Below, one piece after another: positions 1-64,000 of a stretch of 64,000 nucleotides of DNA; the first letter of the stretch is position 1; the number at the start of each line of letters is the position of its first letter. The notes below the pieces were generated by a model. The model made no database searches, was not told the DNA's origin, and was given only the letters and a program-made list of their open reading frames with translations. The translations under genes were made by a program, and so were the position numbers. Source of the stretch: Azolla caroliniana (taxonomy: Eukaryota > Plantae > Polypodiophyta); assembly GCA_043228905.1 (NCBI GenBank), contig JBHGNT010000014.1, forward strand, positions 6,572,001-6,636,000. Reading direction: 5' to 3'.

Positions 1-78
1 AAAAATTGCAATTCTTATGTGTTTGTCATACCAATATTACCAAGATTTGGTTTGACATTGGGGGTGACACTTTGATAG

Positions 79-674
79 GAGTTGAGGCTGGTAAGAAAGC
101 TGCAGCCGAAGTGTTGGCACTACAGAAGAGGGTCCTTTCAGTTCTTAACAGTGCCAGGTAAAGGAAATTGATGTGGCCATTAGCTCATCATGGAAGCCAT
201 TTAGAAAGGGGATAGCAACCTTCATATGATGTGTGTATTTTGTGTGAAGATAAATATGCATGTACATATATGTAAGTGTGTGCGTGTGTACACACACACA
301 CACACATGCATCCATCCATCCATGCATATATATGGTTTGATTCCAACTTGATTATATATATTTTAATTCAGCTGTAAGGATCCCATCGAGCCTTTAACTG
401 TCGAACAAATTGCAGAGCGATGCCATGCTAGTGACCAGGTTTTAGCAGTTGTCAATGCACAAAGTCTTTTGTTTCTGCTAGGAATTTTAAAATACAGAAT
501 TTTTTACCTTTCTTGGTTTTCTGGTATTCTTTCTTTCAGATAGAGATGGTTTATAAGATAGTTGCACACATGGCGTCCAATGATAGGCTCGTGATTGCCG
601 AGGGACAATGCGGGTCCCCACGAAGCATTAAGGTTTACACAGGAGAGTGCAGTGTTGAAGAGCTATATGTGTAG
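79..674 (+). CDS. PGI1: 3' end (last three exons) of plastidic glucose-6-phosphate isomerase
   Basis: Exons 79-157, 372-438 and 540-674 with GT-AG introns splice to (G)[92 protein letters not shown]. This matches the plant plastid PGI C-terminus as I recall it. AATAAA at ~755. Confidence 0.93.
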
Positions 675-1657
675 AAGGGATGTGTCGATTCGGCTACTAC
701 CTTAACACCACTCTACCTTGAAGTTGAGATGGAATGGTCTGAGAGCCTGTGTAAAATAAAAATTTGAACTCCCAATTGGATCAAGATCAATCTTTTTGGT
801 TATAACACCCAAGTGGAATTTTGTCATTGTCTAGTTTAGTTACATGCCTTACCACTTGTAATAAGAAGAGTGATATATTCGCATGTATATCAGTCATCAA
901 AATGCCTTCAATGGAGATACGATACACATCAATCACATAATCTGTTTCATTGCTTTGACTTTTAAAGTTCTCCAATACAATGAGAGCCTTTTTTTTTCGC
1001 TTGCTATGAATTGTGCAATCATTAACTTAGATGGATATCAACGCAATCAACCGTTGTGTATCTTACCTTTGCTTTCAAGCTTCATCAATGCAATGTAGAA
1101 GTAATATTGCATAGCTATGTGTGGAGCATGGTATTGGTATGGATGATATGTCATGAAAAGAGGGGTATGTTTTGGACATTTAATGTTATAGACCAATTAC
1201 AAGTAACCATAAATGTGATGCTTGAGAGGAAGAAAAATGTTTTTGTGAAGATATCATTGGGATGAACAAGTGCCAACTCATGTCTTATGTGGCCAATGAA
1301 AAGAGTTGTACATTGAATATGGTAGATGGGTTAGTTGTTAACGCTATAATATATCATATAGATAAGAATGTTAAGAGTGTAATCCTGGGTTAGATCGTAT
1401 TTCTCTCACTGACTTGATTCCATATTTGCTCATTTTAGAGCACATGAGCTAGAGCTCTTCTTGTTATCAAACCCTCTTTTGCAATTGTGTTTCAACACTC
1501 TACTAATGATAGTATAATTGTTTGTTAAATATCTATGGATGCATCTGAATTGTTTTTTGTGAAGTATTTAACATGGGTACATCTATGGTCACAATGTTTT
1601 GCACTTGGTTTTGGATTACTTTGAGCTCATGGACACTGTGCTCGAATAGATGTTGAG

Positions 1658-1770
1658 CCTACAGGAGGAATCAATCCAAAGAACTTGACAGCGACATCCT
1701 ACAGGAGGAATCAATCCAAAGAACTTGAAGGTGACATCCTCCGGGAGGAATCAATCCAAAGATCTTGACA
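1658..1770. repeat. 40-bp tandem repeat, ~3 copies
   Basis: CCTACAGGAGGAATCAATCCAAAGAACTTGA... unit recurs at 1658, 1698 and 1738. Confidence 0.9.
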
Positions 1771-2824
1771 TCCATGAATCGCTCCACCAACTGTTATAGA
1801 ATTGCTCATGTGAGAAACAACATATAATGCGGATGCTCTTCATGCTGTTTGTTGTGGGGACAAGTCATTCACTAGGTGGTGTTGTCCCTAATTCAAAAAC
1901 CCAACTTCTGTTTGCAAATTCCTTGAGAATTCTACCGGATCAATATGAAGAGATAGTGAAAAACTGATCCTAATCCAAAGCTTGAAGAGTCAGTTGGACT
2001 TTGATTAGATGGATGGCGGAAGGACAGAAAGCACAAGTTGTTTATCACTATAGATAAATCATCCAGAGGAACAAATGGTAGCTATTGGGTTGCTGAAAAA
2101 TCACAGGCCAAATTTGGAGGTTCCGCATTCTCTTGTAGATCGAGTAGAGAAGGGCTGAAAAATCGAACAAGAACTTTCGCTCAATGTGAAGAGGCCAAAT
2201 GGCATTGTAAAATCCACAAAAGACATTAATACAAGTCTTTTTCAGCTTCTTCTTAACATTCAGTAAACTTGATCTAGAGGGTAAGCGTCTTTTAATTATT
2301 TTTGCTTTCTCATTTGCTACAACATTAATTAATACTTCGTTTAACTTAATCTTGTGTTAAACCAGAGCATTAAGTGTTGGGGTTGATAGTCATGGCTATT
2401 GAACACCATCTTTTTTCTATCTCAGTAAAGTATTTTCACACTTCATCTTTGCTTTCCTTGTCTATTGTGTTAAATACCTTAACATCTATGTTTAAGTGAT
2501 TACGTCATGATCAAGTATTAAGTTTAGAGTTCGCTTACTCCTTGGCTCGACCGTACCCAAAAACGATATTGAATTGAAGAAGAGAATAAGAAAAGACGAG
2601 GGAAATAAAAGAAGAATCTAAATGTATTAACAAGAAGAACTAGATCACAAGAATATGTGGAAAGCTAGCATTGAACCGGAATGGTTCACCAATTGCTAGA
2701 GCACATGCTTATATAACATTAACAAACAATGCCATTGATATATTGAACACCTTCATTTGCCATGTGAACTTGATAGGCATGATCACATGATCACTTGCAT
2801 TTGTGTAAGTTTCATTTGCTGCAC

Positions 2825-3108
2825 CAAGTGATGATTAAAAAAATTATGAGGACTACCAGAATCAAACAAGAAATCACTCTCACGCTCTAAGGTCCTTTGA
2901 GACCTTCATTCCTCCTTCATCCTGCAATCATCCATCTTGGTTGGGAGAAACTCAAGTGATGATTAAGATAATTGTGAGGATGACCAGAATCAAACAAGAA
3001 ATCACTCTCACATTCTAAGGTCCTTTGAGACCTTCATTCCTCCTTCGTCCTGCAATCATCCATCTCGATTGGGAGAAACTCGAGTGATGATTAAGAAAAT
3101 TGTGAAGA
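2825..3108. repeat. 128-bp tandem duplication, ~2.2 copies
   Basis: CAAGTGATGATTAA...GGGAGAAACT unit starts at 2825, 2953 and 3081. Confidence 0.88.
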
Positions 3109-5284
3109 CTGGGAGAAACCCGATTCCCAAAATCACACTTTTGGCCTCTCGCAGTTCCTCATGTTTGGGACTCGTTTCTTTTGCCTTGATCAGGCAAACC
3201 TTCACCGCCAATGCCTTAACTTGAACTTGGGAGTCCCACTCATCTTCTACTTCCTTGAGCTCTACTTGCGCTCCCGACACTCGAGAGGAATCCCCTTCTC
3301 GAATGGGGTGCTCTCGAGTTAAGTGTGCACCTCCACACAAGCAACCTCGATCGTGTTGGGACATTCTTCAGTGTATACCTCTCCTCTCGCTCCTCAACTA
3401 TGGGGTACTCACAAAAAAGATAAGCAAAAAGAGAAGCAACAAACATGTCTTGTGTTATTGTTTTGTTCAATTTCTTTTTGGTTCATGGAAACACCACCAT
3501 TGAACTACGACATAACTCCAAGAACAAAGCTTCCAATGCCGAAAGACAAGAGCCGGAAATGAAGACCTCCGAAAGGTCGAAAACCTAATACAAAGAAGAG
3601 TCAAAGAAGAAAAGAAAACCGTAGTTTGTTAAAACCCAAAAAAGAAAGAAGAAACCTCCAATGCATTAAAATTCAAGAAGACAAATTGATGAAGCTTCTA
3701 AATGAGTGCTCTCCCTTCTTTTTATACGAAGACAACGTCCCATCTGCATTGAATGCATTTATTCCTCTTTTCCTTCAAAAAGAAAGGATGAATAAAATAC
3801 TTAGTAATTTCGCACGTTGCATTGTAGAGATTCAAACTTTGCACCCTTTGAACCAAGTGAAGGACTCTAATTTTCTTAAATATATATGTCCAATCATAGA
3901 TTGACACATGCGTGTTATTCGTGATATTCTCCATGCGCAATATTCTCAATATTCGAGAATATGAAATGGCCCCAAGAATATTTAAAAACCATTCGTTTTG
4001 CAAAATAATATAAACATTTTATTTATTTATTTAAATAAATTTATTTCACCAAAAAAAGAACAATTATTCATTAATAGATTATAAAGAGAGTTTATACAAC
4101 TTATTTTAATTAATCAATTTTTAAAAAACGAATGTTTTTATATTTATTATACAAATATGATTAGTATGAATTTTGAAGATATGATTAGTTTGAAGTACTA
4201 TTTTTAATGTCAAAATAAAAATATCCATAAATTTTGAGAGAATAAAAAGTGAGAAATTAATGAGCCGTTATTTTATTTTATTTATTTATTAAAAATAAAA
4301 CGAATACTTATAACTTATAAGTTATGCATTTATTATAAAAATTTAGTAGCGTCAAGTCTCCAAGTCCCTCTTTTATTATCCCTATTTATTGTCAAGTTCC
4401 TTTTTTTTATCCTAGGAAATTAAAAAAGAGGGAGTTTTTTTGGGGGGGGAGGTTAAACGAATACTTGACCACCCATTTGTATCCGTATTCGTTTGCATTC
4501 GAATGGGAAACTCGACGAATGCAAATATGTCAATCTATGTGTACAATCTGTGCCTCCCTTTGCTTCCCCTTTTCCCCACGTTTCCATCCTTTTCCTTTTC
4601 CCTTTTCCCCCACGTTTCCACCATTTCTTTTTCCCCTTCTCCCCACATTTCTCACCTTCAATCACACCAAATCACCACAATGGTAGTGCATGGCGGGTGA
4701 CGTGGCCATAAAAAATGTTGAGCAACTAGGAAACACCCTCATGTTATGTCAACCCTATGGTAAACGTGCATGTACGTTGCGTTATCCATGGGTAAGGTCT
4801 TTCCAATCCCATCATAGGGCATGGCATGCGGTGTCATCATAAAAAAATGTTGGGCGCCCACCACCCTCTTGGGACATCACCATTGTGGTAAACAACGACA
4901 TATGCATGGGGCATCAACGTATCTATCCCTAAATTAGGGTTAAGTTACACAATTATTTAGACACACTGAGGTATCTAGTTTACATGACGACACATGTGGG
5001 TTTCTTAAGGTAGTTCACATGCACCCCATTGCCCACACACTCGATACAACCATATTGATATATAGTGGGTGTATTTTTTTTGGTGGGTGGTGATGCATTG
5101 GGTTTCAAATCAGGGGAGGATATATATATATACCTTCTCTAGGAGCCAAAGCCTTAGCCTTAGCCTTAACTGCTCATCATTTCTTTGTACAACTAGTGGG
5201 TCTATAACAATTAGTTGGTCTTCGCCAAAGGAAAGAGTTGACTACAAGATTTTTGCACTCGTTGTGATGCCCAATACTATTAGA

Positions 5285-5880
5285 TCAATGTTGAGTATTG
5301 TTTCCATAAATAATGTCAAGTAGTGTTTCCATTGAAGATGTTTATCTTAAACATTTAGATGTGAAGACTTGAATGAGGAGATATATACATGCTCCAACCA
5401 CAAGGTTTCTTAGCAAGAGGGTAGGAAATCGTGGTATGTCTCTTGAACATTTAGACATGAAGACTTGAATGAGGAGATATACATGCTCCAACCACAATGT
5501 TTCTTAGCAAGAGGGAAGAAAATATTGGTATTTATAATTTAGAAGACTTTGTATGGATCAATGTTGAGTGTTGTTGCCATAACAATGTTGAGTATTGTTT
5601 CCATTCAAACTCATTAACTTGAACTTTAGACATGAATAATGCATTTCTTCACGAAGACTTGCACGAAGACTTGAATGAGGGGATATACATGCACCAACTA
5701 TAATGTTTCTCCGAAAGAGGGTAGAAAAACATGATATACAAAATTAAGAAGATGATGATATTCGAAGGTTGAAGCAATAATTGTCAAAGAAGTTTGACAT
5801 GAACTTAGGTACAACAAAGAATATTCTTGGAATGCAAATTAGAAGAGACAAGCATAGTGAAATTTTGTAGCTATCTTGTA
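5285..5880 (+). pseudogene. Highly degenerate Ty1/Copia RT remnant with internal tandem duplications
   Basis: Three imperfect copies of the HLDVKT..LNEEIYMxQP motif region (~5350, ~5448, ~5625), followed by a remnant resembling LSKKFDMxLG..ILGMQI. Confidence 0.7.
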
Positions 5881-5935
5881 AAGAAGCTTGACTAGCTTCT
5901 GTTGGGGAAATTTACACACAATCGGCTTGGCCGAA

Positions 5936-6392
5936 TGTTGTCCAGAGGACAGAAATGTAAAATTAGGAAATTAGCAAACGCCGAGTTCGAGTATCATGGG
6001 CCACCGACAGCTCGGCTGTGTATTAGGGGAAAAATTATTTAAACGAGGAGCAGTACCTCAGAGGAGAGGGAGAAGAAAACTATAGGCGGAAGCACTAGCT
6101 TAGTCATTCGAGATTAGATAAACTCGTAAGGTCACCAGCCATAGGCCGTGTTTTGTAATCTTTTCTGCCATAGTAATATATCTTATTTGTGCTTAGTTTT
6201 GCTGCATGAGTTTGTGCTTTGATCCATACCTATGAGTTTCACACCGCCATGTCTATCAAGACCTCGCTAGTGTTTTCTCTCTGAGCCCTGTATCTCTCTC
6301 GACGCCTCTGTTACGAGCCTTCACGTACCACGCCCTTGAAGACCGATAGACGCAGATCTATCGAAGGTGTTCACCCAAAGGAACGGGTAACA
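5936..6392 (+). repeat. 5' LTR of Gypsy I
   Basis: TGTTGTCCAG...GGGTAACA, direct repeat of 15298-15754. Confidence 0.95.
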
Positions 6393-6397
6393 CAATT

Positions 6398-6410
6398 TGG
6401 CACGCCCGGT
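6398..6410 (+). promoter_or_regulatory. Primer binding site, tRNA-Arg(UCU)-type
   Basis: TGGCACGCCCGGT, 5 nt after the LTR, complementary to the plant tRNA-Arg(UCU) 3' end ...ACCGGGCGUGCCA (recalled sequence). Confidence 0.8.
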
Positions 6411-6583
6411 TACAGCTGTGAGTGCATAGCGAACTTCGTTGAAGGTAACCACCAGCCGCCGTTACGGCGCCCTCTCGCACCACAAGGTCTCGGCCACCTG
6501 CCCGACGCCCTGAGCCAGTCGAAGGAACTTCCGACTCGGCGGTCACTGACCAATCCTTTCCCGATCAATCAGAGGCTTGTCCA

Positions 6584-9500
6584 GTGCAATCCTCGCCACT
6601 GGACACTCGATCGCGAGTTGATTCACCACCAGAACCCCTATCGAGCCCTCCGGAGGTCAATCAACCGGAACTAAACCCTTTTCCGGTGCTACCAGAAGAC
6701 CCACAGTACGACATCATGCCGTACCCATACCCACGATATGCCGACGGACCAGACGCGGAGTCACACGTCCGTGCCTTCATATCCACGTGGCAGGCTAACC
6801 ACTCCACGCACCGCCTCACGCTGGCCGAAATCGATGCCTCGAAGATTGCCGAGTTCAGACTCTCCCTCGATGGACCGGCCGCACGATGGTACTCTCGCCT
6901 CGAAATAGGAGAGGCCACCACTTTCCAAATTGTGCGCACAAAGTTCCTTGAACTTTTTCATCGCGAGGTGCCTAAATGGGAACTGCTCCGGCAATTCTTC
7001 TCTATATGCCAGGAACCGCACGAAATGGTCGCGCAGTTCACGATCCGGTTCTAGGATCTCTACAGACAAGTGGCTGATGATGTCTCGGCACAACATATAC
7101 CGGACACTTTCCTATCCAGTTTAAGAGAGCCTCTATGAACGACTCTCGCACTTACAAATTTCGCCAACCATACTATCGAACAAGTCATAGCGCGCGTTCT
7201 CGCCCTCGATCAGAACCAACACGGCACGACTTTCTCGATGACATCCTTACAAAATGCTCTTCCCCAAGAGGACAATCGCTTTCGCCAAGCCCTCCAATGC
7301 ACTGCGTGTTCAGGATCAGGGCACCTGGCCCTCGAATGTCCCCACCGACCACAGTGTCCGATCTGTCAGTCTCGAGCTCACACGGTCGAGCAGTGCGAAT
7401 ATAATATGCTGAACCACACAACGACGGCACCAGTCCGCCAGATTGAGCCACGAAATACATACTCTCGGCAGGACGAGCGATATATCTACCGAAACCAGGA
7501 TAACGACCAACCGCGATTCCCGGATCGATGGCGCCGGGACGACGACTACCAACGTGATAACCGCCGTGATTATTATCGCGATGACTGGCACGACGATTAT
7601 GCTCGATACGACGACGATCGCGATGATCGGTATGACCGAAGAAACTCACGCATTGATCGGCGAAACGGCAACCGCAACACACGCAACAATAGAAGACCTA
7701 ATCACAACCGCCGACGAGACTCTCCTCAACAGGACCAGCGCAACTCCAACGCACCTCGGAACAACCCACCAACAAACGAGACCAAGGATCAACAACAACA
7801 GCTTCCACACACAGACCGAGCGGACACCAGCAGCTCGGCCAACGTGACATGTTTTAAATGTAATCAACCAGGCCACTACGCCACGCAATGTCCGACAACC
7901 AACCGTGGCAAGGCACCCGCGGTGAACAATATCATGGCCGATGTTCAAACAGTCACTACCCGGAGTAAAGCGCAGACTACTCAGTGGCAAATCCAGGATG
8001 ACGTACGATAGGCAGCAAAAGAATGGGTCGACACGGCCAATAAAAATAATGCCATACGCATGCAAACTGACATGAGGGACGGGCCCAGTGAAGTACCACA
8101 AACCTCGGCACCATCCACGTCGTCGGAGGACGATCAACTATGGGATGTTCTTACCAACTCCCGCATCTCGTTGCCCCTACATAAACTGCTACCACTCATG
8201 CCGAGATTTCGGGACACCCTGGCGGCACTCCAGGCCAATACTAAGCCCGTGATGCCACCGGTACACCTCACCGAAGCAGGAACCGGTCCACCACTCATGG
8301 ATTCTCAGAACCCAGCCGTGCGAATCATCATTAAGGGACAAGAGCTGCACGGATGCATCATCGACGGCGGATCCGGTGTAAACGTTATTAGCGAGTCAAC
8401 GTGTCTCAACCTCGGCTTGAAGCAATGGGAACCATGCCCCTTTTGGCTTCGGATGGCCGACACCCGCTCTATTCGCCCCATTGGTTTAATCCGCCATCTC
8501 GACTTCACACTCGGAGGCCACATGTTCACGATCTCGGCCGTCGTGTTACGACTGGAGACACAAGGCGCCTACCCAATGTTACTAGGTCGACCATGGTTGC
8601 GTACAACGAATATCAAGCAACATTGGCAACGCAACATGATCTCGTTCCGAAGAGGGAAGACAAAAGTCCGAATCATCACTGAAGAATGAGTCCCCGTCGC
8701 CCTCAACACTTCGCCGTTATACGCGGAAGGGGTCCATATGCTCGACGGGTTGGCCGATGAGGAGGTTGATGACTTCCTAGATGATCATCCCACGATCATC
8801 CCTCTCTTCGAAATCAATGCCTTACCAACCATCGAGCCATCTAAAGACGAGGAAGTCACGGAGGAGTCACCACCCCAGGATGAACCCGATGCAACCACAG
8901 TTGCCGAGCTACATCATGCTCGGGAGGCTTTCGAACGCGAACTCGCCATTTCACAACGAGTGAAAGCATCAACCCTGGAAACAATAAACCTCGGTTCGGA
9001 TGAGAATCCCTGTACGGTACAAATTGTTAATAATCTACCAACCGGCGAACGGGCATGCCTCGTAAAATTACTCACCGACTACCAGGATGTTTTCGCTTGG
9101 TCTTACACCAATATGAAGGGGCTGGATCCTCAATACTACCAACATCAAATTCACATCTTACCCGACACTCGGCCGGTTCAGCAGAGGCGCTACAGGATGA
9201 ACCCCAACTATGCCGCTAAAGTCAAAGAGGAAATTGACAAACTACTCCGAGTGGGCTTCATTCGCCCTGTTAAACGGGCTACATGGTTGAGCCCGATCGT
9301 AGTGGTCCCAAAGAAGAACGGAAAAATCTGCGTCGACTATCGGAAGCTTAACGCGGCAACGGTCACCGACGGTTTCCCTCTCCCATTCACGGATAGCGTC
9401 CTCGACATGGTCGCCGGCCACGAATGCTACAGTTTCCTCGACGGGTTCAACGGCTATAACCAGATAAGAATGCACCCGGAGGATCAGGAGAAAACTGCTT

Positions 9501-11822
9501 TCGTCACGGAATGGGGTGTTTTTGTAGCAGAAGTTATGATGTTCGGTCTAAAAACGACGCTGGCTACGTTCCAGCGCATCATCACCGAAATCTTTCATGA
9601 CTACATCCCGGCGTTCATGCAAGTCTTTCTCGACGATTTCGCCGTGTATGGCCATCGACGGGAACACATGACCCAGTTACGACTCTGCCTGGACCGATGT
9701 CGTCAAGCTCGATTGAGTTTAAACCTGGCGAAATGCGCGTTCTTAGTCACCAGCGGCAACCTTCTTGGCCACATTGTCAGTCAAGAAGGCATCGCTATGG
9801 ACCCGGATAAAGTAAAGGCAATCCTGAATGCCACCGCACCCTCAAACGCTAAGGCACTAAGGCGTTTTTTGGGACAGATCCGGTGGCACAGCCGAATGAT
9901 ACGACACCTGGACGATTTCGCTACATCCTTACACTCGGCAGTCCATCGCCTTCCTTTCCAATGGACGTCAATCGAGGACACGGCCTATCAGACCCTGAAA
10001 CGAACGCTGTCACATGCCCCGGTGGTCCAGTCTCCAGTTTGGTCTGAACCGTTTCATGTCTTTGTAGATGCTTCGGACATCGCCATTGGAAGTGCTCTGA
10101 TGCAATGCACACCCCCGAATTGGTATAGGCCCGTGTACTACGCCAGGCGATGGCTCTCGACCGCGGAAAAGAATTACTCCACCACCGAGCGGGAGGCCGA
10201 AAATTTCGGCATTACCTCTTGGGCCGAAAATTTACCTTTCACGTGGATCACTCGACCCTTCTTTATTTGGTCAATAAACAAGCCCTCACTGGATGGTTGG
10301 CTCGGTGGATGCTCCTACTACAAGAGTTTGATTTTCAGATTCAGCATCAACCCGGGGTACAACATGCCGTCGCTGACTACTTGAGCCGTCTTGAGTTAGG
10401 AGAACCGGCGAAAACAATGTACGACGAGCTACCGGATGCCAGCCTATTTAACCTGACCACAGTACTAGACAATAACGGAGATGAATGGATCACGGAGATG
10501 ACCCATTTTCTCACTACCGGTGTACCTCTCGAGCACATGACCCTTGACACGAGAAAACGCCTAGCAGTGCGTAGCCGGAATTTTTGCCTCGTCTCGGACA
10601 TTCTCTACCACAAAGGCTCGGACGACATATGGCGCCGAGCGATTCGGCAATTCGAGAAGAACGCCGTTCTTCAGGAAGCCCACCAGGGAGTAGCTGGGGG
10701 ACACTACGCCGGGGATTCCACGGCAAGGAAAGTTTGGCAAAGTGGATTATGGTGGCCGACAACGAAGAAAGACGCTCACGAGTTTTGCCGGCAGTGCGAT
10801 TTGTGCCAACGTCTGGGGCAACCAATGGAACAGTCACGGATGCCACACTAGCCAATTCTTCCGTTGGACCCATTTCAAAAATGGGGTTTGGATTTTGTAG
10901 GCCCTTTCAAACCACCCGCGGCCCGAACAGGGAATAGGTATATTATCGTTGCCACAGATTACTGCACCAAATGGGTCGAGGCTAAGGCACTCCGAGATAA
11001 CACGACGGCATCCACGACTAAATTTGTGTACGAGCACCTCTGGTGCCATTACGGATGTCCAATCGAGCTCGTTAGTGACCAAGGTGGGCACTTCATCAAT
11101 CATATAATACGTGAGCTTACACACCACTACGCGGTGGTGCACAAGAAAAGCACACCATACTACCCGCAGGCGAACGGCTTGGCCGAATCGACCAATAAAA
11201 TCCTCCAAACCATACTGAAGAAGATCATCAATGAAAACAGGACCGATTGGGATGACAAACTCCAAATCGCGCTGTGGGCGTATCGTACGACTTTCAAAAC
11301 AAGCATCCAATCGACCCCCTTTCGAATGGCGTTCGGGTTAGAAGCCGTAATGCCCGTCGAGTTCCAAGTGCTGAGCCTCCGAGTTCAAGTCAAAGCATAG
11401 CTCCCCGAGGCCGAATCCGAGCAATACCGGCTGAAACAACTCCTCGAACTCGGGGAAGATAGGATAGAGAGTATGGCCCAGCTTGAACAACGCCAACGGC
11501 AACGCAAGGCTTTCGTGGATCAACATCGACATGGGCTGGAGAAGGAGCTCACCATCGGCAAACCAGTTCTTCTTTTCCAAACACGACTCGGGTCAATGCC
11601 GGGAAAATTAAGATTCCGGTGGACCAGTCCATTCTGGATTATCGACGAGTTCAACGAGACGTTCTAGCTTGGCACACTCGCCGGCGACACGGTCAAAAGC
11701 TGGGCCAATGGTTTTCGACTTCGACCATATCGAGGGACTACACCACCCAACCCGTTTACCGAGCCACACGGCACAAACAAGACTCGGGAGATCACCACGG
11801 AGGACGCCACGTGTCCCCTTGA
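6584..11822 (+). pseudogene. gag-pol of Gypsy I, interrupted by stops and frameshifts
   Basis: Gag with CCHC knuckles (CTACSGSGHLALEC, CPICQSRAHTVEQC, CFKCNQPGHYATQC); PR IIDGGSGVN; RT CVDYRKLN...FLDDF; RH VFVDASD; [25 protein letters not shown]. Confidence 0.93.
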
Positions 11823-12346
11823 ATAACCTTCTTGAAATTAATAAAAGTAGTAGTAGGTAGGATTAACCATAGTTTAGCCACTGATTAGCTACACCTACAC
11901 CACCCTCCTAGGCACCCACAATTTTAGGAGCACCCCTCGCCACCACTCAGTTAGTACCTATTTAAGCTGTTCACACATGCAAAGCACATGCAAAGCACTA
12001 GAAGCACCCCACTCACCTTCAGGACACGTGGTGCTAGTCACTTATTATGGCACCCACGACTCAGAATCTTCAGGATTCGCTTCAGGCACAAAACCCTAGG
12101 AATAAGTTACTAGAACCGTTTCCAAAATGCAACATAGACCATTATCGCTCCCCATCTCCATCGCTCTCAAGATCAGAAACCCCGTCTCGCCCTCATCACG
12201 CTAAGCGCTCTTGCTCTCAAGCCTTCTTTCGCTCTCATAACCTCTCTACTGGACTTCCCCTTCCTGCTGTTCCTCCTGTGGCTCGCCCTCGCCTCATCAC
12301 TTTGCTTCACGCTTCCACACAGTCGAACCCCGCCTCCATCTCCACC

Positions 12347-15199
12347 ATGCCTCTTACTGCCTCAACAGAAACTCGCGCCTGGCTCCAGGAACGAGGAATG
12401 GGCGGTTACCTGAAGATCATCGATGCCCTCGCACACGAACCCAACGAGCATGCCGCAGAACAAGGCAGCCATCATCATCAGCGCGTATGAAGGAAACAAA
12501 ATCGATTGGGGAATCATCACAGGCGAGGGACTCCGCGCCGCCTTAGCTTCATTTCAGTCCGGTAAGAAGATGTTGTCTGTTCTTACCCACTTTTTGATGG
12601 TTCTATACCCACCCTCTTCGCTTCCTTCCCCTCGCACACTCACGTCCCCACCACCACCACGAAGGCAGAGAGAGAAATCGTGTCCATCAGCCACGAAGCA
12701 TGGGAGGAGCCCACATCGCCTTCACCCCCTGCCGCCGACCAAAAAACCGCATCTGCACCACCACCCGCCCAACCCCAACAAAAAAGGGTAGTTTCCGAGA
12801 CCTGCCAAGAATGGGAGGAGGAGGTAGCCGTAGAAGACAACACGGCCGATGATGTCACCATTCGACAGCCAACGTCGCGCCCCTCGGTAACTTCCCCAAC
12901 ACCTAGCCCACACCCCAACACACAGCAGGCTGCACCACCACGATCCCAGAAAAGGAAGCAGGCGGAGGAAACGACACTACCGGCCTCGGAACCCCAAACA
13001 CAGCCAAGCAAGAGAAGACGACTCAACCGTGAGTCCTCAGAAGAATAGAAGGAGCCACAATAGGAGCAAGCCTTAGTGGTTAGATAGAGCAACCTGGCCA
13101 TCACCCCTGCGGAGGCATCGCTGAACCAGGGAACGATCGAGCATGGGCAGACAACATAGATCTCGGAGGATGAAGTCCTTGGGTATAAGGACCTCCCCGC
13201 AGAGGCTTACGAATTTAGTGCGCTCCTACGCCTCGGTATGTCATTCGAGCTGGTCGACTTCCTCGCTAGAGCCCAAGTTGCGGCAGCCGCTCGAATGGCG
13301 GAAGAGCACGCCGAAACAAAAATGATTCAACGCGTGCTAATAGGTGAAATTGAGCCCCAGGAGGACAGGTCTTTACAAAAATTTGGGAGGAAGAAGCAGG
13401 CAAAACAGGCCGCTCTCCTCATGGAGGTCCCCGAGTTGAACACGGCCCTTATCGAGGCATATCGGGACCTGGATCGCACTACGCGGCCAGCCAAAGACAT
13501 GGCCCGAAAGATAAAAATAGCCCAAAAACAGGCTAAGATGGCTACAGAATTATGGCACGCTGCGAACCAGAAGCTGGCAGCCTGGGAGCAAAACCGGCCG
13601 GAACAACAACTCCTGAGCCTTCCGGTAACGACCACCGAGGCCCTCCCAGCGCCTCCACGCATAACAATGATGGATGAAAGCACCATCACCGACTCAATCC
13701 TGAAGGTGCATGCCAGTACACAAACGAACTCGTTACAAATGGTCAATGCCTGCACAACAACCGAGGTGGCCATGCCCATGGAGCAGACCGAGATACCCCC
13801 ACCTCGTGCACCCAAGGAGGTGGCAACCCAGACAGAACCCCCGCTCCGGGATTACCGTGCGGAGCTTAAAGAAGAACAACGGCGAACCGAGAGACATGAA
13901 CAACGGCATCAAGAGGCGATGGCTCGCCTAAAAGAAGAAGCTTCCAAGTAGATGGCCGAGATAAGAGCCCAGGCCGACCAAAGGATACACGAGCAGAACG
14001 AAGCACTGGGCCGGGTACAAGCGCAAGCCGCGGGCAAGGAAGCCGAACTCAAAAGCAAGCTGGAGGAATACGCAGCCACAATGGTGAAGAAAGAGCAGGA
14101 GGTTCTAGACCTACAGGCCGCGCTCGACAATGCAAAAGACTGGAACCAGCGGCAGGAGGAAAGAAATCGCCAATGGGAGGAGAGGATGAATGCGGAGAAT
14201 GCCGAGTTGCAGAGTCAGCGTACAACCCTTAAAGAGATGGATGACGAGTTTTTCATCAAATGCAAGCTACTTTCAGAGCAAAAAGATGCCTTATCGGATT
14301 CTTACTTCGCCCTACAAGAAGAGAGAATCGTCGAACGAGAACAAATCCGGGCCACGTGTCAGAAAGAACGGGAGCAGGCTACCGAAGAACTCACCAAGCG
14401 TTACGAGCAGGCTCTCCAGCTCGTAACCGCGGATGCAAAGAACACTCAGGCCATCTATGAGCTAAGAACACAGAAGATTCAGGCCGAGGTCGACAGCTTA
14501 AAACAGGAATTAGTAGCCATCCGAGCACAGCCCGACATGGATGAGACACGCATCCGAATACTAATCGAGAAACAACGCCAACACCTTACCAAAAAGGTTG
14601 AGGAAACATTAAGTCGCGCAGGAGACGAATGGGCAGCCCAAGCTGACGAATTGCATATTTTACGCGCCGACGCTGAGAACCGACAGAAAGAGGGCCGCGG
14701 CTTCTACAAAATGGACGAAGCCAGCATTCAAAACCTGCGTGCAGATTTAACCGAGGATTACCAGTCCTTGGCAAAATCTCACACCGCGGCAATCGAGCAA
14801 ATAATGGAGGACTTCAATGACGGTCAGATGCTGTTTCGCCTAGAAGCAGAAGCCTTCGAACGAGAACGACTCGCAGCCATCCCCACTAGCCCTCCAACGG
14901 CCACAGAGCAGAAAGAAGAACTTCCCAGCAAGGAGATCACGGACACGGCACAGGAGGAACTTGCCCCGGCCAACAGACATCCCATGGACGCCCACACGGT
15001 ACTAGAGCCTGTCGAAGTGGAGGTCAGCGCCCACGAACCCCCACCCCCACTAGAAGAATCGGCCGCACCTGAGGCGGACGTCCGAGAAGATATGCCACCC
15101 CCGGACCAAACTCAACCCCCCGCACCGACAGTCCAACCAGACCACCCTGCCACCACCCCGGACCCCGAAAGCATCCTTGACATCTTAAAGGAGGAATGA
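12347..15199 (+). pseudogene. Extra sense ORF (~950 codons) downstream of integrase: globular N-terminus, Pro/Ser/Thr linker, long coiled coil
   Basis: ORF pieces 12047-12490, 12680-13048, 13238-13951 and 13952-15199 share one frame; from 12680 on they are broken only by in-frame TAG stops. E/K/Q/A-rich heptad-like region at ~13850-14870. Confidence 0.75.
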
Positions 15200-15297
15200 A
15201 ACGAGGATCACGCCTAAACGGCAATTTTTGTAATATTGTTAGTATTTTGTAAGTCGTGGGTCCGACGGACAAGGTCCTGTCCCACGGGCGTGCCAGG

Positions 15298-15754
15298 TGT
15301 TGTCCAGAGGACAGAAATGTAAAATTAGGAAATTAGCAAACGCCGAGTCCGAGTATCACGGGCCACCGATGGCTCGGCTGTGTATTAGGGGAAAAATTAT
15401 TTAAACGAGGAGCAGTACCTTAGAGGAGAGGGAGAAGAAAACTATAGGCGGAAGCACTAGCTTAGTCATTCGAGATTAGATAAACTCGTAAGGTCACCGG
15501 CCATAGGCCGTGTTCTGTAATCTTTTCTGCCATAGTAATATATCTTATTTGTGCTTAGTTTTGCTGCATGAGTCTGTGCTTTGATCCATACCTATGAGTT
15601 TCACGCCGCCACGTCTATCAAGACCTCGCTAGTGTTTTCTCTCTGAGCCCTGTATCTCTCTCGACGCCTCTGTTACGAGCCTTCACGTACCACACCCTTG
15701 AAGACTGATAGACGCAGATCTATCGAAGGTGTTCACCCAAAGGAACGGGTAACA
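15298..15754 (+). repeat. 3' LTR of Gypsy I
   Basis: Direct repeat of 5936-6392, followed by TSD CCGAA. Confidence 0.95.
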
Positions 15755-16289
15755 CCGAACAGAATGATACAACATTGCAATAGAAGCATAGAAATAGAAT
15801 AGAGATGGAGATTAAATAGAGATGAAGACCATACAAAGAGTATGCACCAAAACCGGAGACCACACCTTCATTCATGAAAAACAACCCGTACTTACAAACA
15901 TGCTCAGAGAGTATCTTATATACAAAGCCCTTTATTCCTCTAATAATGGTAGAGGGTTGACCAAGCCGAATAGAATGATACAACATTGTAATAGAAGCAT
16001 AGAACACAGGGTATGCACCAAAACCGGAGACCACACCTTCATTCATGAAAAACAACCGGCACCTACAAACATGCTCAGAGAGCATCTTATATACAAAGCC
16101 CTTTATTCCTCTCATAATGGTAGAGGGCTGACAAGAGTACAATCGGCTCATTTATGAGCATTGAATTCTAACTTTACTAACTTCTAACTTAATTAGATTC
16201 TATCTTTAATAGTGCTAGTGAACCGAGTTGAGCTTGGTATATGAACACTCCCCCTCAAGCTCAAGTATGGTGTCAGCTTTTGGCTTACA

Positions 16290-17780
16290 TGTTGTAAAAA
16301 GTTAGAGTATGTGGAAGCTTTTGGATAGTGACTCTGAGTCAACCGATAATTAGGAAAAACACAGAGTATGTAAGTATGAAGGTAAGTATAGAGAGAGATT
16401 GAGTGATTGAGTGGAGTAGACAACCAAAAACTTCTATAACAACAAAATGTCTTAGTCCAATACATACAATGTGCTCATTGAGCACTTTTATATAAGCCCT
16501 GATAGTGGGTTGACACAAGTACTGACAAGTACTTGAATGCTCATAAGCGAGCATATGACACTAACTGCCTATAATATTCCTATTACTCAGAATATGAATA
16601 TAGGCCCTAACGGCTTGTCGGCTCACAACCAATCTGGCTTACACAGTCTGTCGGCTTCTTCAACTAATATGGCTTTTGGCTTCTTCGGCCAACTCTCCTC
16701 AACTGATTTGGCTATTGGCTTCTTCAACTAATTCAGCCTTTCGGCCTTTAGCTGATTCGTCCCATGTTGGGCTTTTCACTCAACACTCCCTCTCACGCTC
16801 AGTTGAGGTCACCTTGTCAACTCCAGCCGATTCCACGACCCGTCCAATTCCACGCTTGTCGATCCGTTCAGTCTTGCGCTTGTTGACTCGTTTGGTCTTG
16901 CACTTGTCTACTCCCAAGGCCCTCATTGGCCTTCTTCTCATTTCTACGACTTCGATGCCCTTTGACCCCTTAGTTTCTCCGTGTTAGCTTTGCTTTGGCT
17001 TCCGTTGCTTTCTCATCCGTTCAATGCTTACATGATTTGGCTTGTCTGAATAATTTCCCTTATCGGAATCGGCTGTCTCTGATTCGTTTTCACTTCAGCA
17101 TTCGACGTTATCAGCTCTCTCATCTTTCTTAGCTCTCCCCCTGTGTTCAACGGGTTTCGACCCCGGCTTGCTATCAACTGGTCTTCCCTTAGCTGATTTG
17201 CTCCTTTATGTTCTCTTAGCTCTTTCAATTGTCCTCTTGACTTTCCCCCACAAGTTTGGTACATCAAGGTGTTGCAGCCCAAGCATGTCTGAGAATTGTT
17301 GCAACTTGTCAAGTCCAAGAGGTTTGGTGAAGATGTCGGCCACTTGTCGATCGGTGGAACGTATTTGAGTTTGACTTCACCATTGAGAACGGGCTAACGC
17401 ATGAAGTGACAATGTACTTTTATGTGATTGGCCCGATCGTGGAAGACAAAGTTCTTTGCGAGTTGGATGTTGCTGAGGTTGTCGTAGTAGATCAGTGTCG
17501 GGTTGGGATCCTTCAACAACTGCTTAAGCGAAATGGCTTTGCATGTTGCGAGAGTCACTCCTCAATATTCGACCTCGGTAGTCAACTGGGCTACTGTCAA
17601 TTGTTTTTTGTTGCACTGGTTTATAGCAACACTCCCCAAGGAGGAAGCATATCCTGATGTTGATCGAGGATCCTTGACGTTTCCGCCCCAATGGACATTT
17701 GTGTAGCCGACTAACTATTCAACTACACCGGTCCGATACAACAACCCACAATCCTTAGTGCGCATTGAAGGTGATCGACT
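16290..17780 (-). mobile_element. Truncated Copia (3' LTR 16290-16785, degenerate PPT, degraded RNase H region), related to E/D/H
   Basis: Minus-strand RH remnant motifs (VGYTN, STEVEY, KYIxxHF, QVADIFTKPLGLDKL); LTR shares the GCTCA..TGAGC/TATA motifs of the E/D LTRs. Confidence 0.78.
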
Positions 17781-17785
17781 ATCAA

Positions 17786-18376
17786 TGTCGTGAAGATTTT
17801 CGGCAACGGTGTGAAAATCACTTGGAACGGATAATATCGAGAAGGTGCAATATGCACACATATGAAAGGGGCGATGGTTACACTCGTACGTTAGCATGTT
17901 GTAAATATGAACAAAATGAGAACCTCTAAGGCCTAGTAGCATTTTCGTGCATACCAAGGGATGGTGCAAGTAAGGTTTGAACCTTGCACCTCCAAGTTAG
18001 GACACAATTGACTTACCATTAGGCTAAGTTGTTTCTTTAAGGTAAGTTTTTATCATTGTATTTTTCACATGTAAATGGTCATACATGAGAGCTTGAATGA
18101 GTGACATGGTCATCATGCATCAGATGTAATGCATGAGTGCCAAATGACAATCATGCATTGAATGCATTCCATGCATTGTATGCATGTCTTGTACCCTCAC
18201 ATGCATCATATGCATGGGGGCATCTATAAAAGAAGGGAAGAAAAAGAAATGGGTATGGAATCAAGCTATGTATTGAATCAATATCTTAATAAGAAAAAAC
18301 CTAGTTATCTTATTGGTGATGTGTCTTGTTTCTCAACATTGAAGTCAGGGGTTCAAACCCAGAATTGGAATTTTCG

Positions 18377-18409
<33 letters not shown>

Positions 18410-18440
18410 GCCACATTAGTGCGTCACTTTGGCTACGACA
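17786..18440 (+). mobile_element. Probable solo LTR of an unrelated family
   Basis: Inverted termini TGTCGT...ACGACA, TATAAAA at ~18225, (CT)n/(CA)n tract. Flanks ATCAA/ATTTC do not form a clean TSD. Confidence 0.45.
17962..18032 (-). other. tRNA-derived sequence (A box, B box, CCA end); SINE-head-like or tRNA pseudogene
   Basis: Minus strand reads TAGCCTAATGGTAAG...GTCCTAA...GCAAGGTTCAAACCTTAC...GCACCA. Stems are imperfect. Confidence 0.6.
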
Positions 18441-18896
18441 ATTTCATTTCGTGTGGTCATTCACTCTATCTCTGAAATTCTCGTCAAGAAGGAAATAGCA
18501 CCGGCAAAGATTGTTTCATTGTTGTCGCTGGCCGCAAAAACGTTGCACACCACCACATTACCGCCCCCTATACATCAATCCACTGCACTGTTGACTCTAG
18601 TTTGGGTGCGTCTTCGACAACAAAGAACAACCCGAAAATAAAGCTAAATGGCCAATTCATCTCCTCCATAACCACTAACGGATAGAGGCCCGATGCTTGT
18701 CCGCACCTGTGTGACATGCACATCACGACGTTTGGCACGTGTGTCACGTACCACGTGTCATCGACTTGGATAATCGACTGATTAGTTCGATTGGATAACT
18801 AAGATCCAACCTAGTGATCGTCAAATAAATTAGGCTTCGACAATTTGCCGGAACTGTGTCTCGTCACATGTTGATGCCGAATTGTGGCAAAGCTTG

Positions 18897-19135
18897 ACAT
18901 TTCTGTCCAGAGGAGATAGATCAGTAGTCTGCCATGTTGAATTTTAACAACATATTCAATACATAGTGTCTCTGGCTGAAGAGTATGCCATCAAGGGTAG
19001 GGTTCATTTCGATCTTGAGGGAGTAATGAAGGTCCCCTAGATCCTTCATTTCAAAGGCTGTCAACAATTAAGACTTGACGTGGACGATTTCTTCAAGGTC
19101 GACGCTGTGATGACAAGGTCATCCACACATAGCAA
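18897..19135 (-). pseudogene. Copia RT fragment
   Basis: Minus-strand LLCVDDLVIT...FEMKDLGDLHY remnant. Confidence 0.75.
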
Positions 19136-20271
19136 TACCAGAGTGAAGGGGGAGTTTGTTAGGAAACAGGTCCCTCGAAATGGGTAGAGTACAAGCCACA
19201 TCGGATGGCGTCTATAGGTAACTCGGCCGAGGCCGAAAAATCGACTGACCCATAAGCAATCGTTAACTGATTCGACCAAATCCGAGTGCACTATAATTGT
19301 AAATTTAGCATTAATATGCCCTTAGTGGGCTATATTTGTAAATAACTCATATTGTGTATATGAGTATAAATATCCTTAGGGAAAGTAGTTAGAGTGTATA
19401 ATTATCATTGTTGTGAAAAGTTATAGTGAGTCGTGGCCTCTGTAACTAGAGTGGGAGAGTAAGAGAGTGTGTGAGTAACTCTATAGTCGTCTGTGGATGA
19501 AGAAGAGCTCAAGATCATTGCATTGAACCTTCTTGTTTTATTCCTCTTATTATAGTGATATAGTTCGGAGTTTGTGGACTCCCATGGTTTTTCCCGTGTA
19601 GGGTTTTCCACGTAAAATATTTGTGTGTCTGTACTTTTGGTTTCTTTTTGTTTGTGTACTATCATTTTCGATCTTTGCACCCGCATATGCATACATATCA
19701 ACCGATTGTGGCCAGTAGGATCCTCAACAAACTAGTTTTAGAGCGATGGACGAACATTTTGGTGGAATATTCAAGTTGACCAGCTCCAACTAATCAGTCT
19801 GGAAGTCGACGATGAGAGACATGCTCGTATGCAGAGGCTTATGGTTGCCGGTGCAGTACAACAAGAACAAACCTGACAAGATCGATGCATCTAAAGGTGA
19901 CGACATACATAAGGTGTTTTATAGACATGAGTCTTCACAACTGTCATGATATGATGCTCCAAAAGGATTTGAACCCATGACCTTGTGCTACAAGGGTTGA
20001 ACCCTTACCATTAAACTATAAATTGTAATACGAAAAATTTTACTTTCATTTATTATTTCACTATAGGAAATTCATGTATATTCCAGATTACTCTAGAACA
20101 TTCTAGAAACTTCAGGAGTACTCCTCACAGTACTATAAATAGAGGCACATGACATTATTCAGAACCACTTCGATTCAACGCCAGTCTTAAACCTCCTAGC
20201 TGTTCTTGTATCTTTCTTCATATAATATAATATACTTCTTGTTGTCATCCTTCTCTCTCTCTCTCACCTTC

Positions 20272-23200
20272 TGTTGAGAGACAAACTCAACATTCGTGCG
20301 TAATACGATGCGTAACCCAGTGCGTAGACTGGGTGCGTAAATCGGTACGCATAACATGGCCGTATCGGTGTGTAAACCGAAAGGCCGTTAGAGAGATATT
20401 CCTCGTAAGGAATAATTTTGGGAGTAAGTGTCGAGGCTCATTTATGAGCAGTCAAGTACTGTCAGTACTTGTGTCAGCCCTATTGTCAAGGCTTGTATAA
20501 AAGGTGCTCACTGAGCAGGGTGTATGTACAGATTGAGTATTATTTGAATTGAGTTTCTCTGTGTTCTCTCTCTCTATCTCTCCCGCGTACTGTCTATATT
20601 CAAGCTCTCCATTAAACCTGCATATTTTCTGTGTTCGGTTTTCTATTGCTTCCGCACATAATTTTTCATGGTATTAGAGCATGAGGGTTGAGAACCTCTG
20701 CAACCAACATAGCTTGAAAAGAAAACTAACCAAGAAGAACAAGAAAAACAAAATGGATAGAGGCATGGCTAGCTCGTTTCCTACCGAGAAGCTCGACAGA
20801 AACAACCACGCGTCTTGATCCTACAAGATGCACCAGTACCTGCTCGGGCACAGTTACTAGAGCTATGTTGACGGAGCAAATGACACAGCACCCAAATCGA
20901 CACACACAGATTTCCCGGCGTGGGAACAGTCGGCGAGCAGAGTACTATACTGCTTCGCGTCTTGTGTGGGCGAACAACTCCTGAGCTATATTCGGGATGC
21001 GAAAACGCCAAAGGATGCTTGGGGAAATTTGAAGAATATCTTTGCCGCAAGCACCACAGCAAGGAAGCTTCAACTCCGACAGGAGCTAAGCAATTTACGA
21101 CAATGCGACTTGTCGGTGGCCGATTACACCTCGAAGATCAAAGAGATATGCGACTCCTTAGCCTCTATCGATGTGAACGTCGAGGAAGGCGAGATGGTGC
21201 ATATCTGTCTCGGGGGACTAGCGTCAAAGTTCGGAGCATTCTAAACTGTTGTGTGTACACGGGAGAATACACCGTCATTTTTCGACTTATAGTCGATGCT
21301 CCTTATAGAGGAGAACCACGCGGGTGCGTCGACAAGCACACATGCCGACAACAAGATGCTGTACATGGAGGGAGATAGGCCCCGTGGTTGTGGCGGACGA
21401 GGGGAGTTGGTGCGCAATGGAGGCGGCCGACGGGATCAAAGAAGGAGGCACCAAAGTGATGCCGACAACAATTCCGGACCCTCCGGAAACAGGGGGAGTC
21501 GAGGCGACGAGAATTGGCAAGGGAAATCTGTTGTGGAATGTTGGTACTGTGGCAAAAAAGGCCACAGGGAGAGCGAGTGCTGGAAAAAGCGCGCCGATTC
21601 GGAGAGAACCGGGTCCGGATCAAGTTCCGGACAGACCGACAAAGGAAATCGGCAGCGATCGCACTATGGCGAAGGATCCGGAAAAGCCAGAAAAGGGTCA
21701 GTCTTCGTGACAATACACGAAGCAAACTCGATGAAGAAGATCACCCCGAAGTCGGACAAGGTGTGGTATGTCGACTCCAGCGTGTCAAACCACATGACGT
21801 GCCATAAGGAGTGTTTCTTGTACCTGGAAAAACCGATGCAACCGGGAGTATTCGCAACTGGAGACGACACTCCACATCCGATTGCGAATGTCGGCGAAGT
21901 TCCCTTGAGCCATGTCGAGTAGAAAGGGAAACTTATGAACGTGTTACACGTCCCGACAATCACGAAGAATCTGGTGTCGGTCGGGAAGATTATCGACCAG
22001 GGGATGCAAGTCCGATTCATGCATCTTGGGTGCTTCATCAAGGAAGAAGGCCGAGTTATTGCGCAAGGGCGCAAAGACAGGAGGATGTTTATCCTCGAAT
22101 CTAGTGACGGTGGCACTGCAATGTTCGCAAAAGGACAAAAAGTCGAGTCGGATATCGACTTATGGCACAAGCGGATAGGCCACGTCAACTATCAACGGCT
22201 TCAGGACTTGCAATCGAAACAGGTGGTGTTCGGAATGCCCAAATTTAGTGCCCGGAAGACACGAATTTGTGAAGCCTGCCAGCTAGGGAAGCAACACCGA
22301 CTCCCTTTCCCTAACGAGCGTAATCGGATCCGGAACAAGCTAGACCCCATACATTCCGATGTATGGGGGCCGACACAGAACGTTAGTCTTGGCGGGAGTC
22401 GATATTTTGTCTCCTTCATCGACGACTATACGCGGCACACGTGGATCTACCTCATCGAGAAGAAGAGTGAAGTCTTCAACCGTTTCTGGGACCTCAAAGG
22501 GTTCGTGGAAACGGAAACAAGACGAAAGATCAAGTGCTTGCGGTTGGATGGCGGAAAAGAGTACTTTTCCGGTCAATTCAACGGCTATCTGCAATAGATG
22601 GGAATTCGATGCGAATTTAGTTCTAGATACACGCTGGAGCAAAATGTCGTGGCCGAGAAGAAGAACCGGTCAATTGTAGAAGCGGCACGGGCAATGCTGG
22701 AGGAGAAGAGCTTGCCCAAGTTCTATTGGGCCGAGGCGGTACGAACCGCGGTGTACATTCAGAATTGGATTAGAGAAAAAGTGTTGGCGCATGAGCTGTA
22801 TTTCGGAAGGAAGCCGAATCTGCGACACTTGAGAGTTTTCGGTAGCATTGCGTATGTGCATGTGCCGAAGGAGAAACGGAGGAAGCTGGACGCGAAAGCC
22901 GAGAAGTGTATCTTGGTCGGCTATTTCGATGAGCAAAAGGGTTATAAGTGTTATAACCCACGCACAAAACAACCGCACATGAACCGCGACGTTGTGTTTG
23001 ACGAGTCTGCGTCCTGGTACTTGCCTCCGACTCCGGACCTCACCTCTAATTCGAGTTCTGACGATGAGGTCAGTGAGGCTGAGATGCGTCCGGATGAGCC
23101 TAAAATCGGGACAGAGAGTTTGATTTCGTTTCGGTTAAGCGGAACGGATGGAAGACTGAGTCGGTTCGACTAGTCCGATGAAGAGCCGGCGAGTAGTGGA

Positions 23201-25946
23201 GACTCGGTCGTGCACTCCCCGCGCAGGAAGCCGAGGAGACGGCTTACGCACAAGGAAAAAGGGAAGAAGAAGGTGTCGAACTATGGCTTGGATAAAGACG
23301 AGTTGAATCGACGCGAGTCCAACTCTGAGGGAAGTGATGACGGGTCTTCTAGAGCGAAGTCCGCGTCGGCTAAGATAGCCTCAACATCGGCTAATGAGCA
23401 ATTGCGCCAATCTACCCGCTAGAAGAACCCTGTTGTGCGGTTCGCATACAACGAGTACATGGTGCATCACTATGCGTACATGACCCGTATAGCGGAAGTG
23501 CATGAGCCGGAGAGCTATGCAGAAGCGGCGAAGGACACAAATTGGCGCGCCGCAATGGAGGAAGAGATGCACGCATTAGCGGAGAATGAAACCTGGAACC
23601 TGGTTGATGCACCGAAAGGTGTGAAGCCGATTGGATGTAGGTGGGTGTACAAGGTCAAGTACAACACTGACGGCTCGGTCAACCGATACAAGGCCCGGTT
23701 AGTAGCGAAAGGCTATGCGTAGAAACACGACATCGACTACGATGAGACGTTTGCGCCGGTCGCGAAGATGACGACCGTTCGTGTTTTGCTCGTGGTAACT
23801 GCGGCAAAGGGGTGGCACTTACATCAGATGGATGTAAAGAATGCATTCCTGCAAGGTAAGCTTGAGGAACAGGTGTACATGTTACAACCCCCTGGATTTC
23901 ACTCTGGAACGAACACTTCGGCAGTGTGCCGATTGAAGAAGTCCCTTTACGGACTAAAGCAAGCCCCGCGTGCCTGGAATGTGAAGATCACGCAACGATT
24001 GTGTCGGTTGGGCTTTGCGATGCCAAAATCAGACTCATTGTTCATCCGGAAAGGTTGACTCGGGCAGGTTAGCATTTTACTTTATGTTGATGACTTGGTC
24101 ATCACCGGCGGCGACTTAGGTGAAATCGACCGCGTGAAGCTCCAACTTGCGGCATTGTTCAACATGAAGGATCTGGGGGATCTTCATTACTTCCTTGGGA
24201 TCGAAGTGATCTGTACCCCCGAAGGCATATTGATCAGCCAACGCCATTACGCGTTGAATATGCTCTTCAAATTCGGGATGGCAGACTGTATAGAACCGTC
24301 AAGCTTCGCCCTGATTTTGGAAAGGTATGCGACCCGACGAGGTTCCGACAGATAGTCGGAAGCCTTATATACTTGACCATCACCCGACCAGATCTTAGCT
24401 ACCCGGTCGGGGTGATTAGTCAGTTCATGGTGCGACTGACCGAGGAGCACCTTCAGTGCGCACAACGCGTACTCTGGTACGTTAGTGGCCCTAAGGACCG
24501 GGGGCTACTATATTGGACCGATACTGCCACGCAGTTGGTCAGTTACACCGATGCTAATTGGGCTGGAAATGCCGCCGATCCCTGATCCACGTCCGGTTTC
24601 GCGTTCTCTCTTGGGAGTGCCACGATTGCGTGGAGTAGCAAGAAGCAGCCGACAGTTGTGCTGTCGAGCACCGAAGCTGAGTATAAAGGAGCGGCTGTCA
24701 CGACATGCAAAGCCATATGGTTGAAGCGACTACTTAAGGATCTTCAGGTGGAGGTATCCGATCCAACGACAATCTACTGCGGAAACCTCAACAACATCCA
24801 GCTAGACAAGAACCCCATCTTCCATGCCCGGACTAAGCACATTGAGGTGCATTACCATTTCATCCGTGAGCGTGTCCTCTCCGGTGAAGTAGAACTTCAG
24901 TATGTTCTGATGGAACGGTAGAACGCCTATATCTGCACCAAGCCTCTTGGTCTGGACAAGTTGTGGCAATTCTCGGGTGCGCTTGGGTTGTGTCACCTCG
25001 ACGTGCCGAATTTGAGGGGGAGAGATGTCCATGATGACCACGGAAGGGAGTAGGAAAGGAGCGGAAAAGACCGTGATGCCGAGTCGGATGATGAATTCGA
25101 TTTCGGATCGGCTGAAGAAGCCGAGGGCGGATCCATGGAAGAGTCCGAAAGCGGAAATAAGGGGAGCAGTCGAAAGAAAGAGCCGAAGCCAACCAATCGT
25201 GGGGGAGATGAACCCATCAAGGGCGAGAAGACCGAAGATGAGTTGGAGACAACCAACTCGGACGAGAGCGAAAACCGATCGGAGGAAGCCGAGTCGGTTC
25301 GGATGTTTGATTCGGATACGCTGAATCAACCAAGGGCCAAGCGGAAGAGAAGGCAGCAGAAGAGGTGTCAACACCACAACAACAAGGAACCTAAGAAGGG
25401 CCGTGTAAGCAGACAAGATGACCGGAAGGGTTGAGGCGCGCGGAATCGAACGGGTTGAGGAGCGCGAGCGAGGCGTGAAGCCAGAAGGAACCAGAGCATA
25501 GATCCGGTGGAGCAGGTGGAACCTCAAGTTGAGCTTGAGGGGGAGTGTTGAGAGATAAGCTCAACATTCGTGCGTAATACGATGCGTAACCCAGTGCGTA
25601 GACTGGGTGCGTAAATCGGTATGCATAACATGGCCGTATCGGTATGTAAACCGAAAGGCCGTTAGAGAGATATTCGTCGTAAGGAATAATTTTGGGATTA
25701 AGTGTCGAGGCTCATTTATGAGTAGTCAAGTACTGTTAGTACTTGTGTCAGCCCTATTGTCAGGGCTTGTATAAAAGGTGCTCAATGAGCACGGTGTATG
25801 TACAGATTGAGTATTATTTGAATTGAGTTTCTCTGTGTTCTCTCTCTCTGTCTCTCTCCTGCGTACTGTGTATATTCAAGCTCTCCATTAAACCTGCATA
25901 TTTTCTGTGTTCGGTTTTCTATTGCTTCCGCACATAATATTTTTCA
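20272..25946 (+). mobile_element. Copia E, full-length, polyprotein broken by stops
   Basis: LTRs 20272-20668 and 25546-25946; PBS TGGTATTAGAGC at 20669; PPT GAGCTTGAGGGGGAG; TSD CCTTC; gag [49 protein letters not shown]. Confidence 0.95.
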
Positions 25947-28034
25947 CCTTCTCGTGATTCTCACACACTCTTTCCTTTGTTAGTACTAATTCTCATATCT
26001 TCTTATCCCCCCTGTCCTTCATACAAATCCTCTTATCCTTCATTCCTCCAATACTATGGTGTTGAGTGGACAAGCTCAACCGGATCCGGATCCAGATCAA
26101 AGTCTGGAATGAAGAACCGGATCGGTGTCCGGATGGTATCCAGAACCAGGATTCGGATTGGATTACAACCGGTAGGTCGTAAGACGCCTACGAATCTAGC
26201 CTAGTACGTAGGCATATTTTTAGGAGTCAGTGTCAATCGCTCGTATGAGCATTGAAGTACATGTCAGTACTTCTGTCAGTCTGTGTAAGGACTTGTATAA
26301 AAGTGCTCACTAAGCACATTGTATATATAAAGCGTTATTATTTTGAATTGAGTTGATGCTATTATGCTCTCTCTGTCTCTCCCATGAACTGTGTATTCTA
26401 AGCTTCCATTAAACCTGTGTTTATTCTCTATTGCTATCCGGTGCAACCGGTTTTGTCAAACCTTCCGCATATTAACTTTCACATGGCATCAGAGCGTGAG
26501 GATTGAGAACCTCTACTGTGGACGAGATTTCCAAAGACAAACTCTAACTTCCGAAAAAGCACAGACCGAAAAGAAGGAAGATATGGACCGAAAAGCACAG
26601 ACGGAAATGCTCGACTGGAGCAATTATGGATCCTAGTCATGTAAAATGCACCAGTACCTGCTTGGGCATAAATACATGACCTACGTGGAAGGAGCAAATG
26701 TAGCAACGTTGGATTCAACACACAAGGATTTCACGGTATGGGAGCAAGGAGCAAGCAGAGTGTTGTATTGCCTTGCATCCTGTATGCATGACCAGATGGT
26801 CGGCTACATCAGGGATGCAAAAACGCTGAAAGAGGCCTGGGAAAATCTCTAGAAGATTTTCGCCGCAAGTACCACAACTCGGAAGTTACAACTCCGGCAA
26901 GAGCTCAATAGTATCCGGTAATGGGACATGTCGGTCACCGACTACAACACCAAGATGAAGGAGATCTGTGACGCGCTCGGTTCCATCAACGTGATGGTGG
27001 ACAAGGAAGAGATGGTTCAGATCTGCCTTGGTGGTCTAGTACAATGGTACGGGCCAAACCGGACAACGATTTGTACCCGGGAGAAACCACCATTCTTCTT
27101 CGACCTGCAATCTATGTTGAGTGGGTCAAGGACCACTCAATCTGACAACCGGATGTTGTACACGGAGGCGGATCGGCCCGTGGGCATGGAGGGCATGGTG
27201 AGTTAGCAGGCAATAATGTCGGCCGGCAAGAGCAGAACCGGAGGCACAAAGATAGTGTCGACAAAAGTTCCAAACCCTCCACAAGTAGGGGGAGTCAAGG
27301 CGGTGCCGGGAGCCGTCAAGAGAAGACTGCGGACTATTGGTATTGTGGCCAAAAGGGCCACAAAGAGAGTGAGTGTTGGAAGAAGCGCGTGGATTCGGAT
27401 AAATCCGGTTCTGGTAAGGCCGGACAGTGGAACCAACATAGCTCCCACTACACAGAAGGATAGAAAGGATTTGGAACCGGAAAGACCAGAAAAGGGCCAA
27501 CCTTTGTGATGAAACACAAGGGGAACTCGATGAAGAAGACCACTTCCGAATCAGAAGAAGTGTGGTCATTGACTCCGGAGCATCTAACGATATGACGAGT
27601 CAGGTAGAGTGGTTCTTGTCAGGAATAGTACTAAGACAGAGAAGGAATTAGTACTAAAAGAAGTATTAGTACTAAGAGAGGTGAAGAACTCTCGAGAGAA
27701 GGAAAGAGTGAGTGAGAGAGAGGGAGAGAGAGATCGAGAGAGAGAGAGAGTGATGATAAGAAAAGATATATATTATGTGAAGAAAATGTATAGTAGCTAG
27801 GAGGCTTAAGACTAGTGTTGAACCGATTTGGTTCGAAATAATGCCTTGTGCCTCCTTTTATAGTGTTCTAAGGAATACTCCTGAAGTTTCTAGAATGTTC
27901 CAGAGAAATCTGGAATATACATCAATTTTCTATAATAAAACATAAATGAAAAATAATATTCTACGTATTACAATGTATAGTCTAATGGTCAAGAGCTCGA
28001 CCCATGTAGCATAAGGTCATGGGTTCGAGTCTTG

Positions 28035-31000
28035 TCCTAGCCAATCGACTAGATAGTAGAGCTTGTTGCCAACAAGCTTGGAATCAAGGATGGCGGCAAC
28101 CTCGTACTCAGGTCCATCTTCAAGCTCAATCGGGGGTGGAGGCTGTGTAATACGTCCTGGGATGGTGCTCTCTTGATAGGGTTCGAGGAGAGAACTATGA
28201 AACACCGGATGTATCCGAAGTTGTGGAGGTAGATCAAGACGAAAAGCGACATCATTAATCTTTCCTATAATACGGAAAGGACCTAATCGCCGATAATCCA
28301 ACTTCTCGCATGGGCGAGTGGTCCTGATGTGTCATCGGAGTAGTCATACCCGATCTCCAATGTTAAAACTAGATGGGAGTTGATGACGATCCGCATAAAC
28401 CTTGTGTGTTTGTTGAGCTTGTTGGAGGTGAGTAGATACGTCCGCTTGTATCTTGCGTAACCTCTCCAAACGATCTTCTGCGCAAGGATTTGTGGACACC
28501 TCTAGGGTTTCAAGTACACACCACCGGGGGTGACATCTCGTATAAGCATAAAATGGCGTAACTTTAGTGGATGCGTGGATAGAGTTGTTATAGGCAAATT
28601 CGGCGAAGTGGAGGATATTTGCCCAGTCATCCTGATGATAGCTGAGAAAGCACCGCAGATACTGCTCCAACGTTTGATTGGTTCGTTCGGCTTGGCCATC
28701 GGTTTGGGGTGGTAGCCGGAGGAGAGGTTACAAGTGACCTTGAGCATGTTAAAAGGGTGCTTCCAGAATTTTGACATGAACTGGGTTCCACGGTCGCTGA
28801 TGATACTATCGGGAAGTCCATGATGCCGACATACTTCACGCATGACAATTTCGGCAATGTCTTCACTAGAGATCTCCTTAGTACATGGCAAGAAATGAGC
28901 CATCTTCGTATATCGATCGACCACCGTTAGAATCGCATTGAACCCCTTAGAGACTGGAAGATCTGTGATGAAGTCTAGAGCAATAGATTGCCACGGCTTG
29001 CTTGGAATTGGTAATGGTTCTAATAAACCATATGGATGATGCCTTGGCATTTTCGCTCTGCAGCATGTATCATAAGTCCGAACAAAATCCTCGACAAATT
29101 GTCGCATACAGGGCCACCAGAATGATCGTTGTACTAAATGTAATGTTTTAGTACTACCAAAATGCCCAGCTGTATATGTGTCATGACAGTTTTGTACTAC
29201 TTGAAGGTGGCAAGAACCATTAGGAACATACAAAAGTTCTTTAAAGAAGAGTAATCCATCATGGTATTTGAATTGCCGATAGTCCGTACCTGGTGGTTGC
29301 GATTGTGAACACAACGCTCGAGAGGGATCAATTTGTGCTAGTATAGCTTGGGCAAACGCATCTGTCTTCAAGTCTTCGTGTATGGTATCGATAACGCGGG
29401 AATCCATGGGCATGTCAAAGATCTGTGTTGCTTGTAGTCGTGCTGGTCCCAAGATGACTTGTTTTTGGTTATCGAAAGCTGGCTCGCCGGGACGGGGTGC
29501 TAGATACGAACGCCGTGATAATGCATCTGCCTTCCCTTGGTGCTTCCCCGGACGATAGTAATTTTGAAGTCAAAACGCGTGAGGAAGTGGGCCCACCGAG
29601 CTTGACGTCGATTCAACACACGAGCATCCTGAAAGTAGGCAAGGTTCTTGTGGTCACTAAATACAGTGACCGGATGAGAGGATCCCTCTAGAAAATGCCT
29701 CCATTGCATAAAAGAATCCACTATTGCTAATAGCTCCTTATCATGAATTTCGTAGTTGATTTCAGCGGTGTCAAACTTGCGTGAGTGAAAAGCCACAGGA
29801 TGTAGCTTCTCATCATTCCCCTGTTGTGACAGAATGCTCCCCAATGCAAAATCCGATGCGTCAGCTTCGATAATGAATGGTTTTTCCGGATCGACATGAG
29901 CTAGAATTGGAGCTGATGTAAATGCCTTTTTAAGACTCTCGAAAGCCATGTCCGTTTCTTCAGACCAGATGAACGGTTGTCCCTTCCTGGTAAGTTGTGT
30001 GAGAGGTAGAACGATCTTTGAGTAATCTTGTATGAACTTCCGGTAAAAATTGGCAAAGCCTAGGAAGCATTGCACATCCCGCACCGAACGCGGAGTCTGC
30101 CATTCTACCACCGTTTTGACCTTAGCTGGGTCCATGGAGATGCCTTCTGACGAAATGATGTACCCGAGAAATTCCACTTGGTTGCACCCGAAACTACATT
30201 TTTCCAGCTTTGCATACAGACCATGTTCTCGAAGTCGTTTTAGTACTAATAGTACATGAGAATCATGTTCTTCTTGGGTCTTTGAATAAACCAGTAGATC
30301 ATCCAAATAGATGATCAAACAATCATCCAATAGATCTCGGAATATATCATTAGCCATGTGCTGAAAGACTGCTGGCGCATTAGTGAGACCGAACGGCATG
30401 ACCGTATACTCGAAGTGCCCATATCTGGTGCGAAAACACGGTCTTCCATTTGTCTCTTGGTCGGATCCGTACGAGGTTATATGCTCCCCCCGTAAGTCGA
30501 TCTTCGTGAAGAACCTGGCACCATTGATCCGTTCTAAAAGACTTGAGATAAGGGGAAGAGCATACCTATTCCTGATTGTAACCTTATTCAGGCCACGATA
30601 ATGTACAACGAGACGAAGCGATCCATCCTTTTTCTTGACGAAGAAAATGGGCGCGCCAACTGGAGATTTCGAATGCCGAATGAAACCATTTTCCAAATTC
30701 TCCTCTATATAGGCCCGAAGGACTTCCAGCTCAGTTGGTGACAAATTGTAGATCGGTCCCCATGGCGGCTCTTTTCTTGGTTGTAAATCGATGGGGCAAT
30801 CGTACGGTCGATGATGAGAAAGTGTGTTGGCTTGTACTTTATCGAACACATCGATGTAATGACGATACTTCTTGGGAAGTTGAACGGTGGATTCTTCTTT
30901 AGTGGTGCTGGAGGGGTTTACTGATATTGCAAAGAGGAACATTTCTTCCTTGCGCCCTTCTTTATGCAACTGACAGAGCGAAATGGTTGCCATCTTCTGA

Positions 31001-31435
31001 GTTGACCCTTGGGTTTGTCGACACCGGATTTCTCTTGTTCTCCAATCTATGTCTGGGTTGGAACTCGAACCACGGTAATCCTAAAACTATGGGATGTTCT
31101 GGGATACTAATAATATTAAATGATACTACACATGCTAAGTTATCTAGGACAATATTAATGGGCTCTGACTCTTCTATGATATTTCCGGAAGCAATGGGAC
31201 GTCCATCAATGACTACTACAGAGGCTGGACACTGGAGTTTTCTTAGGGATATCTTATGAGCTTGAGCAAATTTCTTATCCATAAAGCAAGAGTTAGCTCC
31301 GGAATCTAGGAGTGCTAGGACATGTACTGGAGGGGTACTTTTAGTACTAACTATTACTTGGGCTACGAACACATCACTAACTTGCTTAGAGGGAATGGAA
31401 CCACTAATGGGCTGCACAGATCTAGGGCTGTCCAA
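28035..31435 (-). pseudogene. Pol of chromovirus B (frameshifted, chromodomain truncated)
   Basis: PR LLDSGA, RT YLDD, RH EADASD, INT IALDFITDLP and chromodomain start EYEVAAILD, spread over several frames. Confidence 0.9.
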
Positions 31436-31461
31436 CCAAACGGCTCCTATTTTGGCTGGAC

Positions 31462-32613
31462 TTAGTCGTTTAACTCTTCTTCTAACTGACTAAGGACATC
31501 AAATCTGTTTGCTAGATCTGGGCTATTAGTACTATTAGGACTATCAGATATCCCTACTGAAATAGGCTCGGGTTTAGTACAATTAGAACTATCGATTATT
31601 TGGTTTACCTGTCTTCTTGGCCTATGGGGGCAATTTATTGCAATATGTCCTGGTCCACCGCAGTAAAGACATAGTCGATTTGTACGGCGTCGTTGCTTTT
31701 CTTCTTCGGATAATGGCCCTCGACGACGTGTAGTGTCAATCTCCATCGGAGTCGGAGTATTCGCTGGAGGCGCATTATATGACTCCCTCGGAGAAGGTCT
31801 TGATACCACTGAGGCGTAGGTGGGCTTTGATCTTGCCCTCGGCATTTGTAGCTGTCGTTCCGAACGTCGCTCAAAGAGGCGGTTGTCACATCTCACCGCA
31901 CGACTGATTGCTTCTGTTAAGGACTTTGGCTCTTCGGGGAAGGTCAAGAGTAAATCCTTGACGTCATTGTGTAAACCATAACAGAATTGCTCCATCAATG
32001 CTTGATCATCCCAAGGGATATCGGCAGCGAGTAGGTGAAAATCTGCAGCGTATGCAGAGGCTGGACGGTCACCTTGGCGTAATTGCCGAATTTTGTTGAT
32101 TGCGGTCCTGATGCTGTCAGTATCTCCGAAACATGCTTTAAACTCACCTAGAAACTCTTCAAAATTGTTGAGTAACGGAGATTCCTTTTCTAATAGTGGA
32201 GCGAACCATGCCAACGCTGAGCCACTTAACAAAGTGCCTACTAAACCCACTCGTGATGCATCGGTGGGATATCGGGAAGGATGCATTTGAATAACTAATC
32301 GTACTTGGTTAAGGAACCCTCTAAACTGCGATCGCGTTCCATCGAACTTCGTGGGAAGGCCAATCTTGGGTTCTTTATGAATCCCTTGTGTTCCGGGCCC
32401 TTGTTGTTGCATCGCTACGATGGTGGCTTCGAGTTGTTGCACGCGTAACGCAAGTTCCCCATGCTGTTGTTGCGTTTGCTGCTTTTCTAAGGAGATTTGC
32501 TGAAGATCCCCCAACAACCGTTGGTTTTCTTGTTCCAAAGCATGGAACTTCTCTTTCAAGCATTGAAATTCCGAGAAAACAGATTGATATTCTTCAGCGC
32601 TAACAATGGCCAT
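31462..32613 (-). CDS. Gag of chromovirus B (383 aa, open)
   Basis: EPKIGLPTKFDG, PTPMEID and CLYCGGPGHIAINC motifs; near-identical to 53485-54654. Confidence 0.88.
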   Translation of the reverse strand: MAIVSAEEYQSVFSEFQCLKEKFHALEQENQRLLGDLQQISLEKQQTQQQHGELALRVQQLEATIVAMQQQGPGTQGIHKEPKIGLPTKFDGTRSQFRGFLNQVRLVIQMHPSRYPTDASRVGLVGTLLSGSALAWFAPLLEKESPLLNNFEEFLGEFKACFGDTDSIRTAINKIRQLRQGDRPASAYAADFHLLAADIPWDDQALMEQFCYGLHNDVKDLLLTFPEEPKSLTEAISRAVRCDNRLFERRSERQLQMPRARSKPTYASVVSRPSPRESYNAPPANTPTPMEIDTTRRRGPLSEEEKQRRRTNRLCLYCGGPGHIAINCPHRPRRQVNQIIDSSNCTKPEPISVGISDSPNSTNSPDLANRFDVLSQLEEELND

Positions 32614-35600
32614 GGGATGAAAGAAAAGAGGAATAAGAGATTAGTAGGAAATGAGGGAGACAGAAGGTAAGGAAAATCGGTTCAAACTGTCAGGAACAAT
32701 ACTAAGACAGAGAAGGAATTAGTACTAAAAGAAGTATTAGTACTAAGAGAGGTGAAGAACTCTCGAGAGAAGGAAAGAATGAGTGAGAGAGAGGGAGAGA
32801 GAGATCGAGAGAGAGAGAGAGAGATGATAAGAAAAGATATATATTATGTGAAGAAAATGTACAGTAGCTAGGAGGCTTAAGACTGGCGTTGAACTGATTT
32901 GGTTCGAAATAATGCCTTGTGCCTCCTTTTATAGTGTTCTAAGGAATACTCCTGAAGTTTCTAGAATGTTCCAGAGAAATCTAGAATATACATCAATTTT
33001 CTATAATAAAACATAAATGAAAATAATATTCTACGTATTATAATGTATAGTCTAATGGTCAAGAGCTCGACCCATGTAGCATAAGGTCATGGGTTCGAGT
33101 CTTGCCATATCATGACAGTTCTTGTTTCTAGAGAGGGTGGAGCAACTAGGAGTTGTCAAAAACGGAGATGACACTCCTCACCAAATCATGCATGTCTGAG
33201 AAGTTCCCTTGAGTCATGTTGGGCAAAAGGGGAACCTTATGAATGAGCTTCACGTCCCAACAATCACAAAGAACTTGGTGTCGGTCGGACAGATCGTCGA
33301 CCAGGGGATGCAGGTGCAGTTAATGTACCTCGGGTGCTTCACCGAGGAAGAGGGCCAAGTCATTGTGCAAGGGCGCCAAGATGGGAGGGAGGGTGTTTAT
33401 CCTTGACATTAACGACATTGGCATCGCTATGTTCACAAAAGGGCAGAAGCTCGAATCGGATATTGACCTGTGGCACTAGCGGATTGGCCACGTCAACTAC
33501 CGGAGGCTTCAGGACCTGTAATTGAAACAAGTTGTTTCCGGATTGCCAAAATTTAGTGGCCGAAAGGCCCAAATTTGTGAAGCCTGCCAACGCGGGAAGC
33601 AACACCGGCTTCCATTCCCCACTGAAAGAAACCAGAGCCAGAACAAGCTCAATGTAATACATTCGGACGTATGGGGACCGACATAGAACGTTAGTCTTGG
33701 TGAGAGTCGATATTTCGTTACCTTCATCGACGACTACAACCGGCACACGTGGATCTACCTCATCGAGAAGAAACACGAAGTTTTCGATTGTTTCCGGAAC
33801 TTGTAGAGTTTAGTTGAATGGGAAATGGAAAGGAAGATCAAGTGCATGTGGTCGGATGGTGGAAAAGAATACTTTTCTGGCCAATTCAAACGGTATGGGT
33901 ATAACAAGTACATGGCGCATCACTATGTGTACATGACGAAGGTGGCGGAAGTGCATGAGCCAGAGAGCTATGCAGTAGTGGCAAAAGATGCACAATAGCA
34001 TGCCGCTATGGAGGAAGAGATGCGGGCACTTGATGCCAACAACACATGGGACCTGGTTGACCCTCCCCAACATTGCAAATAGATCGGTTGTAAGTGGGTG
34101 TACAAGGTGAAGTATAATGTTGATGGTTAGGTCAACCGGTACAAGGCCCGGTTAGTGGCCAAAGGATACGTGCAGACCCACGAAATCGACTACGACGAGA
34201 CTTTCGCTCCGGTAGCGAAGATGACGACAGTTCGTGTGGTGCTAGCGGTTGCTACAGCAAGGGGATGACAACTTCACCAAATGGACGTGAAGAATGCATT
34301 TCTTCAAGGCGATCTTGAAGAAAACAGGTCTACATGATCCAAGCCCTCCGTTTCTAGTCAGAGAAGAACAAGTCGGTAGTCAGCCGACTCATAAAGTCCC
34401 TTTACGACTTGAAGCAGGCCCCCGTGCTTGGAATTTGAAGATCACGCACCGGTTGCGTAAGATGGGCTTTGCGGCCTCCAAGCCGAACTCCTCATTATTC
34501 ATCCGGAAAGGTCCGGACGGTCCGGTATGTATTCTGTTATATGTGGATGATCTAGTCATCACTGGACCCAGACTTGCTGAAATCAATCGAGTGAAGTTCC
34601 AACTGTCGGACGCATTCGAAATGAAGGACCTGGGAGACCTTCATTACTTCCTTGGGATCGAAGTGATCCACACCCCTGACGGCATATTGTTGTCCCAACA
34701 AAATTATGTGTTGAATATGTTGTACAAGTTTGGTATGATGATTTGCAGACCGATCTTGACACCCCTGGACCAGAACCTAAAGCTTCATCCCGACTCTGAA
34801 CCGGCCTGCGATGAGAAACTGTTTCGACAAATCGTCGAAAGTCTTATTTATTTGATGATCACCCGACCTGCCATTAACTATCTAGTCGGAGCAATAAGTC
34901 AGTTCATGTATAAGCCGACTATGGAGCACCATTTGTGCGCGCACTGAATATTGAGGTATGTTAGCGGCAGTAAGGACCAGGGACTGTTATACCGATGTGG
35001 TATAACCGAGAAGCTAGTCGGATATACAGATGCTGACTGGTCCGGAGACACGTTGGATCGACAATCCACTTCCGGATTCATGTTCTCTACTGGTAGCACG
35101 AATGTTGCATGGAGCAACAAAAAACAAACAAATGTGGCTCTATCGAGCACTGAGGCTGAGTATTGGGGCGCTACTGTTGCCATCTGTGAAGCCATTTGGC
35201 TTCATCAACTACTGTGAGACCTTCGGATCGAAGTAACGACTCCGATCACGATCTACTATGACAACATGAGCAACATGCAGCTGGCCAAGAACCCCGTGTT
35301 CCATGCTTGGACGAAGCACATAGAAGTACATTATCACTTTGTACGCGAGCGGGTCCGAAACGGTGAAATAGAACTCCGGTATGTTCGGACGGATCGATAG
35401 GTTGCCGACATCTTCACTAAGGCCCTTGGGACTGACAAGTTGCAACACTTCTCGGAGATGCTTGGTTTTCAACATCTCTACATACCTCACTTGAGGGGGA
35501 GAAAGGAGGAAATCATAAAGGCCGGTAATGGCACTGGAGAGAAGGAAACTGGAACCGGGGGAGACAAGAAGAAAAAGGATGCCGAGACAACTGAAGAAGT

Positions 35601-38600
35601 CAGCACATCCGATAAAGTCGGAACAAGCGGCGTTGGCGGTAGAGTGAAGAAAGACAAAGCTGAACGGAAGAAGAAGGCCAAGACCCGGACATGGTCTGAT
35701 GTGGTAAAGGGCCTGAAGACTGATGAAGAATTGGAGACAGCCAATTCGAATAAGAGTTGGAACAAATCAGATGCACCCAATTCAAAAGAGGTGGTTGATT
35801 CGGATGAGCCGGATCAACTCAAGGCCAAATGGACGAGGAGGTAGCGGAAGTGGACACCGTCATGGAGGGACTGACGGGTCGAGAAGCACAACAAAGGAGC
35901 TAATAAGGGCCGAAGGAACAAACAAGCCAACCGAGAAGGTTGAGATGCGTGGAACCGGACGCATTGCGGGAAACCGAACTGGACCAGACAAGGAGCGCGA
36001 GCCAGGCGGGAGGACGCCAAGGGGAGCTGGAGGAGAGGATTGGCCACCACAAACACAGACACTACGATCCAACCTCAAGTTGAGCTTGAGGGGGAGTGTT
36101 GAGCGTACAAGCTCAACCAGATCTGGATCGACTGATTAAGCCCGAGCTGGATCGGAGTCCAGAACGAAGAACCGGATCGGTGTTCGGATGGTATCTGAAA
36201 CTAGGAGCCGGATCGGATTGCAACTAGTAGGTCGTTAAAGGCCTATGAATCGAGCCTAGTACATAAGGATATTTTTAGGAGTTAGTGTCAGTCGCTCGTA
36301 TGAGCATTGAAGTACATGTCAGTACTTTTGTCAGTCCGTGTAAGGACTTGTATAAAAGTGCTCACTGAGCGCATTGTATGTATAGACCGTTGTTATTTTG
36401 AATTGAGTTGATGCTATTCTGCTCTCTCTATCTCTCCCGTGAACTATGTATTCTAAGCTTCCATTAAACTCATGTTTATTCTCTATTGCTATCCGGTGTA
36501 ACTAGTTTTGTCAAAGCTTCCGCATATGGCAACTATTAGCACTCAAGAATACCAATCAGTATTCTTGGAGCTGAAGTGCTTAAAAGAAAAGTTTTTAGCG
36601 CTAGAACAAGAAAATCAACGGTTGTTGGGGGATCTTCAACAAGAAGCAACAAACGCAACAACAACACGGAGAGTTGGCATTACATGTGCAACAACTTGAA
36701 GCAACCATTGTGCCATTGCAACAATAGGGAACAAGTACTCAAGGAATTCATAAGGAACCCAAGATCGATATTCCTACAAAATTCGATGGAACGCGATCAC
36801 AATTCAGAGGATTCCTTAATCAGGTACGTCTCGTGATTCAAATGCATCCTTCCCAATATCCCACTGGTACAACACGAGTGGGACTAGTAGGCACGTTGCT
36901 TAGTGGCACAACTTTGGCATGGTTCGCTCCTTTGTTAGAACAAGGATCTCCATTGTTAAATAATTTGGAGGAATTTATTAGCGAGTTTAAAGCTTGTTTC
37001 GGGGACACCGATAGAGTTAGGAAGACAATCAATAAAATCTGAAGATTGCGTCAAGGTGATCATCCAACCTCAGCTTACGCTGCGGATTTCCGTCTACTCA
37101 CCGCTGATATTTCATGGGATGACCTAGCGTTGATGGAGCAGTTTCGATATGGCCTGCAAAATGATGTCAAAGATTTTCTCCTAACTTTCCCCGAAGAACC
37201 AAAGTCGCTCACAAAGGAAATTAGTTGAGCGGTACGTTGCGATAACAGACTTTTTGAACAACGTTCAGAATGTCAGTTACAAATGCTAAGAACAAGGTCG
37301 GAGCTTACATATGCCTCAATCGTAGCAAAACCATTTGCAAGGGAGTCATATAATGCGTCTCCAGCAAATACTCCAACTCTGATGGAAATTCAATCTTCAT
37401 GGATAAGAAATTTTCCCAAGCTCATCAGATATCCCTAAGAAAACTCCCTTGCCCAGCTTCTGTAGTAGTCATTGATGGTCACTCCATTTGTTTCCGGAAA
37501 TATCGTAGAAGAGTTAGAGCCGATTAGTGTTGTCCTAAATAATTTGGTGTGTGTGGTATCATTTAATATAATTAGTAGTCCAGAGCATCCAATTGTTTTG
37601 GGATTACCATGGTTCAATGGCGCACCTATTTTATTTGTCAAGAAAAGATATGGCTCACTTTGTCTAGTCGTGGATTATCGTGGCTTGAATAAGGTCACCA
37701 TTAGGAATAGGTATGCAGTTCCCCTAATGTTGAGTCTTTTAGAAAGGATTATTGGCACAAAGTTTTTCACAAAAATTGAGTTACGAGGAGTATATAACCT
37801 CGTATGGATTTGACTGGGAGACGAACGGAAGACAACTTTCGCACATGTTGCTCTTTTATTCGTGTATAGTTGTCTCCTAGGGAAGCTAATTCGACCTATG
37901 GGACTCAATAAACAAGTATACGGTTATGCCGTTCGGCCTCACGAATGCGCCAACAATCTTCCAGCACATGGCAAATGATATATTCCGAGATCTTTTGGAC
38001 ATTTGTTTGATCATCTACTTGGATGATCTACTAGTTTATTCAAAGACATAGGAGGAGCATGATTCTCAGGTACTAAAACGATTACGAGAACATCGTCTTT
38101 ATCCAAAGCTGGAAAAGTGTAGGTTTGACTATAACTAGGTGGAATTTCTAGGCCATGTCATCTCCTCGGAAGGCATATCTATGGATCCAACTAAAGTCCA
38201 AATTGTGTTAGAGCGGCAAACTCCACGTTCATTGCGAGATGTGCAATGCTGTTTAGGATTTGCAAATTTCTATTGCAAGTTTATACAAGACTACTCAAAG
38301 CTTATTTTACCACTCACACATCTTACAAAGAAGGGACAAGCGTTTGCAGTTTGGTCTAAGGAAGTGGACACACTTTTGAAGGTCTCAAGAAAGAATTTAC
38401 ATCGGCTCCTGTTCTAGCTCATGTTGATCTGCAAAAACCATTTATCATCGAGGCAGGTGCGTCAGATTTTGCCCTCGGTAGTATTTTGCCACAACAAGGC
38501 AACAATGAGAAGCTACATTCCATGGCTTTCCACTCGCGCAAATTTGACGTCACCGAAATCAACTATGAGATACATGACAAGGAGCTATTAGCAATAAGAC

Positions 38601-40725
38601 ACTTTTGCACAATGGAGGCATTTTTTCGAAGTGTCTCCTCATCAAGTCACTATATTTAGTGATCATAAGAACCTTTCCTACTTCCAAAATGCTAGTGTGT
38701 TAAATAGACAACAAGCACGGTGGGCTCAGTTCCTCACTCGTTTCAACTTCAAGATTACATATCGTCCGGGCAAGCATCAGGGGAAGGCAGATGCATTATC
38801 ACAACGATCGTATCGAGCTCCTTGTCCCCGTGATCCAGTCTTTGACAATCAAAAGCAAGTAATCTTGGGCCAAGCACGACTTCAAGCAACCTAGGTTTTT
38901 GACACTCCATTGGATTCCCACATTATCGATACCATACGTGAAGATTTGAAGATAAATGTTTTTCCTCAAGCTATTCTAGATCAAATCGATCCCTCTCGAG
39001 CATCTTGTTCACGGTTACAACAACTAGATACGGATTATCGACAATTCAAATGTCATGATGGTTTACTCTTCTTTAAGAAAATTTTGTGTGTTCCCAATGG
39101 TTCTGTTCACCTTCAAATAGTACAAAATTTTCATGACACATACACAACCAGACATTTTGGTAGTACTAAAACATTGGATTTAGTACAATGATCATTTTGG
39201 TGCCGCATATGCGAAGATTTGTTGAAGACTATGTTCGACATGTGATACATGTTGCACAGCGAAGATGCCTAGGCATCATCCATATGGTTTGTTGGAGCCG
39301 TTATTGATCCCGAGCAAACCGTGGCAATCTATTTCTCTAGATTTTATCACAGATCTTCTGTATTCGAAGGGCTTCAATGCGATCTTAACAATGGTAGATC
39401 GATATACTAAATAATCAGTAGTTAAGAAACCACGGGAATTGTTATGTGTGAAGTGTTTCGACATCATGGTCTTCCTGACAGTATCGTGAGTGATTGTGGA
39501 CCTCAATTTGTCTCTAAATTTTGGAAGCATCTCTTCAAAATGCTCAAGGTCACTTCCAATCTCTCCTCCGGCTATCATCCCCAAACAGATGGAAAAGTAG
39601 AACGTACCAATCAAATGTTGGAACAATATCTTCGGTGTTTCCTAAACTATCAACAAATTGATAGGGTAGATATTCTACACTTTGTTGAATTTGCTTATAA
39701 TAATTCTATCCACTCTACTAGGGTTGCACCATTCTACGCTTATACTAGCTATCATCCTCGCTGGCGTGTGTTAGAAACTCATGAGTTACCCACAAATCCT
39801 AGCGCAGAGGATCATTTGGAGCGACTACGATGAATTCAGGCAGAACTATCTATCCATCCACATCGCGCCCAACAAACACAGAAGGACTATGCGGATCGTC
39901 ATAAGCTTCCATCCTCTTTTGATATTGGAGATCGAGTATAGCTATTATGATGGCACATCAAGACTACTCGACTGTGTGAAAAACTGGATTATTGACGGTT
40001 AGGCCCTTTCCATATTAACGTAAAAATTAATGATGTCACTTTTCACCTTGATCTACCTCCACAACTATGCATACATTTGGTATTTCATAGTTCTCTTCTA
40101 GAACCCTATCAGGACAACACTCTCCCAGATCATATTACACCACTGCCACCCCCGATCTAACTTGAAGATGGACCTGAGTATGAGTTTGCTTCCAACCTCG
40201 ATTCCAAGATAGTTCAGAACAAGCTCTATTATTTAATCGATTGGCTAGGATATAGTCCAAGCGAGCGTACTTGGGAACCAGTGACGAATTTGGTGAATGT
40301 TCAAGCTCTTCTTGAAGACTTCCATCGTGAATATCCAAACAAACCAGGTACTCAATCAAAGACGATTCGTAACACTCGTTGCTTAAAGGGGGGGATAGTG
40401 TCATGATATGGCATGGTATGGATCCAAAAGGATTTGAACCCATGACCTTGTGTTACAAGGGTTGAGCCCATACTATTAAACCATGAATTGTAATACCAAA
40501 AATATTATTTTCATTTATTATTTCACTATAGGAAATTCATGTTTATTCCAGATTACTCTGGAACGTTCTAGAATATTTATGAGTACTCCTGACAGTACTA
40601 TAAATAGAGGCACATGACATTTTTCAAAACCAATTCGGTTCAATGTCAGTCTTAAGCCTCCTAGTTGTTATTGTATCTCTCATATAATATAATATACTTC
40701 CTGTTGTCATCATTCTCTCTCTCTC

Positions 40726-43700
40726 TAGGAAACAGGTCCCTCCGGATAGGAAGTAAGAAGAACAATGTTGATGAGCAACTTGGCTGAGGCCGAAACCGGA
40801 TGTGGAGTACTCGGCAACGGAAGACCCGGTGAGAACCAGATGTGGAGTACCCGGCAAGGAAGACCCGGTGAGAACCGGATGTTGTTGGCCCGGTGAGAAC
40901 CTCTCACCGGATGAAGGGACATATATGTAAATATGTTCCAGAGAGCCCACTGGGGCTATATTTTGTAAATAGCCGAAAGTCATATTAGTATAAATATGAC
41001 CTAGGGCAAACTTAGTGTGTGCGCGTAATTTTCGTGTAACAACTGTACAGAGAGGGAGAGACAGAGAGAGCGATACAGAGTATGTCTTTGTTGTAACCGC
41101 CACCAGGCGAAGATCGTGAGTAGGAGGTCGTTGTCTCTGTGCTCCCTATTGTAATTATTGGCATAGTGATAGTTTGGAGTTTGTGGACTCCCGTGGTTTT
41201 TCCCTCTCAGGGTTTTCCATAACATCCTGTGTATTCTCTTTTCTATTCGAGTACTTACCTCTATTCCCATTTCTTCTGTGTTCGATTGTGATCAAGTGAT
41301 CTACGCTTCGGTCGTGATCGGAGATTATTCCGCGTATTTCCCTATCAATTGGTATTAGAGCGAAACGACAGAGAAAAATGGACGACTTGTTGGGAGGCAT
41401 GTTCAAGCTCACCGGCTCCAATTACTCAGTGTGGAAGTCGAAGATGAGGGACATGCTCGTGATTAAAGACCTTTGGTTGCCGGTTCAGTTCAGGGACAGG
41501 AGACCGGACAAAATCGGTGCCACGATATGGGAGGTGATGCACATGAAGACAACGGCGTACATACGGTGCTTCATCGATATGAGTCTATACAACAACTTCA
41601 ATGAAGAGAGCAAGGCTCATGAGCTCTGAGAGAAGATCGGCATTATGTTTCAGAACAAAAATGTTGTTAATCAGGTTTCGGTATTTCGGAAGATAGTAAG
41701 ACTCCGGTACCAAGATGGCTCCAGCATGGCGGAGCACATGAATTCCTTCCAGGGGCTGATCCACCAGGAAACATCATTGGAAGTACCTCTCACCAATGAG
41801 GTACTAGCACTACTCCTGCTCGGTTCCCTCCCAGATAGCTAGGAAATGTTGGTTGTCACTTTGGGCAACGCCGGGGCAGAAGGGAAACGGTTATCCCTAG
41901 CAAGAGTGAAGTCGAGCTTGCTAGATGAGGAGGCGCGTCGGAAAGACAAGGATACGAACTTCGACTCCAAAGCGCTCATTACCGAATCGGAACGCGGAAG
42001 ACAAAGGAACCGTAGTCCCCAGAACCGGGAGAAGTCGGGGACACGGTCAAAGTCAAGGGGGAGGCCTACCTGCTTCTACTGTGGCAAGCTGGGACACTTC
42101 CAGAAGAACTGTCGGCACTTCCGAAAAGACAAGGAAACCGATGGTACCGATTCGAAGCGGACACCGTATCGGAACGGTAAAGACCGGAGGGGGCAAACGA
42201 GAAGGGAACGATGGCAATCGCGGCAAGTGAAGAAGAGTTGATGCTCATCACCGAGGAGAGTGAGTTGAACCTTGCCGGCGACGAGACAACGTGGGTTGTT
42301 GATTCCGGAGCGTCGTTCCACCTTACCCCGGACCGTAAATACTTCTCATCCTACACAGCCAGTGATCATGGTTGTGTCCAGATGGGGAATGAAGGTACAT
42401 GCTGAATTGTCGGCATAGGAGACGTGTGGTTGACAACACCAACCGGATCCAAGATGCTGTTGAAGGATGTCCGACATGTTTTGGAGGTTCGATTGAACTT
42501 GATATCAGCCGGTTGGCTAGATGATGAAGGCTACACGGGTAGCATCTGGAACGGTGTTATGAAGTTTAGCAAAGGGAGCCTGATTGTGGCTCGGGCCCGG
42601 AAAGTCAACACACTGTACCTGATGAATGCCCGGTTATGCCCGGAAGAAGTGAATGTGGCTTCCGACACTACCGGTGAGCTGTGGCACAAGAGACTGTGTC
42701 ACATCAGCGTGAAGGGGATGAAGAGGCTTGCCGATGACAACCTCATTCCAGTGAAGAACATGTATCTTGAGAGGTGCACCGACTGCCTAGCCGGTAAACA
42801 AAACCGGACCTCCTTCCGATCGAGGCCACCGATGAGACGTAATGCACCACTCGAGTTGGTGCATACTGATGTGTGTCAAGTGGCCACGAAGTCACATGCC
42901 GGATCGCAGTACTTCATGATGTTCATAGACGACCACAACCGGAAGCTGTGGGCCACACCGTTGAAGACAAAGGATAAGGTGTTATTCGTCTTCAAAGAGC
43001 TCCACGCGAGAGTGGAAAGAGAAACCGGCCAGAAGCTGAAGGCGGTTCGAGCAGATAACGAAGGTGAATACCGGGGGTAATACGAGGAGTACTGTCGCTC
43101 GAAGGGAATCCGACTCGAATTTACCGTGCCAAAGATGCCAGAACTAAAGGGGCTGGACGAGAGGATGAACCAGACCATAATGGAGAGGGTCCAGAGTATG
43201 TTGGCGCATGCAAAATTACCCAAGAATTTTTGGGCCGAGGCGTTGTCGATAGCGACGTATGTGATAAACAGATCACCCTCAGTGCCCTTGGATGGAGACA
43301 TGCCGTAGAAGGTGTGGACCGGTAAGGAAGTGTCCTACCGGCATTTGAAGGTGTTCGGGTGTCTCGCGTACGCCCATGTTGCTAAGGACCGGAGAGGGAA
43401 GTTGGATCCAAAGACCCAACCATGCATATTCCTCGGATATGGCGATGATGAGTTCGGCTACAGAGTGGGGGATCCGGTTGACAAGAAGGCTTTCCGGAGC
43501 CGAGATATTATCTTCATGGAGGACAAGACTCTTGCCGACTGGGAGTCGGAGAAGAAGATAATGAACTCCGATGAGATTCGGACTCACTCGGCTAAGAGCC
43601 GGTTGACACTCGAGGAACCAGCCGGTTACGGTGAGGATACCGAACCGGCAAAAGAAGAAGTAGAGGAAGCTGAAATCGGAACCGGCCAAGACCCCGAATT

Positions 43701-45992
43701 GGATTCGGATGAAGAACAAATAGTGGAGCCGGTTGTCGAAGGCCAAAGAGAGAGATATCCTCTCAGAGAGAGAAGGCCCCCCCGAAGATATCCAGATGCA
43801 GAGCATGTGCTGCTGACCGATGGGGGAGATCCGGAAAGCTTCGAAGAAGCGAAGGATGACACCCACAGCCGCAAATGGTTAAGTGCCATGCAGGATGAGA
43901 TGGATTCCCTGCATGAGAACCATACGTACGAATTGGTGGAGTTGCCGAAAGAAAAGCGGGCACTCCGAAATAAATGGGTGTACAAGTTGAAACCGGGAGA
44001 TGCTGGCAAAGCCAGGATTGTGGTGAAGGGGTTCCAATAGAAGAAGGGCGTGGACTTCGACAAGATATTTGCCTCGGTAGTAAAGATGACCTCCATCCGG
44101 ACGGTGATGAGTATAGCGGCAAGCATGGACCTCGAGGTAGAGCAACTGGACGTGAAGATGACATTCCTTCACGGTGACCTCGAAGAGGAGATCTACATGC
44201 AACAACCGGAAGGATTTGTGGAGAAAGGGAAGGAGCACCTGGTTTGCCGGTTGAAGAAGAGCCTGTACGGATTGAAGCAGGATCCCCGACAATGGTACCG
44301 GAAGTTTGACTCCTTTATGACCGACCAAGGGTATCACAAAACGCAAACCGATCACTGCGTGTTTGTAAAGAAGTTCGAAAGAGGCGACTTCCTGATACTC
44401 CTTATGTACGTGGACGACATGTTGATCGTCGGATGGGACCAAGCCAAAATATGGATGCTGAAGAAGGCTCTCAATCGAACCTTCGCAATGAAAGACTTGG
44501 GCCCGGCAAGACAGATACTGGGGATGCACATCATCCGGGACCGGTCGAAGAAGCAATTCTGGTTGTCACAAGAGAAATACGTGACAAAGGTGCTTCAGCG
44601 GTTCAACATGTTAGAAGCAAAACTGGTTGGATCGACACTCCGGGCAAACTGCAGACTATCCAGTAAGCAAAGCCCTAAGACGAAAGCAGACAAAGCGGAT
44701 ATGGTGAAGGTTCCATATGCCTCTGCCATCGGGAGCTTGTTGTACGCAATGGAGTGGTGAACCGGTTTATGAGCAATCCCGACAAGGAGCACTAGAACGC
44801 GGTCAAATGGATACTCCGGTACTTGAAGGGCACTTCGAATATGTGTCTTCGATTCGGCTCCGGTAAACCTCAACTTTACGGTTTTACCGATTCGGACATG
44901 TCGGCTGATGTGGATACCAGCCGGTCTACATCCGAGTATGTAAAGACATATGCAGGGGGAGCTGTTTCATGGCAGTCGAGGCTGCAGAAGACGGTTGTGT
45001 TGTCAACCACGGAGGCGGAGTGGAGTACATGGCGGCTGTGGAAGCCAGCAAGGAAATATTATGGATGAAGGACTTCATCGGTGAGCTCGGTATCCGGCAA
45101 GATGAATACAGACTCTATTGCGATAGTCAAAGTGCCATCCACCTTGCTAAGAATGCAACATACCAATCCAGGGCGAAGCACATCCAATGTAGGTATCACT
45201 GGATCCGGGAGCGAGTAGAAGATCGAGAGTTCACGCTGACGAAGATCCACACGGCCGAGAACGGGTCAAATATGCTGACTAAAGTACTCATACCTGACAA
45301 GCTGGATGCATGTCAGAAGCGGATCAGACTAGTAAGGTATCCCATGCTGGAGTGAAGGGGGAGTTTGTTGGGAAACAGGTCCCTTCGAATGGGAAGTGAG
45401 AAGAATATTGTTGATGAGCAACTCGGCCGAGGCCAAAACTGGATGTGGAGTACCCGACAAGGAAGACCCGGTGAGAATCGGATGTGGAGTACCCTACAAG
45501 GAAGACCCGGTGAGAACCGGATGTTGTAGGCCCGGTGAGAAAATCTCACCGGATGAAGGGACATATATGTAAATATGTTCCAGAGAGCCCACTGGGGCTA
45601 TATTTTGTAAATAGCCGAAAGTCATATTAGTATAAATATGACCTAGGGAAAACTCTGTGTGTGCGCGTAATTTTCGTGTAACGACTGTACAGAGAGAGAG
45701 AGACAGAGAGAGCGATACAGAGTATGTCTTTGTTGTAACTGCCGCCAGGCGAAGATCGTGAGCAGGAGGTCATTGTCTCTGTGCTCCCTGTTGTAATTGT
45801 TGGCATAGTGCTAGTTTGGAGTCTGTGGACTCCCGTGGTTTTTCCCTCTCAGGGTTTTCCACGTTAACATCTTGTGTTTTCTCTTTTCTGTTCGGGTACT
45901 TACCTCTATTCCCATTTCTTCTGTGTTCGATTGTGATCAAGTGATCTACGCTTCGGTCGTGACCGTAGATTATTCCGCGTATTTCCCTATCA
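40726..45992 (+). mobile_element. Copia F (G-related), full-length and degenerate, inserted in the 3' LTR of chromovirus A
   Basis: LTRs 40726-41347 (about 3 bp missing at the tip) and 45366-45992; PBS TGGTATTAGAGC at 41350; PPT GAGTGAAGGGGGAG; CTCTC on both flanks; gag-PR-INT-RT-RH 41378-45355; ~39-bp tandem repeats in U3. Confidence 0.92.
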
Positions 45993-47835
45993 CTCTCGTG
46001 ATTCTCACACACTCTTTCCCTTCTTAGTACTAATCCTCATTCTTCTCCTATCTTTAGTACTAATTCTCCTTGCGTCGAGTACTATCCCTGACAACAACAA
46101 CTTTAACGAGGAGATAGATGTTGAAGTCATGTGGAAGAAGATCGGGTTCATGTTCGAGAACAAGAATGCCGTAAACAAGTCTCAATCTTCAGAAAGATCG
46201 TGAGAGTTCGGTATCAGGATGGCTCCTGCATGGCGGAACACCTGAACGACATCCAAGGATTAATCAAACAAACCACCTCTCTACCTCTGGCCGATGAGGT
46301 ATTAGCATTGTTGTTGTTGGGATCCCTTCCGTATAACTGGGAGATACTCGTTGTCACATTAGGCAATGTCGGACTGGAAGGGAAGCATCTATCCCTAGAG
46401 ACGGTGAAGTCGAGCTTACGAAATGAGGAAGCTTGTCGGAAGGATAGAGAGTCCATTACCAACCCAAAGTCCTTAGTCATAGAAGGTGACATGAATCGGG
46501 GAAGAGGCCGGAATAGAAGTCCCCAAAATTGGGACAAGTTCAGGTCGAGTTCAAAGTCGAAGGGAAGATTCACGTGCTTCTACTGTGGGAAGCTGGGACA
46601 CTTCTAGAAGAACTGTGGACACTACCGGAAGAACAAAGGAGGAGCTGATGGTGTTGAGCTGAAGAAGATTCCAGACAACAAGAACACCTCAACCATCGCT
46701 GCGAGCAAGGAAGAGCTATTGTTCATCAATGAACAAAACAATGTAAATCTCCCCGGCAAAGAATCAACATGGGTGGTCGATTCCGGTGCGTCGTTTCACC
46801 TGACCCCCAAGAGAGAATTCTTCTCATCGTATATGGCTGATGATTACAACTACATGAAGATGGGAAATGACGGTGCATGCAAGATTATCAGAATCAGGAA
46901 TGTATGGTTGCTGACCTTGACAGGCTGCAAAATGATGCTGAAAGTTGTACACCATGTTCCGAATATTAGATTAAATTTGATATCTGGCCGGATGGCTCGA
47001 TGATGAAGGTTACAACAGTAACTTCCGAAACGGCACGTGGAAACTTTGCAAAGGGAATCTGATTGTGGCTTGGGCTAAGAAACAAAATACATTATGCATG
47101 ATGCATGCACGGCTGAGCTGAAACAAGGTAAATGTGGTAGCCGACACAACTGGTGTGTTGTGGCACAAGAGGTTATGCCACATGAGTCATAAGGGTATGC
47201 AAATGCTCTCCGGGAAATAACTCTTACTAGATGCGAAGAATGTGCATCTGGATAAATGTGCCAAGTGCCTAGTTGGCAAACAAAATAGAGCCGCCTTTCG
47301 CCCTAGGCCTTCGATGAGGAGGAATAAAGCGCTGGAACTTGTGGATACGGATGTGTGACAAGTTGATGCAAAGTCACATGTTGGTGCAAAATAGTTTGTG
47401 ACCTTCTTAGATGACTGTAGTCAAAAGTTGTGGGCTTCTGTACTGAAGAAAAAGGTGTTATCCATCTTCAAAGAATTCTAGTGGAGAGCCGAAAGGGAAT
47501 CCAGATAGAAGCTGAAAGTGGTTTGGACTGATAATGGAGGCGAATACTGAGGGCAATTCGAAGAGTGTACTGCCGATCTCAAGGAATTCGGCTACAATAC
47601 ACAGTGCCGAAGATGCCGTAGTTGAACGACCTACCCGAGAGAATGAACCAGACTATTATGGAAAGAGTCCGAAGTATGCTGACACATGCAAAATTGCGGA
47701 AGATATACTGGGCTGATGTGTTGATGATGACCGTTTACATAATAAACAAGTCTCCCTTGGTTCCACTGGAAGGTGACATACCACAAAGGGTATGGTTCAA
47801 CAAAAAGGTGTCATACAAGCATTTGAGGGTAGGTG

Positions 47836-48271
47836 TGTTATTATAAACGAAGTGTTAAAGTAATGCATGTAACGGTTCACGCATGAAGCGTAACCGACTA
47901 TGCCTTACGTATATAAAGGGCCTAGGAACATTATAAGCAAGGAGTGTTTTTGGGAGTATAACCCGTCTAACATAGTCGTACTATTTTTACTAATCTTTGT
48001 GTTGATCATGCTCTATCTGTGTGTCGTCCTAAGCGTATTCGTTTTTAGGGTAAGTAGCGCCTCCGTGTTTAGCAACAACAACGTATAGTAGGTAGGAGCT
48101 CAGTTGTAGCCATATCGGGTTAACGTCTTACCTTCGGGAATACTTAGTGCCGTTCTACCTTTGTAGTACATTGAGAGTAGACATACTACTCTAGTCCATT
48201 ATCTATACCACAAACCCCCTTGAGCCATACCCCAAAGGACTAAGGGTGGGCCGTGTTCTGAATCGGTAACA
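47836..48271 (+). repeat. Probable Gypsy LTR (solo or fragment)
   Basis: TGTTA...CGGTAACA termini similar to the Gypsy I LTR end; TATAAA at ~47912; no TSD. Confidence 0.55.
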
Positions 48272-48285
48272 GGCACACACTCCCC

Positions 48286-48860
48286 GGACAAATGGATGGA
48301 GGAAATGTCATATTTCTTAAGTATGGGGCTGCCACCTCCACACATGTGTACAAATGAAAAGAAGCGTTTGGCGGTAAGAAGCCGGAATTTTTGTCTGCTC
48401 GAAGGAATATTGTACCATAAACGATGCGGCGGTATTTGGCGGGAGTTGAAATGGGCCTGTGGAGCAGACAAGCCGACCAAGGAGGTTGAGGTGCATAGTA
48501 CGGGACGGGTCATGGGAAGCGGAACTGGATCGGACGAGGAGCGCAAGCAAGGTGGGAGGACGTAAGAAGGAGCAGGATAGGCATATTTTTGGGAGTCAAT
48601 TACAGTTGCTCATATGAGCATTGAAGTACCTGTCAGTACTTTTGTCAGTCCTTTATGGACTTGTATAAAAGTGCTCTTTGAGCACATTCTATGTACAGAG
48701 TTACAGAGTGTTATTTTTTTAATAGAGTTTTATGTTCTGCTCTCTCTCTGTCTCTCCCGCATATATTCTCTGTGTTGAGCTTCCATTGAACCGTACTCTC
48801 TAACTATTGCTATCTGCCTGAGTCGGTTTGTCGAACGGTTCCGCACGTTTACTTTAACAA
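48286..48860 (+). mobile_element. Gypsy I-related RH/INT linker fragment (48286-48440) joined to an E/D-like Copia LTR fragment (~48445-48858)
   Basis: WMEEMSYFL...KKRLAVRSRNFCLLEGILYHK matches 10484-10620; LTR carries GCTCATATGAGC, TGTATAAAAGTGCTC and a TTCCGCAC...AACA end. Confidence 0.7.
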
Positions 48861-50730
48861 TATTGAAGAGGCAATAACGGTCGCACAGTCGAAACCGTCC
48901 ATGAGCCCTATAAAAAGGGTCATGGGAAGCATGTGAAAGTTAATTGAACATTTTGTATCTTCGCGCTGATTATAGAATTTTGTTTGCCCTTGGTAATCTT
49001 TGTAAGAAACTGTGTCGTAATTTCTCTTTGTCGAGTCTTCGCGTTCTATATAATGTTTTTCGTAATCAACTGGTTGTAGCCGTCTTGGTTTCCTCCACAG
49101 TCATGGAGTCATCCTCAATTCTATTCATACATAAACCCCTTGAGTTCGGAATTCGGAACAATTCAAAGCGAAAGCAACTCTCTTTCCCTGAACACAAGAC
49201 CTTGAGTCAAATAGACCAAGGATCGGATATTCGACACCGTGTTATCCTAGGCCGGTAACACTTTTGGCATGCCTGGTCGATCTGTGAGCACACAAAAGAA
49301 CATGAGGGAATGGATGTTGTCTAGCTGAATAGGTAGCAAAGAGACGGCACGACGAGGTAAACCTCAGACTTTGGCAGAATCCCGACGTGCGGCAAAGTTC
49401 TCTTTGGCAAAGTCGTGACTCGACACCCTCTTACCGGATCTCGATGAAAGCATGATCGAGTCCACGCTCACTGAGCAAAGTTCCACAGGACAGGAGGTCC
49501 TCTCCTTAATCCACCCAGACATTGACTGCAACATGCGGGCACACTACCCCATATGCCACTCCAGGGCACACACGGTGGAGCAGTGTGACTATAACCTCCT
49601 GAATCGACCCATGGTGCCGGTTCGGCGAATCGAACCACAACGCATTGGTAGGCAGCCGAATGATGAGCATGATTGGAATGCGGAGCGTCCCTGCTACAAC
49701 GAGTGTTCGTGATAGGATGACGATCGGAATTGGGACGACGATGATCGACAAGAAGACGATTATCGTCGAAATGAGCTATTGGACAATAGAAACTGACCAC
49801 GCTACTATAATTGGTGTCCTACAAACAATAGAGGTGGACAAGCTGAACAGTGGAACTACGGAGGTGATCGACAACCTCGCAACCCTTGTCCACAAGATGA
49901 TAGTCTAAACGAGGACCGACGGCAACCACCGAATAACAATTGACGTGACTACCACTGAAAACCCCAGAATACGTGTCACTAATAGTATCAACGACAATCT
50001 CAGGACGAGCTCGAGCTGATCGTTCCACCAACAACTGAAAGGGGTGAATCCAACATCCATTGCTTTATTTGCCAACAACCTGGGCATTAGGCTACCCAGT
50101 GTCCGCGACGAGACAAAGTTAAGAAACAAGCGGTTAATGCGATCACTGTGGTAGTACAACAAGTGACCACCCGTAGCCAAGTGAAGACATCCGATTGAGA
50201 GGACTAGAACGAAATACACAAAACTACAAAATCATGGGTCGAAAAAGCAAATGAGGCAAACGTCGAATGCATGAGGCACGAAAGCATAGCCGATGCGTCG
50301 TCACCAACAATGCGAGTGGACAAAGCCCCTGTGGAGAGGGACCCGATTTGGCTAGCCCTGGCCCACTATCAAATTACAATGACCATGAACAAATTCTTAA
50401 ACTTAGTCCCCAGATTTCAGCAAATGATGGAAGCGTGAATGTGTCAAGCTGACACTCCAACTGTTCTGACCAATTTTACAGAATTTGCAGCAGGGTCGAC
50501 ACTGGTTGATCACTACAACCCGGCCATTAAAATCCTACTAGAAGGGAAAGAAATCTCGAGATGTATTATTGATGGCGGCTCGGGTTCAATGGCATCAAAA
50601 AAGCTACTTGCAACCGCCTCGGCATCACAAATTGAGAAATGTGGCCATTCTGGCTTTGCATGGAGGACACCACATCTATCCGACCGTTGGGGTTAAAGTG
50701 GAAACTAGGAATTGTCGTAGGTGGACTTAT
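48860..50730 (+). mobile_element. Degenerate Gypsy I-related relic (LTR end at 49260, PBS, gag and PR fragments)
   Basis: GGTAACA followed by TGGCATGCCTGGT PBS at 49265; PICHSRAHTVEQCDYNLLN and CIIDGGSG remnants. Confidence 0.75.
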
Positions 50731-52948
50731 TGTAAAAAGAAGCGTGCGGAAGCAGGTATGAAGACCGAACAGAAGGAAGGAAACTCAGGTTCAATGGAGA
50801 GCTTGAGCTTAAACGGTATACGCGGGAGAGACAGAGAGAGTGAGAGAGAAGACAGAAAAAATATATTCAACAATAATACTTAGTCTATACATAAGACATG
50901 CTCAGTGAACACTTTTATACAAGTCCTAGGAGGACTGACCGAAGTACTGACAGTACTTCAATGCTCATCAAGAGCTCCTACACTAACTCCCAAATATATT
51001 CCTCACGGAATATCTTTCCTAAGGACCTCCCGGTTTATGTACTCGGCCTAACCGATCCGGTCCTCGGCTTCTTCAGCCGATCCGGCCGATGTTGAGCTTG
51101 TCTCTCAACACTCCCCCTCAAGCTCAACTCGAGGCTCTTCGGGATCCTCGGGGTCACAGCTCCGGTTCCTCCTGGCTTCACGCCTCGCTCGCGCTCCTCG
51201 ACCTGTTCGACTCGGCGTGCTTTGACCCTTCCGGTCGGCTTGTCTGCTCATGCGGCCCTTATCAGCTCTTCTGTTGTTGCGTTGTCGACACTTCTTCTGC
51301 TGCCTTTTCTTCCGCTTGGGCCTCGGTTGATTCAGCGTGTCTGAATCAAACATCCGAACCGACTCGGTTGCCTCCGATCGGTTTTCGCTCTCATCCGAGT
51401 TGGCTGTCTCCAACTCGTCTTCGATTTTCTCGCCCTCGATGGCGTCATCTCCCCTATGCGAGGTTGGCTTCGGCTCTTTCCTTCGGTTGCTCCCCTTCTG
51501 TCTGCTTCCGGACTTTTCCGTGGGTCCGCCCTCGGCTTCTTCAGTCGATCCGATGTCGAACTTGTCAAACGACTCGGTGTCGCGGTGTTCGCTCCTTTCC
51601 TGCTGCCTTGCTTGGTCGTTCGGGACTGTTCTCCCCCTCAAGTTCGGCACATCAAGGTGACGCAACCCGAGCGCACCTGAGAATTGCCACAACTTGTCCA
51701 GACGAAGAGGCTTCGTGAAGATGTCGGTAGTCTGCCGATCCGTCGGAACGTACTAAAGTTCGACTTCACCGGAAAGGACACGCTCACGGACAAAATGGTA
51801 GTGCACCTCAATGTGCTTGGTCCGTGCGTGGAAGACGAGGTTCTTCGCGAGCTGGATGCTACTGAGGTTGTCGCAGTAGATCGTCGTCGGATTTGACACC
51901 TCCTCTTGCAGGTCCGTAAGTAGCCGCTTCAACCATATGGCTTCATATGTCGCGATAGCCGCTCCTCGGTACTCACCTTCGGTGCTTGACAGGGCAACTG
52001 TCGGCTGCTTCTTACTGCTCCACGCGATCGCGGCACTCCCGAGGGAGAACGCGTATCCGGACGTGGATCGACGATTGGCGGCATTGCCAGCCCAGTCAAC
52101 ATCGGTGTAGCCGACTAACTGCTCGGTTGCACCGGTCCGATATAGTAGTCCGCGGTCCTTAGTGCCGCTTACGTACCGCAGTACGCGTTGCGCACACTGA
52201 AGGTGCTCCTCGGTAGGTCGCGCCATGAACTGACTGATCACTCCGACCGGATAACTGAGGTCGGGTCGGGTGATGGTCAAGTATATGAGACTTCCGACAA
52301 TTTGTCGGAACCTCGTCGGGTCGCATACCTTTCCCGTATCGGGACGAAGCTTGACGGTTCTGTCCAGAGGAGTCGAGACGGTCTTACAGTCGGCCATCCT
52401 GAATTTGAAGAGCATACTCAGCATGTAGTGACGTTGGCTGATCAATATGCCTTCGGGGGTACGGATCACTTCGATCCCGAGGAAGTAATGAAGGTCCCCC
52501 AGATCCTTCATGTCGAACGATGCCGCAAGTTGGAGCTTCACGCGGTCGATTTCACCTAGGTCGGCGCCGGTGATGACCAAGTCATCAACATATAGTAAAA
52601 TACTAACTGGTCCGAGTCGACCTTTCCGGATGAATAGGGAAGAGTCCGATTTTTACGTGGCGAAGCCCATCCGACGCAGTTGTTGCGTGATCTTCGCGTT
52701 CCAGGCATGCGAGGCTTGCTTCAGTCCGTAAAGGGACTTCTTCAGTCGGCATACTGCCGAGGAGTTCGTTCCGGAGTGAAATCCAGGGGGTTGTACCATG
52801 TACACCTGTTCCTCAAGGTCACCTTGCAGGAACGCATTCTTTACATCCATCTGATGTAAGTGCCACCCCTTGGCCGCGGCTACTGCGAGCAAAACACGGA
52901 CGGTCGTCATTTTCTTGACTGGCGCAAACGTCTCATCGTAGTCAATGC
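50731..52948 (-). mobile_element. Copia H (E-related), 3' half only: RT-RH-extension, PPT, 3' LTR 50731-51110
   Basis: Minus-strand [38 protein letters not shown]; PPT at 51111-51127. Confidence 0.9.
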
Positions 52949-53397
52949 TGTCATAACTAGACTCGAACCCATAACCTTTTGTTACACGGGTCGAGACTTT
53001 ACCATTAGGGTATGAATTGTAATTTGAAAGATATTATTTTCATTTAGGTTTTATTGGGAAATTGATGTATATTCCAGATTTCTCTGGAACATTCTAGAAA
53101 CTTCAGGAGTATTCCTGAAGACACTATAAAAGGAGGCGCAAGGCATTAGTTCGAACCAAATCGGTTCAACGCCAGTCTTAAGCCTTCTAACTACTGTTGT
53201 ATATCTTCCGTCATATAATACATATATCTTTCGCATCATCATTCTCTCTCTCTCTCTCTCTCACTCATTCCTTCTCTCAAAGTTCGACACCTCTCATAGT
53301 ACTAATCCTTCTCTGTCTTAGTACTATTCCCCAACAATAGTACTAATCCTTCTTTTAGTACTAATTCCTTCTCTGCCTTAATAGAGTTCCTGACAGT

Positions 53398-53409
53398 TTG
53401 AACCGATTT
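53398..53409 (+). promoter_or_regulatory. Self-priming PBS (Tf1-type)
   Basis: TTGAACCGATTT is the exact reverse complement of LTR 53158-53169 AAATCGGTTCAA, ~33 nt downstream of TATAAAA (53125). Confidence 0.85.
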
Positions 53410-53484
53410 CTGTCTACTAGTCTCCCTCTTCCTTCTGTCTCCCTCCTTTCCTACTAGTCTCTTATTTCCCTTTTCCTTCATCCC

Positions 53485-54654
53485 ATGGCCACCGTTAGCG
53501 TTGAAGAGTATCAATCCGTTTTCTCGGAATTTCAATGCTTGAAAGAGAAGTTTCATGCTTTGGAACAAGAAAATCAACGCTTGTTGGGGGATCTTCAGCA
53601 AATTTCCTTAGAAAAGCAGCAAACGCAACAACAGCATGGGGAACTTGCGTTACGCGTGCAACAACTCGAAGCAACCATCGTAGCAATGCAACAACAAGGG
53701 CACGGAGCACAAGGGATTCATAAAGAACCCAAGATTGGCCTTCCCACGAAGTTCGATGGAACGCGATCGCAGTTTAGAGGGTTTCTTAACCAGGTACGGT
53801 TAGTTATTCAAATGCATCCGTCCCGATATCCCACCGATGCATCACGAGTGGGTTTAGTAGGCACGTTGTTAAATGGCTCAGCATTAGCATGGTTCGCTCC
53901 GCTACTAGAAAAGGAATCTCCAGTACTAAATAATTTTGAAGAATTCATAAGTGAGTTTAAAGCATGTTTTGGAGATACTGACAGCATAAGGACTGCAATC
54001 AACAAAATCCGGCGATTACGCCAAGGTGACCGTCCAGCCTCCGCATATGCTGCAGATTTCCGCCTACTCGCCGCCGATATCCCCTGGGATGATCAAGCAT
54101 TGATGGAGCAGTTCCGCTATGGTCTACGCAACGATGTCAAGGATTTACTCTTGACTTTCCCTGAAGAGCCAAAATCATTAACAGAAGCAATCAGTCGAGC
54201 GGTCAGATGTGACAACCGCCTCTTCGAGCGACGTTCGGAACGACAATTTCAGATGCCGAGGGCAAGATCCGAGCCTACCTATGCCTCAGTGGTAGCGAAA
54301 CCTTTTCAAAGGGAGTCACATAATGCGCCTCCAGTAAGTACTCCAACTCCAATGGAAATTGACACTACACGTCGTCGTGGGCCGCTATCGGAGGAGGAAA
54401 AGCAACGACGCCGAACAAACCGATTATGCCTTTATTGCGGTGGACCAGGGCATATCGCGATAAACTGTCCCCATAGACCAAGAAGGCAGGTAAACCAAGT
54501 CATTGTTAGTTCTGACTATACTAAACCCGAGTCTATTTCAGTAGGAATCTCTGATAATCCTCATAGTCATAATAGTCCTAATAGTACTAATAGTCTGAAT
54601 CTCGCAAACAAATTTGATGTCCTTAGCCAATTAGAAGAAGAGTTAAACGACTAA
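53485..54654 (+). CDS. Gag (389 aa) of chromovirus C
   Basis: N-terminal coiled coil, EPKIGLPTKFDG capsid motif, CLYCGGPGHIAINC knuckle. Confidence 0.93.
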   Translation: MATVSVEEYQSVFSEFQCLKEKFHALEQENQRLLGDLQQISLEKQQTQQQHGELALRVQQLEATIVAMQQQGHGAQGIHKEPKIGLPTKFDGTRSQFRGFLNQVRLVIQMHPSRYPTDASRVGLVGTLLNGSALAWFAPLLEKESPVLNNFEEFISEFKACFGDTDSIRTAINKIRRLRQGDRPASAYAADFRLLAADIPWDDQALMEQFRYGLRNDVKDLLLTFPEEPKSLTEAISRAVRCDNRLFERRSERQFQMPRARSEPTYASVVAKPFQRESHNAPPVSTPTPMEIDTTRRRGPLSEEEKQRRRTNRLCLYCGGPGHIAINCPHRPRRQVNQVIVSSDYTKPESISVGISDNPHSHNSPNSTNSLNLANKFDVLSQLEEELND

Positions 54655-54700
54655 GTCCAGCCAAAATAGGAGCCGTTTGGTTGGACAGCCCTAGATCTGT
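54642..54700 (+). promoter_or_regulatory. -1 ribosomal frameshift signal
   Basis: G TTA AAC heptamer at 54642-54648, 6-nt spacer, 11-bp stem GTCCAGCCAAA/TTTGGTTGGAC. Pol is in the -1 frame, open from 54627. Confidence 0.8.
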
Positions 54701-57700
54701 GCAGCCCATTAGTGGTTCCATTCCCTCTAAGCAAGTTAGTGATGTGTTCGTAGCCCAAGTAGCAGTTAGTACTAAAAGTACCCCTCCAGTACATACCTTA
54801 GCCCTTCTAGATTCCGGAGCTAATTCTTGCTTCATGGATAGGAATTTTGCCCGAGCTCATCAGATATCTCTCAGAAAGCTCCCATGTCCAGCCTCAGTAG
54901 TAGTCATTGATGGTCGTCCCATTGCTTCTGGTAATATCATAGAAGAGTCGGAACCCGTTAATATTGTCCTAGATAACTTAACATGTGTAGTATCATTTAA
55001 TATTATTAGTATTCCAGAACATCCCATAGTTTTAGGATTACCATGGTTCGAGTTACATGACCCAGACATAGATTGGAGGACAAGGGAAATCCGGTTGCGA
55101 CAAACCCAAGGATCTACCCAGAAGGTTGCAACCATTTCGCTACGTCAGTTGCGTGAGGAAGGGCGCAAGGAGGAAATGTTTCTCTTTGCAATATCAGTAC
55201 AACCCTCCAGCACCACCAAAGAGGAGTCCACCGTTCAACTTCCCGAGAAGTATCGTCAGTATGCTGATGTGTTCGATAAAGTACAAGCCAACACACTTCC
55301 TCATCATCGGCCGTACGACTGCGCCATCGACTTACAACCGGGAAAAGAGCCGCCATGGGGGCCGATCTACAATTTGTCACCAACCGAGCTAGAAGTCCTT
55401 CGAGCCTATATAGAGGAGAATTTGGAGAACGGTTTCATTCGGCATTCGAAATCTCCAGCCGGCGCACCCATTTTCTTCGTCAAGAAAAAAGATGGCTCGC
55501 TTCGACTCGTTGTAGATTACCGTGGCTTGAATAAGGTCACAGTAAGAAATAGGTATGCTCTTCCCCTTATCTCAAGTCTTTTAGAACGGATCAACGGTGC
55601 CAGGTTCTTCACGAAGATAGACTTACGAGGAGCCTATAACCTCGTACGGATCCGACCAGGAGATGAATGGAAGACCGCGTTTCGCACCAGATATGGGCAC
55701 TTCGAGTATACGGTCATGCCGTTCGGACTCACTAATGCGCCGGCAGTCTTCCAGCACATGGCGAATGATATATTTCGAGATCTCTTGGATGATTTTTTGA
55801 TCATCTATTTGGATGATCTACTGGTTTATTCAAAGACCCAAGAAGAACATGATTCTCATGTACTATTAGTACTAAAACGACTTCGAGAACATGGTCTGTA
55901 TGCAAAGTTAGAGAAATGTAGTTTCGGGTGCAACCAAGTGGAGTTTCTCGGCTATGTCATCTCCTCAGAAGGCATATCTATGGACCCAGCCAAGGTCAAA
56001 ACGGTGATAGAATGGCACACTCCGCGTTCGGTGCGGGATGTGCAATGCTTCCTAGGCTTTGCAAATTTCTACCGGAAGTTCATACAAAATTACTCAAAAA
56101 TTGTGCTGCCTCTCACACAGCTCACCAGGAAGGGACAATCATTCATTTGGTCTAAAGAGACGGACATGGCTTTCGAGAGTCTTAAGAAGGCGTTTACATC
56201 AGCTCCAATTTTAGGTCATGTGGATCCGGAAAAACCATTCATTATCGAAGCTGATGCATCGGATTTCGCATTGGGGAGCATTCTGTCACAACAGGGTAAC
56301 GACGAGAAGCTACATCCTGTGGCTTTCCACTCCCGTAAGTTTGACGCCGCCGAAATCAACTACGAAATTCATGATAAAGAGCTATTAGCAATAGTTGATT
56401 CTTTTATGCAATGGAGGCATTTCCTGGAGGGATCTCCTCATCAGGTCACTGTATTCAGTGACCACAAGAACCTTGCCTACTTTCAAGATGCTCGTGTACT
56501 GAATCGACGTCAAGCTCGGTGGGCCCACTTCCTCACACGCTTCGACTTCAAAATTACATATCGTCCGGGGAAGCACCAAGGGAAGGCAGATGCATTATCA
56601 CGGCGTTCGTATCTAACACCACGTCCCGGTGAGCCAGCTTTCGATAACCAGAAGCAAGTAATCTTGGGTCCAGCACGACTGCAAGCAGCACAGGTCTTTG
56701 ACATGCCCGTGGATTCCGACATTACCAATACTATACGTGAGGACTTGAAGACTGACGCTTTCGCCCAAGCTATACTAGCACAAATTGACCCCTCTCGAGC
56801 GTCATGTTCACAATCACAATCACCAGGTACGGATTATCGGCAATTCAAATACTGTGATGGATTACTCTTCTTTAAAGAACTTTTGTATGTTCCTAATGGT
56901 TCTTGCCGCCTTCGAGTAGTACAAAACTGCCATGACACATATACAGCAGGACATTTTGGTAGTACTAAAACATTAGATTTAGTACAACGATCATTCTGGT
57001 GGCCCCATATGCGACAATTTGTCGAAGATTTTGTTCGGACTTGCGATACATGCTGCAGAGCGAAAATGCCAAGACATCATCCATATGGTTTATTAGAACC
57101 ATTACCAATTCCAAGCAAGCCATGGCAATCCATTGCTCTTGACTTCATTACAGATCTTCCAGTCTCTAAGGGATTCAGTGCGATTCTCACAGTGGTGGAT
57201 CGATATACGAAGATGGCTCATTTCTTACCATGTACTAAAGAAATATCTAGTGAAGACACCGCCGAAATTGTCATGCGGGAAGTATGTCGGCATCATGGAC
57301 TCCCTGATAATATCATCAGCGATCGTGGACCCCAGTTTGTGTCAAAATTCTGGAAGCACCTTTTTAAAATGCTGAAGGTCACTTGTAACCTCTCCTCCGG
57401 CTACCACCCACAAACCGACGGTCAAGCCGAACGAACAAATCAAACACTGGAGCAGTATCTGCGGTGCTTTCTCAACTATCATCAGAATGACTGGGCAGAT
57501 ATTCTTCAGTTCGCCGAATTTGCCTATAATAACGCTATCCACGCATCGACTAAAGTCACGCCATTCTACGCTTATACGGGATATCATCCCCGGTGGTGTG
57601 TCCTTGAAACCCCAGAAGTGTCCACAAATCCTTGCGCGGAGGATCGTTTGGAGCGGTTACGCAAGATACAAGCGGATTTATCTACTCAACTCCAGCAAGC

Positions 57701-58238
57701 TCAACAATCACACAAGGACTACGCAGATCGTCATCGACTTCCATCCAGTTTTAACATTGGAGATCGGGTGTGGCTGCTACGACGACACATCAAGACTACT
57801 CGCCCATGTGAGAAGTTGGATTATCGGCGATTAGGTCCTTTCCGTATTATCGGGAAGATTAATGATGTCGCTTTTCGTCTCGAGCTACCTCCGCAACTTC
57901 GGATACACCCGGTGTTTCATAGTTCTCTCCTCGAACCCTATCACGAGAGCACTATCCCAGGACGTACTATACAACCTCCACCTCCTATCGAGCTCGAAGA
58001 TGGACCTGAGTATGAGGTCGCTGCCATCCTCGATTCCAAGATTGTTCGCAACAAGCTCTACTATCTAGTCGATTGGCTAGGATATAGTCCCAGCGAGCGT
58101 ACTTGGGAACCGATCGAGAATGTGACCAATGCTCGTGCTCTTCTAGAAGACTTCCATCGACGATATCCCGAGAAACCGGGTCCTCAATCCAAAACGACTC
58201 GTGAAACTCGTCGTTTTAAAGGGGGGATAGTGTCATAA
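54681..58238 (+). CDS. Pol (PR-RT-RH-INT-chromodomain) of chromovirus C, uninterrupted
   Basis: LLDSGA, YLDD, EADASD, HHCC-D-D-E integrase, GPF motif, chromodomain EYEVAAILDSKIVRNKLYYLVDWLGYSPSERTWEP. Confidence 0.96.
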   Translation: MDSPRSVQPISGSIPSKQVSDVFVAQVAVSTKSTPPVHTLALLDSGANSCFMDRNFARAHQISLRKLPCPASVVVIDGRPIASGNIIEESEPVNIVLDNLTCVVSFNIISIPEHPIVLGLPWFELHDPDIDWRTREIRLRQTQGSTQKVATISLRQLREEGRKEEMFLFAISVQPSSTTKEESTVQLPEKYRQYADVFDKVQANTLPHHRPYDCAIDLQPGKEPPWGPIYNLSPTELEVLRAYIEENLENGFIRHSKSPAGAPIFFVKKKDGSLRLVVDYRGLNKVTVRNRYALPLISSLLERINGARFFTKIDLRGAYNLVRIRPGDEWKTAFRTRYGHFEYTVMPFGLTNAPAVFQHMANDIFRDLLDDFLIIYLDDLLVYSKTQEEHDSHVLLVLKRLREHGLYAKLEKCSFGCNQVEFLGYVISSEGISMDPAKVKTVIEWHTPRSVRDVQCFLGFANFYRKFIQNYSKIVLPLTQLTRKGQSFIWSKETDMAFESLKKAFTSAPILGHVDPEKPFIIEADASDFALGSILSQQGNDEKLHPVAFHSRKFDAAEINYEIHDKELLAIVDSFMQWRHFLEGSPHQVTVFSDHKNLAYFQDARVLNRRQARWAHFLTRFDFKITYRPGKHQGKADALSRRSYLTPRPGEPAFDNQKQVILGPARLQAAQVFDMPVDSDITNTIREDLKTDAFAQAILAQIDPSRASCSQSQSPGTDYRQFKYCDGLLFFKELLYVPNGSCRLRVVQNCHDTYTAGHFGSTKTLDLVQRSFWWPHMRQFVEDFVRTCDTCCRAKMPRHHPYGLLEPLPIPSKPWQSIALDFITDLPVSKGFSAILTVVDRYTKMAHFLPCTKEISSEDTAEIVMREVCRHHGLPDNIISDRGPQFVSKFWKHLFKMLKVTCNLSSGYHPQTDGQAERTNQTLEQYLRCFLNYHQNDWADILQFAEFAYNNAIHASTKVTPFYAYTGYHPRWCVLETPEVSTNPCAEDRLERLRKIQADLSTQLQQAQQSHKDYADRHRLPSSFNIGDRVWLLRRHIKTTRPCEKLDYRRLGPFRIIGKINDVAFRLELPPQLRIHPVFHSSLLEPYHESTIPGRTIQPPPPIELEDGPEYEVAAILDSKIVRNKLYYLVDWLGYSPSERTWEPIENVTNARALLEDFHRRYPEKPGPQSKTTRETRRFKGGIVS

Positions 58239-58677
58239 CTAGACTCGAACCCATAACCTTTTGTTACACGGGTCGAGACTTTACCATTAGGGTATGAATT
58301 GTAATTTGAAGGATATTATTTTCATTTAGGTTTTATTGGGAAATTGATGTATATTCCAGATTTCTCTGGAACATTCTAGAAACTTCAGGAGTATTCCTGA
58401 AGACACTATAAAAGGAGGCGCAAGGCATTAGTTCGAACCAAATCGGTTCAACGCCAGTCTTAAGCCTTCTAACTACTGTTGTATATCTTCCGTCATATAA
58501 TACATATATCTTTCGCATCATCATTCTCTCTCTCTCTCTCTCTCACTCATTCCTTCTCTCAAAGTTCGACACCTCTCATAGTACTAATCCTTCTCTGTCT
58601 TAGTACTATTCCCCAACAATAGTACTAATCCTTCTTTTAGTACTAATTCCTTCTCTGCCTTAATAGAGTTCCTGACA

Positions 58678-60560
58678 GCCTCTGCCCAGAAGCCATCCGA
58701 CAGTCCGGAGTGTTGGAGCATGGAAACTATCCGTTCTTGGATTGTCCGATTCATGCGTTCTGCAATCCCGTTTTGCTCCGGACTGTGTGGTGCCGTAAAT
58801 TCACGTCGGATGCCGCGTTGTCGGCAGAATTTGACGAATTCTTCTGATTTGAACTCTCCCCCATTGTCGGTCCGAAAGCATTTCAGTTTTCGGTCAGTTT
58901 GATTTTCTACCATAGCGAGCCAATCGGAGAAGATCGAGAAGACACGATCTTTGGTGCGAATTGGATAAGCCCACACCTTTCGAGTCGAATCGTCAATAAA
59001 ACTGACGAAGTAAGAGGCACCGCCGAGAGACTGATGCGGCATTGGGCCACAGACGTCCGAGTGGACTAAATCGAGAGGTCTCGTTTCTCTTGGTGCTGAT
59101 GTCGGGTGTGATGCGGCTGCTTGTTTGCCATACTGGCAATGTTCGCAGAATTGATGGTCTGAGAAGGAGAGTTTAGGGATGTATCCGGCTCTAGATAGGT
59201 GCGTAATGCCGGCCTTGCTAAGGTGTCCTAATCTTTTGTGCCATAGTGATGACACAGGAATATCCACCAAAAACAGGTTACCCTCTCTGAGCGTAACATG
59301 TAACGGATACAGTGAGTGTATCTTGGGTCCTCTAGCAAGCAGGAGGTTCCCCCTGTGGAGTGTCCACCCTCCCGAAGAAAAACCGGCACGAATGCCGTCT
59401 TCGTCTAGTTGTCTGACTGAGATCAATGGCCTTGAGAGCTCGGGTACATGTCGGACATTGTGAAGTACAAGTGTAGAGCCACCTGCAAGGTTGAGCTCTA
59501 CTGTGCCGATTCCAATGATGTCACAGTGTTGCGAGTTGCCGACGCGAACTGAGTCGGAGTGACGGATCGTATATTGCCGAAATTGGGATCGATGAGGAGT
59601 CACGTGAAATGACGCGCCCGAATCTAAGAGCCATGTGCTCGATTCTTCAGTCGTGAGCAGAACTTCTGATCCGACTGGATTTTCGATTGATAGTATATTC
59701 GGGTCGTTTGGTAGCACATCAGCTGAGAAGCTGACGTAATTGATCTCCTCATGCCGGCCACTCTTCTTGTCTGATTTCTGAGACTTGTCGTTCTTGTTCT
59801 TGAGTGCGCGGCAGTCGGCTTTGATGTGTCCGGGTTTCTTGCAATAGTTGCAGATTCGATTATCCCGTGACTGGCTCCGTCTTCGCTGATTGTTCGGCTG
59901 CTGTGAGGAATCTCTTCCTCGTATGTTCGATCGTTCTGTCGAACCTTGTACTACATAAGCGTCGTCTGTTGAGTCTTTGGCGAAAGACTTTCTCCGAGCT
60001 GCTTCGGTCAGGATTGCGCTCGTGACTTCGGAGTATTTAACAGCCGTGGTTGACGCGTTGCACACGGTTGTGACGAAAGTGTCCCATGATGAGGGAAGGC
60101 TGCTCATGAGTATCATTGCTCTGAGTTCATCCTTGATTGCCGTCCCCTGAGATGAGATTTGGGAGCTTATGCTTTCGTACTCATTGAGATGTGCTTGAAC
60201 CGAATCTGATTCTTTCATCCGCAAGTTGTAGAGGCGCCGGATCAGAAACATCTTTGTTGCAGCGACCTTCTTTTCGTAAGTGTCCGACAGTGTTTTCCAC
60301 AGTTCGAATGCTGTCGTACACGATTGCACCGTAAAGTATACCGATTCCGATAGGTGCATCCGAATCGTGGCGCGGACGATTCTGTCCAGCTTCTGCCACT
60401 CAATTGGTTTGTATCCTTCTGGAGGTTCTTCATTTTCGATGGGATCGATTTGCCCCTTGACTATGAGATAGTCCTGCATTTGCTCCTTCCAGAAGTTGAA
60501 GTTCGATCCATCGAACTTTCGTAGACTCATTTCTGACGAGCCGGATGTTGATGCCATCAA
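58678..60560 (-). CDS. Copia K gag-PR-INT ORF, open until truncated at FWAEA by the chromovirus C LTR
   Basis: KFDGSNFNFWK, CNYCKKPGHIKADC, WLLDSGASFH, LVHSDVCGP, PEQNGIAER. Confidence 0.88.
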
Positions 60561-61342
60561 ATTTGGTTTCGGTTGACGAAGCTCGGTTCGGAGTTGACTA
60601 CGAACCTTGTTGGAGTGCAGCCGGTTGGCTCACCCGATATCGTTCTAGTCGGATTTGAACCCGAGTCGGTTCGGCTTCGGATATATGTATTGTTGAACTT
60701 GCTCGAATTGACTCCGGTAACTTGAGGGACAGAACCGACTGGTCTTCCCGAATGTTGCCGAGTCGGAGTGAGCCCGGTTCGCTTCCGAATATATATGCCA
60801 AATACCGATTATTGAAACCGATTGTCTGGACCGATTCTGCTTCGGGTGACTGCAGCGACGAGAGAGACGGATCCAACTGATCCTCCCGAATGTCGATCAG
60901 CCGGATGAAGCACGAATTTGGGTTGTTGTCTTGAGACCGATCTGCACCGAGTGGTTACAACGAGCGGCGAGCAGCGTTTGATGACCTCTTCGGATGCCGT
61001 TTAACCGAGTGGAGCACGATCGTGTCAATGTTGCACAAGGGGATTTCACCTCGAGCGGTTACGATCACAAGGAATAGAGTACAACCGGCTGGCTTACTCC
61101 AAGCGAAGATGATCTAACGCGATGAGATGCAAGCCTCGTTTTTTTCTTCTTCTTCTCTCTTCTTCGAATGACGCAAGAAACCGAATGCTGTGCAGGCTGA
61201 GACGACGGCCGACAGCGAGTTGAAGGACCGAATACTGTGCAGGCTCTGATACCAGATGTTGAAGACAAGGCCGTCAATGCGGAAGATCAAGTAGCATTCG
61301 ATTGGGGGTTGAGTACCTGCGTATGACAGTTTCTGAGATCGT

Positions 61343-61387
<45 letters not shown>

Positions 61388-61572
61388 CACACAAGACTCT
61401 TTCTATTCAATAGAAACAATAATACAACCAACCTTACAAAAAGGTTACAAGGTCACTATATATAGTGACCGACTTAGGGCAACTACCATTTATGCTAATT
61501 ACACAAATGGCCCAAACTTGATCTATACAAAGGGATAGTGTGAATACGTCCATTATACACTTGTATTCGACA
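58678..61572 (-). mobile_element. Copia K, 5' half only: LTR 61257-61572, tRNA-iMet PBS, gag-PR-INT
   Basis: Minus-strand TGTCGA...CAACA LTR; PBS TGGTATCAGAGC at 61243-61254; LTR unrelated to that of H. Confidence 0.9.
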
Positions 61573-61589
61573 TGCCCCCCCCTTGAGAT

Positions 61590-62290
61590 GGAGGGGGAGA
61601 ATTGTTGGGGCTTGTCCACTCAAGTGGAGTCCACAAAATTGAGTCGGTTGAACGCCGAATAGGCTTAAGGCAAATTATAAGAAAAGTTATAATTAGTTGT
61701 ATTTATATTTATATATGTGTATGTCTTTTTCTTTTTGTATGTTTTTTTTGGGTGTGTGTCTTTTGTGTGTGTGTGTGTGTGTGTGTGAACACAAGTATAG
61801 ACGTTGGACTACATGAAGACAAAAAGAGAAAAACAGAGAAAAGAAGAAAAAGGGAGAGAGTGTGACCTGTTTTTCACATAGAAAAACAGAGAACGAAAGA
61901 GTGAGAGCAAGAGGAAGAGTGAGTGTTCTACCAAAGTGCAAAAGTGGAGACAGAGACCTACTAGGGCTATTCGTGCTATCAGAGAACCACGATTGAACAA
62001 CAACTATCCTATCTACTTTACATCAGGTTTCTTCATTTCATGTTTTTCTTGTTTCCATTTTTGTTAGTTTTTCTATCCACCCAGTTGGGTGAGGAATTGT
62101 AATCAAGGCTACTACCTTAGCATATACATCCCTCTAGTCAAAGCTAGAGAGGTTGTATTCGTTTGTACTAAGAAAAATAGTGAACTTGTTTTGAACCTGA
62201 AGGGGTTCCGTGGTTTTTCCCTATTTTGGGTTTTCCACGTTAAAATTGTTGGTGTACTCTAATTTTCTGTCTTGTGGTTTCATCTATTGT
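61590..62290 (+). mobile_element. Copia-type PPT plus LTR fragment (L)
   Basis: GGAGGGGGAGAAT followed by TGTTGGGG at 61603; contains the CCGTGGTTTTTCCC...GGGTTTTCCACGT motif shared with the F/G LTRs; right end unclear. Confidence 0.65.
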
Positions 62291-62309
62291 TTAATTTTTC
62301 TTTGATTGA

Positions 62310-62810
62310 GTTGGTAGTCCAAATCATCTCGATTCGGATCCATATTCTTAACATGAACTGCTTTAGGTTTCTTTTCATCGTTACCATTAACCATTGCATT
62401 GTCTAGCATAACTAGTTGACTAGTAGCAGCAGTATGTTGCTCTTTCATTTGTTGTTCAGAAGGAGAGCCATTGAACATCATCTTCACCGGCTTCATCTTC
62501 TTCGTCACTATCATCCATTTGGTTATAGGCAGGTGAATTCTCTTCGACATCATGATCAAAAAATTTCTTAGATACATGACAACTATTCCCATCATAATTC
62601 TTTTTGGGTTTTGCCTCTTTCTTTCTCGTTCTTTTAATCACTCCTTTTCAACTCTCATCATACATTTTTTATCTCTCATGTCAACATGGGATACAACTCC
62701 ACATGTAGCACACTTGAGAGATATCATCTGGCTTTTCGAGATCAATATCTCCCTCTCCGGATTATTACATCCATAACATTGCACATTCTTTGTGATAAAT
62801 ATTTCCACAT
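62310..62810 (-). pseudogene. eIF5: Translation initiation factor 5 (eIF5) pseudogene fragment
   Basis: FITKNVQCYGCNNPEREILISKSQMISLKCATCGVVSHVDMRDK (C4 zinc region), KKCMMRVEKE, acidic DEEDEAGEDDVQW and QQMKEQHTAATSQLVML, collinear with plant eIF5 as recalled but with stops, frameshifts and deletions. Confidence 0.85.
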
Positions 62811-64000
62811 CCATTAACGATAACAGTGCCAGTTTTCTCATCAAATCTGGATTGTCCACCAGCCATCTCGACGCACACGATTCACAAATAGGAAGCGAGA
62901 GAGACACTCATGTTGGATTGTGAATGTTAGCACTCTGAAGCACTGGTATTGTTCTGGTATCATCAAGTAAGAAAGATGGCAAAGCACCCCTCTAGCAAGG
63001 TCGGGAAGGAAGGTTTGGTCCAAAGCAAGGATTAGGGTTTGTGTAACACTCCCTTAGTGTCAAAGAGCCAGATTGAGAGAGCTGAGATCTCTCATATTGG
63101 CCCCTCTTAGGAGGATGAGACCGACAAAACTGTGACTTGTCATTAGGATCCCTCTCAAAGTGGGATGGGGAGAATTGAGACCTCTTAAAATGATCTCTCT
63201 CAGGAGACTTCTTAAAGCTAAGACTTCTCAAAATGATTTCTCCCAGAAGATCGAGACTGGTGCAATTGAGAACTCTCACAAGGTTCTCTCTTGCAAGAGA
63301 GTGAATGGTAGAGATGAAATCTCATATTATCTCCCGAAGTGGACAGAGACCGACATAGCTGAGATCTCAATGATGAACTCTATGGGGATCTTGTGATCTC
63401 ATTTGATCACTAACTTTCATGTTAAGCTTATCTTTGTTCCCCTTAAAGAAGTGAGACACAGGCATTTGTGTTCTTTCAGGACGTCTAGATTCCATTTTCA
63501 AGTTCTTTTGTGAAAAGCTTGTCTGTGAGTTTAAGTACTTTCCTTGAGCCTGCTTGCCTAAACCTCTAATAAGAAATGGATCACCATATAGAGATTCTAC
63601 GCATAAAGCCACACTTTGTAACACAAAGAGAAACACACATGCAGCGAGGGAGAGAGAGAGAGATTAGTGATGGAGAGGGAGAGGGAGGGAGAGCGAATGG
63701 GACTTCTTCTTAAGGGAGGTCGGCCGTTTAGGCGTGCCAAAAGTGTTGATAGGTGGGGGATGAAGCCTAGAATGGCTTTACCCTCCTCCCGAGGCGGTTA
63801 TGATAAAGAGAGAGAAGGAGAGAGTGAAAATAAGAACGACACCAAAATGAGAGGGGAAATGACACAAATGTGAGGGGGAAAAAGTTATGTTCATTACATG
63901 ACCATAAGGGGTTTATATAATACATCCAATGTAACGATTACATGACCATTATAAATAAGACCGTTACGCATTATTGTACACATGCACATAACTGTGCATG

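Follow-up and report, generated by a model that had tools for sequence, protein, structure and literature searches.

How an LTR retrotransposon might start its plus strand without a polypurine tract (PPT) is the question raised by an element that we have found in a 64-kb stretch of Azolla caroliniana DNA, analyzed here over its whole length and called the window below. Parts of PMC5371799 and PMC10886601 treat the use of a PPT to prime the plus strand as a step common to retroviruses and LTR retrotransposons. In the element described here, and at the level of its lineage, the PPT is replaced by a structured copy of tRNA-Arg(UCU) sequence in what is otherwise an ordinary non-chromovirus Ty3/gypsy element. 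The whole element (5936-15754) lies between 5-bp target-site duplications (CCGAA, 5931-5935 on the left and 15755-15759 on the right). Its two LTRs, of 457 nt each (5936-6392, TG...CA, and 15298-15754, starting with TG), differ at 12 positions, all of them transitions. A 5-nt spacer precedes the primer binding site (PBS, 6398-6410), 13 nt complementary to the 3' end of tRNA-Arg(UCU). The Pfam domains detected by a profile scan of the ORFs follow the gypsy order, i.e., gag, zinc knuckle, RT, RNase H and integrase. The gag gene (6449-8011; Retrotrans_gag with a CCHC knuckle) is interrupted and pol (8012-11840; RT, RNase H and integrase) carries stops and a frameshift, indicating an old and broken copy. 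The Chromo profile had no match in the ten ORFs scanned, in which the integrase tail was also read, and the control element has one. The spacing of RT, RNase H and integrase is compact like that of Athila-like loci and unlike the expanded Tat-like loci, and the acidic residues of RNase H are kept across the RT clade of the element. Downstream, an extra ORF of ca. 880 codons (12566-15199), coiled-coil-like and containing stops, ends in ILDIL-x-stop, as it does in the relative L082 described below. It had no Pfam match, and its 17 homologues, all from metagenomes, bear no informative name. Every long ORF of the element is encoded by the plus strand, and no second copy of it was found within the window.

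The peculiarity is located between this extra ORF and the 3' LTR. The preliminary description of this DNA had reported no purine tract there, and indeed no purine run in the 20 nt before the LTR exceeds 3; the nearest run of at least 9 starts at 15187, within the extra ORF. G-rich PPTs are present in three further LTR elements of the window. A fourth, a minus-strand chromovirus at 27617-33104, was left unscored, the start of its 3' LTR and its PPT having apparently been cut away. What is found at the junction is a sequence (15256-15295) that copies positions 49-76 of a plant tRNA-Arg(UCU), in the standard tRNA numbering with m1A58 as a mark. The first part (15256-15265) corresponds to positions 49-58, i.e., the 5' strand of the T arm plus the T loop, with a single change (55, T to C). 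Between positions 58 and 59 there is a 13-nt insert (15266-15278) that can form a 4-bp hairpin (15267-15270 with 15274-15277, loop 15271-15273). The last part (15279-15295) corresponds to positions 59-76 minus one C and finishes in CCA, so that a PBS-like site is read on the minus strand. A 2-nt spacer (GG, 15296-15297) separates this CCA from the TG of the LTR at 15298. In all, 26 of the 28 bases match the ArgTCT fragments of PMC8482286, which were used as the tRNA reference in place of the host's own tRNA gene. In the part of that dataset concerned (supplement mmc4), the Arabidopsis and maize ArgTCT fragments have the same T arm and acceptor strand. The tRNA end given in the preliminary description was thus right, and the alignment bears out a T-arm/acceptor copy with a 13-nt insert and a 1-nt deletion. 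As had also been noticed, 15285-15295 and 6398-6408, the first 11 bases of the PBS, are exact reverse complements of each other. This is the longest match to the PBS region within the 100 nt before the 3' LTR, and the chance of that 11-mer ending at 5 nt or less from the LTR is about 1.5e-6, as estimated from base composition. Neither ARAGORN nor Rfam called a tRNA or a known family at the 3' site. We have rejected a Pol III promoter, there being no intact A or B box at this site, and also a full tRNA-like fold, as carriers differ in the upstream DNA.

Relatives of the element were looked for by their RT. The RT searches gave 39 loci from genome_contigs, to which the best 80 of 521 from metagenome_contigs were added; no RT relative appeared in the viral contigs. 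Named RT relatives come from Adiantum, Riccia and Marchantia, which, with the Adiantum proteins of the tree below, would by themselves make a non-seed plant the likely host. A quick ML tree of 96 rows (with no curated references, the careful search being unfinished) placed 17 of them in one clade with an SH-aLRT of 99: the window element, L082, L003, ten other loci and four Adiantum proteins. Among the 13 clade loci with DNA the junction is readable in full in three, the window, L082 and L003, whose LTRs have no shared blastn match over 11 nt. In all three the longest purine run at the junction is 3. By contrast, PPTs with purine runs of 7-11 nt were found at 5/5 readable outgroup junctions (L097, L098, L103, L114 and L148). 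The outgroup locus L097 also has a 6-bp hairpin (about 425-470) a few bases upstream of its ordinary PPT.

In L082 (69% RT identity; probably a collapsed assembly) the tRNA copy with its insert, hereafter the module, is found at 415-455, straight after the ORF ending in ILDIL, and is followed by 2 nt (TG) and an unrelated LTR. It matches that of the window with an E value of 3.7e-7. The GGACA/TGTCC stem proposed in the preliminary description is broken in L082, but the shorter hairpin stem GGAC/GTCC is kept there as GTAC/GTAC, a double, compensatory change. The T arm of L082 carries one extra base, and CTA is found in place of CCA at the same position. L003 is more distant (50% RT identity, both LTRs present), and the hairpin that it carries in this position is another one, of 8 bp. 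After it come 15 of 18 bases of the T70 form of ArgTCT (three changes), the CCA end and 2 nt (AG), while the 5' part is reduced to GGGTT; the T70 form is also among the fragments of PMC8482286 as far as these are given in its supplement. The CCA end is therefore 2 nt before the LTR in the window and L003, with CTA at that position in L082 (3/3 clade junctions). Searches by pattern added little: the 39 matches of a generic T-arm/insert/CCA pattern in viral contigs were taken as background, another pattern search gave two matches, a tRNA-Arg(TCT) of a phage and an unrelated coding sequence, and no further junction came from the contaminated prokaryote genomes. The latter are GTDB prokaryote records with contigs of plant LTR retrotransposons inside them (L003, L005, L009-L013 and L024), i.e., contamination; one example is a 79-kb contig in a Chloroflexia MAG.

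Four DNA runs (organisms A, A, B and C) have Logan contigs that cover the junction as well. In 4/4 runs the summed depth of bin 15274-15287 was above that of the LTR and exceeded that of bin 15232-15245 by 20, 53, 98 and 37 times, although summed contig depth is not a copy number. The only substitutions within 15255-15297, among the 40 of 108 listed, fall at 15272 and 15273, in the hairpin loop, whose bases vary in organism C, and there was no indel in this segment among the 10 of 14 listed. Taken alone, a 54-nt stretch of the junction was covered by 216 contigs in run X1 and 254 in X15, from two organisms, without a substitution or indel being listed and hence without a per-base spectrum; it had no contig in X16 and X17 (organisms D and E), which is not proof of absence. 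Among the 12 of 33 loose ends listed, unrelated left flanks begin at 15251-15257 (agreement 0.47-0.73 in the seven larger ones), accumulating at 15254-15257, and unrelated right flanks at 15301-15302 (X1 and X15). Contigs from three labelled organisms thus carry the module amid unrelated flanks. Having unrelated sequence at both borders indicates one module common to families that differ in their upstream DNA and their LTRs, and its extent is from tRNA base 49 through the first four bases of the LTR.

The preliminary description had put forward, as something to check, that the 3' site covaries with the PBS. It does not. The PBS is of the Arg(UCU) type in the window, Arg(CCG) in L082 and Arg(ACG) in L003, while the 3' sites of all three are Arg(UCU)-like. 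The predicted duplex between the 3' site and its own PBS amounts to -29.1 kcal/mol in the window, -14.5 in L082 and -17.1 in L003. The 3' sites of the relatives would pair better with the PBS of the window (-27.0 kcal/mol for L082 and -24.2 for L003) than with their own. The 11-nt match to the PBS is consequently found in the window copy because there the PBS and the 3' site fit one and the same tRNA. Upstream, the stretch 15205-15215 is predicted to pair, in plus-strand RNA, with the terminal bases of the tRNA copy, two C's of the CCA among them. L082 and L003 have no pairing of the same form. Such a pairing might stop the 3' site from blocking the PBS in those families in which both fit one tRNA.

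The anatomy, position and conservation of the tRNA copy, as well as its independence from the PBS type, are established by these comparisons. As to its function, plus-strand priming by a tRNA, one of the possibilities raised in the preliminary description, stays the best reading: host tRNA-Arg(UCU) probably anneals to the minus-strand DNA and primes the plus strand, as judged from sequence and predicted pairing. Being a tRNA copy in the sense orientation that is split by a hairpin, the module predicts a two-part tRNA-binding site on the minus-strand DNA. Once the minus strand had been synthesized and the RNA removed by RNase H, a second host tRNA would pair with this site, its bases 59-76 (one of them bulged) and 49-58 flanking a DNA hairpin looped out at the 58/59 step. 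The RT would then extend the CCA end across the 2-nt spacer into the LTR, after which the primer would be removed and the 2 nt trimmed by the integrase. Minus-strand priming would stay ordinary, with a tRNA that differs by family.

The predicted cofold is consistent with this scheme. Between the tRNA-Arg(TCT) arm and the minus strand of the window, 27 of 28 bases were paired around the extruded hairpin, with a net energy of -34.2 kcal/mol, against -7.2 +/- 3.0 kcal/mol (best -19.7) for 200 shuffles. The value for L082 was -26.5 kcal/mol, and that for L003 (-14.6) was barely beyond its best shuffle (-14.2). These energies use RNA parameters, a rough model of an RNA:DNA hybrid, and a phage tRNA (L164), one base off the Arabidopsis form, as a stand-in. 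The shuffles are the control, as the other phage tRNA at hand (L163) was too similar to serve. The latter (298-375) is called tRNA Glu(TTC) by ARAGORN and has a T arm and acceptor strand that are nearly those of tRNA-Arg(TCT), possibly as the result of an anticodon switch. Several points count against the pairing or the priming. There are five substitutions relative to the plant tRNA, of which only three would be accommodated as G:U pairs on the minus strand, and the perfect 3' duplex is made shorter by the missing C. In addition, a tRNA:DNA hybrid could itself be a substrate for RNase H.

The alternative that survives best, although we consider it clearly less probable, is that the primer comes from the RNA of the element itself. 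RNase H would spare the tRNA-like hairpin stretch and cut after CCA or CCAGG, leaving a structured substitute of the PPT that the RT would mistake for a tRNA. The sequence features described above would suit such a structured RNA as well, a second host molecule becomes unnecessary, the tRNA copy does occupy the position of the PPT, and the RNase H is intact. Moreover, PPT selection in Ty3 depends on local structure, according to the part of PMC5371799 devoted to it, and in the plus RNA of both the window and L082 a T stem (GTGGG/CCCAC) can form. However, no such stem is predicted when the L003 motif is folded alone, and RNA freshly copied by the RT sits in a perfect hybrid. The plus-strand fold of the 43-nt segment is no better than that of shuffled sequences (z -0.58), which also leaves unsupported the CGTGGG/CCCACG and GGACA/TGTCC stems suggested earlier. 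The upstream DNA is unrelated as far as tRNA base 49, where the module begins, so no whole tRNA fold is available. Pairing accounts more easily for base-for-base identity to a tRNA in unrelated families.

Two other proposals appear to us improbable, and to a similar degree. One is that the 3' site is a true PBS on an antisense transcript, allowing the element to be copied from either strand, or that antisense tRNA priming serves another step. The minus strand does read as an LTR end, 2 nt and an 18-nt-type PBS, with a tRNA match longer than that of the 13-nt sense PBS. Nevertheless, the long ORFs all lie on the plus strand, and the AT-rich spacer that usually marks a genuine PBS junction (as characterized in part of the ATHILAfinder preprint) is at the 5' site. 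The other is that the 3' site serves for packaging, strand transfer or tRNA recruitment, with a remnant of non-purine RNA starting the plus strand. Ty1 and Ty3 do have extended contacts with tRNA outside the PBS (in sections of PMC5371799), but they are complementary to the tRNA on the genomic RNA, while a 3' site in tRNA sense cannot bind tRNA on RNA, and the fixed distance of 2 nt between the CCA end and the LTR also speaks against a role other than priming.

Pairing of the 3' site with the PBS of the same element, by which the RNA would be circularized or the minus strand self-primed, had been contemplated from the beginning. It seems to us very improbable. The window copy has a perfect 11-nt complement with the strong duplex given above, but the complement is absent in L082 and L003, where the duplexes are weak. 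Since the 3' site is independent of the PBS type, neither circularization nor self-priming can be the rule of the lineage, and they would be conceivable only in families with an Arg(UCU) PBS. Even in the window the PBS fits the tRNA over 13 nt, including the base that is missing from the 3' site, and the latter is predicted to be masked by 15205-15215. Finally, the preliminary description had named a copy-specific accident as what would refute its view. Such an accident or chance event (insertion of a tRNA or SINE fragment, or an inverted duplication of the PBS), which the old and broken state of the window copy could suggest, has a negligible probability and is already refuted by the 216 and 254 contigs on the 54-nt stretch in two organisms, the conservation of the module in L082 and the compensatory hairpin.

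The element can be compared with several known systems. With canonical Ty3/gypsy elements and retroviruses (yeast Ty3 as treated in parts of PMC5371799) it shares the LTRs, a tRNA PBS, the gag-RT-RH-INT order and a plus-strand primer site just upstream of U3. The same source gives a 12-nt purine tract resistant to RNase H as the plus-strand primer of Ty3, where our element has a tRNA copy and no purine tract. There is also a likeness to the bipartite PBS of Ty1 and Ty3, in which, as described in PMC5371799 in its account of tRNA binding, two separate segments bind the acceptor stem and the T arm of one tRNA. Both are antisense to the tRNA and serve minus-strand priming on the genomic RNA. The segments of the element are in tRNA sense and split by the 13-nt hairpin, and because of this orientation they would work on the minus strand.

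Among plant groups, the element resembles Athila, Tat/Ogre/Retand, Phygy and Selgy (as covered in portions of PMC6317226) in the absence of a chromodomain, the size of about 10 kb and the 5-bp target-site duplication. Its tRNA-Arg PBS is like that of TatIII/Ogre/Retand and its extra ORF like that of OTA, following the same portions of PMC6317226. Yet in the quick tree its RT clade includes fern proteins and lies apart from the Athila-like and Tat-like loci, and those examined here have PPTs. A conserved PPT junction is also reported for Brassicaceae Athila in part of the ATHILAfinder preprint. Athila differs further by its Asp/Asn PBS, against an Arg PBS and a separate RT clade in the element. 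The Tat group (Ogre, Retand and TatI-III) is marked by an additional aRH domain. Phygy has a 4-bp NCGN duplication and mainly a tRNA-Trp PBS (PMC6317226, in the passages on this group), compared with the 5-bp CCGAA and Arg PBS found here. Sequence derived from tRNA is present as well in another kind of LTR retroelement, the Helenus TRIMs (PMC10886601, in part). However, Helenus/TRIMp3 elements are non-autonomous, their tRNA-like part lies within the LTRs, where it is proposed to act as a Pol III promoter, and both PBS and PPT are retained (same source, same extent). The tRNA part of our element stands outside the LTR in place of the PPT and contains neither an intact A box nor an intact B box. 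The self-priming Tf1 and Tcn1 elements also depart from the standard primer scheme, but for the minus strand (according to portions of PMC6317226), and the Tcn1-like element at 52949-58678 in the window keeps its PPT. Its PBS is complementary to its own LTR, in the style of self-priming. Two Tcn1-like chromovirus LTRs of the window (52949-53396 and 27617-28034) start with a stretch like a tRNA T loop/B box, on the opposite strand and in a hairpin. We found no description of a PPT-less, tRNA-ended lineage in full-text searches of the openly accessible literature. PMC6317226 lists PBS types, and the available portions of its text and Additional file 5 mention no substitute of the PPT.

Putting all this in a wider frame, we lean slightly towards an old Ty3/gypsy lineage of non-seed plants that would do without a PPT and use host tRNAs to prime both strands. 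The minus strand would take a tRNA specific to each family and the plus strand always tRNA-Arg(UCU), which would dock on the single-stranded minus DNA by forming a three-way junction. The two ends of the element would then be mirror images, and either RNA strand might be copied. If confirmed, this would be a new route of plus-strand priming. It would represent a second natural solution to this step, with an RT that starts from a tRNA when the template is DNA and some means of protecting an RNA:DNA primer against RNase H. For annotation, tools that require a PPT will miss such elements, or mis-orient them because on the opposite strand their 3' end looks like a PBS.

Follow-up and report, generated by a model that had tools for sequence, protein, structure and literature searches.

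Antisense tRNA-derived A-box/B-box cassettes in the LTRs of autonomous Gypsy elements of Azolla caroliniana: candidate docking sites for TFIIIC/TFIIIB

The window analysed here, a stretch of 64,000 nucleotides on a 21-Mb contig of the 523-Mb Azolla caroliniana assembly, is a nest of LTR retrotransposons (Table 1). Element C (52949-58677, forward strand, 5.7 kb) has an open gag and an open pol and is therefore autonomous. Its primer-binding site (PBS) is complementary to its own R and it has no PBS complementary to a tRNA, a self-priming arrangement, so that the autonomous carrier without a tRNA primer put forward in the original prediction for this window was borne out. A self-primer is likewise predicted in the related loci L224, L226 and L227. 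Elements B (27617-33117, reverse strand) and A (19942 to approximately 46094, forward strand, split by nested elements) each have a 5-bp target site duplication (TSD) and group with C, and the Pol II TATA box is conserved across the LTRs of all three. The first 13 bp of B's 3' LTR are missing (28022-28040), and with them the PPT and the last part of the chromodomain. In its Gypsy domain order, C-terminal chromodomain and self-priming, the last being typical of Tcn1 elements, the carrier agrees with the published Tcn1 criteria (PMC6317226); the assignment is made on these features, the Pol tree having been built without named reference elements. Tcn1 has been described from mosses and club-mosses, and Phygy, considered below, from Physcomitrella (PMC6317226). 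A Copia RT frame, like the kinds of element present, suggests a non-seed land plant. The named protein matches of the carrier Pol were fungal, vertebrate and algal Tf2-like proteins (42-65%), and the viral contigs searched contained no relatives.

Table 1. Positions of the carrier elements' features and of the cassettes in the window (positions 8-62 and the like are in tRNA numbering).
Feature	Position	Strand	Remarks
5' LTR of C	52949..53395	+	447 bp, 99.8% identical to 3' LTR
Cassette, C 5' LTR	52959..53012	-	tRNA positions 8-62; 28.3 bits; E 3.7e-5
B-box, C 5' LTR	52959..52969	-	positions 52-62
Variable-loop motif AGGT(T/C), C 5' LTR	52973..52977	-	positions 44-48
A-box, C 5' LTR	53002..53012	-	positions 8-19; C instead of G at 10
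AT-rich patch, C 5' LTR	53028..53057	.	16-45 nt upstream of A-box; predicted TFIIIB site
Pol II TATA box, C 5' LTR	53125..53131	+	113 bp from A-box; divergent to cassette; putative role
Predicted self-primer of C, near R start	53158..53169	+	12-nt complement of PBS-site sequence
PBS of C	53398..53409	+	complementary to C's own R start
gag ORF of C	53458..54654	+	stop to stop
pol ORF of C	54627..58238	+	protease, RT, RNase H, integrase, C-terminal chromodomain
Polypurine tract (PPT) of C	58218..58227	+	
3' LTR of C	58231..58677	+	447 bp
Cassette, C 3' LTR	58241..58294	-	found by matrix and sequence-only model
5' LTR of B	32688-33117	-	
Cassette, B 5' LTR	33048..33102	+	element on - strand; part of long hairpin
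3' LTR of B	27617-28034	-	truncated
Cassette, B 3' LTR (truncated LTR)	27978..28032	+	
Cassette, A 5' LTR	19965..20018	-	LTR starts 19942; 36.1 bits; E 1.6e-6
Cassette, A 3' LTR	40430..40483	-	LTR starts 40399; A-box damaged; T4 next
Antisense cassette, Phygy-like LTR	17973..18026	-	LTR starts 17786; 22.2 bits; E 0.008
TATA box, Phygy-like LTR	18225-18231		bracketed by two outward-facing cassettes (17786-18500)
Sense cassette downstream of Phygy-like TATA	18306..18360	+	26.6 bits; E 0.02

Several further observations concern the elements themselves. No TSD is found around C (52944-52948 versus 58678-58682), and the Copia element that hosts C appears to be without the stretch between its integrase core and RT; C may therefore be a recombinant of two insertions. 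Just inside pol (54667-54864), five poly(A) reads from two runs skip 196 nt, and since the ends of the skip are not GT..AG this may be a deletion in another copy. Three poly(A) RNA-seq runs of about 12 million records each gave 101, 72 and 126 reads on element C, and 8, 10 and 21 reads on one Phygy-like LTR; no inference was drawn from these reads, which are mostly less than 95% alike and of unestablished strandedness, and such runs miss short Pol III RNAs. Element D (5936-15755) combines a PBS for tRNA-Arg with, at 15255-15297, where a PPT would be expected before its 3' LTR, a sense copy of the 3' end of tRNA-Arg.

All six LTRs of A, B and C carry an A-box and a B-box at tRNA spacing and antisense to the element, at positions within 3 nt of those predicted. 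In tRNA numbering the six cassettes span 54-55 nt from T8 to position 62, with GG at 18-19, AGGT(C/T) at 44-48 and the B-box at 52-62; the GG of the A-box reads AG in the 3' LTR copy of A. Fifteen tRNA genes of this assembly, which themselves score 25-45 bits, were used to build an A/B-box matrix; it ranked the six cassettes 1 to 6 in the window at 28-36 bits, against a best score of 19.1 in 40 block-shuffled windows and 13.3 in the reversed window. An independent sequence-only model of the host tRNAs returned the identical top six (E 1.6e-6 to 1.2e-3), two of them matched over their 3' part only. We conclude that the six antisense cassettes are genuine and beyond chance. No cassette was present in the window's Copia LTRs or in the LTR of element D (best score 13.8 bits).

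The distribution of the cassette was followed through Pol. An alignment of Pol yielded 79 metagenome loci, chosen by protein and not by their boxes, of which 42 were testable at the LTR tip (24 were without the 3' end of pol, 8 without a PPT and 5 too short). A, B and C fall in a clade with support of 1.0, in which Pol identity to C is 66-85%, and in all eight of its testable members an antisense cassette scoring 21-32 bits lies 10-39 nt in from the LTR edge. Outside this clade, 33 of 34 testable relatives score at most 7.2 bits, so that the cassette belongs to one clade and not, as originally supposed, to every chromovirus LTR; L231, on another branch (54% identity), scores 19.2 bits at the equivalent place of its LTR. 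The sequence-only model recovered five of the eight clade members at E <=0.044 with default filters.

In eight deep lineages, pairwise identity was 0.75 in the B-box, 0.91 at positions 44-48 and 0.79 at the key A-box positions, versus 0.34 for the spacer and 0.33-0.41 for the flanks (composition baseline 0.27-0.37). This contrast is inflated by the anchoring of the alignment on the boxes and by the relatedness of the lineages, but selection of the loci went by protein, and the gap in scores is wide. Across the clade T8, G18, G19, A44-T47, G53-T55 and A58 are kept, AGGT (44-47) being invariant in 10/10 lineages, whereas positions 49-51 vary (0.44). Of the promoter positions that are invariant in tRNAs, 6/10 are invariant here, versus 0/83 positions of spacer and flanks. 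The span from position 8 to 62 is 54-56 nt in all lineages, which agrees with type 2 Pol III spacing. An AT-rich upstream patch is part of type 2 Pol III promoters (PMC13437025), and the patch 16-45 nt upstream of the A-box in the eight deep lineages (mean AT 0.88/0.82, versus 0.56-0.59 further in) mirrors the upstream AT of the host tRNA genes (0.73/0.80). Further into U3, 16 of 21 lineage pairs cannot be aligned (z under 3). Judged from these alignments, the promoter boxes of the cassette are under selection across deep lineages.

Within this genome, a pattern of PPT plus LTR start that ignores the boxes found 603 junctions, and 29 of the first 30 of these loci score at least 19 bits, as do 58 of 71 A-type LTRs located by their TATA box. 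The ratio of shared to private changes in own-genome A and B copies (100 copies picked regardless of their boxes, of which 95 were kept and 5 non-homologous rows dropped) was 24/59 (0.41) at the boxes versus 164/599 (0.27) in the rest of U3. With P 0.13 and a direction opposite to constraint, this leaves recent constraint on the boxes without support. The boxes are thus retained across deep lineages, as had been claimed for diverged subfamilies, but the comparison with neighbouring U3 among the genome's own subfamilies did not bear the claim out. Two kinds of tandem array were also encountered, one at L149:900-2370, in which units of approximately 260-310 bp consist of chromovirus LTR tip including the cassette, the other of tRNA genes (Arg, Lys, His, Trp) at G000:C1:25118108-25153535, C5 near 17.99 Mb, C12 near 9.87 Mb and C8 near 17.81 Mb. 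In addition, an antisense tRNA-like cassette lies in the protease-RT linker of pol at L222:6488-6540, L221:1010-1063 and L221:6334-6386; it is translated through in frame, and the three copies, 71-84% alike, retain the boxes.

The part of the tRNA gene that the cassette has kept is its promoter boxes. ARAGORN returned 0 matches on the window and so did not call the cassettes, and Rfam gave no tRNA match at E<=10 in either the window or a 201-bp stretch. A cloverleaf model matched four of the six at only 14-17 bits, weaker than the sequence-only model, so that the tRNA fold which might have been expected from the original prediction was not recovered. The anticodon, T and acceptor stems did not rise above partner shuffles (P 0.23, 0.55 and 0.71), covariation in the D-stem was weak (23/40 pairs, P 0.04), and the 15:48 pair is Watson-Crick in 2/10 lineages. 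U33 is a structural invariant of tRNAs that lies outside the promoter, and it is retained in 4/10 lineages. A functional tRNA gene was rejected as an identity for the cassette, given the lack of an ARAGORN or Rfam call and of an anticodon stem and the loss of U33 in most lineages. By its sequence the cassette is, in our assessment, a worn tRNA-gene body, derived from a tRNA and with its cloverleaf lost.

Which tRNA it came from is ambiguous. Among the host tRNAs, A is closest to Thr, C to Arg and B to Ile or Thr, each scoring above 499 or 500 of 500 shuffles in a comparison set of 15 tRNAs of this assembly from which several isotypes are missing, and the cassettes do not point to a single tRNA source. 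Since the best match differs by copy, the proposed likeness to tRNA-Thr(UGU) is plausible for family A only; the CTTGTAA read as its anticodon loop occurs only in the 3' LTR of A, one base off the tRNA register and without a stem. Of the captured tRNA or SINE head that had been envisaged, the tRNA derivation was upheld by the matrix and the sequence-only model, but a free-standing SINE with this head was not found among 179 distinct matches in 779 kb of loci, a sample biased by having been fetched around these elements (176 of the matches were put in LTRs by BLAST and 3 are LTR-like by eye). The cassette may have arisen if, right after plus-strand priming, the template was switched to a tRNA, an origin that would yield both the antisense orientation and the position at the tip; alternatively, a SINE may have inserted antisense.

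The cassette has a second carrier. A generic A/B-box pattern matched 1282 places in the genome, real tRNA genes counted in, and 0 in the control. Among the 100 matches listed, most belong to a Gypsy family unrelated to the chromovirus carriers, with LTRs of 1.0-1.2 kb, no chromodomain, a tRNA-Trp PBS and a 4-bp NCGN TSD. The last three are marks of Phygy (PMC6317226), and we call the family Phygy-like by feature criteria (short, no chromodomain, NCGN TSD). A TATA anchor of this family occurs 1436 times in the genome, and in 25 of the first 30 loci the TATA box is preceded, at 150-250 bp, by an antisense cassette. In seven Phygy-like cassettes the GG and AGGT are invariant, with identities of 0.75 in the B-box and 0.34 in the spacer. 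The TATA box was located in six long Phygy-like LTRs: cassettes upstream of it are antisense and those downstream sense, 9/9 pointing away from it, and three of these LTRs (the one at 17786 in the window, L027 and L368) bear cassettes on both sides. The LTR at 17786 is the only one of its kind in the window, and its two cassettes were missing from the original prediction. The chromovirus and Phygy-like lineages may have acquired the cassette by separate capture or by exchange. In a short non-coding element, L351:300-1010, a tRNA-Trp PBS and a PPT of the Phygy-like kind are separated by approximately 230 bp, and the LTR contains a tRNA-like cassette in sense; the element is a candidate Helenus-type TRIM.

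We propose, at a probability of about 0.5, that the cassette is a docking site for TFIIIC/TFIIIB that keeps the LTR promoter open or shields it from silent chromatin. A tRNA-gene body would have been captured antisense into the U3 of an autonomous, self-priming chromovirus lineage. TFIIIC would bind the A and B boxes and place TFIIIB on the AT patch, facing the Pol II TATA box, and the docked factors would hold the Pol II promoter of the LTR open or set a boundary to silent chromatin. If Pol III RNA is made at all, that of the 5' LTR would head out of the element and that of the 3' LTR would cross the PPT in antisense. The outward orientation, correctly foreseen, is found in all chromovirus copies, which are antisense, and it would put the predicted TFIIIB site between cassette and TATA box and keep Pol III off the Pol II promoter. 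Binding of TFIIIC is strongly to be expected from the established role of the two boxes, and given such binding the odds lean towards a selected benefit that lies in local chromatin opening or a barrier and not in the RNA made. We favour docking because the boxes, their spacing and the AT patch are kept while fold, isotype and terminator are lost, and because the orientation is outward. In yeast, tRNA genes and TFIIIC sites are heterochromatin barriers (PMC1635290).

The same conservation of boxes and AT patch would also fit a working Pol III promoter whose antisense RNA of 60-130 nt over the U3 tip and PPT, or whose outward read-through, tunes silencing or replication. We regard this as rather unlikely. 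In the context of the 3' LTR, a T4 run lies at most 70 nt from the B-box in 8 of 11 chromovirus LTRs, with predicted RNAs of 63-134 nt (in C the first run is 46 nt past the B-box, within the end of pol), and the U3 of foamy viruses carries Pol III miRNA cassettes (PMC6950176). Within the LTR, however, a T4 run is present only in A-type LTRs, where it directly follows the B-box as predicted (19961-19964 in the 5' LTR of A), and in L224/L225, L226 and L227; B and C are without one, and L219, L221 and L228 have none within 400 nt. Neither sequence nor fold of the RNA is conserved (z +0.2 to -1.7 across seven foreign deep lineages), so that a conserved, terminated RNA of approximately 70 nt, as first envisaged, is not indicated. 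It is improbable, too, that the sense strand is what matters, with the 3' U3 of genomic RNA pairing with the D- and T-arms of host tRNAs and so bridging or packaging genomes as in Ty3. Orientation and place would suit such pairing, since in Ty3 the primer tRNA base-pairs with U3 through its T and D arms (PMC5371799), 12 contiguous nucleotides are common to C, B and host tRNA-Arg(UCU), and the conservation of 44-47 would be accounted for. Yet the elements self-prime, the best tRNA differs by lineage with runs of only 8-13 nt among 9 host tRNAs tested, positions 49-51 are free in the middle of the would-be duplex, cassettes in sense follow the TATA boxes of Phygy-like LTRs, and the AT patch is left unaccounted for.

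If the cassette were a neutral relic of a tRNA or SINE, handed down with the LTR, this would explain why the subfamilies of this genome show no extra constraint on the boxes and why ARAGORN and Rfam do not recognise the cassettes as tRNA. We give this reading little credence, as boxes and length persist while spacer and flanks are near the composition baseline and most lineage pairs cannot be aligned deeper in U3, and the pattern recurs in a second lineage. The cassette could also be a landing pad for integration, as Pol III genes are for Tj1 and Ty3, so that copies nest together. Tj1, a self-priming relative of Tf1, inserts just upstream of tRNA genes (PMC4600332), and in L351 one B-type copy sits between the cassette region and the TATA box of a Phygy-like LTR; against this, 0/15 upstream flanks of young C copies (approximately 1.5 kb, one side) contained a cassette or tRNA-like match, and the idea is very unlikely. 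The slimmest chance of all is given to a hairpin next to the PPT or the integrase end being the conserved unit, with the boxes incidental. The tip of B folds strongly on both strands (z about -5), as do several subfamilies of this genome (z -3.4 to -5.7), but the strong hairpin is absent from the 5' LTR of A and from the seven foreign lineages, and the distance to the LTR edge ranges over 5-39 nt. As a general conserved unit the hairpin is ruled out by the foreign lineages that do not have it; it may be an add-on of the B family.

Docking of TFIIIC/TFIIIB has difficulties of its own. C, the youngest element here, has a weakened A-box, the boxes of own-genome copies are not more conserved than other U3, and the pol-internal cassette of L221/L222 has no TATA box to protect. 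Docking would also leave the AGGT at 44-47, which is outside the textbook B-box, and the weak D-stem covariation unaccounted for. Furthermore, DNA methylation silences the clustered tRNA genes of Arabidopsis (PMC7544208), so that a barrier function within plant heterochromatin cannot be taken for granted, and most genomic copies of the cassette may be inert.

The closest known counterpart is Helenus (TRIMp3; Kojima 2024, PMC10886601), which likewise has tRNA-derived sequence in its LTR with conserved boxes A and B that is neither a functional tRNA nor a primer. Helenus elements, however, are non-coding TRIMs of 311-1263 bp with tRNA PBSs, and their tRNA part is in sense and serves as their own promoter (two LTRs), whereas the carriers here are 5.7-kb autonomous elements with gag and pol that self-prime and have an antisense cassette beside a Pol II TATA box. 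The cassette thus resembles the promoter part of Helenus, and on autonomy, orientation and priming it falls outside that group. The same paper remarks that 'not a few' Repbase LTRs have partial similarity to tRNA, with only TRIMs analysed further. Cassandra TRIMs are similar in having captured an internal Pol III promoter in a plant LTR, but theirs is 5S-derived (A, IE and C boxes), drives their own transcript and belongs to a non-autonomous element (PMC10886601). The foamy viruses share a Pol III unit in the non-coding U3 of an autonomous LTR retroelement; theirs makes a defined 111-128 nt dumbbell RNA with a terminator, whereas here fold and terminator are not conserved and the body is a tRNA relic (PMC6950176). 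The bipartite PBS of Ty3, where U3 of the genomic RNA complements the D and T arms of a tRNA (PMC5371799), and the tRNA-like U3-R sequence of HIV-1 (PMC11241228) are comparable in U3 complementarity to tRNA, but in both the match is to the element's own primer tRNA, and here there is neither a primer tRNA nor a single match. The yeast barriers are also A/B-box DNA proposed to act via bound TFIIIC/TFIIIB and not via RNA, but they are host loci, while here a mobile element carries the site and the barrier role is predicted (PMC1635290).

With respect to the carriers, the first shares its chromodomain, self-priming and 5-bp TSD with the Tcn1 chromoviruses (Neumann 2019, PMC6317226; Novikova 2010, PMC2864245), and the second shares the absence of a chromodomain, the tRNA-Trp PBS and the 4-bp NCGN TSD with Phygy (PMC6317226, PMC2864245). 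No tRNA-like cassette in an LTR is mentioned where these two papers, supplements aside, describe Tcn1 and Phygy. In the open full-text literature we found no account of conserved antisense A/B-box cassettes in the LTRs of Tcn1 or Phygy; annotations of this kind could exist in Repbase, in subscription journals or in the supplements to PMC6317226 and PMC2864245.

Pol III promoters in plant LTRs have so far been those of non-autonomous TRIMs, where they transcribe the element. Here, backward Pol III boxes are kept by full-length, tRNA-independent elements with a Pol II promoter, and in two unrelated lineages, which suggests that the element itself makes use of TFIIIC/TFIIIB in cis. The alignment of the cassettes shows which bases of a tRNA gene matter after tRNA function has been lost, including the unexpected AGGT at 44-47. 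Going beyond the single site, we would tentatively suggest that autonomous Gypsy elements of non-seed plants may repeatedly have captured tRNA-gene promoters as portable insulators, being expressible inside heterochromatin; TFIIIC/TFIIIB sites would then face outward beside the Pol II promoter, and on both of its sides in Phygy-like LTRs. If the cassette is an insulator, it would offer a testable answer to how chromoviruses in silent chromatin stay active and would be a source of short natural barrier elements for plants. If the suggestion of portable insulators is true, the host genome would also gain TFIIIC sites from thousands of dispersed copies.
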